Source: Isurus oxyrinchus | Lineage: Eukaryota | Length of the DNA: 64,000 nt | NCBI GenBank assembly: GCA_026770705.1 | Contig: JANJGN010000167.1 | Span: 868,001-932,000, forward strand | Direction of reading: 5' to 3' | Shown here: positions 1-64,000 of the stretch, piece after piece | Numbering within the stretch: the first letter of the stretch is position 1 | How the letters are laid out: each line of letters opens with the position of its first letter | Program-made: the position numbers and the translations under genes | Notes under the pieces: model-generated | Told to the model about the DNA's origin: nothing | The model's database searches: none | The model's input: the letters and a program-made list of their open reading frames with translations, nothing else

Positions 1-2670
1 GGTAGAGATGTTTGGGGGGAGAGGGAGAGATGTTGGGATGAGAGGGAGAGAGGTTTGCGGTGAGTGTGAGTGAGAGTTGGGGTGAGAGGGGGAGTGGTTT
101 GGGGTGAAAGGGAGAAAAGGTTTGGGTGAGTGAGAGATATAGTTGGGTTGAGTGGGAGAGATGAGTGGGGAAGAGAGGGGGAAAGGGTTGGGGTTGAGAG
201 CGAGAAAGTGTTGAGCTGAGAGTGAGAGAGGGTTGGGGTGAGAGAGAGAGAGGGTTGGGGTGAGAGAGAGAGAGGGTTGGGGTGAGAAGGAGGGAGATTT
301 GCGGTGAGGGTGCGAGAGGGTTGGTGTGAGAGCGAGAGAGGTTTAGTGTGAAAGGGAGAGGGTTGGTGTGAGAGGGAGAGAGGGTTGGGGTGAGACAGAG
401 AGAGGGTTGGAGTGTTAGGGAGAGAAGTTTGGGCTGATCGGGAGAGAGGGTTGGTGTGAGAGGGAGAGAGGGTTGGGATGAGAGGGAGAGAGGGTTGGTG
501 ATGAGAGAGAGAGAAGGTCAGGTGAGTGGGAGAGTGGGTTAGCGTGAGAAGGAGGGAGGGTGAGAGTGAGAGGGAGATATGGTTGGGGTGAGAGGGTTGG
601 GGTGAGAGATTAAGAGGGATTTGGTGAGAGGGAGAGAGAGTTGGGGTGAATGGGAGAGAGGTTGGGATGAGAGGGAGAGAGGTTTGGTGTTAGAGGTAGA
701 GAGGGTTGGTGTGAGAGGGTTGGTGTGAGAGGGCGAGAGGCTTGGTGTGAGCAGTTTTGAGGGTTCTGGTGAGAGGGAGAGAGGATAGGGGTGAGCTGGA
801 GAGAGGGTTGGGGTGAGAGGGTGAGTGGGTTTGGGTGAGAGGGAGAGAGGTTTGGGGTGAGAGGGTGAAATACTTGGGGTGAGAGGGAGAGAGGGTTGGG
901 GTGAGAGGAGAGAGGGTTGGGGTGAGCTGGAGAGAGGGTTGGGGTGAGAGGGTGGGGGTGAGAGGGTTGGGATGAGAGGGAGAGAGGGTTGGGATGAGAG
1001 GGAGAGAGGGTTGGGGTGAGAGGGAGAGAGGGTTGGGGTGAGAGGGTGAGAGGGTTGGGGTGAGACGGTTGGGGCTAGAGAGAGAGAGAGCTGGAGTGAG
1101 AGGGAGAGAGAGTTGGGTTAAGAGGTAGAAATGGTTGGGGGTAGAGCAAGAGATGGTTGGGGTGAGAGGGAGAGGTTTGGGGTGAGAGTGAGTGAGAGTT
1201 AGGGTGAGAGGGAGAGTTGTTTGGGGTGAAAGGGAGAGAGGGTTGGGGTGAGTGGGAGATAAAGTTGGCATGAGTGGGAGAGATGAATGGGGATGAGAGG
1301 GGGAAAGGGTTCGGGTTGAGAGGGAGAACGTGTTGGGCTGAGAGTTAGAGAGGGTTGGGGTGAGAGGGAGAGAGGGTTGGTGTGAGAGAGAGAGAGAGAG
1401 TTGGGGTGAGAGGGAGAGAGAGAGTTGGGGTGAGGGTGCAAGAGGGTTGGGGTGAGAGGGAGAGAACACTGGGGTGAGAGGGGGTGAAAGTTGGGGTAAG
1501 AGGGTGAGTGGCTTTGGGTGAGAGGGAGAGGGTTGGGGTAAGGGAGAGAATTTTGGGGTGAGATTGAGATAGAGTTGGGGCTAGAGAGTGAGTTGGGGTT
1601 AGACGGTGAGAGAGTTGGGCTGAGAGGTAGAGATGTTTGCAGGGAGAGCGAGAGATGTTGGGATGAGAGGGAGAGAGGTTTGCCGTGAGAGCGAGTGAGA
1701 GTTGGGGTGAGAGGGGGAGTGGTTTGGGGTGAAAGGGAGAAAGGGTTTGGGTGAGTGAGAGATATAGTTGGGTTGAGTGGGAGAGATGAGTGGGGAAGAG
1801 AGGGAGAAAGTGTTGAGCTGAGAGTGAGAGAGGGTTGGGGTGAGAGAGAGAGAGGGTTGTGGTGAGAGGGAGAGAGGGTTGGGGTGAGAGGGAGGGAGAT
1901 TTGAGGTGAGGGTGCGAGAGGGTTGTTGTGAGAGCAAGAGAGGTTTAGTGTGAAAGGGAGAGAGGGTTGGGGTGAGACAGAGAGAGGGTTGGAGTGTTAG
2001 GGAGAGAAGTTTGGGGTGATAGGGAGAGAGGGTTGGTGTGAGAGGGAGAGAGGGTTGGGATGAGAGGGAGAGAGGGTTGGGGTGTGCGGGAGAGAGAGTG
2101 GCGGTGAGCGGGAGAGAGGGTTGGAGTATTAGGGAGAGAAGTTTTGGGTGAGAGTGAGAGAGGGTGGGGGTGTTAGGGAGAGAAGTTTTGGGTGAAAGGG
2201 AGAGAGGGTTGGGGTGTTAGGGAGAGAGGGTAAGGTTGAGAGGGAGAGAGGGTTGGTGTGATAGGAAGAGAAGGTTTGAGTGTGAGGGAGAGTGGGTTGA
2301 GGTGCGAGGGAGGTTTGGGGTGATAGGGAGAGAAGGTTTGGGTGATAGGGTGAGAAGGTTGGGGTGAGAAGGAGAGATGGTTGATGTGAGAGGGACAGAA
2401 GGTTAGGGTGCGAGGGAGAGAGGGTTGCGGTGTTCGAGAGAGAAGTTTGGGGCGATAGGGAGAGAACGTTTGTGGGAGAGGGAGAGAGGGTTGGGGTGAG
2501 AGGGAGAGTGGGTTGTGGTGAGAGGGAGAGAGGGTTGTGGTGAGAGGGAGGGAGGGTTGTGGTGAGAGGGAGAGAGGGTTGAGGTAATAGGGAGAGAAGG
2601 TTGGGGTGATATGGAGAGTAGGTTTGGGTGGTATGGAGAGTTTTGTGTGAGAGGGAGAGTGGGTTGGGGA
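1..2670 (+). repeat. Degenerate G-rich minisatellite, ~20-22 bp unit (GGTTGGGGTGAGAGGGAGAGAG-like), with higher-order duplications
   Basis: Unit is directly visible throughout. Block 1-180 recurs near-identically at ~1626-1803 and more diverged at ~1125-1340. The S/P/L/T-rich minus-strand ORFs are just its translation. Confidence 0.95.
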
Positions 2671-2809
2671 CTGCGATTATTGCCAGTGTTTTAGGGGTTT
2701 GTGTGAAATCAGGGTTTGGAATTGGAGTAACAGAAACAACAAGGGAAAGAAATATAGACTTAAAATTTACCCAAAAATAAAGACAGGCCCTTGTTGAAAC
2801 CTTGCCTGA

Positions 2810-3075
2810 CCTGGGATTAACACCTCTATGGACAAGATCAGTAAGGTGTCCTGTCCGGGGATTAACATTCAATGGATAGGATCAGCAAGGGGTCCTGTCC
2901 GGGGATTAACATTCAATGGACATGATCAGCAAGGAGTCATGAGGACTCGAAACGTCAACTCTTTTCTTCTCCGCCGATGCTGCCAGACCTGCTGAGATTT
3001 TCCAGGTAATTCTGTTTTTGTTTATGATCAGCAAGGGCTCCTGTCCGGGGATTAACATTCAATGCACAGGGATCC
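2810..3075 (+). repeat. Short tandem repeat, 44-bp unit (GGGGATTAACATTCAATGGA..GATCAGCAAGG..TCCTGTCC), ~4 copies, interrupted by an insertion
   Basis: Units start at ~2813, 2857, 2901 and ~3047. Confidence 0.9.
2935..3023 (+). mobile_element. 5'-truncated Penelope-like terminal fragment with 13-bp target-site duplication
   Basis: ATGATCAGCAAGG is present at 2922-2934 and 3024-3036. The insert GAGTC-atgag-GACTC-GAAACGTC...GATGCTGCCAGACCTGCTGAG...TTTTTGTTT resembles the common fish/shark Penelope-type terminus (recognised from memory). Confidence 0.75.
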
Positions 3076-4971
3076 TAGGAGAGAGATGAGAGACATTCCA
3101 AACATGTCCGAGAATCAGGGGGTGGAGTCTGTATACAGCTTCATCAGGATAAATGTGGATCAGGATATTCCCAAACCAGTCCCAAAACAACAAAATCCCT
3201 CTGGAGAGGGTGAACAGCCTCCCCACTCTGGTTCAATGTGTGTTTGTTTATGTGTGTGTGTGTGTTTCTGTGTGTCTCAACATGCTTTTGAACTGTGATT
3301 TGTTTGTTTTGGGAAGTTGCTGAGAGCCTGAGTTGAGAATGGAAACTCTGGGATCTTGCTGTGCTTTTTTGTGTTTTTTAATAATGTCCTAGTTTTGGTC
3401 CTTTTAACCAATTCTGTTTCTTTTTCTCCTGAGAAATTTGTATTCTGCAGACTGGAAGATGAGGATCCAAAGAAGGAAAGTCTGGGACAAGGACAAGGAG
3501 CTTCTTCCAGAGAGGGATAGACTGAGGCCTGGTCCACAGGCTTCACCCACCTGAGTTGTGTCTGTTTATTACCCCAATCGAGGTTTGATTTTTATATTTG
3601 AGATACAGAGAGTGAGTGAGATACAAAGAGAGATACAGAGAGAAACACAGGGAGCGGAAAGGTCTCTCAATCTGTTTTAGCCTGTGGTTTATAACTGGGA
3701 TATTTTTGTATTTGGGTGTTGCTAAGAGATTGTGTAACTGTGAAGTGGGGGGAGGATGGCGTGTGGAATCCCTGGCTCTTGCTGTGCTATTTTGTTTAGA
3801 AATGTTCTTGCTTTGTGTTTTAGTCAATTCTTTTCCCTTTCTCTTTTTCCCAGGAATTTGGGGTTCGAAGACTGCAATGTGACTATGAATCCATGGGTAG
3901 GTGCTTTTCCCCAACTTGGATAGATGGACTCAGGCCTGCTCCACACGCCCCCCACCCACCCATGTGAGTTGTGTCTCTTTATGACCCCGAGCTTTAATTT
4001 TAATCTCGGAGGGACCCTGGTTTTTGGGTCATTGATGAACCAGTTTCTGTTAGATGATGGGGTGCTGGATTTTGAAACCCTAGAGTTAAAATATCCGGGC
4101 CTTGCGATTAGTCACAAACACATTAACCCTTCAGTGTGTGACAAAGAGGAGATTAAAAATCTGAAATCTGAAGCTGTTTAAAAGCTTGTTATAATTCCAA
4201 AATACAACAGATGGGGAGATAGTGCGATGAAGTGGAATCTGTTCAGTCAGATTCACTGGGGCCATTACTGTTCAGTTTACTGAGATTCTGAATTTAGTTT
4301 TACCTGTGTGATTTTCTGTGTCTTTATCCCTCCAGCTTTCTCTCTCTCTCTTTCCAGCTCTCTTTGTGTCCATTTTAAACTTTAGTCATTAAAAACTACC
4401 CCAGAAACAGCAATGTGAGGTTTCATTATTTTCAAAGCGGAGACAGGAACATTTCATCTCTCATTTCAATGCAGAGAACATGAGACAGGGGGATGGAAAA
4501 AAGAAAGGTGGACAGAGAGAATGAGCAAGGAGGAGTGATGGAGAAAGAGGGGGCATGGACAAGGGCCTAGATAGGAGCATGCATCTTTACCCTGAATGTG
4601 AGAAACGGGAGCAGAGAGAGAAAAGGGAGGGAGTGATTGAAACAGAGAGAGAGGAAAGCCGAGGGGAGTGGAGTATAAAAACAGGAGGGGGTGTGGGAAA
4701 GAGAGACAGAGTCTGAGCGTCTCCAGTGTGTAGTCACAAGCTGCCTCCACTCACACCCTCTGAGATAGAGTGAGATGTAAAAATAACTCCTGGGACGGTA
4801 ATTTTAAATACTGTCCCAAAGGAATGAGCTGCCCCTTCCCAAACTGAAAGAGATAGTTTAGCTCCTTCTGGAGACTGATGGGGGTGACAGGGGGAAAAAT
4901 TTTATTTTAGTTTATGCAGTTAACTGTCCTTGTTTTTGTCCTATTAAACAATTCTATCTCTTTTTCTCCAG

Positions 4972-5090
4972 GGAAATTTGTATTCTGAAAACTGGAAGGT
5001 GAGGATCCAAATAGGGAAATTCTGGGACAAGAACAAGGAGCTTCTTCCAGAGCGGGATAGACTGAGGCCTGGTCCACAGGATTCACCCAG
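4972..5090 (+). other. Candidate exon (unit type A) of an unidentified transcript
   Basis: Polypyrimidine tract plus CTCCAG acceptor, and CAG|GTGAGT donor. Open in phase 0: GNLYSENWKVRIQIGKFWDKNKELLPERDRLRPGPQDSP. Paralogues at ~3431-3550 and ~10090-10210 have degraded splice sites. Confidence 0.4.
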
Positions 5091-5427
5091 GTGAGTTGTT
5101 TCAGTTTATTTACCCAACCGAGGTTTAATTTCCATACCTGAGAGACCGAGAGAGACACAGAGAGAGCATGAGTGGGTCAGAGATGTGAGTGAGGTACAAG
5201 GAGAGATACAGAGAGAAACACAAAGGGTGGGAAAGGTCTCTCAATCTGTTTTAGCCTCTGGTTTATAACTGGGATTCTTTTGTATTTGGATGTTGCTAAG
5301 AGATTGTGAATCTGTGAAGCAGGGGGAGGATGGCGTGTGGAATCCTGGGCTCTTGCTGTGTTATTTTGTTTAGAAATGTTCTTGCTTTGTGTTTTAGTCA
5401 ATTCCATTCCCTTTCTCTTTTCCCCAG

Positions 5428-5536
5428 GAATTTGGAGTTTGAAGACTGCAATGTGACTATGAATCCATGGGTCGGTGCTTTTCCCCAGCTTGGATGGATG
5501 GACTCACATCTGTTCTACACCCCCCCACCCACCCTC
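5428..5536 (+). other. Candidate exon (unit type B), in frame with the preceding type A unit
   Basis: TTTCTCTTTTCCCCAG acceptor and GTGAGT donor at 5537. Translates (R)NLEFEDCNVTMNPWVGAFPQLGWMDSHLFYTPPPTL. Paralogues at ~3853-3963 and ~10543-10643. Confidence 0.35.
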
Positions 5537-8500
5537 GTGAGTTGTGTCTCTTTAGGACCCCTGGTTTAATTTTAATCTTGGAGTGATCCTGGTTTTTGAG
5601 TCATTGATGAAGCGGTTTCTGGTAGATGATGGGGTGCTGGATTTTGAAACCCTGGGGATAAAATATCCCGGCCTTGCGATTAGTCACAAACACATTAACC
5701 CTTTGGTGTGTGACAAAGAGGAGATTAAAAATCTCAACCATGAGGCTGTTTAGAAGCTTGTTATAATTCCAAAATAACACAAGGAGTTTAGCACCTTCTG
5801 GAGACTGACGGGTGGACTGGGGGAACCATTTTAATTCAGTTTATGCAGCTTTTGTGTGTGGATTTCTCTCTCTCTCTCTCTCTCTAAGTCTTCATCCTCC
5901 TGATCTTGCTGTGCCCACAGTGGCCTGTGGCATTTTTTCACAAGAGAGAGAGAGAAAGGAGAGGTCAGGGGAAAGAGGGGGAGAGATAACAAAACAGAGT
6001 GGAGTTGGGGGTTGTGGGGGGTGGTTGGTGAGAAGACACAGGGTCCAGGGGGAGAGAGGGCTCATCGTTTGCACTCACTTCCCAGCTCCCAGTCAGGGCC
6101 TTCCAGAAAGTGAGATTTGATACGAACTGAAATCCCGAGGCAGTGATTTTAAAATGTCTCCTGAGAGAATCCAGCTGCTTCCCAGTTTGAGATTCAGCCC
6201 TTTCAGGGCGTTGTGGTGGTGGGGAGGGAGGGAACTGAGGGGATGGCTCCAGACTGGGGCATTCACATGGGGAAGTTGGGGAGAGAGAGGCTTTTACAGC
6301 AGGTGTGGAGATAAGGAAAGTCATGGGATCCTGCTGTGTAAAAAAATAAAACACAGATGCCACCAGCCTTTCCTGAACTGCATCAGTAACCACACTTGAT
6401 AGAAATTTGTTCATGGCGGGTGAAGCAGTGGGAGAGAGAGAGAGAGACAGAGAGAGAGAGAGGGAGAGAGAGGGAGAGGGCCTGAAATGAGAACCCAGAG
6501 CCTCTGCGAAGGCTTCTTCTCACCCCCAGAGCCATGTCGGTTTGTGTTAGACAGGCCGGGCCACGGGCTTTCCTGGGTTAAATGGAAGGGGCAGCAGCCA
6601 TTTCAATTCAGTTTAATGTAAATCTGAGGGTGCGGGCTGGTGGTGAGGGTGGGGGGAGAGCAGCCCCCAGTCTCTCTCTCTCCAGCCAATTCTCTCCATA
6701 TTTCAACTTTCAATAAAATGTATAAAAACACCAATGAGATTTGTCGTTAGTTTAATTAGGGCAGGGGGAGGATGTTGGGGGAGAGCGAGACGGGGCAAGG
6801 CCCATTCCCCACTCAGTGTCCCACAATCCTCAGCCAATACATTTTGAACTGGTCATGAGCAGGTGGGAAGTGGGATCTTGCTGTGTACACATAGTTTCTC
6901 CCCCTCCCGCTCTGTTCCTTGCTCCCACAACAGTGACCACACTTTCAAATTAAAAGATTGAGGCAAAGGAGGAGGGTGCGGAGGGAGGGGTGATGGGGGC
7001 AGAGAGAGAGGAAGGTTCGGAGGGAGGGGTGATGGGGGCAGAGAGAGAGGAGGGTACTTAGTGAGGGGTGATGGGGCAGAGAGAGAGAGAAAGAGGAACA
7101 GAATGAGGGAGAGTTTGACAGAGAGGGGGTGAGGGTGTTGGGAGCTCGGGGGCAGGGGAAGGAGACACAGGCTCTGGGGGTATCCTCCTCCATTGGGGGA
7201 CTGCTCGTGGGACCCTGCTGTGTAGAATTGCATTAGTTTCAACTCTAATAACTATTTCATTTCTAGGGGATCTGATTGTGGGACTATAAATGTAAAACAT
7301 GGACAGTGTGGTGTGGATTTTTGTCGATGGTGAGACAGGAACTTTCCAGAGTGCCCTTGTACCAGCACTCACAGGGGTGTGGAATTAAAAAGGCCGGAAC
7401 TTGTACCCGGGTCTAATTCACTAAGAGCACAGGGCCCGTGTCTGAGAGCAATTCATGTAACGGTGAAAGGTAAAGGTTCTGGCAGCTAATTTAATTCACT
7501 TCACGGATCCCTGATTGTCAAATTCTCAGCCTGCTCTCTCCCCCTCGGTCTCTCTAATGGACAAAGAGAGAGGGAGAGAATGGGGGGAGAGAGTGAGGGG
7601 AAAGAGAGGGACTGAGATAACAAAACAAGAGGAGGGGGTGAATAGATACAGGATTTCTGGGGGTCTCCAATGTGTAGATCTGCCCAGCTCCCACTCACAT
7701 CTTTTAGAAAAGGCTGAATTGCAAAAATGAATCCAGGGACAGTGAAGCAAGTGACTCAGTAACAATGAGAGCACTTTAAACATTGGTGCATTCGCTGCAA
7801 AGTGCTCAGTCTTTCTGAGGTTCTGAAGGAGTAGGGGGTCCTCTCTGTCTTAGACTCTGTCTAACTTGCTCCCGCTCTCTCTCTGTGTTGAAACACTTCC
7901 ACATTTAAAAAGTGTCTGGCAGAGCTGGCTGCATCCTGTGGGATCTTGCTGTGCACAAATTGCCTGCAGTGTTTCATACTGTGCCACCAGTTAATTTATT
8001 AAAAATGTGCTGATTGCACTAATTTCCTGTCCCTCAGGAGCCCTTTACAAAGTCCAAACTGTGAGAGTGTATAAAAGATTGGGCTAATTCCTGAACAATG
8101 CTGGAAATGTGTCTCCCTGTCCCCATCTGGATAGCATCACATTGCTGCCTGTGGGATCCCCCTGTGCAAAAACGGCCTGCAGCTTTTCCTGAACTGCAAC
8201 AGGGACCACTCGACGTTAAACAGAAACCAGTTCATTGACTGTCATTCAAACGAAAAAGCCCTGACCCTGGGTCAAGGCTTGTTCTAAACTCCAGGATTGT
8301 CTTTGTGGGAGTTTGAGGGTTTCTGGGGGAGGGGGTGGAACTTCCCTGTCTCTGTCACTCCAGCTTTCTCTCTCCCTCTCTCTTTCCAGACACTTCTTTT
8401 TCTGTTTCATCTTGTAGTAAACTGACACGAAACTCATAATGTGATTTGTCATTATATGATTTGGGGGGTTAAGGCGACGTTGGGTCCCATTTCCCTCTCA

Positions 8501-9614
8501 CTCATTCCAGCCCTGTCTGGGAGGTTTGGGCTGAGCTGTGGAGGGAGAGGAATGTTGTGTTAGACTGGGGCCTATTCCTGTCCATGAGCGTTAATGCAGC
8601 CTCTGTGACTAGGCCCAATTCACGGCCTCATTTCAGGCCCCTCGGGAGGGGCTGTGCATTGTCTGAACTCCCCAATAAGGCCTGTGTTTTAGGCCATGAA
8701 TGTGACGGAGAAACAAAATGTGCAGCAGCCTCTTGAATTCATTTGATTGAGGATGTGATTGTGCATTTTCCTGCTGTCTCTCTCTCTCTCTCTCTCTCGA
8801 TTGTGAGTTATCAGGGAGGGAGGGAGAGAGAAATGGGAGAGGGAGGGAAACAGGGAGAGAGAAAGGGGCAGGGTGGGAAGAGACGAGAAGCTGGGGGTCT
8901 CCGGTGTGCAGTCACTGCCCAGCTCCCAGCCTCTGGTGAAAAGACCCTCACTCGCAGCCTCCCGCAAGTTTGGATTAGTGAAAAGAAACTGTGTCACTGA
9001 GGGCCAGTCTGTGCTGTTTTATTGAAAGATAAGTCCCTGCTTTGAATTTTTCATCAATTCTCAACCTAAAACACTTTGACTTCACTGTGAGAAGGATGCA
9101 GTTTGTTTGGGATCTTTCTGTGCGGAAATACCAAACAGGGTTTCCCAAATGACCAACAGGGAGCACACTTTGTTACTTAATTCCACGACTGGTGAAGCGG
9201 GCAGGAGAGCCTGAAGTGAAATTTGTTCACGTGAGGCTGTTTCCCCGAATAATGCTGCTGTTTTAGACACTGCGATGAATTGAGGCTTGAATGAAATGTG
9301 CGGGAACCATTTTGAATTGAGTTTATTGAGGCCCTGACTGTGGTTTTCTCTCTCTCTCTCTCTCTGCCGTTCCATATTCTGGCATGTGAGAAACAGAGAG
9401 AGTGAAAGGGAGGTGGGAAAGAGGATAGATTGAGGGAAATATTGAGTGGGGAGGTAACAACGGGAAGGAGGGGCGGTTATGAGGGGGACACAGGAACTGG
9501 GTTTTCTCCAGTTTGGCCTTTGTCCCTCGTGGGGCTGTTTGTGTGATCCTGCTGTGCACTGCAATTGTAATCATTGATGTATTCTCAAACCAGTCCCATA
9601 ACAACAAACTCCCT

Positions 9615-9946
9615 NNNNNNNNNNNNNNNNNNNNNNNNNNNNNNNNNNNNNNNNNNNNNNNNNNNNNNNNNNNNNNNNNNNNNNNNNNNNNNNNNNNNNN
9701 NNNNNNNNNNNNNNNNNNNNNNNNNNNNNNNNNNNNNNNNNNNNNNNNNNNNNNNNNNNNNNNNNNNNNNNNNNNNNNNNNNNNNNNNNNNNNNNNNNNN
9801 NNNNNNNNNNNNNNNNNNNNNNNNNNNNNNNNNNNNNNNNNNNNNNNNNNNNNNNNNNNNNNNNNNNNNNNNNNNNNNNNNNNNNNNNNNNNNNNNNNNN
9901 NNNNNNNNNNNNNNNNNNNNNNNNNNNNNNNNNNNNNNNNNNNNNN
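9615..9946. other. Assembly gap (332 N)
   Basis: Run of N. Confidence 1.
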
Positions 9947-12900
9947 AAACTGTGATTTGTTTCTGTTGGAAAGTTGCTGAGAGATTGACATGAGAGTGGA
10001 AACTCTGGGATTTTCCTGTGCTATTGTGTTTTATTAAAAAAATGTCCTTGCTTTTGTCTTTTTGACCAATTTTATCTCTTTTTCTCCTGAGAAATTTGTA
10101 TTCTGAAAATTGGAAGGTGAGGATCCAAAGAGGGAAAGTCTGGGATAAGGACAAGGAGCTTCTTCCAGAGAGGGAGAGACTGAGGCCTGGTCCACAGGCT
10201 TCACCCACATGAGTTGTGTCTGTTTACTACCCCAATCGAGATTTAATTTTCGACTCTGTGGGACAGAGAGTGAGTGAATGAGTGAGGGGGACAGAGATGC
10301 GAGTGGAAAGAGAGAGAGAAACACAGGGAGCGGGAAAGGTCTCTCAATCTGTTTTAGACTCGGGTTTATATCTGGGATATTTTTATATTTGAATGTTGCT
10401 GAGAGATTGTGTAACTGTGAAGGTTGGGGAGGTGGTGGTGGTTGGTGGTGAAATCCTGGGCTCTTGCTGTGCTAATTTGTTCAGAAATGTCCTTGCTTTG
10501 TGTTTTAGTCAATTATTTTCTCTCTTTCTCTCTTTTCCCCAGGAATTTGGAGTTTGAAGACTGCAATGTGACTATGAATCCATGGGCAGGAGCTTTTCCC
10601 CAGAGATGGATATACTGAGGCCTTGTCCACAGGCTTAACACACGTGAGTTGTGTCTCTTTAATCTTGGAGGGACCCTGGTTTATGGGTTATCGATGAAGC
10701 GGTTTCTGTTAGATGATGGGGTGCTGGATTTTGAAACTCTGGGGTTAAAATATCCGGGCCTTGCGATTCGTCACAAACACATTAACCCTTTGGTGTGTGA
10801 CAAAGAGGAGATTAAAAGTCTGAAATCTGAAGCTCTCTAAAAGCTTGTTACAATTCCAAAATAAGACAGGCGGGGAGACAATGCGATGAAGCAGACTGTT
10901 CAAGCAGATTCACATTGGTCTTTACAGTTCAGTTTACTGAGGTCCTGACTTTAGATTTACTTTCTCTCTCTCTCTCTCCAGCTTTGTTTCTATCTGTCTA
11001 TCCCTCTCTCTCTCTCAGGGGATGTGGGAATGAGAGACAGCGTGTTGACACAGGTCGCCTCCACTCACATCCTCTGAGATAGAATGAGATGTAAAAATAA
11101 ATCCTGGGATAGTAATTTTAAAAAGTGTCCCAAAGGAAGGAGCAGCCCCTTCCCAAACTGGAAGAGGGAGTTTATCACCTTCTGGAGGCTGATGGGGGCG
11201 GGGGCGGGGGGGCGGGAACAGGGGGAATCATTTAAATCAGTGTTTACAGCTTCTGTTTGTGGGTTTGTCTCTCTCTCTCTCTTTCTATCTTCATCCTTCC
11301 AAATGGATGGACAGATTTAGTGATGGAGAGAGGGAGGGAGAGCAAAACAGGAAGAGTTGAGAGTGTGGGGTTGGGGTAGGGAGAGGAGGGGGGTGGTGAA
11401 GAGACACAGGGACAAGGTGGGTTTGCGGGAGGGGTCTCCAGTGTAAGGTCTCTGCCCAGCTCTCACTCTCATCCTTGCAGAAAGTGTGACGTTCACAGAG
11501 AAATCCCAGCTCGGTGATCAGTTTAAAAAGCTTCCTCAGTTTCTAGAGGGAGTTTAAACCTTGCTGGAGACTGTAGGGGATGTCTCCAGTCTTTGGGGGG
11601 GTGGGGGGGAGGGTACCCACACCCACAAGGTGGGCGGGGGTGGGAGTTTGGTGAGGTGGGGAAGGGGGTTTGCATTAGGTGTGGTGGATGTGGGGATGGG
11701 TTAAGGGGTTGAGGGGAGAGAGAAGGGCTGTTTCCCATCTGGAAATGTTTAGATTGCTGGTAATGGGATCTTGCTGTGCACACAGTGGCCTGCGGCCTCT
11801 GCCCACACAACACTTTTTATTTGAAACTATTAATTCACGGACAAGAAAGCAGGTGCGAAGGGCTCGAATTAAACATTTTAAACTTGAAAGTGGCGAGGGG
11901 GAGGGTGTGTGGGGAGAGAAGAAGAGGGGGTGGGGTTAATGAATCCTTTCCACAAGGCACTGGAGGCATTTTCAGCTCTTATCACATTGCCGCTTGTGGG
12001 ATCGCACTGTGCAGCCAGTGGGCTGCTGTCAGTGTCACAACACTCGTGCAGAGAGAGAGAGAGAGAGAGAGAGAAACCCACATTGAGAAACTCCCAGATA
12101 ACTCCATTTAAAAAGTGCCACCATTTTGGGATCTTCCTGTGTACAAATCCCCCCCTAACGACAGCACTTTAAAAAAAATAATCCGTGGCCTCTGAAGCAT
12201 TCTCAATGGGCGGGAATCGAAGTCCTTAACTTGGAGCCGGGTGTGATGGGGGAATAAAGCTTGCGTTGGAGGCAGAGGGATGAAGGTGACAGTGAAATGA
12301 CATGCACAGCTGGAGAGGGGGGGACCATTTCTATTCAGTTTGATAGGATTGGGATTGTTGGATTTCTATGTCTCTCTCTCTCTCTCTCTGCATCTCCATC
12401 TTCTGGCATGTGAACGAGGAAGGGAGAGAAACAGGGAAAGAGAAAGAGAGAACAGGGACAGAGAGAGGGAAACAGGGATAGAGAGGGAGAGAGAGAGAGC
12501 AAGCAGAGGTCAGGGGACAGAGAGGGGGAGAGATAACATAACAGAGCAGAGTTAGGGGCTGGGGGGGTGATTAAAAGACACAGGGTCTGGGTGGGGAGGG
12601 GTTTTCCCCGTGCAGTCAGTGCCCAGCTCTCCCAGTCACAGCCTTCCAGAAATTGGGATTTGACACCCACTGAAATCCTGAGGCACTGATTTTAAAATGT
12701 CTCCTGAGCGAATCCAGCTGCTTCCCAGTTTGAGTTTCAGCCCTTTCAGGGGTGGGAGGGGACAGCCCCAGACTGGAAATTCACACAGGGTTGGGGAGGG
12801 GGAGTGTAGAGAGAGGGTTTCACAGCAGGTGTGGAGATTGGGAAAGTCGTAGGATCCTGCTGTGTAAAATCAAAAAGACCACCAGCACTTTAATAAACTT

Positions 12901-13584
12901 CAGCAATGGCCACACTGGATAACAATGGGGTCAAGCAGTGTGAGGCACTCGGAGAGAGGAAGAGAGAGGGAGAGGGGCTGAAATGGAAACCCTGAGCCTG
13001 GGTGAAGGTGTGTTCTCATCCCAGAGTCATGTCCGTGTATGATAGACAGGCCGGGCCATGGGATTTCCAGGTGTAAATGGAAGGGGCAGCAGCCAGTTGA
13101 ATTCAGTTGAATTTCGATCTGTGGAGGGCTTGTGATGGGGGAGGAGAGGGGAGAGCATCGCCCAGTCTCTCTCTCTCTCTCCAGCCATTCTGTCCATACT
13201 CTATCTTTCAATAAAATGTATAAAAAACCCAATGAGATTTGTCCTTATTTTAATTTGTGGGGTGTGTGGGGGCGGTGTTGGGGGAGGGAGGTCTGAGGCC
13301 CATTTCCCACTCCCTTTCCTGCCATCCTCAGCCAAGGTATTTTAAACTGGCCATGAGTAGGCGGGGTGTGGGATCTTGCTGTGCACATAGGGTCTGCCCC
13401 CTGTTCCTTGCTCTCCAGCAGTGACCGCACTTTTAAAATAAAAGAGTGAGGGAAAAGAGGAGGGGGGGGGGTGGTGGAGGGGGGGGGGGGGGGGGGGGGG
13501 GTGGGGGGTAGATGGGGCAGAGAGAAAGAGGAAGAGAATGAGGGACAGCTAAACATAGAGTAGGTCAGAGCAGACAGGGGCTCG

Positions 13585-16500
13585 GAGGTAGTGGAAAGAG
13601 ACACAGGGAGTTGGGGTGTTGGGGGGTTGAGGAAAGAGACACAGCGTGTGGGGGTGTTGGGGGTTAGGGGAAAGAGACACAGGGTGTGGGGGTGTTGGGG
13701 GGTAGGGGAAAGAGACACAGGGTGTGGGGGTGTTGGGGGGTAGGGGAAAGAGACACAGGGTGTGGGGGTGTTGGGGGTTAGGGGAAAGAGACACAGGGTA
13801 TGGGGGTGTTGGGGGGTAGGGGAAAGAGACACAGGGTGTGGGGGTGTTGGGGGTAAGGGAAAGAGACACAGGGTGTGGGGATGTTGGGGGGTTGAGGAAA
13901 GAGACACAGGGTGTGGGGGTGTTGGGGGTTAGGGGAAAGAGACACAGGGTGTGGGGGTGTTGGGTGTTGGGGAAAGAGACACAGGGTGTGGGGGTGTTGG
14001 GGGGTAGGGGAAAGAGACACAGGGTGTGGGGGTGTTGGGTGTTGGGGAAAGAGACACAGGGTGTGGGGGTGTTGGGTGGTAGGGGAAAGAGACACAGGGT
14101 GTGGGGGTGTTGGGTGTTGGGGAAAGAGACACAGGGTGTGGGGGTGTTGGGTGTTGGGGAAAGAGACACAGGGTGTGGGGGTGTTGGGGGGTAGGGGAAA
14201 GAGACACAGGGTGTGGGGGGGTTGGGGGTTAGGGGAAAGAGACACAGGGTGTGGGGGTGTTGGGGGTTAGGGGAAAGAGACACAGGGTGTGGGGGTGTTG
14301 GGGAAAGAGACACAGGGTGTGGGGGTGTTGGGGGGTAGGGGAAAGAGACACAGGGTGTGGGGGTGTTGGGGGTTAGGGGAAAGAGACACAGGGTGTGGGG
14401 GTGTTGGGGGTTAGGGGAAAGAGACACAGGGTGTGGGGGTGTAGGGTGTTGGGGAAAGAGACACAGGGTGTGGGGGTGTTGGGGGTTAGGGGAAAGAGAC
14501 ACAGGGTGTGGGGGTGTTGGGGGTTAGGGGAAAGAGACACAGGGTGTGGGGGTGTTGGGGGTTAGGGGAAAGAGACACAGGGTGTGGGGGTGTTGGGGGT
14601 TAGGGGAAAGAGACACAGGGTGTGGGGGTGTTGGGGGGTAGGGGAAAGTGACACAGGGTGTGGGGATATTGGGGGTTAGGGGAAAGAGACACAGGGTGTG
14701 GGGGTGTTGGGGGGTAGGGGAAAGAGACACAGGGTGTGGGGGTGTTGGGGGTTGGGGGAAAGAGACACAGGGTGTGGGGGTGTTGGGGGTTAGGGGAAAG
14801 AGACACAGGGTGTGGGGGTGTTGGGGGTTAGGGGAAAGAGACACAGGGTGTGGGGGTGTTGAGGGTTAGGGGAAAGAGACACAGGGTGTGGGGGTGTTGG
14901 TTAGGGGAAAGAGACACAGGGTGTGGGGGTGTTGGGGGTTAGGGGAAAGAGACACAGGGTGTGGGGGTGTTGGGGGGTTGGGGAAAGAGACACAGGGTGT
15001 GGGGGTGTTGGGGGTAAGGGAAAGAGACACAGGGTGTGGGGGTGTTGGGGGGTAGGGGAAAGAGACACAGGGTGTGGGGGTTTTGGGTGTTGGGGAAAGA
15101 GACACAGGGTGTGGGGGTGTTGGGGGTTGGGGGAAAGAGACACAGGGTGTGGGGGTGTTGGGGGGTAGGGGAAAGAGACACAGCGTGTGGGGGTGTTGGG
15201 GGTTAGGGGAAAGTGACACAGGGTGTGGGGGTGTTGGGGGTAGGGGAAAGAGACACAGGGTGTTGGGGTGTTGGGGGGTAGGGGAAAGAGACACAGGGTG
15301 TGGGGGTGTTGGGGTTTGGGGGAAAGAGACACAGGGTGTGGGGGTGTTGGGGGTTAGGGGAAAGAGACACAGGGTGTGGGGGTGTTGGGGGGTAGGGGAA
15401 AGAGACACAGGGTGTGGGGGTGTTGGTGGTTAGGGGAAAGAGACACAGGGTGTGGGGGTGTTGGGTGTTGGGGAAAGAGACACAGGGTGTGGGGGTGTTG
15501 GTGGTAAGGGGAAAGAGACACAGGGTGTGGGGGTGTTGGGGGTTAGGGGAAAGAGACACAGCGTGTGGGGGTGTTGGGGGTTAGGGGAAAGAGACACAGG
15601 GTGTGGGGGTGTTGGGGGGTAGGGGAAAGAGACACAGGGTGTGGGGGTGTTGGGGGGGTTGGGGGAAAGAGACACAGGGTGTGGGGGTGTTGGGGGTTAG
15701 GGGAAAGAGACACAGGGTGTGGGGGTATTGGGGGGTTGGGGAAAGAGACACAGGGTGTGGGGGTGTTGGGGGGTAGGGGAAAGAGACACAGGGTGTGGGG
15801 GTGTTGGGGGTTGGGGAAAGAGACACAGGGTGTGGGGGTGTTGGGGGTTAGGGGAAAGAGACACAGGGTGTGGGGGTGTTGGGGGTTAGGGGAAAGAGAC
15901 ACAGGGTGTGGGGTGTTGGGGGTAGGGGAAAGAGACACAGGGTGTGGGGGTGTTGGGGGGTTGAGGAAAGAGACACAGGGTGTGGGGGTGTTGGGGGGTA
16001 GGGGAAAGAGACACAGGGTGTGGGGGTGTTGGGGTTTAGGGGAAAGAGACACAGGGTGTGGGGGTGTTGGGGGTTAGGGGAAAGAGACACAGGGTGTGGG
16101 GGTGTTGGGGGGTAGGGGAAAGAGACACAGGGTGTGGGGTGTTGGGGGGTAGGGGAAAGAGACACAGGGTGTGGGGGTGTTGGGGGTTAGGGGAAAGAGA
16201 CACAGGGTGTGGGGGTGTTGGGGGTTAGGGGAAAGAGACACAGGGTGTGGGGGTGTTGGGGGTTGGGGGAAAGAGACACAGGGTGTGGGTGTTTGGGGGG
16301 TAGGGGAAAGAGACACAGGGTGTGGGGGTGTAGGGTGTTGGGGAAAGAGACACAGGGTGTGGGGGTGTTGGGGGTTAGGGGAAAGAGACACAGGGTGTGG
16401 GTGTTTGGGGGGTAGGGGAAAGAGACACAGGGTGTGGGGGTGTAGGGTGTTGGGGAAAGAGACACAGGGTGTGGGGGTTTGGGGGGTAGGGGAAAGAGAC

Positions 16501-17960
16501 ACAGGGTGTGGGGGTGTTGGGGGTTAGGGGAAAGAGACACAGGGTGTGGGGGTTTGGGGGGTAGGGGAAAGAGACACAGTGTGTGGGGGTGTTGGGTGTT
16601 GGGGAAAGAGACACAGGGTGTGGGGGTGTTGGGGGTTAGGGGAAAGAGACACAGGGTGTGGGGGTGTTGGGTGTTGGGGAAAGAGACACAGGGTGTGGGG
16701 GTGTTGGGGGTTAGGGGAAAGAGACACAGGGTGTGGGGGTGTTGGGGGTTAGGGGAAAGAGACACAGCGTGTGGGGGTGTTGGGGGTTAGGGGAAAGAGA
16801 CACAGGGTGTGGGGGTGTTGGGGGGTAGGGGAAAGAGACACAGGGTGTGGGGGTGTTGGGGGGGTTGGGGGAAAGAGACACAGGGTGTGGGGGTGTTGGG
16901 GGTTAGGGGAAAGAGACACAGGGTGTGGGGGTATTGGGGGGTTGGGGAAAGAGACACAGGGTGTGGGGGTGTTGGGGGGTAGGGGAAAGAGACACAGTGT
17001 GTGGGGGTGTTGGGTGTTGGGGAAAGAGACACAGGGTGTGGGGGTGTTGGGGGTTAGGGGAAAGAGACACAGGGTGTGGGGGTGTTGGGTGTTGGGGAAA
17101 GAGACACAGGGTGTGGGGGTGTTGGGGGTTAGGGGAAAGAGACACAGGGTGTGGGGGTGTTGGGGGTTGGGGAAAGAGACACAGGGTGTGGGGGTGTTGG
17201 GGGGTAGGGGAAAGAGACACAGGGTGTGGGGGTTTGGGGGGGTTGGGGGAAAGAGACACAGGGTGTGGGGGTGTTGGGTGTTGGGGAAAGAGACACAGGG
17301 TGTGGGGGTGTTGGGTGTTGGGGAAAGAGACACAGGGTGTGGGGGTGTTGGGGGGTAGGGGAAAGAGACACAGGGTGTGGGGGTGTTGGGGGGGTTGGGG
17401 GAAAGAGACACAGCGTGTGGGGGTGCTGGGTGTTGGGGAAAGAGACACAGTGTGTGGGGGTGTTGGGGGTTAGGGGAAAGAGACACAGGGTGTTGGGGTG
17501 TTGGGGGTTGGGGGTAGAGACACAGAGTGTTGGGGTGTTGGGGGTTGGGGGTAGAGACACAGGGTGTGGGGGTGTTGGGGGGTAGGGGAAAGAGACACAG
17601 GGTGTGGGGGTTTGGGGGTTAGGGGAAAGAGACACAGAGTGTGGGGGTGTTGGGTGTTGGGGAAAGAGACACAGGGTGTGGGGGTGTTGGGGGGTTAGGG
17701 GAAAGAGACACAGAGTGTGGGGGTGTTGGGGGTTAGGGGAAAGAGACACAGGGTGTGGGGGTGTTGGGGGTTAGGGGAAAGAGACACAGGGTGTGGGGGG
17801 TGTTGGGTGTTGGGGAAAGAGACACAGGGTGTGGGGGTGTTGGAGGGTAGGGGAAAGAGACACAGGGTGTGGGGGTGTTGGGGGTTAGGGGAAAGAGACA
17901 CAGGGTGTGGGGGTATTGGGGGGTAGGGGAAAGAGACACAGGGTTGGGGAATGTGACACA
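13585..17960 (+). repeat. Homogeneous 37-39 bp G-rich minisatellite (GAAAGAGACACAGGGTGTGGGGGTGTTGGGGGKTAGGG), roughly 115 copies
   Basis: Directly visible. The AAAGAGACACAG core is nearly invariant and the G-run spacer varies. All overlapping ORFs (PTPQHPHTLCLFP / GKRHRVWGCWG) are artefacts. Confidence 0.98.
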
Positions 17961-20809
17961 GGTTGTTGGGGTGTCCTCCATTGTGGAACTGCTAGTTGGA
18001 TCCTGCTGTGCAGCACTGCCTGAATTGCAACTCGAATAACTATTTCATTGACCGGGGGATCTGATTGTGCATTTATCAATATAAAACAAGGCCAGTGTGG
18101 TGTGGATTTTAGTCGATGGTGAGACAGGAACTTTCCAGAATGCCTTTCCATCCAGCACTCACAGGGGCGTGGAATTAAAAAGGCTGGAACTTGTACCCGG
18201 GTCTAATTCACCGAGAGCACAGGGCCCGTGTCTGAGAACAATTCATGTAACAGTTAAAGGTCAAAGCCTGGCAGCCAATTTAATTCACTTCACTGATCCC
18301 TGATTGTCAAATTCTCAGTCTCTTCTCTCTGTCTCAGTCTTTCCATCTTTCTCTCTCAATGAGAGAAATATGTGAAGAAGAGAGAGAGAGAGTGGATAGT
18401 GAGAGAGGGGAAACACAGCAGAGAGAGCAAAACAGAGGAGGGGAGTGGGGTGAATATACACAGACTCTGCCCCATTGTCCAAATTGAGAGCAAAACAGAG
18501 GAGGGGACTGGGTGTGAATATACACAGACTCTGCCACATTGTCCAAATTACAAAAATAAACTCAAGGAGTGTGAAGCAAGTGACTCAGTAACAAGGAGAG
18601 CATTCTAACAATTCATTCATTTAGTGTAACTCTCTCAATTTTACTGAGGTTCTGAAGGGGGGTCTTCACTGTCTTAGTCTCATTCTCTCTGTATAATTTT
18701 CCACATTTAAAAAGTGGAAAGAAACGCTGACTGCACCCTGTGCGATCTTCCTGTGGACAATATGCCTGCATCGTTTCATACTGAGCCACAACCAGTTAAT
18801 TTATTAAAAATGAGCTTATTGGGCTAATTTCCTTTCCCTCAGGAGACCTTCACCAAGTCCAATCTGTGAGAGTGTGTAAATGATTGTGCTAATTCCTGAA
18901 AAATGCCGGTGTTTGAGGCAGGGCCATGAATTGGAGGGTTCAGTTGGAAGGTGGGAGCAGCCACTGGAGTTCAGTCTGTCTCTCTCAGATGTGTCCCTAC
19001 GATACAACAGAGAGAGAGAGAGAGAGAGATGGGGGAGAGTGAGGGAAACAAGAATACAGTGAAACAGAGGCAGGGGCAGATATAGCAAAACAGAGGAGAG
19101 GGGAGGCAGCGGTGAATAGACACAGGAGCTGGGTGTCTCCAACGTGTAGTCTCTGCCCAGCTCCCAATCACACCCTTCTAGAAAAGTTGAATTTGCAAAA
19201 ATAAAGCTCAGGAGGGTGAAGCAAGTGACTCAGTAACAATGAGAGCATTTTAAAAATTCATTCATTCAGTGTAATGCTCTCTTGAATTCATTTGATTGAG
19301 GATGTGATTGTTCATTTTACTGCTGTCTCTCTCTTTCACTCTCTCGCTTGTGAGTTATCAGTGAGGGAGGGAGATAGAAAGGGGAGAGGGAGGGAAACAG
19401 GGAGAGAGAGGGGCAGGGAGGGAAGAGGCGAGGAACTGGGGGTCTCCGGTGTGCAGTTAGTGCCCAGCTCCCAGTCTCTGGAGAGTAGAACCTCATTACC
19501 TGCCTGTCAGAATGTTGGATCTGTGAAAAGAAACTGTGTCACTGAGGGCCAGTCTGTGCTGTTTTATTGAAAGATATTGAAAGTGGATAGATTGAGGGAA
19601 ATATTGAGTGGGGAGGTAACAGATGGAAGGAAGGACAGTTATAAGGGAGACACATGATCTGGGTATTCTCCAGTGTGGCGTTGTACCTCGTGGGGCTGTT
19701 TGTGGGATCCTGCTGTGCACTGCTATTGTAAACATTGATGTGTTGACTTTCCAATGTATCTGAGGCCCTGGAATTGAACTTCTAAATGTGACGCTGTGTA
19801 AAGTTGTGTTATTTGTAGATTATTTATTATTATATTTGCTGTGTTGTAGGCCAGATGGTGAATTGGATGGTCACGGGTTGGGGGCAGGGGGTTGAATTTC
19901 ACTCACTGATTTCTCTGAAGGCTTAAAAAGCTTTGCAAAATAATCAGCTCCCACACCCACCCCCAGTTTTATAGAGGGAGATTAGCCTTTTCTGGGGTAG
20001 GGGAGCAAGGGGACCTGACTAACATCACCTTGCTTGTGGGATCTTGCTGTCTGTAAATAGCCTGCAGCCTGTCCTGCACTGCAACCGTGGCTTCCCTCCA
20101 TGAATTCAGTCCACCGAAGGGCTGATTGAGGATTGCTCCCATCATTTCCTCTCCCATCATTTCTCTGTGTAAATCATAGATAAATATTAAACATAGCCAC
20201 ACTGCATCATTATTTAAAAAGGAGAGACAGAAACTTTCCAGAGTGCATTTCGATCAAGATTGATCCCAAGGAAGAGATAGCGACGGGTTATTGAGCAACA
20301 GAGAGGGAAAGATGAGCAGAGTTGGGGGGGAGGCTAGATAGGTACAGGGAGAGGGGGAGAGAAACAGGGTGAGAGAGAGAGAGGGAGAGAGGGGGAGAGA
20401 ACCAGAGTGAGAGACTGGGAGAGAGAAACAGAGAGAGAGAGGGAGAGAGGTGACAGTGTTACAACTGGAAAGTGCAATATAAATATTTTGTGTCCAAACA
20501 ATAGTAGCACTGGATTGAGCAGGTAGAGGGGGGTGGGGTCAGTGAATGGGAGAGGGACAGTGAGGGGGGAATGATCAGTGTTTGTGCATCTTCATCTCAT
20601 TTGAAATCTTTTACCCCCAGTGTCTGGGTTTAACAACAGGAGACATGTGTATAAAATGTTTCCCTCACCTCACCCTATTAACTGAGATTGTGGATGTGAG
20701 TGAGAGGAATCCTGGGATCTTGCTGTGTTTTTTTTTGTTTCAATCATCTGTATGCTTTATTTTAATCAATTCCCATTCCTCTCTCTCTCTCTCTCTTTCT
20801 CTCTCCCAG

Positions 20810-20990
20810 GTAGAATGGTTTTGGAAGCTGCAGCTTCAGACGAAGCAGAGAGAGAATTGTTTTGCCATCAGGAGTCCTCGGACAGGAGCTATAACCAGAG
20901 AGAAAAATAAGTACGAATGTATCCGTTCCTTTGTCACTCATCCTTATGCCCCGAGAAAGGATGAGTTGAATTTTCACACTGACAATTGCG
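20810..20990 (+). other. Candidate isolated exon
   Basis: Long (CT)n tract plus CCCAG acceptor, and G|GTCAGT donor. Open frame VEWFWKLQLQTKQRENCFAIRSPRTGAITREKNKYECIRSFVTHPYAPRKDELNFHTDNC. Unique sequence among repeats. Confidence 0.3.
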
Positions 20991-21079
20991 GTCAGTAGTA
21001 GCTGGGTGGTGGAGAATGGGGGTGTTCCTCAGGTTGAGACACTGCTGCACAGAGCCAAATATAACAAAACTCTGTCCCT

Positions 21080-21550
21080 ATTGCAGGGGGGAAGATTTTG
21101 AAGGGGGGGGGGGCGGTGGGATGGAGAAATTCCATGGGGGAGGATGGATTTTATGGGGAGAGATATTGTGGGGAGGGGGAAGGTAATTTGTGGGGGAAGA
21201 AATTGCGGTGGGGGGGGTGGTGTAATTTGCGTGGTAAGAAATTGCAGGTGATTTTGCAGGGGAGTAATTTGCGGGGGTAGAAATTGTAGGGGGAGAAATT
21301 TGCAAGTGAAGATATTGTGGGTGGGAGAACTTGCAGGGAGGTTAATTTGGGGGGGGTGGGGAAATTGCGGGGGGGGGGGGAATTTGCAGGGGGAAATTGG
21401 CTGGAGAGGGAATTTGTGAGGGGGGAAATTGCAGGGGGAGGGAAATTGTCGGGGGGGGGAAATTGCAGGGGGAAAAATTGTGGGGGGAAAATATTTGCGG
21501 GGTTAAAATGAGTACAGGTGGAAAATTTGCGGGAGGGAAAATTTGAGAGG
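21080..21550 (+). repeat. Degenerate ~13-15 bp G-rich tandem repeat (GGGGGAAATTGC)
   Basis: Repeated GGGG-AAATT(T)GC units. Confidence 0.85.
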
Positions 21551-21564
21551 AGGGTAAAACTATT

Positions 21565-21750
21565 AGGAGCAGAAAGAGAGAGAGAGAGAGAGAGAAAGCA
21601 GAGAGAAGGAGCTGAGAGAGAGAAGGAGCAGAGATAGAAATAAACAGCAGAGAGAGAGAGAAGGAAGAGAGATAGAGAGAAGGAGCAGAGAGAGAGAGAG
21701 AGAAAATGAGCCGAGATAGACAGAGAGAGAGAAGCAGCAGAGAGAGAAGG

Positions 21751-21785
<35 letters not shown>

Positions 21786-22362
21786 AGCAGAGATAGAGAG
21801 AGAAGGAACAGAGAGAGAGAGAGAAGGAACAGAGAGAGAGAAGGAACAGAGAGAGAGAAGGAGCAGAGAGAGAGAAGGAACAGAGAGAGAGAGAGAGAGA
21901 AGGAGCAGAGAGAGAGAGAGAAGGAACAGAGAAAGAAGGAACAGAGAGAGAAGGAACAGAGAGAGAAGGATCAGAGAGAGAAGGATCAGAGAGAGAAAGA
22001 ACAGAGAGAGAGAAGGATCAGAGAGAGAGAAGGAACAGAGAGAGAAAGAACAGAGAGAGAGAAGGAGCAGTGAGAGAGAAGGAACAGAGAGAGATGGAAG
22101 GAACAGAGAGAGAGAGAGAGAAGGAGCAGAGAGAGAGAAGGAACAGAGAGAGAGAAGGAACAGAGAGATGGAAGGAACAGAGAGAGAGAGAGAGAAGGAG
22201 CAGAGAGAGAGAAGGAACAGAGAGAGATAGAGAGAAGGAACAGAGAGAGAGAAGGAACAGAGAGAGAGAAGGAACAGAGAGAGAGAAGGAACAGAGAGAG
22301 ATAGAGAGAAGGAACAGAGAGAGAGAGAGAAGGAACAGAGAGAGTGAAGGAACAGAGAGAGC
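21565..22362 (+). repeat. Purine-rich compound repeat (GA)n + AAGGAACAG/AAGGAGCAG
   Basis: Directly visible. The R/E-rich ORFs are artefacts. Confidence 0.95.
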
Positions 22363-23296
22363 GAAAAAAAACATGATGATATTTGGGAAGGGTGGGGGGA
22401 TTCAGTCCAGCACGGAGACGGGGGAGCGGGAGCTAGTACGTCATGGTGATAGAGGATTGGAGGAAGGAAGCAAGACCAGCGTGGAGCAGTTTTTGGTGCG
22501 TGTGGGGGCGGCGGTGAGAGAGGCGAAGGACTGGCTTAAAACATCTACCCTGATTTTAGGCTGAAAAATGATCCGCAAGAATTTATACCAACTGTGGCAG
22601 TCCCATCATCTGCTGTTCGTGTTTCGTTCAAGCATTATTTGTTTGCAGTCTTTCTCAGTCTTATACCCGGATGTAGAGAGATATTTACTTCATCTTAATT
22701 CAAAGTGTGTTTCCATCCGCTTGATGTTTAATAATTACACACAGTTGAAAATGATCTATAAACATCTGCATTCCAATAGAGATCACACAAAATGGTATAG
22801 TTACTCCAAACCTTGTCATAAAGTGTTCTCGGATATTTTATCTTCCCGCCACTAATTTTCAATGTTTTCTGAACATTGCTGCCATTCTGGCCATTGACCA
22901 TCTCACTCCCTCAGCAGGTTCTTTGTCCATTATTATTACAATCCCTTTCGGCCATATCATGACCTCTTATATGGACATCAGGGACCTTATTGCTGCTGAG
23001 CACTCGGCGCCCCCGGCAGAGCCAGCGACCTGAAAGCTGTGTCTGGATTTCTGCACCGTGGAGATGCAGCCTTGCTAAAATAGCTCAGGGCTTTGCTGAA
23101 ACCATGTCTTTAATATTCTTTGCAGTTTCAGCCTCCATATTTAAGGAAGGATACAATTGCATTGGAGGCGGCACAGCGAGTGTATCGGATTGTTTCATAA
23201 TTTGAACGTTGAACTCAGCCTTTTTGTTAACTGTAGCACTTGGTCCAAGATTCCAAGCGAGCGGAAAAAGTTTCTTCAGGTGACCGTATCCATACA

Positions 23297-24620
23297 AGGG
23301 GATCTGGGTATCGTAGTACATGAATGATTGAAAATGTTTGTATGCAGGCCCAGCAAGTAATTACGAAAACAAATGAAATGTTGAATTTTATTGATGGAGA
23401 ATGGAATATAAAAGGAATGAAATTTTACTGCAGCTGTGCAGGAGCTTGGTGAGGGTTCACCTGGAACACTGTGTGCAGTTTTGGCTTTTCTATTTGAAAA
23501 AAAAATATGAATTCATTATGAAACGATAATACTTATCATAATATTATTGTAGGCTAATATGTGTGTGTTGTTGATTCTGCCTAATGTCTGAATTAATTGA
23601 ATTAGATTCAGATTGCCTGTGAGGTTGAAATTATCAAAATAAGTGAGGTACAAAAATACATTTGAAATGCTAATGAGTAAACATGGATGACGGCAGCATG
23701 AAGGGTTTGAAGGAAATTAGCATTTTAAAATAAGTGGAAAGGTGCTTCGGTTTCAGAGGAGTAGTAGGGTGTTTACAACTAAAACGATAAATAGGGCAAG
23801 GTTATTATGTTTATTATTCCAAAAATGAAAGAGGCCATATTGTCATTATGAAAGATTTTTATTCACTGGGAAAGGCCTGTAAAACAATGTAATTTAGGAT
23901 TAAAGAGGGAGAAACATATATAAAGATGGAGAAATTACTGATTTGGCCAGGTCAGTTGAACGGTACGCCGTGTGAAGCAATCTTTGGGGAAAATCTTCCA
24001 GCCACGTCAGCAGAAGTCTGCTGTGCCCAGTAAAAAGAATAGTTGGGTACAAAACTTTGGGAGTCCACTGTTGAGTGGTTTGTGTGGTATCTTTGCTCAG
24101 TTGATATTGTAGTTTCAAATCTATTTTAGGCTGTTGCTTTATAGGGAGTTGGCAACCTGTTTAATTAAGAATTTTGGGAACTGCTAAGAATGGCTGGATA
24201 GGCTGGCTTTGTTTCCAATGGAGTTGAGAAGAGTGAGGAGTGTCTTGTTGATGTATATAAGACGTGGAATGGCCATGAGGACGTGGAAATAATGTTTCCT
24301 CTTTTGGGTGAGTCCAGGACTAGGGGGCACTGTTTCAAATTTAGGTGTGTTCTTTGTAGGAGAGAGGTGAGGAGTTTATTTTAACTTTGAGACGGTTAGG
24401 CGACGTTGGAATTCTCAGAAAACATTGGAGACGGTGTCATTTAATATTTTAATGATGCAGGTAGACAGATACGTCCAAGACAATGGATTCAAATGTTTTG
24501 GCGGCAGATGGGAATGTGGAACTAGAGAAAAAAAGAAAATCAACCATGATCTTGGTGAACCGAGGAGCAGCCTCGAGGGGCCAAATGATCTACTTCTGCT
24601 CCTATTTTGTGTGTTCGCAG
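23297..24620 (+). mobile_element. CR1-type LINE 3' fragment, interrupted by ~650 bp of unrelated (possibly LTR-like) sequence at ~23520-24185
   Basis: AGGGATCTGGG...TTGGTGAGG...CACCTGGAACACTGTGTGCAGTTTTGG at 23297-23490 continues as GGATAGGCTGG...TTGAGAAGAGTGAGG...GGCCAAATG..CTACTTCTGCTCCT at 24190-24620. Confidence 0.7.
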
Positions 24621-25504
24621 CAACTGCAAATATGAGAAATGGGAAGGGAAAATAGAGAATCCATGTTATACGCTGCAAACTCTCCAGCTTCCTTGGAGAG
24701 AAACAATTTTAATCTTTCAGGTTGGAAAGCCAAAGGTGCTGTCTGACCTGCAGAATGATGGCAGCATTTTCAAAAAGGTCGAACTGCAGGTGTTGATATT
24801 AGAGCTGGATCCCTAGATTCATTCCTGAATTCAGAGGAGAGCTTGAGTAAAATGAGGCCATTCTCTGCGGAGTTTAGTATAACGTGTGCTGAGTAGATTT
24901 TTTTCATTCTAATGTTTGTGAACATTTGGAGCTCCCAACCGCAGAGGACTGGGAGAGCTCAATATATTCAAAGCAGAATTCCACAGATTATTAAATACTG
25001 AGGAGGTCACGGGATATGAGACTGGTCCTGCGCCTATTTGTCAGTCTGTTTGGAAGAATGCTTTTCCCAAAGAGAGATCAAGAGACGGAAACAGAGAGGC
25101 AGACAGATATTCAAAAATTGTAAGGCAGAGAATGAAGGACCGGGATACGTTTCGCAATTCTATCGCTTCATTAGTTGAAAGTGGCAAAGTGAAAGGCTTC
25201 AAGAGGAACAATGATCCGCTCATAACGGAGTTCAGAAAGTAAGATGTGCAGAATAATAACACGTTAAAAATGTAGAAACATACGATAAAGTAAGCAATGA
25301 AGTTATGCACTTTGGGAGGACTGATATTGAAAGTCTCTACCGTGCAAATGCGAGATTTTTGTAAATGGGCAGGGAGAAATTTGTCTTCATATACACAAAG
25401 ATTGAAATGTGGTTCGAAATGCAGATTGATTATTTGAGTTTATAAATTAAGAAATAATATATTCAAGCACCGGTATCATGCTACAACGTCAGCACCTGCC
25501 GTTC

Positions 25505-26325
25505 GACATTATGAACTGTGAGGAGAATAGTGATAGAGTTCAAAAGGATATAGACTGGCTGGTGGAATGGGAAGACAAAAGGTCGGTGAAATTGAATGAA
25601 CACAAGGGTGAAGTGATACATTTTGACCGCATGAAGGAGGAGAGATGACATAAAATGAAGATTATAATTCTAAATGGCTGCAGGAGCAGAAGGACCTTGG
25701 TGTAAATTTGTATATATCATTGCAGGTGGCAAGGCAGTTTGAGGAAGCAGTCCTGGGTTCTCAAACCTGGCTTTTATAAATCCGGGCACAGAGAGCAAAA
25801 GGGACAAAGTTGTGAAACTTCATAAAATGCTGGTTCAACTTAAACAAAGGGTTGAGAAAGGGTTCTTAACGATTTACTGGAAAGGTTTCAAGGATGAGAG
25901 ATTTCAGTTATGTGGATAGATGGGCGAAGCTGGGGCTGTTCCTCTTGGCGAATAGAAGGTTGAGAGGAGATTTCTTAGACATGCTGAAAATCATGTGGGG
26001 TCTGGATACTGAAAATGGTGAGAAACTGTTCTCTTTGGCAGGAGATCGAGAAACCTGAAGTGATTTACAAAATAACCAGAAGCGACATCAGGAAAACTTT
26101 GTTTTATGCAACAAGTGCTTTGGATCAGTAAGCCAGTGCCTGAATGCGTGATGGAGACAGATTCACTTGCAGTTTTCGAAAGGGAACTGGAACCTAGAAA
26201 AACAATATCTTCAGGACTACATGTAAAAGGCGGAGGTGTGGGACAGGATGAGTTGCTGTTGCAGAGAAATCACAGAGAGGCAATGCTGACTGGTTCCTTC
26301 TGAGCTGTGACCATTCTATGATTCT
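25505..26325 (+). mobile_element. CR1-type LINE 3' fragment
   Basis: Degraded ORF2 end (GGATATAGACTGGCTGGTGGAATGGG...GTGAAGTGATACATTTTG) and ATTCTATGATTCTA tail. Confidence 0.75.
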
Positions 26326-26729
26326 ACGGATAACCTTGCTTTAATACACTGCCACCGAAATTACACAGTACTTGGCGAAAAAAAAACTTATTGCACCACA
26401 AATAATAATCATTACAATAGAAGACAGCCGCACCGGGAGGGAATAGCATACATTCTCTGTACAAAGTGCATCTACAATATTTGTTTCAGATTATTTATAA
26501 CCAACCAATAGGCTATAATATGCTTTATAGTTCCACACAATTTGAGACATGACTGGATGTTCCCAGCACTAATACATTTCCCAAGTACCCCTGTCCCACG
26601 CTCGCACCAATAACCGTTCCCTTCGCCGAGCCCCCAACAACACTGAAACCTGATCGCGACGAGTGACTAATTCGTCAGATTGATTTGCGGACAATCAGGT
26701 TTGCCGCACAACCCACAAAATAAATATGT

Positions 26730-26850
26730 CAGTTCTGACCACGTCATCGGACTGAAAATTTTAATCCCGCTGTCTCTGTTCACAGAAGCTGTCCGGCCCG
26801 CCGAGTATTTCCAGCATTGTCTGTTTCGGTATTAAATACAGCTGCGAATA
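26730..26850 (+). mobile_element. Penelope-like terminal remnant (related remnants at ~28400-28525 +, ~37170-37250 -, ~61490-61545 +, ~63345-63420 -)
   Basis: Similar to the 2935-3023 insert: ...CAGAAGCTG..C.GCCGAGTATTTCCAGCATT.TCTGTTT. Confidence 0.55.
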
Positions 26851-29091
26851 TTCTTTTTCTGTATGTTTCTGTGGGATGAAAGATTCCCCTGTCCCCTCCG
26901 CCACACCGCACCCCCCCCCCCCCCACAACCCCGCCCCCCAAGTCCATCTCCCACTCCCCTATCCCCCTCTCATATTTTTGATCGGTTTACAGAACAAACA
27001 CTGTGAGGAATTAAATACCAGTTTCCCTTCGTTTCTGTGGCCTGTTTTGGGAACAATGATACTTCTGCAAGATGGGGTCTCTGTTTACAAGTTCGATGCG
27101 TCACCGCAGGGATAACAATGAAAATTATATTTATGCAGGAACTGATACAGGCGTCGCCTCCGATGCTGTAAATGCAGTAACAAGTGCTGCAAAGGCAAAT
27201 TAAATTCGGATGACTCTCGCCACTCATGATTTCTCGAAGGTGGAATGAAGAAACAGCAATTAAATTGAAAAATTAGTACCGCTTTCTTCTTAAACACAAA
27301 GAGTATTTTCACCTAGTTGCCAGATAAAAAGGGCAGAGTCCTTACATTAACCGCCGTCACATGCCACAAATGGCTGCTTCACAACAAACTAAACAACGTT
27401 TTAAGTGATTGGTGCATTTTTGAGAAGCATGTGGGTGTTGTGCTCCCATATGCTCTATCTATTGACTGCAGTTGGCAAATTGCCTTTCATTTGCTTTAGT
27501 GTAACAGCTGCATTTTACTCCCCTCTTGAAAGAGACTATTGTCACTTGTAAGCTAATTGGAAGGAGTAATATTCTCCATAGGTTGACGTACAGTTTCATT
27601 TTGTGACTCCGCTTTGTGTGTACGATAAAAACTATTACCAGCTGTGCATATTGAAGGATAAAATGTTTCCTCCTGCATTAAATCTGAGCGATTAATAGAT
27701 TTCGCTGATCGATCAGCATTTTTTTCAGCGCCATGTAATGCCACCATTTCATTCCCCAAGCCCAGTTTCAACCATAATGTATCTGAGAATTTTCCTTATT
27801 CCTCATTTAGCTATGCCAAAGACATCGGCAGAAGTGTGTTATGATACTTAGCCAAAGCGTTAAAATGCTCCAAATGTGAAATAGAGGATTGCAAGCAGCA
27901 TCACTTCCATTAAATATGTGCTTTCCCATTTAACCCAGTTTGCTTATTAAAATATAACTGCATTACTCCGGCCATGCGGAACGTCAGATGGCCGGATTTC
28001 CGAAGGAACTAAAACTAAAGATGAACAAAAAACCTGGAGGCACTGAATCACCTCCAACAATATTTGAGTCATGTCATCACGAATAGCTTAGTGTTCAGGC
28101 CCAAACAGTAACGTTAGGATAGGGTTACAGCTCGAAATATTGGAATGATTCTCTGCACAGACAGAATGATTAATGCTCGTGTGAGGGCTTCCTCAGCGAA
28201 GTTAAAATCACCACACGGAAAGATACGGTGACGTCACCAACAGTCATGTTATTGAAAGGATATCACGAGTATTGATTTGATCAGGAGCCAGAACCAATGT
28301 GATCATATGCCAGTATCACCATCATCAGCACTACAATAGAGTTACTGTGAAAATTCTGGAAAAGAATCAAAAGCAATAATCCAAAAAGAGGATATGACGA
28401 TGCTGGAAATCTGAAATTATAAAAGTCAACGCTGAACATTACCTGAAACATTAACTCTGATTCACTCTCCGCTGATTCTACAAGATCTGCTGAGCATTCC
28501 CAGCATTTTATGTCTGTATTTCCCGACTAATAATGTTGGAGCAGTGCATCCCTATGGTTGAATGGCGTTTGCATTAATAATAATCGATTAAAATCAGCAT
28601 GGATTAATTTCGAATATGTTTCCCTCTATTCATGTTAGAATAGATAATGACTGGCACAGTTGACTGACTGCAACAACATTATTTTACGGATATCGCCAGC
28701 ATTCATAATGTCACAGCAATATCATCGCTAGTAAGAATAACGCTGCTTCATCAGGAGGTTTCACCACAGAAGATAGGAAGTTTAAAAGAAGCTCATTTAT
28801 ATTCTGCAATGCATGAGGCAATATTGCAAAAGAATAGCATGAAGCCCAAGGAAAACAACACTGTACAGGAGGGGTGTTCTTTACAACATTCCATGGGGCA
28901 CACGCAGCACACATTCACCCTGGGACTACTTTCCCCTCATTAATTTTAATTGACGAAGTTTCTGGAACTGAGCTGGTCAATTTCCCCATTGGGGACCGGG
29001 GTCTCTGAAGAGGTAAATTATCCAGTTGTTTGTTAAGAAGCTATAACTAACACGAATTATTGTGTAAGTTGATTCACTCACCAGGACACGA

Positions 29092-29105
29092 ATTGGCCTA
29101 TAAAT
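29092..29105 (+). promoter_or_regulatory. TATA box (TATAAAT 29099-29105) with adjacent ATTGG, GPCR gene 1
   Basis: TATAAATGG starts 75 nt upstream of the ATG. The paralogue has the same motif and spacing. Confidence 0.7.
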
Positions 29106-29173
29106 GGAGAAACAGTTAGGGATCTTCAATGCAGTTCAGAAAGCGGAGTGATCCATCGCATTCTTCTACAGAA

Positions 29174-29243
29174 ATGATCAGCTCAATTATTCTACAAGTA
29201 ACGGAAATTTACTACCCAATTCTAGCAGCCTTTGGTATTCCCG
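29174..29243 (+). CDS. GPR139/GPR142-like class A GPCR gene 1, coding exon 1 (MISSIILQVTEIYYPILAAFGIP)
   Basis: ATG, 23 codons + 1 nt, then G|GTAAGT donor. The IYYP..A..G.P TM1 start is typical of the family. Phase 1 matches exon 2. Missed by the ORF track. Confidence 0.9.
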
Positions 29244-31460
29244 GTAAGTCATTGTTACCTGGTAGCTGTTGAGTATTTCACTGCTAGTGATTATGTGGCT
29301 GATTGCGGGAATGTCTCACTGCTGAGTCATATTTCTAGCGGCATGAATTGCTGAATATAAACGGGAATTACAGCTGTTCACAGGGCCCGTGATCGGCAGT
29401 TCTGCTCCGCAGATTGTGGGCACCTGGGGCTTCATATTCTTCCTCTTACTGAAGGAGAGGGAGTTTGAATTCCCGCCTGTTAACAGTTCATAGATAATTA
29501 TATAATGTATTGTTTAGTGTCAATGGTAATACTCTCATCTTTCATCTTGCCCATTGTCTACATTACAGGATAATTCCTAGCACTGCAGCTTCCTCCACCC
29601 AGCAGGGGAAGGGAAGATATTTTGAAGAACAGGAAGTTGCTCGTCATTCCTCCCTCTTTGTGGAACCATCGGTTCCTGTTTAGTTCCTGAGCGGCTCTTT
29701 CAGAGCGAGTATACATTGGCAAAACGCAATGTTTTGAATTAAATTGGATAGCTATTTTCTTCAACTGAAAGATTTATTTGAATTTATTGCTTCCTACAAT
29801 GGATTGGAAATTTTCCTGAGCACCGCTGGCATCTGATGCGCTTCCCGAGATTCCCATCTCCAAATTATCAGGAGGAGCCGGCTGTAAAATTATATTTAAT
29901 GTAACGTGGATCCCCAGGGGCAATTTATCAAATTCACACGGTGTATCACACGGTATCGGTCTGTTGACAGGAAATTTGTATGTCAGGAAACATTTATTAT
30001 TTGACAATTTACGTTCAACAAGATATAGAAATATCCCATTTTCCCTTTACGAAACTTTTTTCTGTAACTGGACCGCCTCTGTGAGGTACTCACGGGTGGC
30101 TTGCACTGTACAGTTTAAATGTAAATTGAGCCTCAATCCAATGCCAGGGGCGATGGACTTTGAAAGCGAATCGGGGGATATGTATGACGGACGGTTGATC
30201 TGACTGCCAGTTTTACATTATTATGAGAAGCCAACATTAGCCCCAGTTGAGGCATCAATGAATCAGACTAGGTAGCAGTTGGAGCAGCTTGGGGCGACTC
30301 TCCTGTACCAATTCCATAGATTGAATACGAGTGAACCTTCACTCAGCTCCGTGAAAACAGCAGACTGAAATTTACCGGGAGGAAGGCAGAATCTCACTAG
30401 CTATACATGGTGTTACTGATCACTTGAGGATCAATTACCTGAAAAATCGAACTTCCTAAAGGACACCAATGGAAGGAAATAATGGAGTAGATTTCACTTT
30501 TTACATCTTTTACTTTAAAATGCAAATTAATGGCAAAAATGTATAATTAACTGCTAATTGCATTCAGTAGAAAGTACTAGTTATAGTTTAATTATTTGAT
30601 ACAACAATGGTTAAGTCTCACGGATTTCTCAGCTAACACTCAGCACATATTTGGCTCTGTATTCAGTGTGAAAGTCTCTCAAAACTCCATCTTGCTACAG
30701 CAGTGCTCAACTACTCTTCTTCACGCAGGGTCTATTTCCCAAGTGGCCTCCAACAGCCAATTAACTCCATCCCAGGTCCATGGATATGACTATCATCAAC
30801 AAGGCTTACTTCTGTGGAGCCTCTTTCACCCGCGTCACCACAGTCCTGATGGCAGAGTTTTACCAGAGGCACTGTCACTCACCATTCAATAGCACTCTAG
30901 CACACAGTATGATCAGGTCTGGTTAAAATAACAGAAGAACATCTCCCAGCTCTTCAGCGTACCTGGCTGGCTCAGTGATTTTCTCAGGTTTTAGTCATTC
31001 AAGATTCCTCTCAGACACAGCTTCAGCCAGAGCCCCTGGGCCTGAGAAGCTTCTGCTGGAAAAAAAAAAAATTTTTGGACACCTGCTTCGTCTGGTCACA
31101 GACTGAAATCTTAGTTCCAACCTGTTTATGCTTCCCGATCGGTTTCCATTCTCTTAACAATTATATGCACAGGTTAATTTCTCGGAAGTCTGGTGACCAA
31201 TTTGGAAATCCCTCCCCCAGAAATCTGGTTCCAGTCTCTGCTTTAGCTAGGGGTAATATCAAAAATACTGCCGTGAAAATAATCACAGTACAGTGCATAT
31301 TCGTTTATTTATTTTAAAAATGTCATCAACATTGTCCAATATTGTAAATCGGATACCTGTATATAACGCGAGGCAGAAATGCACAGTGACATTTCCCATA
31401 ATATTCTGTGGAAAGTATCTGAGTGTCCCCGTTACCAACTTTCTCCTTATTTTCCCACAG

Positions 31461-32365
31461 CGAACCTGATGACAATCGTGATTCTCTGCAGAGGAAATTG
31501 CGGCCTTTCAAAATGTATTGCTTCCTATATGGTGTCCATGGCAACAGCAGATTTGCTGGTTATGCTGAACAATGTTCTCGTGTTTAAAATCCTGAGTAAG
31601 CGTTTTCCACGTATAATCCTGGCCTATACAGCCATTTGCAAGTTCATAATGTACACAAATAATTTGAATCTGTACTTAACGGTGTGGTTTACAGTCTGCT
31701 TCACATTTGACCGATTTGTATCTATCTGTAGTCACAAGTTTAGAACAAGGTATTGCACAGTGAGAACTGCGGCTACAGTTCTAACAGCAATCTCTGTCCT
31801 CTCGTGTTTACAGTGCATCCCCTTTTGGTTTGCATTTGAACCTAAGCGAATAATTAATAATGCTCACTGGGGTTTCCAGCCCAGCCTGGATTTTTATACA
31901 TCTCCCTTTGGTGTAACATTTACTTGGCTACAAAGTATTTTATTAAGTTGGATTCCTTTCACTTTGATATTACTGTTTAATTGTTTGACAGTCAGACGGA
32001 TTTTAGTAGCCAGTCGAGCCCGTAAGGAGCTCCGGGGTCACAGCAGCGAGAATCACAGTGATCCGGAAATACAGAACCGAAGGAAATCGATTATATTACT
32101 GTTCACTGTATCGGGTACTTTTATACTGCTGTGGCTGACAACAGTCGTTTGTACGTTAGTCAATGGTATGGTCATTCATGTACGACCGGATTATGCAGCT
32201 CCGGCATTTATCGCTACTCAAACCGGATACATGCTCATGTATTTGAGTTCCAGCACAAACGCGTTTATTTATGCAGCAACACAAACTAAATTCCGGGAAG
32301 AGCTGAAGAAGATAATGAAATCTCCTTGGACAATAATTCTGATACTGATAAAAAATGCAAAATGA
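31461..32365 (+). CDS. GPR139/GPR142-like class A GPCR gene 1, coding exon 2 (spliced product 324 aa)
   Basis: TTTCCCACAG acceptor gives G+CG=Ala, then NLMTIVIL. Motifs: TM2 ADLL, TM3 TFDRF, TM5 IPF..ILLFN, DPE..NRRKSIILL, TM7 TNAFIY, helix 8 KFREEL. No stops until TGA 32363-32365. AATAAA at 32667-32672. Confidence 0.93.
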
Positions 32366-32719
32366 AACCAAGTCTTCCTCTTCTAACTGTATTTGAATTG
32401 TAGCTCATTCTCCAGTTTTTAATGTTGGCCTTTCTGCTGCCAGTTTCTTTTTAAGGTATCAGAAAACATTGTTCCACTTTGTGTCATGTGTTTTATGCCT
32501 GCTGATTTTCCACTGGGGTTATAAATGTTTCTTGCAATAGCGGTGCATTTGTCACTCAGGGTACAGAGTGAACCGTCATTAACATGTTCCAGCAGTGGAG
32601 TAAATCCTTTCTGTGCTGGCCTTCACTCCCTTGAGCAGCAACAACTGCAATGAAAAGAGCCAGTTTAATAAACAGCTAAGATCCAAAAAATTCCAATGTC
32701 CACAGCAGTTAATATAAGC

Positions 32720-32880
32720 TGTTGTTGCGAATCGCGAACACTGAGGACGTCCTGACACGTGCGCACGCGCTGAAATTCCCTGGGAAGTTTAAATTCCTGA
32801 TTGGTTGATTTGCGCTTCCCTGGGCGCTCTGTCAATGTCTCTTACACTGAGCTCAGTGTCAGAGCTTCGGGTCGGATACA
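32720..32880 (+). promoter_or_regulatory. Small CpG-rich promoter-like patch
   Basis: CACGTG E-box, TGCGCACGCGC (NRF1-like), GAAATTCCC and CTGATTGGTT (inverted CCAAT) clustered in an AT-rich context. Confidence 0.35.
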
Positions 32881-32999
32881 CTGGACTTGTTTGCATACTT
32901 CTCCTGCGAATGTTACGCTGGTTAAAACGCGATCTAACTCAGAGAATAACAAACATAACTGAACTGAACCCTACATCCAACACTCCAGCTCAACACCCC

Positions 33000-34190
33000 C
33001 ACTCCCTACCCCCAAAAATCCTGAATAGTTCCCAACTCTCACAGCCTAAGCGATCCGACCGCCCACCGGACGCAATGGCTCAACAATTCAATTGCCCAGC
33101 TCGCCTGACTGATGACTCTCCGCTCCGACTTCCAGTTCCAAATCGCCTATTTGCCTCCGAACTAGACTCCCAACCACCCACTTCTCACCACCTGACTGCT
33201 CTTTCTCGAACTGACTGCCTGACAACACGGCTGCATTCCCCGACTCAACTAATCATCTAACCTGACTACCCAACTGACACAACGGCCAACTGATCCACTT
33301 TGAATATTCTCGATCAGACTGCCTACCCCAGCCGAATCCTCGCTCTACCTGATTAACCACTTACGCGACCCAACTGCCTACCCAGCCTCAATACCCAACG
33401 GCAGATCCGAACGGCCATCCAGCCCGATTACCCACTTACACGAGCCAACTGCTCACCCAACCTGAGCACCTGCCTACGCGATCTGACAGCCCACCCAATG
33501 TCATTACCCACCTCCATGACCTGACTGCTCACCTGACGCGACTGATTATCCTACCCAACTAACTACCCACCTCTGACCCGACTACCCACGCCCAGCCTAA
33601 CTACCCATGTCCAGCCTGACGACCCCCTGAACCAACAGAACGACCAACCTGAGTCCCCCCACGATCCGACCACCTGCCACCAACCCTACAGCCCAAACAA
33701 ACCGACATCTGAGTTGCTGCTCCCCAAGTGTTGATTTAACAATTCAGCTGGGAGGACAGGATAATCTGAACCAAGTTTGTCATTACCTTTCTGCACTTCT
33801 CTGTGATTTGGGTCAAAAGGCCTGCGATCTATGAAGGGTTTCTTCCTCTTTCAGAGGCGCAAGCACAGTTTAATTTAGTGGCTTTATAAGAACTGGTGGA
33901 ATGTGTTCAAGATGGTGAGACTGAAGCTAGAGTTCAGTTTCAGAACCTTCTGAATCAGGACACAACTACAGCTGAAGCTATTGAGTTACCCACTTCGCAT
34001 CTGGACTAGACTGCCTACCCAGCCCTACCACACCATCAGCAGGATTGCCCAGCCATCCTTACTGTACCCCCGACCCGACTGCCCAACCTATCTGACTGCC
34101 CAGCCCATCCATGTATATGATCGACCCCACTACATAATCACGCACCCAGCCAGTCACCCATTGATCCACTCACCCATACACTCAATAACT
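33000..34190 (+). repeat. Highly degenerate C-rich tandem repeat (CCCGACTRCCYAC-like), interrupted at ~33700-33985
   Basis: Recurrent CCTGACTACCC / CCGACTGCCTACCCA motifs. Confidence 0.6.
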
Positions 34191-35899
34191 CAGATGCATT
34201 CCTTTAAAAACTTGAGAGATTCAAAAATGTATCTGACTATGGTAGCTTGTGTTGTAAAAATGGCTTTATGTCCCCTCTTACGCCACCTTTTATTTTGCTC
34301 TTAGGACTTGCCCTCGAGAATTATCACTCGCCCATTATAGCTTCAGCTCGTATCAGACGTCATGCCAGAAAATGGGTAGTATTATTGGGAATCAGAAAAC
34401 GTCACAGACAGTGGCAATGTGCCCATCATTATACCTGTCCGGAAGATCTGAGGTATTAGCTCCGCCTCCATAAGTTTCTCAGCCTCAGAATTCACTGGGA
34501 AAAGGGATTGGTTATTCTATTAGTTCAATATTCGTTACATCGTCTCATTTGTGGCCATTCATTACTGATCCTTCAAATCGTGGAAGGAATGTGCTTCTTC
34601 CCTCCCTTCTTATGTTAAATCACCTGTATGCAACTCACCAAACTATATCAATCATATACAAATTGAAAATCCAGTGAAGGCCAAGAAACTGCAGTTAAAC
34701 CAGCTAATTAATAACTTTCAGCAAGAGATGGTTGTGTCCTTGCACCATCTGACCAGAGAAAAATGTATTTTACATTTCGCAGCTGATCAAATTACAGGGA
34801 CTGTGCTGGAGAGATTCCAGTTAAAGACCTGCAAGCTCACATCTCCGGAATACATAACCGGAAATTACAAGAGTGCTTTCCAACAGATGGTGTAGACTGG
34901 AAGACCTTCCCAATTAGAATTAATAAGACTGTCATGAAGTTTGTCCATATTGAATCGTGTTGATTTCTCCATCTTTAGCCACTACCTGCTGAGCAGCGAA
35001 GAATATGACAATTTGAAACAACACGGGGCTAGCGGGCCAATACTGACCTTGCAGTCAGGGTCAGTTTCAGGGTGAAGTGAAACTAATCGTAGTTCAAGAT
35101 GTGCTATTGCACTCTGATTCATAAAATTCAGGAAAATTACTAGTAGCAATGAAACAGGAATACAGCAAGATATATACATCAAGAATTGGTAGAATTTCAA
35201 TTATAGTGATCAATATTGAAACAATCTATTAGACAACAAGTTAAGGGTATAATATTTTTGACCGATGGGGAAACCAGCTGGTTCAATAAGGGAAACTACC
35301 AACATTGTATAGGAAAAATAAATTAAGTTCGCATTATATGGTATTGAATTGTAACGATTGCAGAAGTATATAATGCAGAATTAAATGGATTACAATGCAC
35401 AGCGATCGATAGCACTGTGTAAAATTGTGGTCGCATTATTTCAGATGTTGGAAAATGCAAGATTTATATCCGTCCACGCCTCTCCCCCACCCGCAATCCC
35501 GCCTCCGCCGCAATAAAAAATCATTGCCTGCCTCTGCAATTTCTTCCGTTTAAATATATTTTAAACATAATTGCACGGATTGGGTTCTCAATAAGAGAAG
35601 CAATGATTTCATTGCTCAAGAACATGATTAAAACATTTACGCTTCAATAGCGATATAACTTATGCTGTTTTTGAATGGCCTGTCATTAGCTGCTTACTTT
35701 AAGCATCACTCTGCCATGCTCTCCCTCATGTTGAGATTCTCCAAAAGTCAAACTTCACAATGGAACCCAGTGCGACAACACTGAATAGGTGCTTGTCAAA
35801 GTCACAGAAGACATCATATGCTGGATATGAGCATAAAGTCAGCGTCTGACCATATATCGTCTCGATAGCATAGATTACATTATATCACGCAGCTCCGCC

Positions 35900-36470
35900 C
35901 TTCTGCTGCTATCCTCACCCGCCATGCTTATGTCTGCTCCAGGCCTTGATTATAAATTATTACCCTTCCGGCCTTCCACCATCCATTGTCCAGAGATGCT
36001 ATATCAGGGAAAGTCCTAATTCCCAGAATGTAACTGGCACTGCGTCACATTCACAAAACACTAGTGATCGATGGAACCTTACTTTCGGTCTAACAGCGTT
36101 TCACTTTTAGACTTTTCATTCCCGTATTCAAATCCATCCAAGGCCTTGTCCCTGCCAACACCTGTGATCTCCTTCTCTGCAAGCTTCTGAAAATTCTTTA
36201 TGCCTCATATTCTGGCGCCCTTGTCACCCTATAATTCCTTCCCTCCACAACTATTGGACGTGCTTTCAAATCTCTAGGATCTACAATCTGGAGTCCTCTC
36301 CCAAACACTCAATCTCCTCCTTCATAGTCGTCCTTAAAACTAATATCTTTTCACGTCGTCCTACTGCTTTAATTACCTGGCTCAGTATCCTTATTTGTCT
36401 AAATACACTCGTGTTAAGCACCACGACGATGTTTTATTAAGTTAACAGTCTGATATCAATGAACGTTGTT
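35900..36470 (+). mobile_element. L2-type LINE 3' fragment
   Basis: Degraded ORF2 end (TTCAAATCCATCCAAGGCCTTGTCCCT, FKS.HGL.P-like) and an L2-type tail (TAAGCACC..GATGTTTT..TAAGTTAA...TATCAATG.ACGTTGTT). Confidence 0.55.
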
Positions 36471-37699
36471 ATTTGCTAAAATGAGCATCCATTCTTGTCA
36501 GACCGTCGCCAACACATGCCTGAATAATTATGTCCATTTAAAGTGGGTGGAGTATTAATCATTAAATAATATTGCGCATTGATTCCATTCGTGACACTAG
36601 AACTCCGATCATCAGATTTTACGATTTCAGTGCAGGAAATGAATCCAATCCGGATTCACAGTGCATTTGCTGGTAATTAACACTGCGACCGAGAATGTTA
36701 CAGCACAGTGACTGTTCTCAACTACTCGGCCCTTAAATATTCCTGCAAGGCTCAACGTGTCAGACAAGTTTCAGCTTATGCTGGAGAGATAACCAAAATT
36801 GGCGACTTCGAAAGGCTTTGTGACAACGATAGGAAATAAAAAACGTCGAAGCTGTCGTCACTCCCGGAGCGTGTCAAATCCTATTGGGATATACTGAAGA
36901 GGTCGCGACATATTAGCACTATGGTCCACATTCGCTTCATAGATGACTTTGATCCAATCGTGCTTCTTTATAAGAGCACGTGATTATTTTCTTCTGTTCA
37001 GTTTAATAGCCTGGCGCTTTCAACAACTGAGCCACGGTGACAATATGCAAGCAAGCATTGTAGTCCAATATTATGAATTGTATACCAGTATGTTGCTGCA
37101 ATGTAATCAGAAAAAAGTTAGGGGAGGTTGTATTACCTCATTTTAATATTCTATAATCCAGATAACATGAAGAGAATGCTGGAAATACTCAGCACTTCAG
37201 GCAACATCTGCGAAGAGAGAAGGAGATGTAACCTTTCAGATCGGTGGGCAATCGTTTAAACAGCACTGTTGCAAAGTAATTCAGACACCGAAACGGCAAA
37301 AGTGCTCATAATACCTCTTCCCTCACCTCTATGCAATCCAGGCAGGTTGACCGTCATTCAGATCGACATGTCGGGATCAGTGAAACATACAGATGATGCT
37401 TCTTATTTGCTTCTTGCTTGGAGACTTTTTCTGGCACCTGGTTTTCGTTCCATGTCTTCACGCTCTACACTTCCCTCCTGACAGGGGAAACAACCCACTG
37501 CCAAATATATAGAGGTGCCACTTCAATCCCTCAGAAAACCTGATGAACAACTTCAGTCAAACCGGGCGGCACCACCTAATGATTTATCAGTGAACTGACA
37601 AAAAATAAGCATTTTCAATATTTTATCTGTTGCGCATTCAACTTCGGTGAAAAAAAGGACACACAAGATTTCTCAATTTCACTGTCATCTTTATGAAAC

Positions 37700-40600
37700 G
37701 GTCAAGCCCCGGTGCCTATATCACTCTCGTCAACGGCCAAATTATATTGTTTGATGTAATGGGGTGCTGCAGAAACTGGCTTCGTAGTTAATACACTTTT
37801 CAAACTATCAAATGCCTTCTGACACTCCAGTGTCCATTGAGATTCCTTATTCCTTTTTAACAATCCAGACAGTGGTACAAGCACACTGTTAAAATTTGGT
37901 GCAAAATTCCTGTAAAACCCACTCATGCACTGAAATTTTACAAATTTCCCTTTTCTGGTAGCCACTGGGAAATGGACGTTAGCCTTGACTCTCACAGCTC
38001 TTGGAGCTACCTTACCATGTCCAATGGTACGGCCAAGGTAGGTAACATGCATTTTTGCAAATTCACTTTTAGGCAACTTCCTCACTAAATTTGCTTCTCG
38101 TAATCGAGTAAATAATTCTTCCAGATGCAGCAAATGCTCCTGCCAAGTCTCACTGAAAATGATTAAATCATCAATCAAAACAGCACAATTGCATAGACTT
38201 GCAATCACTTTGTTTTTCAGCCGTTGAAGTATGACAGGTGCATTTTTCTTACAAATGGCATGACTTTAAACTGATATTGTCCATTTGGTGTCCATTGCTC
38301 TCTCTGATAATGGTACTTGTCAATACCCTTTTAGTAAGTCAAACCTGGAAATAATTTTTGATTGTCCCACTTTCCCAAATCCATCCTGCATTCATTCCAT
38401 TAGCCACGAATCCACTTTTGTCTCCGCATTCGTCTTTCATAGTCCACACACAGCCTTTGTTTCCCATGTAGTTTTGGTACCAGAAAAATAAGTGAAGTCC
38501 AGTTGCTGCAACTAGACTTAATGATATACATTTGAAACACCACATCGCTTTATTTTTGTGCTGATGGTAACTTCGCTGGACTTAATCTGGGGGGCTGTTG
38601 CCTTATCGATTATGAAACCTCCACAGAGAAGTCATGTATGGTTAAATCTGTCCTCCCCAATGCATTCACACAAATAGGTTTGTTCGCCTGCAATAGCCCA
38701 TCCAAGTGACTTTGACACTTATCTAGAGGGTAACTCAGCAATGTCAAGTACGCCCTCGTTATCCAATTTGATTAGCAGAGAATCAATCTCAGAGTCATGC
38801 ACTTATACCTGTTTATCATCATCCGCCATCACTCATGCCTCATTATGTTCCTCTTCCATGGCAAAGAACTTTTAAAGCATATTTGCATGACGCAGCATTT
38901 TCTTCTTTATTCTATCTGGAGTATTGTTAAATCATTTATTTCATCAATCTCTTCTCAGTCCTGTCAGGCCCACTAAACCGTTCATTTAAGGAATCACTAA
39001 GTTCTCGTAACAGAACTAGCACTTTCTGTCCAACAATATAATTCTGAGCTGTAGCCTTATGGTCAGCTTTCACTTTCCTCATTTTCTGTGATCTCTTTAT
39101 ATGCTCCCGAGCCAACTCACATGTTCTAGCTAAACTCTCTCTGATGCTCGTTGTGTAATTCAGGGGAGTAGTTTCTGGTCTTTGGCCCACCAATTTCTCA
39201 GAAATAATTGTCAGTAGTCCCCTTAGTTCATGACCATGAACTAGTTCGACAGGTCTAAAACGAGTCAATGCATTAGGAACATCCCTAACAGCAAAAGACA
39301 AGAACAAAATTCCCCTACCTTATCCTTTGGATAATTCTGAAAGTACACTCTCATCGTAGTTAGTAAAGTTCAATTCCATCCTTCATTGTGACACCTACTG
39401 ATAAGCTGTTGACCTAAACTGCTTTATTCCCAAATGCTCACTATTTCCATAAACAGCAGTGACAGTACACTTGAACACATCTGATTGTATTTTCTTAGGA
39501 AAACCATATCTCGTTAAAAAAAAGGTTAAACCTTCCACAGTCTTCCACAATCTACTTTGTTGTAATATTTTTTAATACATCGCTTCAGAAAATCTTGTAG
39601 TCACATCTATTAATCTCAGTAAGTCCTGATTCCCAATTATAGTCTTACATAAGGGCCCCACACAATCAACCATGACCCGCATAACAGGTCCTTCAAATGC
39701 TGGTATGGGGACTCAAGGTTCCGACTTAATCACAGCCTGTAGTTTCCCTATCACCTGACATTGTGACCAGTTCCACAGAATTTTACTACATCCCAGTGCT
39801 ATCATGGCCAACAAAAATATTTCCTTTCTGAAAACCAAGAATCACTACCCTACAACATTGATGATTAACTTGCCCCTATGCCTCTTAAAACTTTAACATC
39901 TTTACATACTCCACCCCGTACACATGGAAAGACTTTCCTTTCACACACAAAGTCTTTAATTATTTCTACAACCTGCTCATCAGAATTAGCTTGGGTAAAT
40001 TGTGATCACATTCCCACTCCTTTACATGTCACTGATTGTCCTTGATTTATTTGTGCACACACGCCTGTTTTTTTTTTTGTACCTGTGTCTGAACCTCAAA
40101 ACCTACAGTACTGTTACTTCCAGAACATTTCTGCCCCTCAATAATTTCATTCGATTTAGTCTACAATTGTCAACATGCTGACTTCCTGTGTTCCACTTAA
40201 TTACAATGAAAACACTTCAACTTTCGAATGTCACTTCTACCCTCAGCAACTTCGCTTTTATTTGGAGAAATAAACTTCCTGGGAATTTACACCTAGACCT
40301 TCTCTTCCCCGAGTGCCCAGCTTCCTTTCACCTTCCCACTTTCTCTCCCTTTCGTAGAAAAAAGTTGAAAATAATTGTTTTTACCTCTATGCACGGACAC
40401 ATAATCATCTGCTGCTTCTCTTACAAAAATAACCCTCTGTTCCTCCACATGAGTTCGCATTGTGTAAAAAATTGAATCTTGAAATTCTTCCAAAAGAATT
40501 ACTTCTCTCAGAGCTGCAAAGGTTGTCTCTATTTTTTATGCCTATATCCACCGGTCAAAGTTACTTTGTTTTAATCTCTCAAGCTCAATGTAAATTGCCC

Positions 40601-41760
40601 AGACTATTTTCTCATAGCCCTAAAGTTCTGCCTAAATGCTTCAGGAACCAACTCACATGCGCTCAAAATAGCCTTTATGTTCCACACCATAATACACAGT
40701 CTATTCTTCTGCTAGCCAAGATTATAGCTCATGTACTCTAAGCAAACCTGGATTGCAACAACAGTTTCCTGTGGCTATTCCATCTGGTTTGCTAAATGTT
40801 CAAATGAAAGAAAAAATGTCTCAACATCATTTTCCGCAAACTTTGGAAGAGCTTGTACAAATTTAAACATTTCTCCCACTGGGTTCTACTCTGTAGATGA
40901 GTTCTTCTTCACCTCCCGGCGTCCCTTTTGTTTTATCTCCTAACATTGTCAGTTGTTATTTTATCACTCTCTCTCTCTCTCTCTCTCTCTCTCGCTTCCC
41001 ACTCTCTCTCTCTTTCCTACTTCTTTATGTTCAGAATTTCTAACTCTCTGCATTCGTTCTCTCCCATGCCTTTATGCCTCTTCCCTGGGAATTATCTTTC
41101 TATTTCCTTTCCTTCCATTTCACTCGTTTCATTTGCACCTGTAGTTGACCCCATCCCAATTACCCACCACTTGGAGAACTCTGTGGCTCAGGCATTCCTT
41201 CCAATTTCAAATGTCGCGCTATTATTTCAATTTCACCTGCTTTCTGTGCTGCTACAGGTAACCCAAATTGTAATATAACAGCTAAATCTCTTAACTTATT
41301 CTTGGATACTGTCTTAAATCCAACCAGACTTATATCCTCTACTTCCAAAAAAGATTTAGCTACGGATACAGCCATTTTTGCAATCTCACCAATTCGAATT
41401 TACTTCACGCACTCTCCTGAATTCTGAGTGATTATTGTACTCGTTGACGTTAGATTCATCAATTCCAAAACAGCAGTATAACAAATGTATACTGCAAGGA
41501 GCTCCCAATCATTATGACACTGCCGATGGTAAAGGCTGAGTTATTCAAGTCACTGAGGGAAACTTGAAACAACTGTCAAAACCCATTTTTGCAATTTGCA
41601 TGTTTTAGGATGCAGGATTTGAATTCATTCGTAATAAAGCAACTGATTCTCTAGAGGATTTTTAAAACTAATTTAAACCTTTATTAATGCAGAACGATTG
41701 TAAGTCAACATATGTATGTCTACATAACTACTTCTATTAAATAAGTCCCCATAGAGCTCT
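37700..41760 (-). mobile_element. Decayed Gypsy LTR retrotransposon of Gmr1-like type (gag, integrase, RT order)
   Basis: Minus strand: LTR remnant ~41515-41760; PBS-like TTGGGAGCTCC ~41498-41508; gag N-terminus MAVSVAKSFL... 41375-41160; integrase PIPAFEGPVMRVMVDCVGP ~39710-39600 and LSFAVRDVPNALTRFRPVELVHG 39307-38936; RT SRFDLLKGY*QVPL ~38350-38300 and LIDDLIIFSETWQEHL..GFYRNF..NF..V..PL 38208-37702. Many stops and frameshifts. Confidence 0.85.
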
Positions 41761-41789
41761 ATTTTAAAGTATAAATTCCACTAACATTC

Positions 41790-43095
41790 TAGGCATCATC
41801 CTTCTTCAGGAAAAGGCACAGCAAGCAATTGGGAAAGCAATCGGCACATTGGCCTTTATTGCAAGTGGATATTGCAAGCGCAATAAAAAGAAACAACCAC
41901 ACTTTTCCAGGTGCACGGGGTTTCTGTGAGACCGCATTTGGGATATTGTGTGCAGTTTGGGTCATCATATTTTAGGAAAGACATTGGAGACAGTATAGCG
42001 TAAATTAACTAGATTGCTCATATTGTGGGAGGCTTAATGATATTCTCTAATATTCTGTGGGTTTTGGAAGGATGAGAGGCGATCTGACTGAATTACGTAA
42101 GAAGGGGTTTGACATAATAGATGCAGTTAGTTTTCCCTTTTGGGAAATCTCTATATGGTCACAATCTCAGGATAATGTCCAATCATTTGAAAAATAGTGG
42201 TAACATTTCTTCACTCAAAATTTATGAATTTTGAAATGTTTTGTTCCAGAAGCCTATAGATGATCCAACATTGAAAACATTGAAGTCTGAGATAGACCGA
42301 ATTTGGTCTGTCATGAAATCTAGCAAAATGGGGAGCGTTTGGGAAAGTGGAGTTGAAGCCCATGATCAGCCATTCTCCTGTTGGCTTTCAGAGCAATCTC
42401 AGTGGGCTGTTTGGTTTTCTTCAGCAACAAGATGGTGTTATGTGGAGAGGTGAGAGTTTATTCACTTTGTTAATAAGTGTATAAAATCCATTTTCTTAAA
42501 GTGTTGAAATAATAAATGTTGATGTTCAGGGAGACTTGGGTGCACTTGTTGAATGAACACACGAAGTTAGCAGGCAGGAATAGGAAGCAATTAGGAAAAC
42601 AACATGCATGTTGACCATCATTGCCAGGTGTGCACAGCAATAAAGAACTTTCTCTATAATTGCACAGAATTTGGCTGAGACCACATCTGTAATAATGTGC
42701 GCAGTTTTCGAGACCACGTTTCTGGAAGGATATGTTTGCAGTGCAGACGCTAGAAGGAATGGTCACTAAATTAGTCCCTGGCAGGAAGGCTTGTCCTATT
42801 ATGAGAGCTTGAGTTAACTGGGCCTATATTTTCTGGAGTTTGGAAGAACGAGAGGTAATTTGAGCGAGACATACACAATTCTGAAGGGGCTTGACTGACA
42901 AGGGAGAGGCTGAGAGATATTTTCTGCTAACAGGGGAATCCAAAATTTGGGGATGGGGTTCGGGTTGGGGTGGGTGGGGACTGCCGGCTGGGGTGGGGAT
43001 TGGGGTTTCGTTGTGGCCACAGTGTCTGGATAAGAGTACGAAAATTAGGACTGAGGTGAAGAGAAATTCCTTCACTGGAAGAGAAGCTATTCCTT
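41790..43095 (+). mobile_element. Two adjacent CR1-type LINE 3' fragments (~41790-42450 and ~42480-43095)
   Basis: GTGAGACCGCATTTGGGATATTGTGTGCAGTTTGG and GAGACTTGGGTGCACTTG...GAGACCACATCTG..TGTGCGCAGTTTT, both CR1 ORF2 C-terminal motifs. Confidence 0.75.
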
Positions 43096-45494
43096 AGCAT
43101 TCTGAACCCCGGAGGGATAATGCAGAGTTTTGTTTTATGCATCACGATAGTACTGCAAACATCATTGGGTCTTCTTCCTGTTGATGGAGCTGTACGGCCA
43201 ATTGAAAACACGTACTTAAGAGAGCGTCCAAACGCCGACATGGATTATAGAAAAAAAGCAGCGCTAACGGTGCAAGGCAGTTGCATTCCTACCAATTGGA
43301 ACGGTTATTTTAAAAATGCATGCTTAGTCCAATTACCTCCATCTGTGTTGAATGAATCGATGGATAACTCACAACCTGCTACGTTAATCCACCTCGTGGT
43401 GCATCCTATCATCTGCAGAATTATACTCAACCGCAAGTTTCGACTGTTATTGAGACAATTGCAGTGTACGTTAACTGTGCATTAAACTATGAGTTTACTT
43501 TGAAATGCGTTGGTGGTGAAATGTTGGAACAAAAAACGGACTTGCAACGCTGAGTTGCCATAATTGAGGGCGAACATTTTTACGGCACACATTTCCCATT
43601 AGCGAAATTTTACCTGTGTTGTAAATTTTGAATTTGAGTTGTTTTTGCTCGAATTTCGCTGTGGCCCTGTTTATGACTGCAGCTGCCGGAAGCCATTTCA
43701 TTTCCGATTGCTCTCTCAGCAAAGCCTATTCACAAGCGTATTTCTTAATAGTCAGTCAGCTGCTGGCTAGGCCAAAATACATTTGTTGCTTCGTGATGAA
43801 TTTTTTTAAAAGCTGCACAACGAACTCTTAATGTGCTGTTAAATACTTTGAAACATGCCAGGAACGAAACAGAATATCCAACCGGGCAAAGTCGTCCTCA
43901 TTGCACGTGTAGTTGAGACATAAACTAAGTCGCTGAGTAGCCAATGCTTCCCGGTGCAACTTGCTGTTGTTCCAAATCTCTCAAACAATCTTGTTAAGAA
44001 GACATCCAGCGGAGGGAAAATAACAATGAGCTCTTCCCACCATGAAGCATCTTCGCTGTATGTTTGTTACTGAGATTATTACAGAAATGACAACGGCAGT
44101 TGGCCTGATATTTGTTCTCTTATTTACTGGTTTTCTAACTTACTCAAAATGCCTAAAGTTGTTCATTGCGATCTAGGCGGAAACATATTTCAGTTATTTG
44201 CACTTACAACTCTCCCGAATTAACAAACAAATTTAAGGCAAGCCAGACCCACCAGGCGTGTCAGCACACTGGCATACCGTCGGATTAAACAAGGTAACTT
44301 GTTCTTTGGCCCGCGCAGGCACGATTGTCCGTTTCTGTGCTGCAAACTGTATGTGATATTCATGAGTGCAGTATGAAGAACTCATCGGGAAATGTCAATC
44401 TGATTTGGCCTCGAGGCCGATCATTCAATGGGTGAGATGTGGTGTAAGAGGATATCTGTATCGGCTATAACCAGCTAGCGACTCGATGACCAACTGATTG
44501 CGTGGGAGTGGATTGGAAATGAGGCGGAATGAGGGGATCAGGGTCAGCGGCTGCATATCCTGAGCAAGTTAATGTCATTAGTGTCAGTATTAACCCCATA
44601 ACCATGAACAACACAGGAAACCCAGAGGCCTTATTCCAGCAAACGATTGCTGAAGGAATCATGTCGAGTGAGAAATTTAGATGGGTTGAATGGAATACTG
44701 TACGCAGATGGGCTATATGAGTTGAAGGAAACACTATGAACGTTTGAAGCGAATATCTGGTTGACTGGACTTTAGCTTTTAGTTATAAGTGCTGAACCCA
44801 TTTTGACATTTTCATCGCAATTGCGACATATGCGTTCTGCAGACTCTGGCCAAAATTGTTGTGTTGAACATTTACTGCTGTCTTCCTCAGGCTCGACCTT
44901 TTAAATCTAACATCAAGTTAAATGAACTATTATGAATTAAAACAAGCAGGAACCATTTCGGCATTGCTCTTGTCAAGGTTTTTGCATTAACCTGGTGTTA
45001 AGGGTGTGCCTCATATTGGCAAGGCCACTTTTCTTAAACATCACTCGTTGCCGGCCAGCACTTGTTTCTTCTTGAGCTTTTGCAGACGTTAAAGTTGTGG
45101 CTAGTCGTGTTGGAAATTATTTCCAAGGGGTTTGGATGGAAAGGATGACGGAAAAAAACATATATGCCAATGTCTGGATGGCGTGTGGCTTGAGGCGCAA
45201 TGTTCAAATTAATTTGCAAAGCCAAAATCCCCTCGAATAACTATTACTAGATCTGCTTTCAGAGTATTTGTATCGGAGCAGTAGCAGAGGTGTGTATGCA
45301 CCTTTAATAATACGTGGATAAAATTGGCTATATTTCCACTAGCAGTTCTGTTCTTTTTTCTGAGGAAATGTCAAAACATTCGTATCATCATTATATCTGG
45401 TCTACATTTTTTCTTTATTGTTTGTTAAATAACCCTAACTAATATTGTTTATGATGTAACCAGCCCAGTAGGCTCGCCGGAGAATTCTCTCTAA

Positions 45495-45501
45495 TATAAA
45501 T
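45495..45501 (+). promoter_or_regulatory. TATA box, GPCR gene 2
   Basis: TATAAATGG starts 75 nt upstream of ATG 45570. Confidence 0.7.
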
Positions 45502-45569
45502 GGTGGCCTCTTCGAACGCGCAATGATATTTAAGCCATTGGCGTCACAAGTATACTTACCTCCTCGACA

Positions 45570-45639
45570 ATGGGATATCCATCAGTCTTGCAAATAGAAA
45601 GCATATTCTACCCTGTTCTTACAGCTATGGGCGTTACAG
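45570..45639 (+). pseudogene. GPR139/GPR142-like GPCR gene 2, exon 1 (MGYPSVLQIESIFYPVLTAMGVT)
   Basis: 70 nt, the same length and phase as gene 1 exon 1. CAG|GTAAGT donor. Confidence 0.85.
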
Positions 45640-47069
45640 GTAAGTCTTTCGATCCTGAATTAATGTTGTAAGCAATGTGGATTTGTTACTTTTCTTGCTA
45701 CCTGCCTTGTACAGGAACATAAACAGATTGCTCCGTGTGTTATGAAGTCACAAATTGATTATTACTAGCTCAACCAAGTGTAGTTTTCCTGTTTGCTGTG
45801 GGAGGGTTGCTTGGTACACTCTTGGCTTTCTTCAGTGCTGGATGCAGTTAATGTTGCTGGAATATTCCCCTGTATTTGACTTTTGTAAAGTCTAATTTCC
45901 AGTACAAATACTACAATCAGAATTTTAATGTAGATTCATGGTTAAGTGCCATTATTAATTCTCATATTCTTGTAAGTGGTTTATTAAATCTAGGCCAATG
46001 AACTTTCTATGTTTGGATTTTTAGAATTTATGTTTTGAATGCGATAAATAAACATTTAATTTGCTTTGCCGGCAGGTGTGTTGGAGTGACCTTTCATTTG
46101 ATTGATTGATTTCATTGGCCAATGAGAAGGAAAATAACACAATACAACATGGTGTCATTCTACGGTGTAACAATAATTGTAATTAAATTTCAATATTAAC
46201 TTAAATCTGAGAACCAACATGTTAACATTTCTAACTTTACTCATACATCATGAGATGTTTCATTATTTCCGAAGAAATTGTACACTCCATATCTTCTTTA
46301 AGTATGTACTGCCGTTTTAAACTCTGAGCGATAGAAATTCATTTCAGATATTAATGCACAGGTGTTGGTGTTGGATCAACTGACTTTCACACTCAGCATC
46401 CGATGTTTAGGGCCATTACTGTCAATGTAATCAAATACCCAGCATTGCTCGCAATGGGCGACTGACATGATTCACTCATTTTGCGCTATTGTCGACTTTC
46501 CACCGGTCACTGTTTAACGCAGCATTAAATATATATATTTTCCTTGTTGAAATACAGATAAGGCAAGCCAATAGCAAATTAATTAAATAAAGTTAATCAA
46601 CTTTACATATTATGCACTCTTTATACGAGCAATAGGATAGAAAATACGTACAGCACCGTGCAAGATACTGAACATTATCACTCAACATGTGTTTTAATGG
46701 CCACACATTAAGGTAAGATCCGCAATAAGTTGTTTATAACCCAATGCTCGAGAATTGTAGCTAACTTCTGAGATAGAAATCTCCCGCTTATTTCATCCCT
46801 CCATCGTTTAGCTCTCATGTGAAATTAATAGTTCGCCCGAGGACAAAGCCATTCTGAATGGTGGCTGCAACAAGTATTTCTTACTTCAGCGCCTCAGTCG
46901 CATCTGGAGAAATATGCACCTTGAAAGTTTTCTCACCACTTCAATACCAGACCTGACACTACACACCACATCTTAAATCCTATGCTGAGCGCCATAAACA
47001 TGTTGAATTATTATCCGAATTTAATTCATTACAAAAACTCTTTAATGTTGCAAATATTGTGATCGAATA

Positions 47070-47515
47070 TATCTAAATGGGTAGCCTTCTCGCCTTTGTG
47101 TCAGAACGTTATGTGTTCAACCGGACCCCAGGGTTTGGGTACAAAAATAACGGCCGACATTTCAGTGCGGTATTGAGGGAGCGTTACATTGTCTTTCAGA
47201 TGAGTCGGCAAATGGAGTTCCCTGTGTACTCTGAATTGGGTTTTCAGAATGTCATAGCAATACCCACTAAACAGGGCGAATGATCCCACATAACCTCGCC
47301 AATACTGACCCCGCAATACATGCTACAGATAGCAGATTCTCTAAGCTTTTAACACTGGTGTTTGTGAGAGTTTGTTCAGCGCAAATTGACTGTCGCAGCC
47401 CTTCTTAAAATATGACAGTGGCAGTGTTTCAGAAGAATTTAATTAGCTCTGAGGAACTTTGTGCCGTCCTATGTTCGTGAAAGCGATTAAGTAAGTGTGT
47501 CCTGCGCTTTCTTTT
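47070..47515 (+). mobile_element. Diverged near-full-length DeuSINE (SacSINE1/AmnSINE-like) in the gene 2 intron
   Basis: GTGCGGTATTGAGGGAGCG...GTCTTTCAGATGAG, then Deu core GTTTGTGAGAGTTTGTTCAGCGCAAATTGACTG and tail ACAGTG..GTCCTATGTTCGTGAAAG. Confidence 0.6.
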
Positions 47516-49499
47516 CAAATGCAGGTCTAAATGAATGCTTAATATAGTAAGTAGGATGCGTGGCTATTTAAAATATACACCTTCCCAAACACAACTGTCT
47601 TAATTTGTATCTTATTTGAAGAACGAGAAACGAATTGGTAATTTTAAAAAAATATTCCTGATTTTATTCGATTTTGGGATATGCGCGTCACGGGCAGAAC
47701 TGATATTTATTTCCTAGACCTTGTGACCCTCCATCTTTAAAGGTTACAGTCCGCGAGGTCAATGTGATTCCACATTGCTGCTTCTTCTCTTTAGTTACAG
47801 TTGAATGGATTGCTGGACAACTTCAGATGGTAGCTTAGAGAGTAAAGTTTTATTTCCTTACCTCAAGGGCAATAACGCATCATTTAGGTATTTACCATAT
47901 TCAAAAGTCTTGGTGGTCAATTTAAGTGCTCGAAGATATTTAATTAATTAAATCATACACCATGGAAATAACCCATTTTCTTCATAATTCGAATGTATTT
48001 GTTAAAGATGTTAAATCGTCTCGCGCTTCTGCTCTTTCGCAATAGCCTAAAAAATCTTTGTTTTTTAAGTTGAGTCAGTTCACTTCTGAAAGTTACGAAA
48101 TTATTTGCTTTCTCCATTAATTTAAATAAGTATTTCAGACAAAATCAACATGTGTAAATGGGAAAAAAGTCTGCGTATCCTCGCTAGATATTTATTTTGT
48201 CAATTATCATAAATCCATGTCTTCTGGTTACCGACACATGCCAATGGGCAGCGCTTCTAACTAACTTAAATAGCAAAGCACTTAATGTATTTGAACACCT
48301 CTATTATGTAATTATTTTTAGATTTCCCGCTCAAAGAGGAATAATTCGTGCATCTCCATACTTTCCAGATAACTGAAGTCCATCAGTCCTGGTGAAGTTC
48401 TTCATTAATGTTTCACGTTGCTTACACGTATTTCTTCTCTGTGCCTCTATTTATCATTATTATTTCTTGTTAGCGGCTTTCTCATTTTTCTCACCTGCCA
48501 TCATCACTGATTTGTTAGTTCACTAGAGGGATCCATCCAGCTGTTTTTCTATTTCACCATGAAGTTAGAACAGCCTATCATATATACGTTTTTCTTCCAG
48601 GCTGAAGCACACATTTATCCAAATTAACTTTGACCTGTCATGTTTTTGTACCTTTCATCTCTCAGTTTGTCTCCTTATGAAGAGCTTCTCTTCGCGATTT
48701 TCTATATTTTCAAGGCTTGTCTCATTACTAAATATTGAAAGTATTATCTTTATTTCGAAATTCAGCTCATTAGTTTATATCAACAAGATGAGGTTTTTTT
48801 GATACCCGGCGAGACGCGTGTGTAACCCCGTTGAGTGGAATGAAACAAATTAGTAATATTTTCAGTTTTCTGATTCACAGCCACATTCTGATTCACATTG
48901 CTGCTGACCCGTTAATGACATGAGCTTCGTTAATGAGAAAATTAGTTATTTTTAAATTAAATTCATGATGGGAAACAAACATTCAAGCTTAGACTAGTCC
49001 CATAATATAAACTCTATACTACTGTATCTGTTATAAAGCATCATCACCCTGCTATCTAACATTAACGCTGCTCATTAACACCTCTCCTTCCCATACCCCG
49101 TATCCTTTCCTACTTCCAATTTTCTCCTGGCATTCCACGAGCAATGGACGAAAAAAGAAAATGGGAGAGGTAGGAAAAATCAATGGGGCATGTTTGTAAT
49201 GGACTGGAAGGAATGAGTGGATGAATGATGATAGGGATGATGATCAAGATAAAGGAGCAGTTGCTCGTGATACTGTCTTTTCCACTTACACAAACTGTAG
49301 GCCCACCTTTTATTTCCTTGTACCATTAAGCTTTGCTTTTCATTTGCAACTTCATTCCGTCCGTCAAGTAATCTACCCTACACTTCCTCCTGTTGTTCGC
49401 CAGCACTCATTTTTGTGTCCCTGTATTTGCTTAAACTGGTTGTGACTGTAACTTGAGGAAGAATAATTCTGCCAGGGGGTCGCTCGTCCTTGGAAATAT

Positions 49500-50270
49500 C
49501 TTTCTCCGGAGAGAAGTGAATACTTGGTCATTGAATATATTCAAGCGAGTTACACACATTATCGTTTGTAAAGGGGGTCGTCTATTATCAGGGTCAATGA
49601 GGAAAGCAGAGTTAAAGCCATAATTAGATCAACCATGGTAATACTGCATTGTGAAGCAGCCTCAATGGGCCATATGAATTACTCCATCTCTGTATAAAAG
49701 GCTGTTAGGCCACAGCTAGTGTGCTGTTTGAGTTCTGGAATCCACATTATAGTAAGGAAGCTATTTCACTAGAGAGAGTGCAGAGGACATTCAACAAGAT
49801 TTTGCCTACGCTGGAGAGTTTTAGTAATGATGAGAGATTGAATAGACTGGGGTTATTATCGCTGGAACAGAGCAGATAGAGGGGGTACACTTTTTAGGTG
49901 TATAAAATTATGAGGACATAGATAGTGTAGGCAGGAAGGAAAATTTCCCCTTGCTGGAGGGATCAATGTCCAGCAGGGTATAGATTTAAGGTAAGGAGCA
50001 TGTGCAGAAATATTTGTTCCCCCAGATGGTGAATCTGGAACTCACTGCCTGAAATGGTGATAGAGGCAGCAACGCTCCTAACATTTGAGGAGTTTTTGGA
50101 TGTGCACTTGCGATGACATGGCATACAAGGCTATGGGCCTAGTGCTGGAAAATGGGGTTAGAATATCCAGGAACCTATGTACCGGAGCAAGCTCGATGGG
50201 TCAAAGTGCATTTATTCTGTGCTGTGGGCCTCTATGACTCCATGACTCTATTCCTTATGTTATGTGTGTT
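49500..50270 (+). mobile_element. CR1-type LINE 3' fragments
   Basis: GTTAGGCCACAGCTAG..GAGAGAGTGCAGAGG..TGGAACTCACTGCCTGAAA and CTCTATGACTCCATGACTCTA tail. Confidence 0.75.
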
Positions 50271-50845
50271 TTGTTTTCTCCCAGTTCTGATAGCAGTCCA
50301 TTGAATTTCGATTAGCCATAATTTACCCTAATAATATGTTTGAAGGTGCCGGTCCATAAGGGCATTGTTTCCTTGACCTCAGGGCACACTGAAACAGAAT
50401 TTTTGTTTTAGGTCTCGGTATCAGATTCCAATATTATGTCTAGTGCCACTCCAGACAATAGCAGCTTCATTTAACTTACTTTTACAACTTGAGATTTGAA
50501 AGCACAATATTGAGCTTGTGGATCCTAAATATAATTATAACAGGGCCAACCAAAATCTTCAATTTAATTACCGACCCTTGTTGTTCTTTATTTATTTTCT
50601 ACAATCTCTCTATTCATTATTAACATTTGTTACTCATGGAAATGTTGTTCCATTTATTTCATTGAATTTTTATACCTGTTATATAATGACACCCTAAAGC
50701 AGCATTATATTGTTCTGTGGATTGACAATAGATTTGTTGCAATTGATGCATAATCGTAACTTTTACAGTATATCCTTTTAACTGATACCACGTTTCTCTG
50801 AAATTTGCCTAATAAGAACTTGTTGTTTAATCCGAATTCCTGCGG

Positions 50846-51762
50846 TCAACTTTGTGGTGATTTTGATCCTGAAACAAGGGAATTGCGGCCTTTCCAACTG
50901 TATCACGAGGTACCTAATGGCCATGATAACAGCAGAGCTGCTGCTCATCAAAATTGATGTTATACTGTATCGGATTAATAACATCCATTTCCTAATTATT
51001 TTTTTATTCATCACTCCAGTGTGTAAACTGAAAATAGTTTTGGCTCTTGCGGCCCTGCACTGTTCCGTATGGTTCACAGTCGCTTTTAGCTTTGATCGAA
51101 CTGTAGCCAGTTCCTGTCAGAAACTAAAAGCAAAATATTGCAGCAAGAGAACGGCAACTGTGGTTATAGGGACTGTGAGCGTTGTCAGCTGTGTGAGATC
51201 CATTTCCTGGTACTTTGCCTTTGTTCCTTTCATAATTATCCACAATATGCCATGGTTTTGCATTGAAACACAAGAGTTTTATACCTCATCCTTTTGGATA
51301 GCGTGTGAGATGATTGACAGCATATTAATACCGTTGTTTCCATTTATCCTGATTTTGGTGTTCAACTCTATGACTATCAGGAACATTATAATTGTCAGTC
51401 GGCTCCGGAAGGGCCTCCGACGCCAAGGCAGATCAGAGAACGATAGTGACCCAGAATTGGAGAACATTTTACTCTTTGCTTTGTCTGCCAATTTTATCCT
51501 GCTGTGGATTACATCTGGTGCACATTCGTTAAATTGGCAAGTTGTAAACTACAATTTTACGAACAAATATTTTCGTAATCCAGCCTATTGTATTCAACAA
51601 TTTGGATTCATGCGACGGCCTCTGAGCTCGTGCACCAACACCTGCATTTATGCACTAACCCTGAGTAAATTTAGAGAGGAGTTAAAGAATGGGCTTAAAT
51701 ATCGATTTATTCTAATTGCTACATTATTTGAACGGCAATATGAAAGCGAATCTCAACAATAG
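50846..51762 (+). pseudogene. GPR139/GPR142-like GPCR gene 2, exon 2; frame open but probable pseudogene
   Basis: 7TM ORF (GNCGLS.CITRYL, SVWFTVAFSFDR, TNTCIY, KFREELK). The expected acceptor reads CTGCGG|TC instead of CTGCAG. RRKSI is missing before TM6, TM2 Asp is Glu (AELL), and TM7 contains Arg-Arg-Pro. AATAAA at 51850-51855. Confidence 0.8.
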
Positions 51763-51855
51763 CTGAATTCCTAGCATTGCAAATCAGTCCCTTTTCAAAT
51801 TTCATTCCATGCTGTCACTTTATAATTATTGCAATCCGGAATATTCGATAATAAA

Positions 51856-52818
51856 TGTGACCTTTGTGAGGAACACGCTAATTGGGAAGTTGGAAAAACA
51901 ATGAATTTTGGTTACTCATCCTCCTGATTTGTTTTAACAACTCTGCAAGTTTAATTCCGACCATTGCTTATGCCGTTATATTTGCGGAAACCACAGATCA
52001 ACAGCTAGATGTCGAGCGGGGACACGTGGTGAGAGGAGTTTTTTTGTTTAGCAGAGTTAAAGAAGAGCGACACTTGCAGGGTGAGAGGCTCTTGCTGATT
52101 TATTGACAACACCCGGCCTGGAAGACGTACGAACAATTTATTATTTTTGAACTCAGAGTCAGTGAGTTTGTGATGGCCTTCAGAGCAGGATGCAAAGGGA
52201 GTCTGTCGCCCTCTCCCCCCTCCCCTATCTCTCTCTCTATGCAGAATTGCCTACAGTGCAATTGAGTTAAACTTCAACCTGAAAATTCTCCTCAGAATTA
52301 CTCATCTAGATTTTTTAAATAGTCTACCAAGTTGTGACAAACAAGAATTATCAAAGACAGTGTTTCACCATAGATCCGTCTGAAAACACTTCCAGAACTA
52401 TAGTGACCAGAGTTCTGTTAGGTCAACAGTGTCGAGGACATTTCTAACTTCATCCTTTAAAAGAAAACTCTCCCATCCTCCAGCCCCTGCAGAGATCGTA
52501 TTTGTTTTGTGTTTGTGTTTGTGTGTGAGTATTTCTTTTAAAGGGGTTGAAATCATTACACTTGCAAATTGCAAAGTGTTTTTGAACCGGTTTTGCAAGT
52601 TGTTTTTTTATAAAAACATATGTTTGTTTACTAATAAATCGATTATTTTGTTTTACTTGAAAGAAGCCTGGTTAAATATTTTTATACTTGGGCATAGCCG
52701 TATGAAATGTAAATATATGGCTATTTGGTGAGTTATTTAAACATTTATAGGATTGTAGTCACCCGTGGATTATTGTTGCTAGATTTAAATACACACACCT
52801 CTCATCATGGTCAGCAAC
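51856..52818 (+). mobile_element. Probable solo LTR
   Basis: Begins TGTGACC and ends GGTCAGCAACA (TG...CA with imperfect inverted ends). Internal AATAAA at ~52633 with a TG-rich stretch. No coding capacity. Confidence 0.45.
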
Positions 52819-53708
52819 ACCGCGGTAAATTTTCCATTCTCATCCTGCACAATCTTATAGCCTTGCAAACCATTAACACAAAATCTATCTGAAATATCTT
52901 TCCTCCATTGACCAGCTCAGTGAGACTGCATTCGCTAGCCTTATTGTTACATATCAATTTATAGACAAAGCATGTACACGAATATCATTGTGATGGATTT
53001 TATACTGCTTTGAAGGGAGAGATGCAGGTAGAACAAGATATAAGGTTGGGGTAGGTGACAGCTTAGGAGAGATTGATTTAAAAAAAGGCATAGGGGAAGG
53101 GATTGTCTTTTCAGCAACTCAGACTGTGTATCGCTTACAAGTAGCTCAACAGTGAAGCACACGTTGCGCAGCTTTTTTAGGAAGACATCTCGAAGCATCA
53201 TATGTTTTGTTTTGGCCTAGCCAGCAGCTGGCGGCATTTAAGGAAATTTATTTACGATTCAGCAGCATTGCTGAAAGAGGCATCAATCGCGTGGAGTTGT
53301 TGGGAAACGAGTTACTAATTCGTGTATAGGGCCATTGATAGCTTAATTGCGATCCCTTTAAGGTATGGTTGTAGGATTAGTTGCACTGGCTGTTGCAAGT
53401 CAGCTCGAGTGAATTTGCCTGCAACATTGCAGCGAACTGCAGGCATGGACACATTTCAGAGGGATATCACTGCTCGTTTGCAACTGTTCCTCTGTTAAGT
53501 TGCAATAGTTTGATTGCATGTTACCCACAGATTTGTGGCACAGAGGTGTTAAAAGAACGGATCTGTCACATCAAGAGGCAGGAATTTCCAAGAATGGAGA
53601 AAAGCTTCGCTGCTCCAAGAGCAAGTGTCGCTTTCCAATTTGTTTTGCAGGATGACAGCAAACATGCATGGGTTCTGAGGGAAAACAAAAGCTTGATTCA
53701 AGACAACA

Positions 53709-53782
53709 TTACCCAACAGGGTATGGAACCCGCGATTTTGACGTTATTAATACCAAGCTCTACACATCTGAGCTAAACAGCG
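53709..53782 (-). pseudogene. tRNA-Ile(AAT) pseudogene
   Basis: + strand GAACCCGCGATTTTGACGTTATTAATACCAAGCTCTACACATCTGAGCTAA aligns without gaps to the reverse complement of vertebrate tRNA-Ile-AAT (GAACCCGCGACCTTGGCGTTATTAGCACCACGCTCTAACCAACTGAGCTAA). Acceptor and anticodon stems are mutated. Confidence 0.75.
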
Positions 53783-53919
53783 ACTGCTTCCACATATCCC
53801 TCGTGTGATCAAGTGAATTCAAATTCTGACCAGCTGTCGAGGGGGGATCACAGCATTTTGTTTTGCTGACAGATCGTGCACCAACTGGAACGTAGGAAAT
53901 ATCGTGTTGGGTAGTTAAT

Positions 53920-55098
53920 ATCGTGACGAGAGAGTGATTGCCCTTGACATCAAGGCAGCGTTTGACCGAGTATGGCATCAAGGAACCCTGGCAAATCTGA
54001 AGTCAATGTGAATCTACAGAGAGCTCTCCGCTGGTTGGAGTGGTACCTAGCATAGAGGAAGATGGCTGGTGTTGTTGGTGATCAATCACCTGAGCACCCA
54101 GACAGAACTGCAGAAGTTCCTCAGGTTAGGGTCTTCGACACAACTATCTTCAGATGCTTCATTAATGACCTTCTTCCCATCATATGGCCAGGACTGGGAA
54201 TGTTCACTGATGATTGTACAATGTCCAGCACCATTCATGACTCCTCTAATACTCCTGCAGTCCGTGTCCAAATGCAAAAATCCTGGACAATGTCTAGGAT
54301 TGGCGTAAAAAGTTGCTAGTAGCACCTGTGCCACATACGTGCCAAACAATGACCATATGGAATAAGATAGAACCCAACAATCACTGCTTGATATTCAGTA
54401 TCATTACCATCACTGAATCCCCCATTATCAACACTCTAGCTGTTCCCATTGTCCAGAAACTGAGCTGGATTAGCCATATAAGTACTGCGGCCATGAGAGC
54501 AGGTCAGAGGCTAGGAATCCTGTGACGAGTAACTCACCTCCTGATTCCCGAAAGCCTGTCCACCATCTACAAGGCACAAGCAAGGAGTGTGATGGGAACC
54601 TACCCAATGGCCTGAATGAGTGCAGTTCCCAAACAGTAAAGAAGCTTGTCACTTTCCAGGACAAAGCAGCCCACTTGAACAACACCACATCCAAAAACAT
54701 TCACTCCCTACACCATCAACTCACAGTAGCGGCAATGTCTATTATTTATCAGATGTAATGCAGGAATTCACTAATCTTCCTTTGGCAGCAGCTTCCGCAA
54801 GCGCACGGCCACTACCAGTTAGAAAGGTGAGGGCAGCCGAGAGATGGGAAGGTCACCAACAAGAAGTTCCCCTCCAAGCCACTCATCACTCTGACTTGGA
54901 AATATACTGCCGTCCCTTCACTGTTACTGGGTCAGCATCCAGGAGCTCCCTTCTTGAAGCACTGTGGATGTACACACACCACCTTAACTGCAGCGGTTAA
55001 AGAAGGCAGCTCACAACCACTGTTTCAAGGGAAACTAGGGAGGGGCGATACATGCTGGACAAACCAGCGAAACCTACATCCCGTGAATGAATAAAAAA
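53920..55098 (+). mobile_element. 5'-truncated LINE (CR1/L2-group RT), degraded
   Basis: Translates IALDIKAAFDRVWHQG, VPQ, FINDL, MFTDD. Ends in GAATGAATAAAAAA. Confidence 0.85.
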
Positions 55099-56009
55099 TA
55101 TTGCAAACTGAAAGCTTCAGTTTAGTGGCGAGCTGGAAGGAAATCTTTTCTCCCCAGAGCAGTCTGATTGTTTCGATCTTCACAAAGCTGCTCAGCAGCG
55201 TCACTGACCTTCGTTTTCTCAATGTTGAATATATTCTGCCGCAAGGTTGAAAATGTTTTGCCATCATTAGGCTGATATCCCAAGCAAATCTCAAACTGAA
55301 AAAAGATATCGCCATCAATTCTTATGCAATCTCTCTTTTTCTATTTCTAACATGAGATTTGACATGTCTCCCATGCAAAGTATAAGTTGCTCGTCGAGAA
55401 TTGCCTTGAGAAGGATTGCTGAACATAAAGAGAGAAAGCAGTTGAAACATTGAAGTAACAATAGCTTTGAAATGTTGCCGTATGGCAAGTTTGTTGCAGT
55501 TCAACCTTTTGAACTGAAATGCGAATGAGGAGTAAGGTGGTTACTAAACGCAAACTCATGACTGGGTTTCAGCGGGAAATGGCCCAGTGCCTGTATAATT
55601 TCATATTGTTAGCATAATTCGGCGGAGTTGCAAGGGCACGGAACTTAAATATATTTCCTCCTATCTCTGAATCAACGACTTTGGGTGTTTAGGGCAAGTT
55701 TAGAATCCAGTAAATGGCAGAACGAGGCCAACTGCCCTTATGTTTGATATATTTACTTTGGTAACAATCATAGAGCAGCGAAAATTCACGGTAGGGGGAG
55801 CACACTAATTTTTAGTCATGCGTGTATCCTCTACTGGGTGCCCTCATAAAGAATAGATGTGAGATAGATTGGAACTGGAAAAACTTATACGGAAAAGCAT
55901 TGGCTTCTCAGCCACATAAAACCAATGTGTCCCATAAATTTATCTCAGCAATGACGTACACATTATGCGGTGAAGTATTTTGTTTCATTCCGGTCTTCAT
56001 TGAAAGTAA

Positions 56010-57899
56010 TTAACAAAACATTGGGAGTCCGTTGTGCAGCTTTTCAGAAAGATATATAGAAGCAACAAGTATATCAATGGGTAGAGGATGAACCAGGAAA
56101 AGATTAGGGTCCATAAGCGAACAAGGGGGTAAGCTATGGGCGTAGCCAGAGTACATCCTTAGAGTGTTGAATTAATATTTTACGCCTGTCTTCACCTAAG
56201 AGAATGAGGATGAAGGTATGGAACTCGGGGAGAGAGACTGCGATGTTCTTAAGAAAATTGATATAGGGTGTGACAAGATATTGGAGGTATTGGCAGGATT
56301 AAAAGTGGACAAATCTCCAGGACCGGATGATTTGTGTCCAGACTGCAGGGGGAGGCAAGGGAGAAGATCGCAGGGTCTCTGACCAAATTTTTAATTCCTC
56401 TCTGGCCACGTGGGAGGTGCAAGAGGACTAGGGAATAGCTAATGTGGCTCCGCTATTTAAAAAGGGCTGTAGTGATAAGCCAGGGAAACACAGGCCAGGG
56501 AGTCTCACGACACTGGTTGAGAAACTATTGGAGAATGTACTGAAGGAGCGTATATAACTCCACATAGAGAGGCAAGGTTTGATCAGGAATAGTCAGAATG
56601 GCTTTGTTAGAGGGAGGTCATGCCTAACAAATTTGATTCAATTTTTACAGGAGGTAACCAGGCGCGTAGATGAGACCAGTGCATTTGATGTAGTTTGTAG
56701 GGATTTGAGCAAAGCCTTTGACAAGGTATTACATGGGAGACTTATAACGAAGGCAAAGGCACATGGGACGCAGGGTAATTTGGTAAGGTGGATTCAAAAA
56801 TGTCTTAGTTGTATGAGGCCGAGTGTGATGACAGAAGAATGTTTTAGTAACTGGAAGCCAGTGTCCAGAGGCGTACCACAGAGATCTGTTTTTGGTTCCC
56901 TATTATTTGCCATTTATATAAACGACATAGATGACTATGTGTGGGGGTAGGATTAGTAAGTTTGCGGATGACACAAAGACTGGCCAGGTGGTTGACAGTG
57001 AGGTTGAGTGTCTTTGGCTACCGGAAGATATAGACGGGATTGTCAAAAGGGCAGATAAGTAGCAGTTGGAATTTAACCCTGAAAAGTGTGAGGTGATACA
57101 CTTTGGAAGGAGTAATTTGACAAGGAAGTATTCAATGAACGGCAAGGCACCAGGAAGTTCTGAGGAACAAAGGGAACTTGGCGTGTGTGTCCATAGATCT
57201 CTGAAGGAAGAGAGACATGTTACTGGGGCGGTGAAAATGGCGTATGGGATACTTGAATTATCAATCGACGCATAGATTACAAAAGTAGGGAGGTCATGTT
57301 GGAGTTGTATAGAACTTTGGTGAGGCCACAGCTGTAGTACTGTGTGCTGTTCTGGTTGCCAGATTATAGGAAGGATGTGATTGCACTGGAGGGGGTGCAG
57401 AGGAGATTCACCAGGATGTTGCCTGGGATGAAACATTAAAGTTATGAAGAGAGGTTGGATAGACTTGAATTGTTTTCGTTGGAGCAAAGAAGACTGAGGG
57501 GCGACCTGATCGAGGTTTACAAGATGATGAGGGGCATGGATATTCTGGATAGGGAGCAGCTGTCCCCCTTAGTTGAAGGGTCAGTCACAAGGGGTCATAA
57601 GTTCAAATGTTCACGCAGGAGGTTTAGAGGGGATATGAAGAAAAACTTTGTTACCCAGACGGTGGTGACTGTCTGGAAGCACTGCCTGGGAGGGTGATGG
57701 AGGCGGGCTGCCTCACATCCTTTAAAAAGTACCTGGATGAGCACTTGGCACGGCGTAACATTCAAGGTTATGGGCGAAGTGCGGGTAATTGGTATTATGT
57801 AGGTAGGCCAGATGCTTCTCACGTGTCGGTGCAGACTCGGTGGGCTGAAGATTCACTTCTGCACGGTGATTCTTTGATTCTGTGATTATTTGATTCTGT
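56010..57899 (+). mobile_element. CR1 LINE ORF2 (RT) 3' ~1.9 kb, degraded
   Basis: DKSPGPD, SQNGFVRGRSCLTNL, DLSKAFDKV.HG, GVPQ.SV.G..LF.IYIND, SKFADDTK, FNPEKCEVIHFG, LFSLEQRRLRGDLIEVYK. GATTCT-repeat tail. Confidence 0.93.
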
Positions 57900-57904
57900 A
57901 AAGT

Positions 57905-58800
57905 GTGTGTTTGGCCCAGCAAGCAGCTGAGTTTTGAACAATGTGCTTATCAACAGCATTGCTGAAAGTGGGCGCATTTGCGTGCAGTTGCTTGGAATTG
58001 ACTTTTCATCCGGGTAGAGGGCCATTAATGGCTTCAATGCGGTCCCTTTAAGGTAAACTAGTATGATTTGTTGCACTGGCGATTGCAAGTTGGCTCGAGA
58101 AAATTGGCCTGCAACATTGCAGCGAACGACAGTCAGGGGCACAGTTGACAGCGTTGTCACTGCTCTTTTGCAAGTATTCTACTGTACAGTAGAAAATGAT
58201 TCATCACATGATACCGACAGACCGGTGGCACAGAAGTGTTTAAATAAGCCGGGATTTGTCAGAACAAAAGGCCTAAATTTTCCAAGAAGCAAAGAAGAAA
58301 TGAAAACTGCAATCCAACAGGGGTAACTGCCCCCAGTTGAAACCGCCTTGCAGCCTGTCAGAAACTACTTTAGTACTATAACTGAACATCACAATCACCA
58401 TTAGATATAAGATAGAAAAGCTTCACTGGTCAGGATAGGGGTTAGACCTGCGAGTTGTGAGGTATACGCGCCACGTACTAAACACATGATTGAACAATTC
58501 AAGTGTCAAATTTTCTGAGTAAGAGCAAGTGATTTTCAAATTCAGTCTATCAGTGAGTGGATAATCCAGCATTCTTCCTCACTGTCTGATCATGCACCAG
58601 CTGGAACATTAGAACTCTCATATTTTCAAACTCCAATCTTCAGGTCACCAGCAAGCTGGAAGGACAAATTTATTCCAAGAGCTGTCTCAAAGTTCCAAAT
58701 TTCACAAAGTTGCTCAGAAAAGTGGACGCTCCCCTTTTTTCTCAATGTTGAAACCATTCTGCCGAAAGCAAATCTGAAGGTGCAAAATTCCGTGCCATCG
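57905..58800 (+). repeat. Old local duplicate of 53205-53720 plus 55110-55300
   Basis: Shared blocks TTTGGCC.AGC.AGCAGCTG, CAGCATTGCTGAAAG, CCCTTTAAGGTA, GCCTGCAACATTGCAGCGAAC, and AGCTGGAAGGA...TTTTCTCAATGTTGAA...ATTCTGCCG. Confidence 0.75.
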
Positions 58801-59074
58801 ATCAGCTTATATTTTGTTTAATCTGTTGCATTCAAATTATCAACGACCTGCTATATGAAACATAAGTCGCTACCTAACAACCATATGCTGCCTCTTTCAG
58901 CAAAGCCGATTCATAAGGCAACAGGCAGTCAGCTGCTGGCTCGGCGAATAATCATTTGCTGCTTGTATATGTCTTCTAAACATATTGCACAACGGACTCT
59001 CATAGACCCATACATGTTTACAACACAGAATGCGGCCACTCGGACAATCGTGTAACAAAGATTTGACTGCACTA

Positions 59075-60460
59075 ATAAGACCACAAGACATAGGAGCAGA
59101 AAATAGGCCATTCAGCCCATTGAATCAGCTCTGCCATTCAGTTAAGGCCAATACATTTCTCAACCCCATTCCCCTGCATTCTCTCCATAACCTTTGATCC
59201 CCTTACTAATCATGAACCTATCTATCTTGGTCGTAAATGCACCCAGTGACCAGGCCTCCACAGCCTTCTCTGGCAATGAATTCCATAAATTCACCACTCT
59301 CTGGCTAATGAGGTTTCTCTTCGTTTCTGTTCTCAATGACCATCCCTTTAGTCTTAGGCTGTGCCCTCGGGTCCTGGACTCTCCTACTAACGGAAACATC
59401 TTCCCCACGTCCACTCGATCCAGGCCTTTCAGTATTCTGTAAGTTTCAATCAGATCCCCCCCCCCCCCCCCCTCATCCTTCTAAACTCCGTCGAGTATAG
59501 ACCCAGAGTCCTCAAATATTCCTCATATGTTAAGCCTTTCATTCCTGGGATCGATCTTGTGAACATCCTATGGACCCTCTCCTTCCTGAGAATTGGGGCC
59601 CAACATTGCTCACAATTTTCTAAATGTGTTCTGACCAGAGCCTTATGAAGCCTCCGCAGCACATCCCTGCATTTATATTCCAGTCCTTTCGAAATAAATG
59701 ACAACATTGCATTTACCTTCCTAAGTACTGACTCAAACTGCAAGTTGACCTTAAGAGAATCCTGACTTAGGAATCCCAAGTCACTTTGCACTCCAGATTT
59801 CTGAATTCTCTTCCCATTTAGAAAATACTTTATGCCTCTATTCTTCCTATCAAAGTGCATGATCTCATACATCCCAACTTTTTATTCCATCTGCCACTTC
59901 TTTGCCCATTCTCCTAATCTGTCTAAATCCTTCAGCAGCCTGCACCCGTCCTCAATACTACCTGTCCCAGCACCTATCTTTGTATCATCTGCAAACATAG
60001 CCAGAATGCACTGAGTTCCTTCTTCTGGATCATTAATTTATACGTTGAAAATGTGTGGTCCCAGCAATAACCGCTGCGGAACTCTACTAGTCACCGGCCA
60101 CCATGCTGAGATGGACCCCATTATCACCACTCTCTACCTCCTGCCAGACATCCAATTTTCTATCTATGCAAGTACCTTGCCTCTAACACCATGGTCTCTC
60201 ATCTTACTGAGCAGCCTCCTCTGCGACACCTTGTCAAAAGCCTTCTGGAAGTCCAATTAGATAACATCCATTGGCTCTCCTTTGTCTAACCTGCTCGTTA
60301 CCTTCTCAAATAATTCTAACAGACTTTTCAGCCATGGCCTCCCCTTGATGAGACCATGATCACTCTGCCCTATTTTACCATGCACTTCCAATTTTTCTGA
60401 AGTCACATCCTTAATAATGGACTCTAAAATCTTACCGACGACCGAGGTCAGGATAATCCC
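59075..60460 (-). mobile_element. CR1 LINE 3' fragment
   Basis: Minus-strand ORFs LTSVVGKILESII..SDHGLIKGR, MHFDRKN..YFLNG, MFPLVGESRTRGHSL..QRVVNLWNSLP. Tail ATAAGACCACAAGACATAGG on +. Confidence 0.92.
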
Positions 60461-61260
60461 ATTTTCCACCGCTTGTCCATAGTCCCGGATGCCATGGAAA
60501 TGTTGCAAGAGTCTCTGACACAAACACCCAATCAGGCAGTGCGTTCCAGACTTCCACCATTCTCTGGGTGAAATAATTTCTCCTCAACTCATCTCTTAGC
60601 CTTACACTTTTTCCCTTAATTCTGTGTACCCTGGTTATTGGCGTCTGTAGTAATGGGGAAAGTTGTTACCTGGCCACCTTTTCTACGCCCCTCATAGTCT
60701 TATGCACCTCTATCAGGTCCCCTCTCAACCTTCACTGTTCCGATTAAAACAAGCACAGCCTAACCAATCTTTCCTCATCAATCAGACCCTCCAGCCCAGG
60801 CAGTATCATGGTAAAACTCCATTGCACCCCATCCAGTGCAAAGACATCCTTCCCATAATTTCCTGACCAGAACTGCACACAATACTCCACTTGTGGCCTA
60901 ACCAGTGTTTAAACAGTTCCAGCACAGGCTCCCTGTTCTTCTATTCTATGCATTGGTTAATAAAGGTAAGAATCCCATATGACTTCTTAAGGACCTTATC
61001 TACCTGCCTGCTGCTTTCATGGATCTTGGTACAGGCACACCAAGCTCCTACTCATCTTCATTAATTCCCATGACCTATTATTCCTAGTGTCCTTCCTTGC
61101 TCTTTTAGCCGTCCCCAAAGGCATTGCCACACATTTTTTTGCCGGGTTGAGTTCCATTTGCTACTGCTCTTCCTACCTGACCAGTCCATTGATATCGTCC
61201 TGCAGTTTTCTGCTTTTCTCCTTACTATTTACCACCCTACCATCCTACCCTCCTAATGTT
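60460..61260 (-). mobile_element. Second CR1 LINE 3' fragment
   Basis: TATCAGGTCCCCTCTCAACCTT, CCAGAACTGCACACAATACTCCA.TTGTGGCCTAACCA on +. Confidence 0.8.
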
Positions 61261-64000
61261 TTACATATTAGCCTGAAGCACCTGGGGAAACAAGCAAAAT
61301 ACCCAAACGCACTATGTGATCACTGCTGAGCTATTTGGAAGCGGCACATAATCCGCGTGGGTGTGAATCCAATGATCAGTCATATAAATTATTCTCCCTC
61401 TACTCCCTCTCAGACAATGGCATTATCAAGATTCCCAGCAGAGGTTAAGCGCAAATTTAAAATTCAACAGATGATCCGTAACTATCCATCTGTTTTATTG
61501 TCAACAGATGCAGCCCAAACTACCCAGTATTTCCAGAATCTCTTCTTAAATTTTATTTTAGTTCACGTTCACTCTTGCCAGTTCAGCTTTCCATGGATGC
61601 TTTCCTGGGAAGTAGCACATTATCCCGCACGGCTATAATTGACTCTGTATCAAACAGTTTTTTGAACATCTCCCATTGATTCCAAGAGTATTTGACAACC
61701 TTAACAGCGTATTATGCCAATATTTTGCTTTCATGTCTCAGTATTTTTATTCACCTTCACGTAATTGGGAAATTGTTTTGATATTAATATCCTTGCAAGT
61801 TTCCTTTCGTACTACCTGTTGTAGCTCTTGTTATGTGTTTCCTCATTTTTTCTCTTCCTTGTTTCTTTCCAATTCACCGGAACGTCTGATCTTCTCTACA
61901 TTTACATTTAACTTCAATTTAGCTTATGTTTGTCTTAAGTCTATAACTGCCTCCTTATCAAATCGCTTTTGCAACATCTTACATTGATCCCCAGTGAAGG
62001 ATAACATTCCACCTTTCACACACCATCTGAAACATGAACGACCGACTTGGCGCTGTTTAAATGTGTGAAGTGGGAGCAGCTGGCAGCAATCTCGAGCCTG
62101 CCATTGTCTCATCCCTCACCCTCACCAATAGCTCCTGCTGCACTCGCCCATATGTCATGATCAAAATTCTAGAATCAAACGAATTTTAGTAAATCTCCTG
62201 ATTCATCTGTAATCCATTTCATATTTCAAAGGTGAAAGTGAACATTTCTGAAGACTGAACACAAAGACACTCCTATCAGATGCCCATTATGCACTTCCAC
62301 CAAGACTCTGTTCCATTGATTGTATATGACACATGGATTCAGGGCAGCAATTGGGAACCTATGTTTTCGACACGGCTCCTCTTCAATTTAACCTCACAAT
62401 CCATTTTGTTAACTTGGGTAAAGATTCTCATTGACCATCTCACTCATGATTTCAGCTCAATGCACTGACTGGCCTTCAGTTACATTGCTCATGGTGCTGG
62501 TGATCCGGAGTGCCCTTGTGTTGTACAATACGGTGCGTCTGAGAGTGGAGCAGAGTGATGGACAAGACATGGACGGTGGGGATTGGCCTGAGAATAATGC
62601 AGTAAGTTTGGGTGGGGGTGCATGGGAGGAGCCGATTGCAAATTGGGAGAGTATAGAAGTCAATAAGTAGGATCAGGCGAAATGAAAAAAAAGGAGGAGA
62701 GGTAAGGGAGCGGCAAAAGTAGGAAATGGCCAAGAGGAAAACAGTTATATTAATCATCGATATCAAAGTTATCACCAGTTAAAGCTACATTGACATAACG
62801 TTTCTGAATTCACACGTTATTAAAGAATGCATCACTTTTCAACAACGTTGAGCCAGAATTATGCTCCCAAATGGGGTAATTCCATTACGACACATACTAC
62901 AGTGCAGTAGGCAAAAATGAACATTATTTTACCAACAGTTGTTCCCTCTCAGTTGCATAAATACCTCTAGTTTCTTAGCGGAATATTGTGTGTCTCCTGT
63001 CCTTCGAAATTAAACCAAAATCTAATGGCACAGTTGCTCTCATTTATTGTGCTACAAGGAGAGTCATCAGCAGTTACTGAACTTTGTCAGCAGCTATACA
63101 AAGTTTTCCAGTCTTTTCATCGTGTTCCAAATTTAATTTGGCATTAGAGAATCTAGCGTGAATGATACCCAGCCTGTTCGAATCTAAATCGTGATCTATA
63201 CTTAAAAACCTGGAAGCTGACGGAATACATTTAAATACATCATTGAAGCAACAATTTTTTTAAAAAAACGATCTTCGGAGGAAAACAAATGCAGCCTCAA
63301 TTTGCAAATATTATCACTGCCCATCTGAATGCTCTTCAGCGTTCACAGCGCAGCATCAGTGGAGGTAAACAAAGCGAGCACTTCAGGTCGATGGATTTTC
63401 ATCAGAACTGAAAGAAAATATAAATACAACAGTTTTAAATCCAGTGGATAGCTGGAGGTGGGAGAATGTACAAAAGCGAATATCTGTGAGGGTAGACTGT
63501 TAGGGAGAAAAGGTTTCATGATTGAAAACCTGGAGAGCGTTGTAATGGCAATGGTAAAGAAACAAACAAACACTGTTTCCAGATAAGGTTGTGGATAGCT
63601 GCATAGCAACTGACCGAATGTAACCTGAAGCAATAAAGAAAGAACGGTGATAAAAAAAAGGCAAAAACACATCTGGAAACTGAGGTAATGAAATTTAAAT
63701 CAACGCAACAAAGCCCGAACAAATCATTTCGATTTACGTGGCAATATAAAGAAACGCGATTGAATCAATATTACCTTTGGAGGTTAATGCTTAAGGAAGC
63801 ACCTTGACTTGTTACCGGCGGTAGGAGAGAGCAAAGGAAGGGATTGACTGATTTATGTTACTGTACGTTATGCAGAAAAGAGGGATAAATGCTGGAGATT
63901 TTTAATAAAGAATTTGCCGACTGACCTACTTACAAACCTACAATGTGTGATTCTCAGAATTTAGAACGTTACAAGGAATGAAACGTCTTTCTTTCAAAGG

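Follow-up and report, generated by a model that had tools for sequence, protein, structure and literature searches.

What produces a cluster of one short word that recurs many times on a single strand of shark DNA? We addressed this question in a window of 64,000 nt from Isurus oxyrinchus (contig JANJGN010000167.1, positions 868,001 to 932,000), whose first third carries such a cluster. A sequence-only reading of this DNA had proposed an array assembled from co-oriented core/tail fragments of DeuSINEs, with a possible regulatory or RNA function. Our analysis suggests that the locus is probably a degenerate product of multi-level tandem duplication in repeat-rich shark DNA, which passively multiplied one ~100-130 nt SacSINE1-like 3' piece; several alternatives are weighed below.

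The 15-mer copies and nested duplication of the locus

The word TGGGATCYTGCTGTG has 20 matches at no more than 2 mismatches, all on the + strand and all within 3349-20727, whereas shuffled sequences gave a mean of 0.33 and a maximum of 2 (0 of 100 shuffles reached 20), and both the recurrence and the strand exclusivity described previously are thus confirmed. At 3 mismatches the array contains 24 matches on + and 1 match on -; 23 of the + matches were counted as motif copies, the match at 3310 being excluded as a degenerate upstream word. About 11 more degenerate words (3-4 mismatches) were detected in the array, where the remainder of the window would predict about 2; therefore, decayed copies exist. 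The copies fall into three classes, 13 of 23 having SINE-like flanks (class A) and the other 10 being bare 15-mers in other contexts (classes B and C):

5871-5986, +, class A, 15-mer at 5899, SINE-3'-like flank, pair of 11764
6299-6429, +, class A, 15-mer at 6324, pair of 12850
6843-6970, +, class A, 15-mer at 6871, pair of 13369
7911-8022, +, class A, 15-mer at 7939, pair of 18741
8126-8244, +, class A, 15-mer at 8152, longest SINE-like extent
9081-9199, +, class A, 15-mer at 9108
11738-11853, +, class A, 15-mer at 11764, pair of 5899
11969-12068, +, class A, 15-mer at 11997 (3 mismatches), upstream flank like the stand-alone SINE
12104-12199, +, class A, 15-mer at 12127
12825-12943, +, class A, 15-mer at 12850, pair of 6324
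13342-13457, +, class A, 15-mer at 13369, pair of 6871
18721-18826, +, class A, 15-mer at 18741, pair of 7939
20014-20129, +, class A, 15-mer at 20037
3349-3363, +, class B, bare, 68 nt upstream of an acceptor-like site
3772-3786, +, class B, bare (3 mismatches), 68 nt upstream of an acceptor
5346-5360, +, class B, bare, 68 nt upstream of an acceptor
10006-10020, +, class B, bare, 71 nt upstream of an acceptor-like site
10457-10471, +, class B, bare, 72 nt upstream of an acceptor
20713-20727, +, class B, bare, 83 nt upstream of an acceptor
7208-7222, +, class C, bare, after truncated module 2, pair of 17996
9542-9556, +, class C, bare, after truncated module 2, pair of 19703
17996-18010, +, class C, bare, directly after the minisatellite, pair of 7208
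19703-19717, +, class C, bare, pair of 9542

Self-BLAST of the region revealed collinear duplicated blocks, and tandem duplication is evident at several levels, all head-to-tail. These comprise an old monomer built of modules, an exon-like module present in repeated copies, a duplication of ~6 kb, and a minisatellite of 4.4 kb. The major blocks are as follows:

3150-9614, +, unit 1 of the duplication, ~6.4 kb, containing 11 motif copies (self-BLAST and alignment to unit 2)
9560-19745, +, unit 2 of the duplication, ~5.8 kb and in addition the minisatellite, following unit 1 head-to-tail and containing 10 motif copies (self-BLAST)
9615-9946, no strand, assembly gap of 332 N; the paralogous unit-1 stretch is about 90 bases
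13587-17949, +, 38-bp G-rich minisatellite, 116 copies, 92% matches, expanded from the beginning of a module 2 at the site paralogous to 7130-7190
19746-20910, +, tail with 2 further motif copies and a diverged exon-like unit (motif and tile searches)

Between the two units, 4725 of the 6465 unit-1 bases align at 83-90% identity in aligned columns, and the start of unit 2 overlaps the last ~55 bases of unit 1 (3166-3200 matches 9580-9614). Inside unit 1 an exon-like block is itself duplicated (3385-4204 resembles 4925-5776). The minisatellite accounts for 25% of the interval, and its unit corresponds to the beginning of module 2 at 7130-7190. Eight motif positions are paired between the ~6 kb duplicates; therefore, the 23 copies represent 14 positions and are not independent. 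Motif spacing ranges from 130 to 4627 bp. The 200-900 bp suggested previously cover 13 of 19 gaps, or 16 of 22 when all 23 copies are counted, but not the 4627-bp gap, which is filled by the minisatellite. No tandem period containing the 15-mer was found among periods up to 500.

GA/CT tracts recur in the array, as described earlier, together with three further modules, for which the following copies were identified:

4678-4799, +, module 2, then module 4 (4790-4860)
6012-6144, +, module 2, then module 4 (6135-6210)
7625-7744, +, module 2
8858-9000, +, module 2
11019-11112, +, module 2, a ninth copy absent from the earlier list (37 bits, non-seed)
11382-11515, +, module 2, then module 4
12552-12687, +, module 2, then module 4
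19093-19217, +, module 2
19402-19545, +, module 2
5815-5960, +, module 3, then a (CT)n-spacer-(GA)n inverted pair (example)
4258, 4885, 6580, 8711, 9289, 10926, 11211, 12307, and 13075, module 3 elsewhere

Module 2 is present at all eight positions listed for it before; these eight seeded its profile and match by construction, and tile searches link them independently. Partial copies lie at 7148, 9464, and 19646, and all module 2 copies are on +. The suggestion that a more diverged Deu core underlies module 2 was not supported, as this module showed no match to a stand-alone SINE copy in the window in a comparison of low power.

Searches with 91 tiles returned 241 plus vs 1 minus matches, with only 2 outside the array, both from tile 2851, upstream of the array, and module order recurs along it. 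These data support serial amplification of a SINE-containing monomer. All copies share one orientation because tandem duplication keeps orientation, so co-orientation needs no functional explanation. The interval is not assembled from SINE fragments, since SINE-like envelopes and bare motifs together cover about 9.5% of its non-N part. The ~6 kb duplication, the minisatellite, and the seven exon-like units had escaped the sequence-only reading.

Relationship to DeuSINEs and to SINE-derived tandem arrays

DeuSINEs combine a head that derives from a tRNA or 5S RNA and bears Pol III A and B boxes, a Deu/Nin core of ~120 bp, a LINE-derived 3' tail, and target-site duplications; the vertebrate Deu domain measures 330 bp, and a 3' stretch of ~160 bp is common to CORE-type CmiSINEs. 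Copies made by retrotransposition would be expected to keep the SINE 3' end. The array piece may match the published SacSINE1 consensus. The DeuSINE of cartilaginous fishes, SacSINE1/SacSINE1-CM, is tRNA-derived and 463 bp long (PMC2746220, PMC5499810); 218,294 copies of SacSINE1-CM are given for elephant shark (PMC5499810), and a headless 109-bp SacSINE1 Deu/tail piece has been reported in skate (PMC2746220). One diverged element in the window served as reference:

47070-47510, +, stand-alone, much diverged DeuSINE-like copy outside the array, with a Nin-like word at 47191 and the 15-mer homologue at 47365

In 13 of 23 array copies, ~100-130 nt resemble the 3' part of this element, which gives the best match beyond the array limits (E 0.54 at 4.8 bits, a score higher than in all 500 of 500 shuffles), and 5 of 23 downstream flanks reach z of at least 3.5 against it in both directions. 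The homology of the repeated piece is weak to moderate and lies 174 nt after the Nin-like word. Together with features of the family, it suggests a SINE ancestry and would place the piece in the 3' portion of a SacSINE1-like element, past the conserved Deu/Nin core by ~50 nt. Two 17-nt marker words taken from the published Deu alignment (Fig. S4, PMC7245038), which are short words and not a profile, were used to examine the core itself: with 3 mismatches allowed, these Nin words matched nowhere in the array and once at 47191. Given the absence of Deu marker words and the placement of the piece beyond the Nin region, its earlier identification as the conserved Deu core is not supported. The reported lack of SINE heads is confirmed, since we found 0 tRNA genes, no strict B box, and no A box in the array, where one loose B-box word lies on the - strand at 19779. 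The array differs from SacSINE1 in having no head, Nin core, or visible tail end and in having multiplied as DNA duplications instead of dispersed insertions.

Could the copies nevertheless stem from over 20 separate SINE insertions that favoured one strand, as might happen inside an intron? Cartilaginous fishes do carry this element in very high numbers (PMC5499810) and six motif positions have no recent paralogue, but paired positions have kilobase flanks in common, and heads and Nin words are absent; when scored against the head and core of the stand-alone copy, only 2 of 22 upstream regions reach the top 5%, roughly what chance would yield. Moreover, the likeness shared by class A copies dies out about 60-75 nt downstream of the motif, before the SINE 3' end would be reached (the reference copy being much diverged), and all 23 copies are clustered on one strand and duplicated with their flanks, whereas DeuSINE copies are dispersed in both orientations. 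Shared kilobase flanks, missing heads, and the single strand largely refute this explanation, which we regard as very improbable.

SINE-derived satellites (sSats) occupy several loci per genome and are often subtelomeric. Tandem repeats derived from SINEs are known in squamate reptiles (PMC10702118) and tandem SINE arrays in bivalves (PMC11481361). As far as the cited parts of these reports describe, they share with our locus co-oriented, head-to-tail copies of a SINE portion (its SINE ancestry here being moderately supported), short loci, variable units, and a likely origin by unequal recombination. However, the SINE piece here contributes about 9% of the sequence and sits in a composite monomer, in place of a regular and mainly SINE monomer, and the array has no regular period, homogenisation, or extended terminal unit reaching the SINE end, while it contains several duplication levels and exon-like modules.

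Conservation of the 15-mer and the exon-like units

In a comparison across old paralogue groups, core identity was 0.88 vs 0.51-0.59 for flanks and about 0.52 for random positions, in line with the earlier impression that the core is better preserved than its surroundings. After recent duplicates had been collapsed, the 15-mer retained 16 copies at no more than 3 mismatches, compared with 6 or fewer for other complex words, 13 for one GA-rich word, and 4-5 in shuffles. Its edges are sharp (13-14 of 14 sequences agree at 12 of 15 positions and at most 9 of 14 outside), and changes along it are uneven, with 26 events of which 0 fall at 4 adjacent positions and 6 at one (p = 0.007 for spread, p = 0.003 for run); CTGT is invariant in 23 of 23 copies. 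The word is kept in 10 copies whose SINE flanks are gone. A flank-only profile gave 11 matches of at least 10 bits, all beside a core, with one weak core-less group only, and the homologous position of the stand-alone element (one copy) is identical at 9 of 15 bases. Between recent duplicates the motif is identical at 109 of 120 positions vs a background of 85.5%, a borderline excess (p = 0.058); with all 15-base windows including gaps as background it is also above (p = 0.034), the pairs not being independent. These conservation results are partly open to selection bias, as the copies were ascertained by the motif itself. Furthermore, CpG content explains part of the core/flank contrast: the core contains no CpG, 25 nt of flank in the stand-alone copy hold 2, and the array is poor in CpG (observed/expected 0.21-0.24).

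Seven exon-like units, all on +, were recognized:

3431-3550, +, type A, donor GT lost, acceptor non-canonical
3854-3963, +, type B, CAG acceptor, GTGAGT donor
4972-5090, +, type A, CAG acceptor, GTGAGT donor, no 15-mer upstream
5428-5536, +, type B, canonical ends
10091-10208, +, type A, donor GT lost, acceptor non-canonical
10543-10643, +, type B, canonical ends, a stop codon interrupting the frame that the 5428 copy keeps open
20810-20910, +, diverged unit, CAG acceptor, weak GT donor

The 15-mer lies 68-83 nt before the acceptor in 6 of the 7 units. The donor GT is lost in 2 of 3 type A copies, the units are kept no better than their neighbours (81-94% vs 87-92%), and searches with their frames, short queries that carry little weight, found no protein relatives. 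The array may be located within, or be a remnant of, a spliced non-coding or 5'-untranslated + strand transcript.

It is possible, although we hold it only tentatively, that the duplications spread the SINE-derived 15-mer as the putative target of a sequence-specific protein and that selection kept the word. The candidate binder might be a DNA-binding factor (e.g., a zinc-finger protein) or an RNA-binding protein on a + transcript, such as a putative splicing regulator 68-83 nt before acceptors, with TGGGATC-x-x-x-CTGTG as the kept pattern. No other complex word of the array is kept as well as the 15-mer, whose sharp edges, site-like variation with invariant CTGT, retention in three unrelated flank contexts, and position before six acceptors would fit such a role. 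Mammalian AmnSINE1 copies act as enhancers (PMC4824008) and share DeuSINE ancestry and a possibly constrained sub-part; according to the cited part of that source, they are single dispersed copies, conserved across species and with tested activity, whereas the present case is a tandem cluster of a 15-nt word beyond the Nin core. Against selection stand the ascertainment of copies by motif, the borderline excess between recent duplicates, the decayed copies, the CpG effect, and the fact that the sole type A unit with intact splice sites (4972) has no 15-mer.

The same sharp edges might arise if the 15-mer were a recombination junction, surviving unselected as a shared word for module exchange through microhomology or template switching. 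One word does join different upstream and downstream flanks; for example, the copy at 11764 has the upstream flank of 8152 and the downstream flank of 5899 and 11997. However, most upstream flanks of non-paired copies have no detectable likeness, so reciprocal swaps cannot be shown, and the uneven variation within the word is unexplained, making this origin unlikely.

RNA folding, formation, and significance of the array

An array transcript could, alternatively, act as a structured lncRNA or small-RNA precursor, with SINE-derived hairpins whose 5' arm is the 15-mer and with (CT)n-spacer-(GA)n stems. One hairpin register is paired in 69% of cells vs 37-52% when slid (5 of 500 shuffles reach 69%), (CT)n/(GA)n pairs fold with z -2.4 to -5.5 in 7 of 8 cases tested, the exon-like units suggest a + strand transcript, and elephant-shark miRNA precursors overlap SacSINE1 (PMC5499810). 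Yet, according to the cited part of that report, these precursors sit in the SacSINE1 head and Deu region, which are absent from the array. The remaining 31% of hairpin cells are broken, the 3' arm is missing in 10 of 23 copies, and folding is weak for single copies (z -1.8 to +0.6, 8 tested) and module 2 (z -0.9 to +2.3, 4 tested). RNAalifold predicted 0 pairs for the consensus fold, and pairs changed on both sides (4 vs 3.3 shuffled, 194 of 500 shuffles) are not above shuffles. Rfam gave 0 matches at the gathering score; with E of up to 1 allowed, 35 matches appear, but every one falls far short of that score and most lie on CT/GA tracts, which fold well by composition. The suggested RNA function is therefore not supported, and we consider it rather improbable.

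Passive duplication, our preferred explanation, accords with the collinear blocks, the paired motif positions, the strand bias of tile matches, the borderline p value between recent duplicates, and the unconserved exon-like units, and the array as such requires no function. Counted against it are the retention, sharp edges, and uneven changes of the 15-mer, its survival without SINE flanks, and the 9 of 15 identities in the stand-alone copy. Under passive and presumably neutral duplication, a headless SINE 3' piece would have joined a modular monomer of 0.5-0.9 kb (module 3, (CT)n, (GA)n, module 2, module 4, and the SINE piece), which might have been copied head-to-tail about ten times long ago. 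Copies would then have decayed and been cut and reshuffled, joining the 15-mer to new flanks, including an intron-end and exon-like module that was itself copied. Subsequently, as the sequence shows, a ~6 kb block was duplicated and the exon block once more (83-90% identity), and the start of one module 2 expanded into the 4.4 kb minisatellite. The likely engine is unequal crossing-over with slippage at G-rich and purine/pyrimidine tracts.

If this neutral history is correct, the locus offers a worked example of how repeat-rich regions of sharks grow by nested duplication with SINE scraps, of interest for repeat annotation only. A more far-reaching interpretation, which we consider doubtful, is that a word of 15 nt, originating in the 3' portion of a DeuSINE, became a homotypic cluster of 14 or more sites selected as a putative protein-binding element; the word would have become free of the rest of the SINE and, with six copies at a fixed distance from the repeated-exon acceptors that follow them, would represent a SINE-born splicing or transcription element. 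If so, bindable function would lie outside the Nin core, and tandem amplification would be a route of SINE exaptation. The role of conserved inner DeuSINE parts is listed as unresolved in the cited part of PMC4824008; a constrained 15-mer would provide a concrete, assayable word for it and a binding-site cluster derived from tandem copying instead of many insertions.

Positions 1-22 kb are strongly G-skewed, have a GC content of 45-61%, and contain three large arrays of simple-repeat or minisatellite type. Quadruplex-type motifs number 129 on + and 1 on - in 1-21000, whereas the other 43 kb hold 3 on + and 2 on -. Small chromosomes and chromosome ends of sharks are likewise rich in simple repeats and GC (PMC10620051), although a modular array of this kind is not among the features described in the cited part of that work. 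The array region adjoins members of an expanded GPR139-like family; an elasmobranch host is confirmed by the GPCR at 31463-32362, for which the 120 best matches listed are all from sharks or rays, the best at 77%.

Nested duplication within the array

Self-comparison of the array revealed nested head-to-tail duplication. Two large units, namely unit 1 (~3150-9600) and unit 2 (~9560-19745), share collinear sequence at 4725 of 6465 bases, with aligned columns 83-90% identical, and unit 1 contains an internal duplicate of its own. An allelic or assembly duplication was rejected because the units are 10-17% different. Beneath them lies an older monomer, composed of module 3, (CT)n, (GA)n, module 2, module 4, and a recurrent 15-nt motif (the 15-mer), in about ten broken cycles. 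Of 242 non-self matches obtained with 91 tiles, 241 fell on the + strand; 332 bases of the interval are N.

The sequence-only reading had reported that the 15-mer recurs on the + strand alone, and 20 copies with at most 2 mismatches were detected, all on this strand within 3349-20727, compared with 0.33 expected by chance. Three more copies at 3 mismatches bring the total to 23, and a 24th such word (at 3310) was left out of the count. Because eight motif positions are paired between unit 1 and unit 2, the 23 copies represent 14 positions. The proposed spacing of 200-900 bp applies to 13 of 19 gaps but not to the others, one of which (4627 bp) is filled by a 38-bp minisatellite with 116 copies. 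Module 2 was found at all eight places named previously, and a ninth full copy and three partial copies were also identified. The minisatellite (13587-17949, 4.4 kb) grew from the first ~38 nt of one module 2, an origin that is directly readable because a paralogue at 7130-7190 is still unexpanded. It contains 97 quadruplex-type motifs, on the + strand only; within 1-21,000 such motifs number 129 on the + strand and one on the - strand.

The feature is real and mostly explained by nested tandem duplication. Its history was probably a passive one, with neutral carriage of a SINE scrap. The locus would have expanded through unequal recombination and through slippage, in DNA where quadruplex-type and purine/pyrimidine tracts abound; one SINE scrap would have been copied along with its neighbors, and the shared orientation would be a by-product of copying. 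Independent SINE insertions, each contributing a copy, are extremely improbable. In its workings the array resembles the tandem repeats derived from SINEs in reptiles (PMC10702118) and bivalves (PMC11481361), but the regular SINE-dominated monomer of those repeats is lacking here. A literature search covering titles and abstract openings, with most subscription papers outside its coverage, retrieved no such shark array.

Ancestry of the SINE-like piece

The array had been taken as assembled from headless DeuSINE cores. Neither a tRNA-like head nor a Pol III box pair was found in the array, and the identification with the conserved Deu core is not supported. The 15-mer is absent from the Deu region in a published alignment of the part common to hagfish SINEs and AmnSINE1 (PMC7245038, supplement 1), and with 3 mismatches allowed, two 17-nt words of this alignment are not matched anywhere in the array. 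One of them matches outside the array at 47191 (15/17), which is weak by itself because 12 of 100 shuffles also give a match. An element at this place served as the in-window reference:

47070-47510, + strand: stand-alone DeuSINE-like copy, ~450 bp, much diverged, full-length, starting in tRNA-like sequence and carrying a Nin-like word (47191)

A profile of the class A copies (13 copies of the 15-mer with a SINE-like flank) had its top outside match in this element (47379-47441, 4.8 bits, E = 0.54), exceeding 500 of 500 shuffles; it alone found the element, weakly, and a profile of all 23 neighborhoods did not. When flanks were compared with the stand-alone copy, z values of at least 3.5 in both directions were obtained for five of 23 downstream flanks and one upstream flank. 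Pairwise local alignments were mostly not above shuffles (best class A case 4/200), and a 0/200 result at 9542 was set aside since it includes N bases. A 38-nt likeness of 18638-18675 to this copy (18/1000 shuffles), obtained in one test out of 22, was attributed to chance.

In the stand-alone copy, the position homologous to the 15-mer lies 174 nt 3' of the Nin-like word, which is ~50 nt past the end of the published Deu region. Considering both the likeness to this copy and the position beyond the Deu region, the repeated piece is, on sequence comparison, probably DeuSINE-derived but not the conserved core. The array does not consist of a series of DeuSINE elements; the SINE-like piece makes up ~9.5% of the interval. 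Module 2, suggested to be a more diverged Deu core, showed no match to the stand-alone copy. SacSINE1 is reported to be 463 bp long, with cross-species matches at 124-258 and its last ~160 bp in common with CORE-type SINEs (PMC5499810, PMC2746220), and the vertebrate Deu domain is 330 bp (PMC4824008), within whose distal part the 15-mer may fall. Placed via the in-window copy, the 15-mer would lie near SacSINE1 position 300-320. Presumably the SacSINE1 consensus holds the 15-mer in its 3' part, in agreement with this placement.

Contexts and preservation of the 15-mer

The 15-mer occurs in three contexts: class A, class B (n = 6), in which it is bare and located 68-83 nt upstream of acceptor-like sites of a repeated exon-like unit, and class C (n = 4), in which it is bare and 3' of a truncated module 2. 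It is improbable that the word served as a recombination joint. Degenerate 15-mers (3-4 mismatches) at 3310, 3696, 5270, 5286, 7266, 9967, 10389, and 18055 lie either a short way 5' of class B copies or, for two class C copies, ~58 nt 3' of the motif, which suggests that the word was doubled internally at an earlier stage.

3431-5536, 10091-10643, 20810-20910: seven homologous exon-like units, 101-120 nt

Branch-point-like and pyrimidine tracts are conserved among the seven units; a CAG acceptor with a GTGAGT donor is present in four, CAG with a weak GT in one, and GT has been lost in two. The units are no better preserved than neighboring sequence, and their reading frames differ between types. 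A protein-coding repeat was rejected, as the satellites themselves give rise to the array's long open frames, which are of low complexity. Searches with the exon-like frames, whose negative results are weak because the queries were short (one frame per unit type), gave no match among 1.84 billion proteins, two candidates in a first search (neither scored), no relative in another protein search, and unnamed clusters only, under 0.9, in a cluster search. One tail frame had no match in Pfam, and no C2H2 pattern was found in six frames.

As previously claimed, the core is better kept than its flanks: between old groups it is 0.88 identical and flanks are near the random level, in copies chosen by the motif, which introduces a selection bias in conservation tests. 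A flank-only profile produced 11 matches of at least 10 bits, every one beside a core, and recovered four of nine groups when one group was left out at a time. What nested duplication leaves over is selective survival of the 15-mer, which is testable. A selected cluster, with the 15-mer retained as a predicted protein-binding site, would account for its being the commonest complex 15-mer once recent duplicates are collapsed (16 copies, compared with at most 6 for others; in the same count a GA-rich word reached 13 and shuffles 4-5) and for its uneven variation (among 26 events at its 15 positions, CTGT is never hit and the base preceding it is changed six times; p = 0.007 and 0.003). However, besides the choice of copies by motif, recent duplicates show the motif identical at 109 of 120 positions against a background of 85.5% (p = 0.058; p = 0.034 against windows with gaps), about 11 degenerate words occur beyond the counted copies where ~2 are expected, CpG is absent from the core but present in the flank, within a region poor in CpG, and the 15-mer is missing from the intact type A exon-like unit. 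Such selection is considered rather unlikely. In the genomes of bacteria and archaea, a single scan found no stray copy of the 15-mer.

A structured RNA had also been proposed. With the 15-mer as the 5' arm of a hairpin in register, 69% of cells are paired, compared with 37-52% when slid (5/500 shuffles), and the following CT/GA stems fold well, seven of eight with z below -2.3, likely from composition:

5860-5965, 7522-7585, 8765-8850, 9340-9410, 11262-11346, 12365-12455, 18320-18400, 19320-19407: (CT)n-spacer-(GA)n inverted pairs, which fold into long stems

However, changes on both sides of the hairpin are not enriched (194/500 shuffles; covariation score 22/500), RNAalifold predicted no pair, and no Rfam family reached its gathering score, the 35 weaker matches being mostly on CT/GA tracts. 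The pattern fits an inherited, decaying SINE hairpin, and a structured RNA appears quite improbable. One (CT)n-(GA)n spacer holds a 15-mer, at 5899.

Surroundings of the array

From position 1 to 22,400 the + strand is rich in G, and three large simple arrays are located there; the remainder of the window is ordinary (41% GC) and contains reverse-transcriptase remnants as well as two GPCR genes.

Genes and retroelement remnants in the remainder of the window
29174-29243 and 31461-32365, + strand: two-exon GPR139-like receptor gene, with a 70-nt first coding exon ending in a GT donor
50782-51762, + strand: second GPR139-like frame, more diverged (7tm_1 24 bits, below the Pfam cut-off), which may be decaying
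37702-38265, - strand: reverse transcriptase and RNase H-like domain of a broken retroelement
56558-56950, + strand: reverse transcriptase of a broken retroelement remnant
59160-60980, - strand: related LINE-like pieces, broken retroelement remnants

Exon 1 of the two-exon gene is in phase with the long exon 2 and corresponds to the N-terminal end of the best relative in the database. For the receptor frame at 31463-32362, 1219 relatives were found at E <= 1e-20, and the 120 matches listed are all from shark or ray (best 77% identity), which places the window in an elasmobranch; an exact look-up of four GPCR starts found none. A degenerate 22-bp G-rich satellite (4-2669, 122 copies) and a GA-rich array (21571-22366) flank the region on both sides with the same strand skew. 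A 44-bp repeat (2805-3070, four copies) is broken by a short piece, probably a common interspersed element, which is also present at 28441 (+ strand) and 37166 (- strand).
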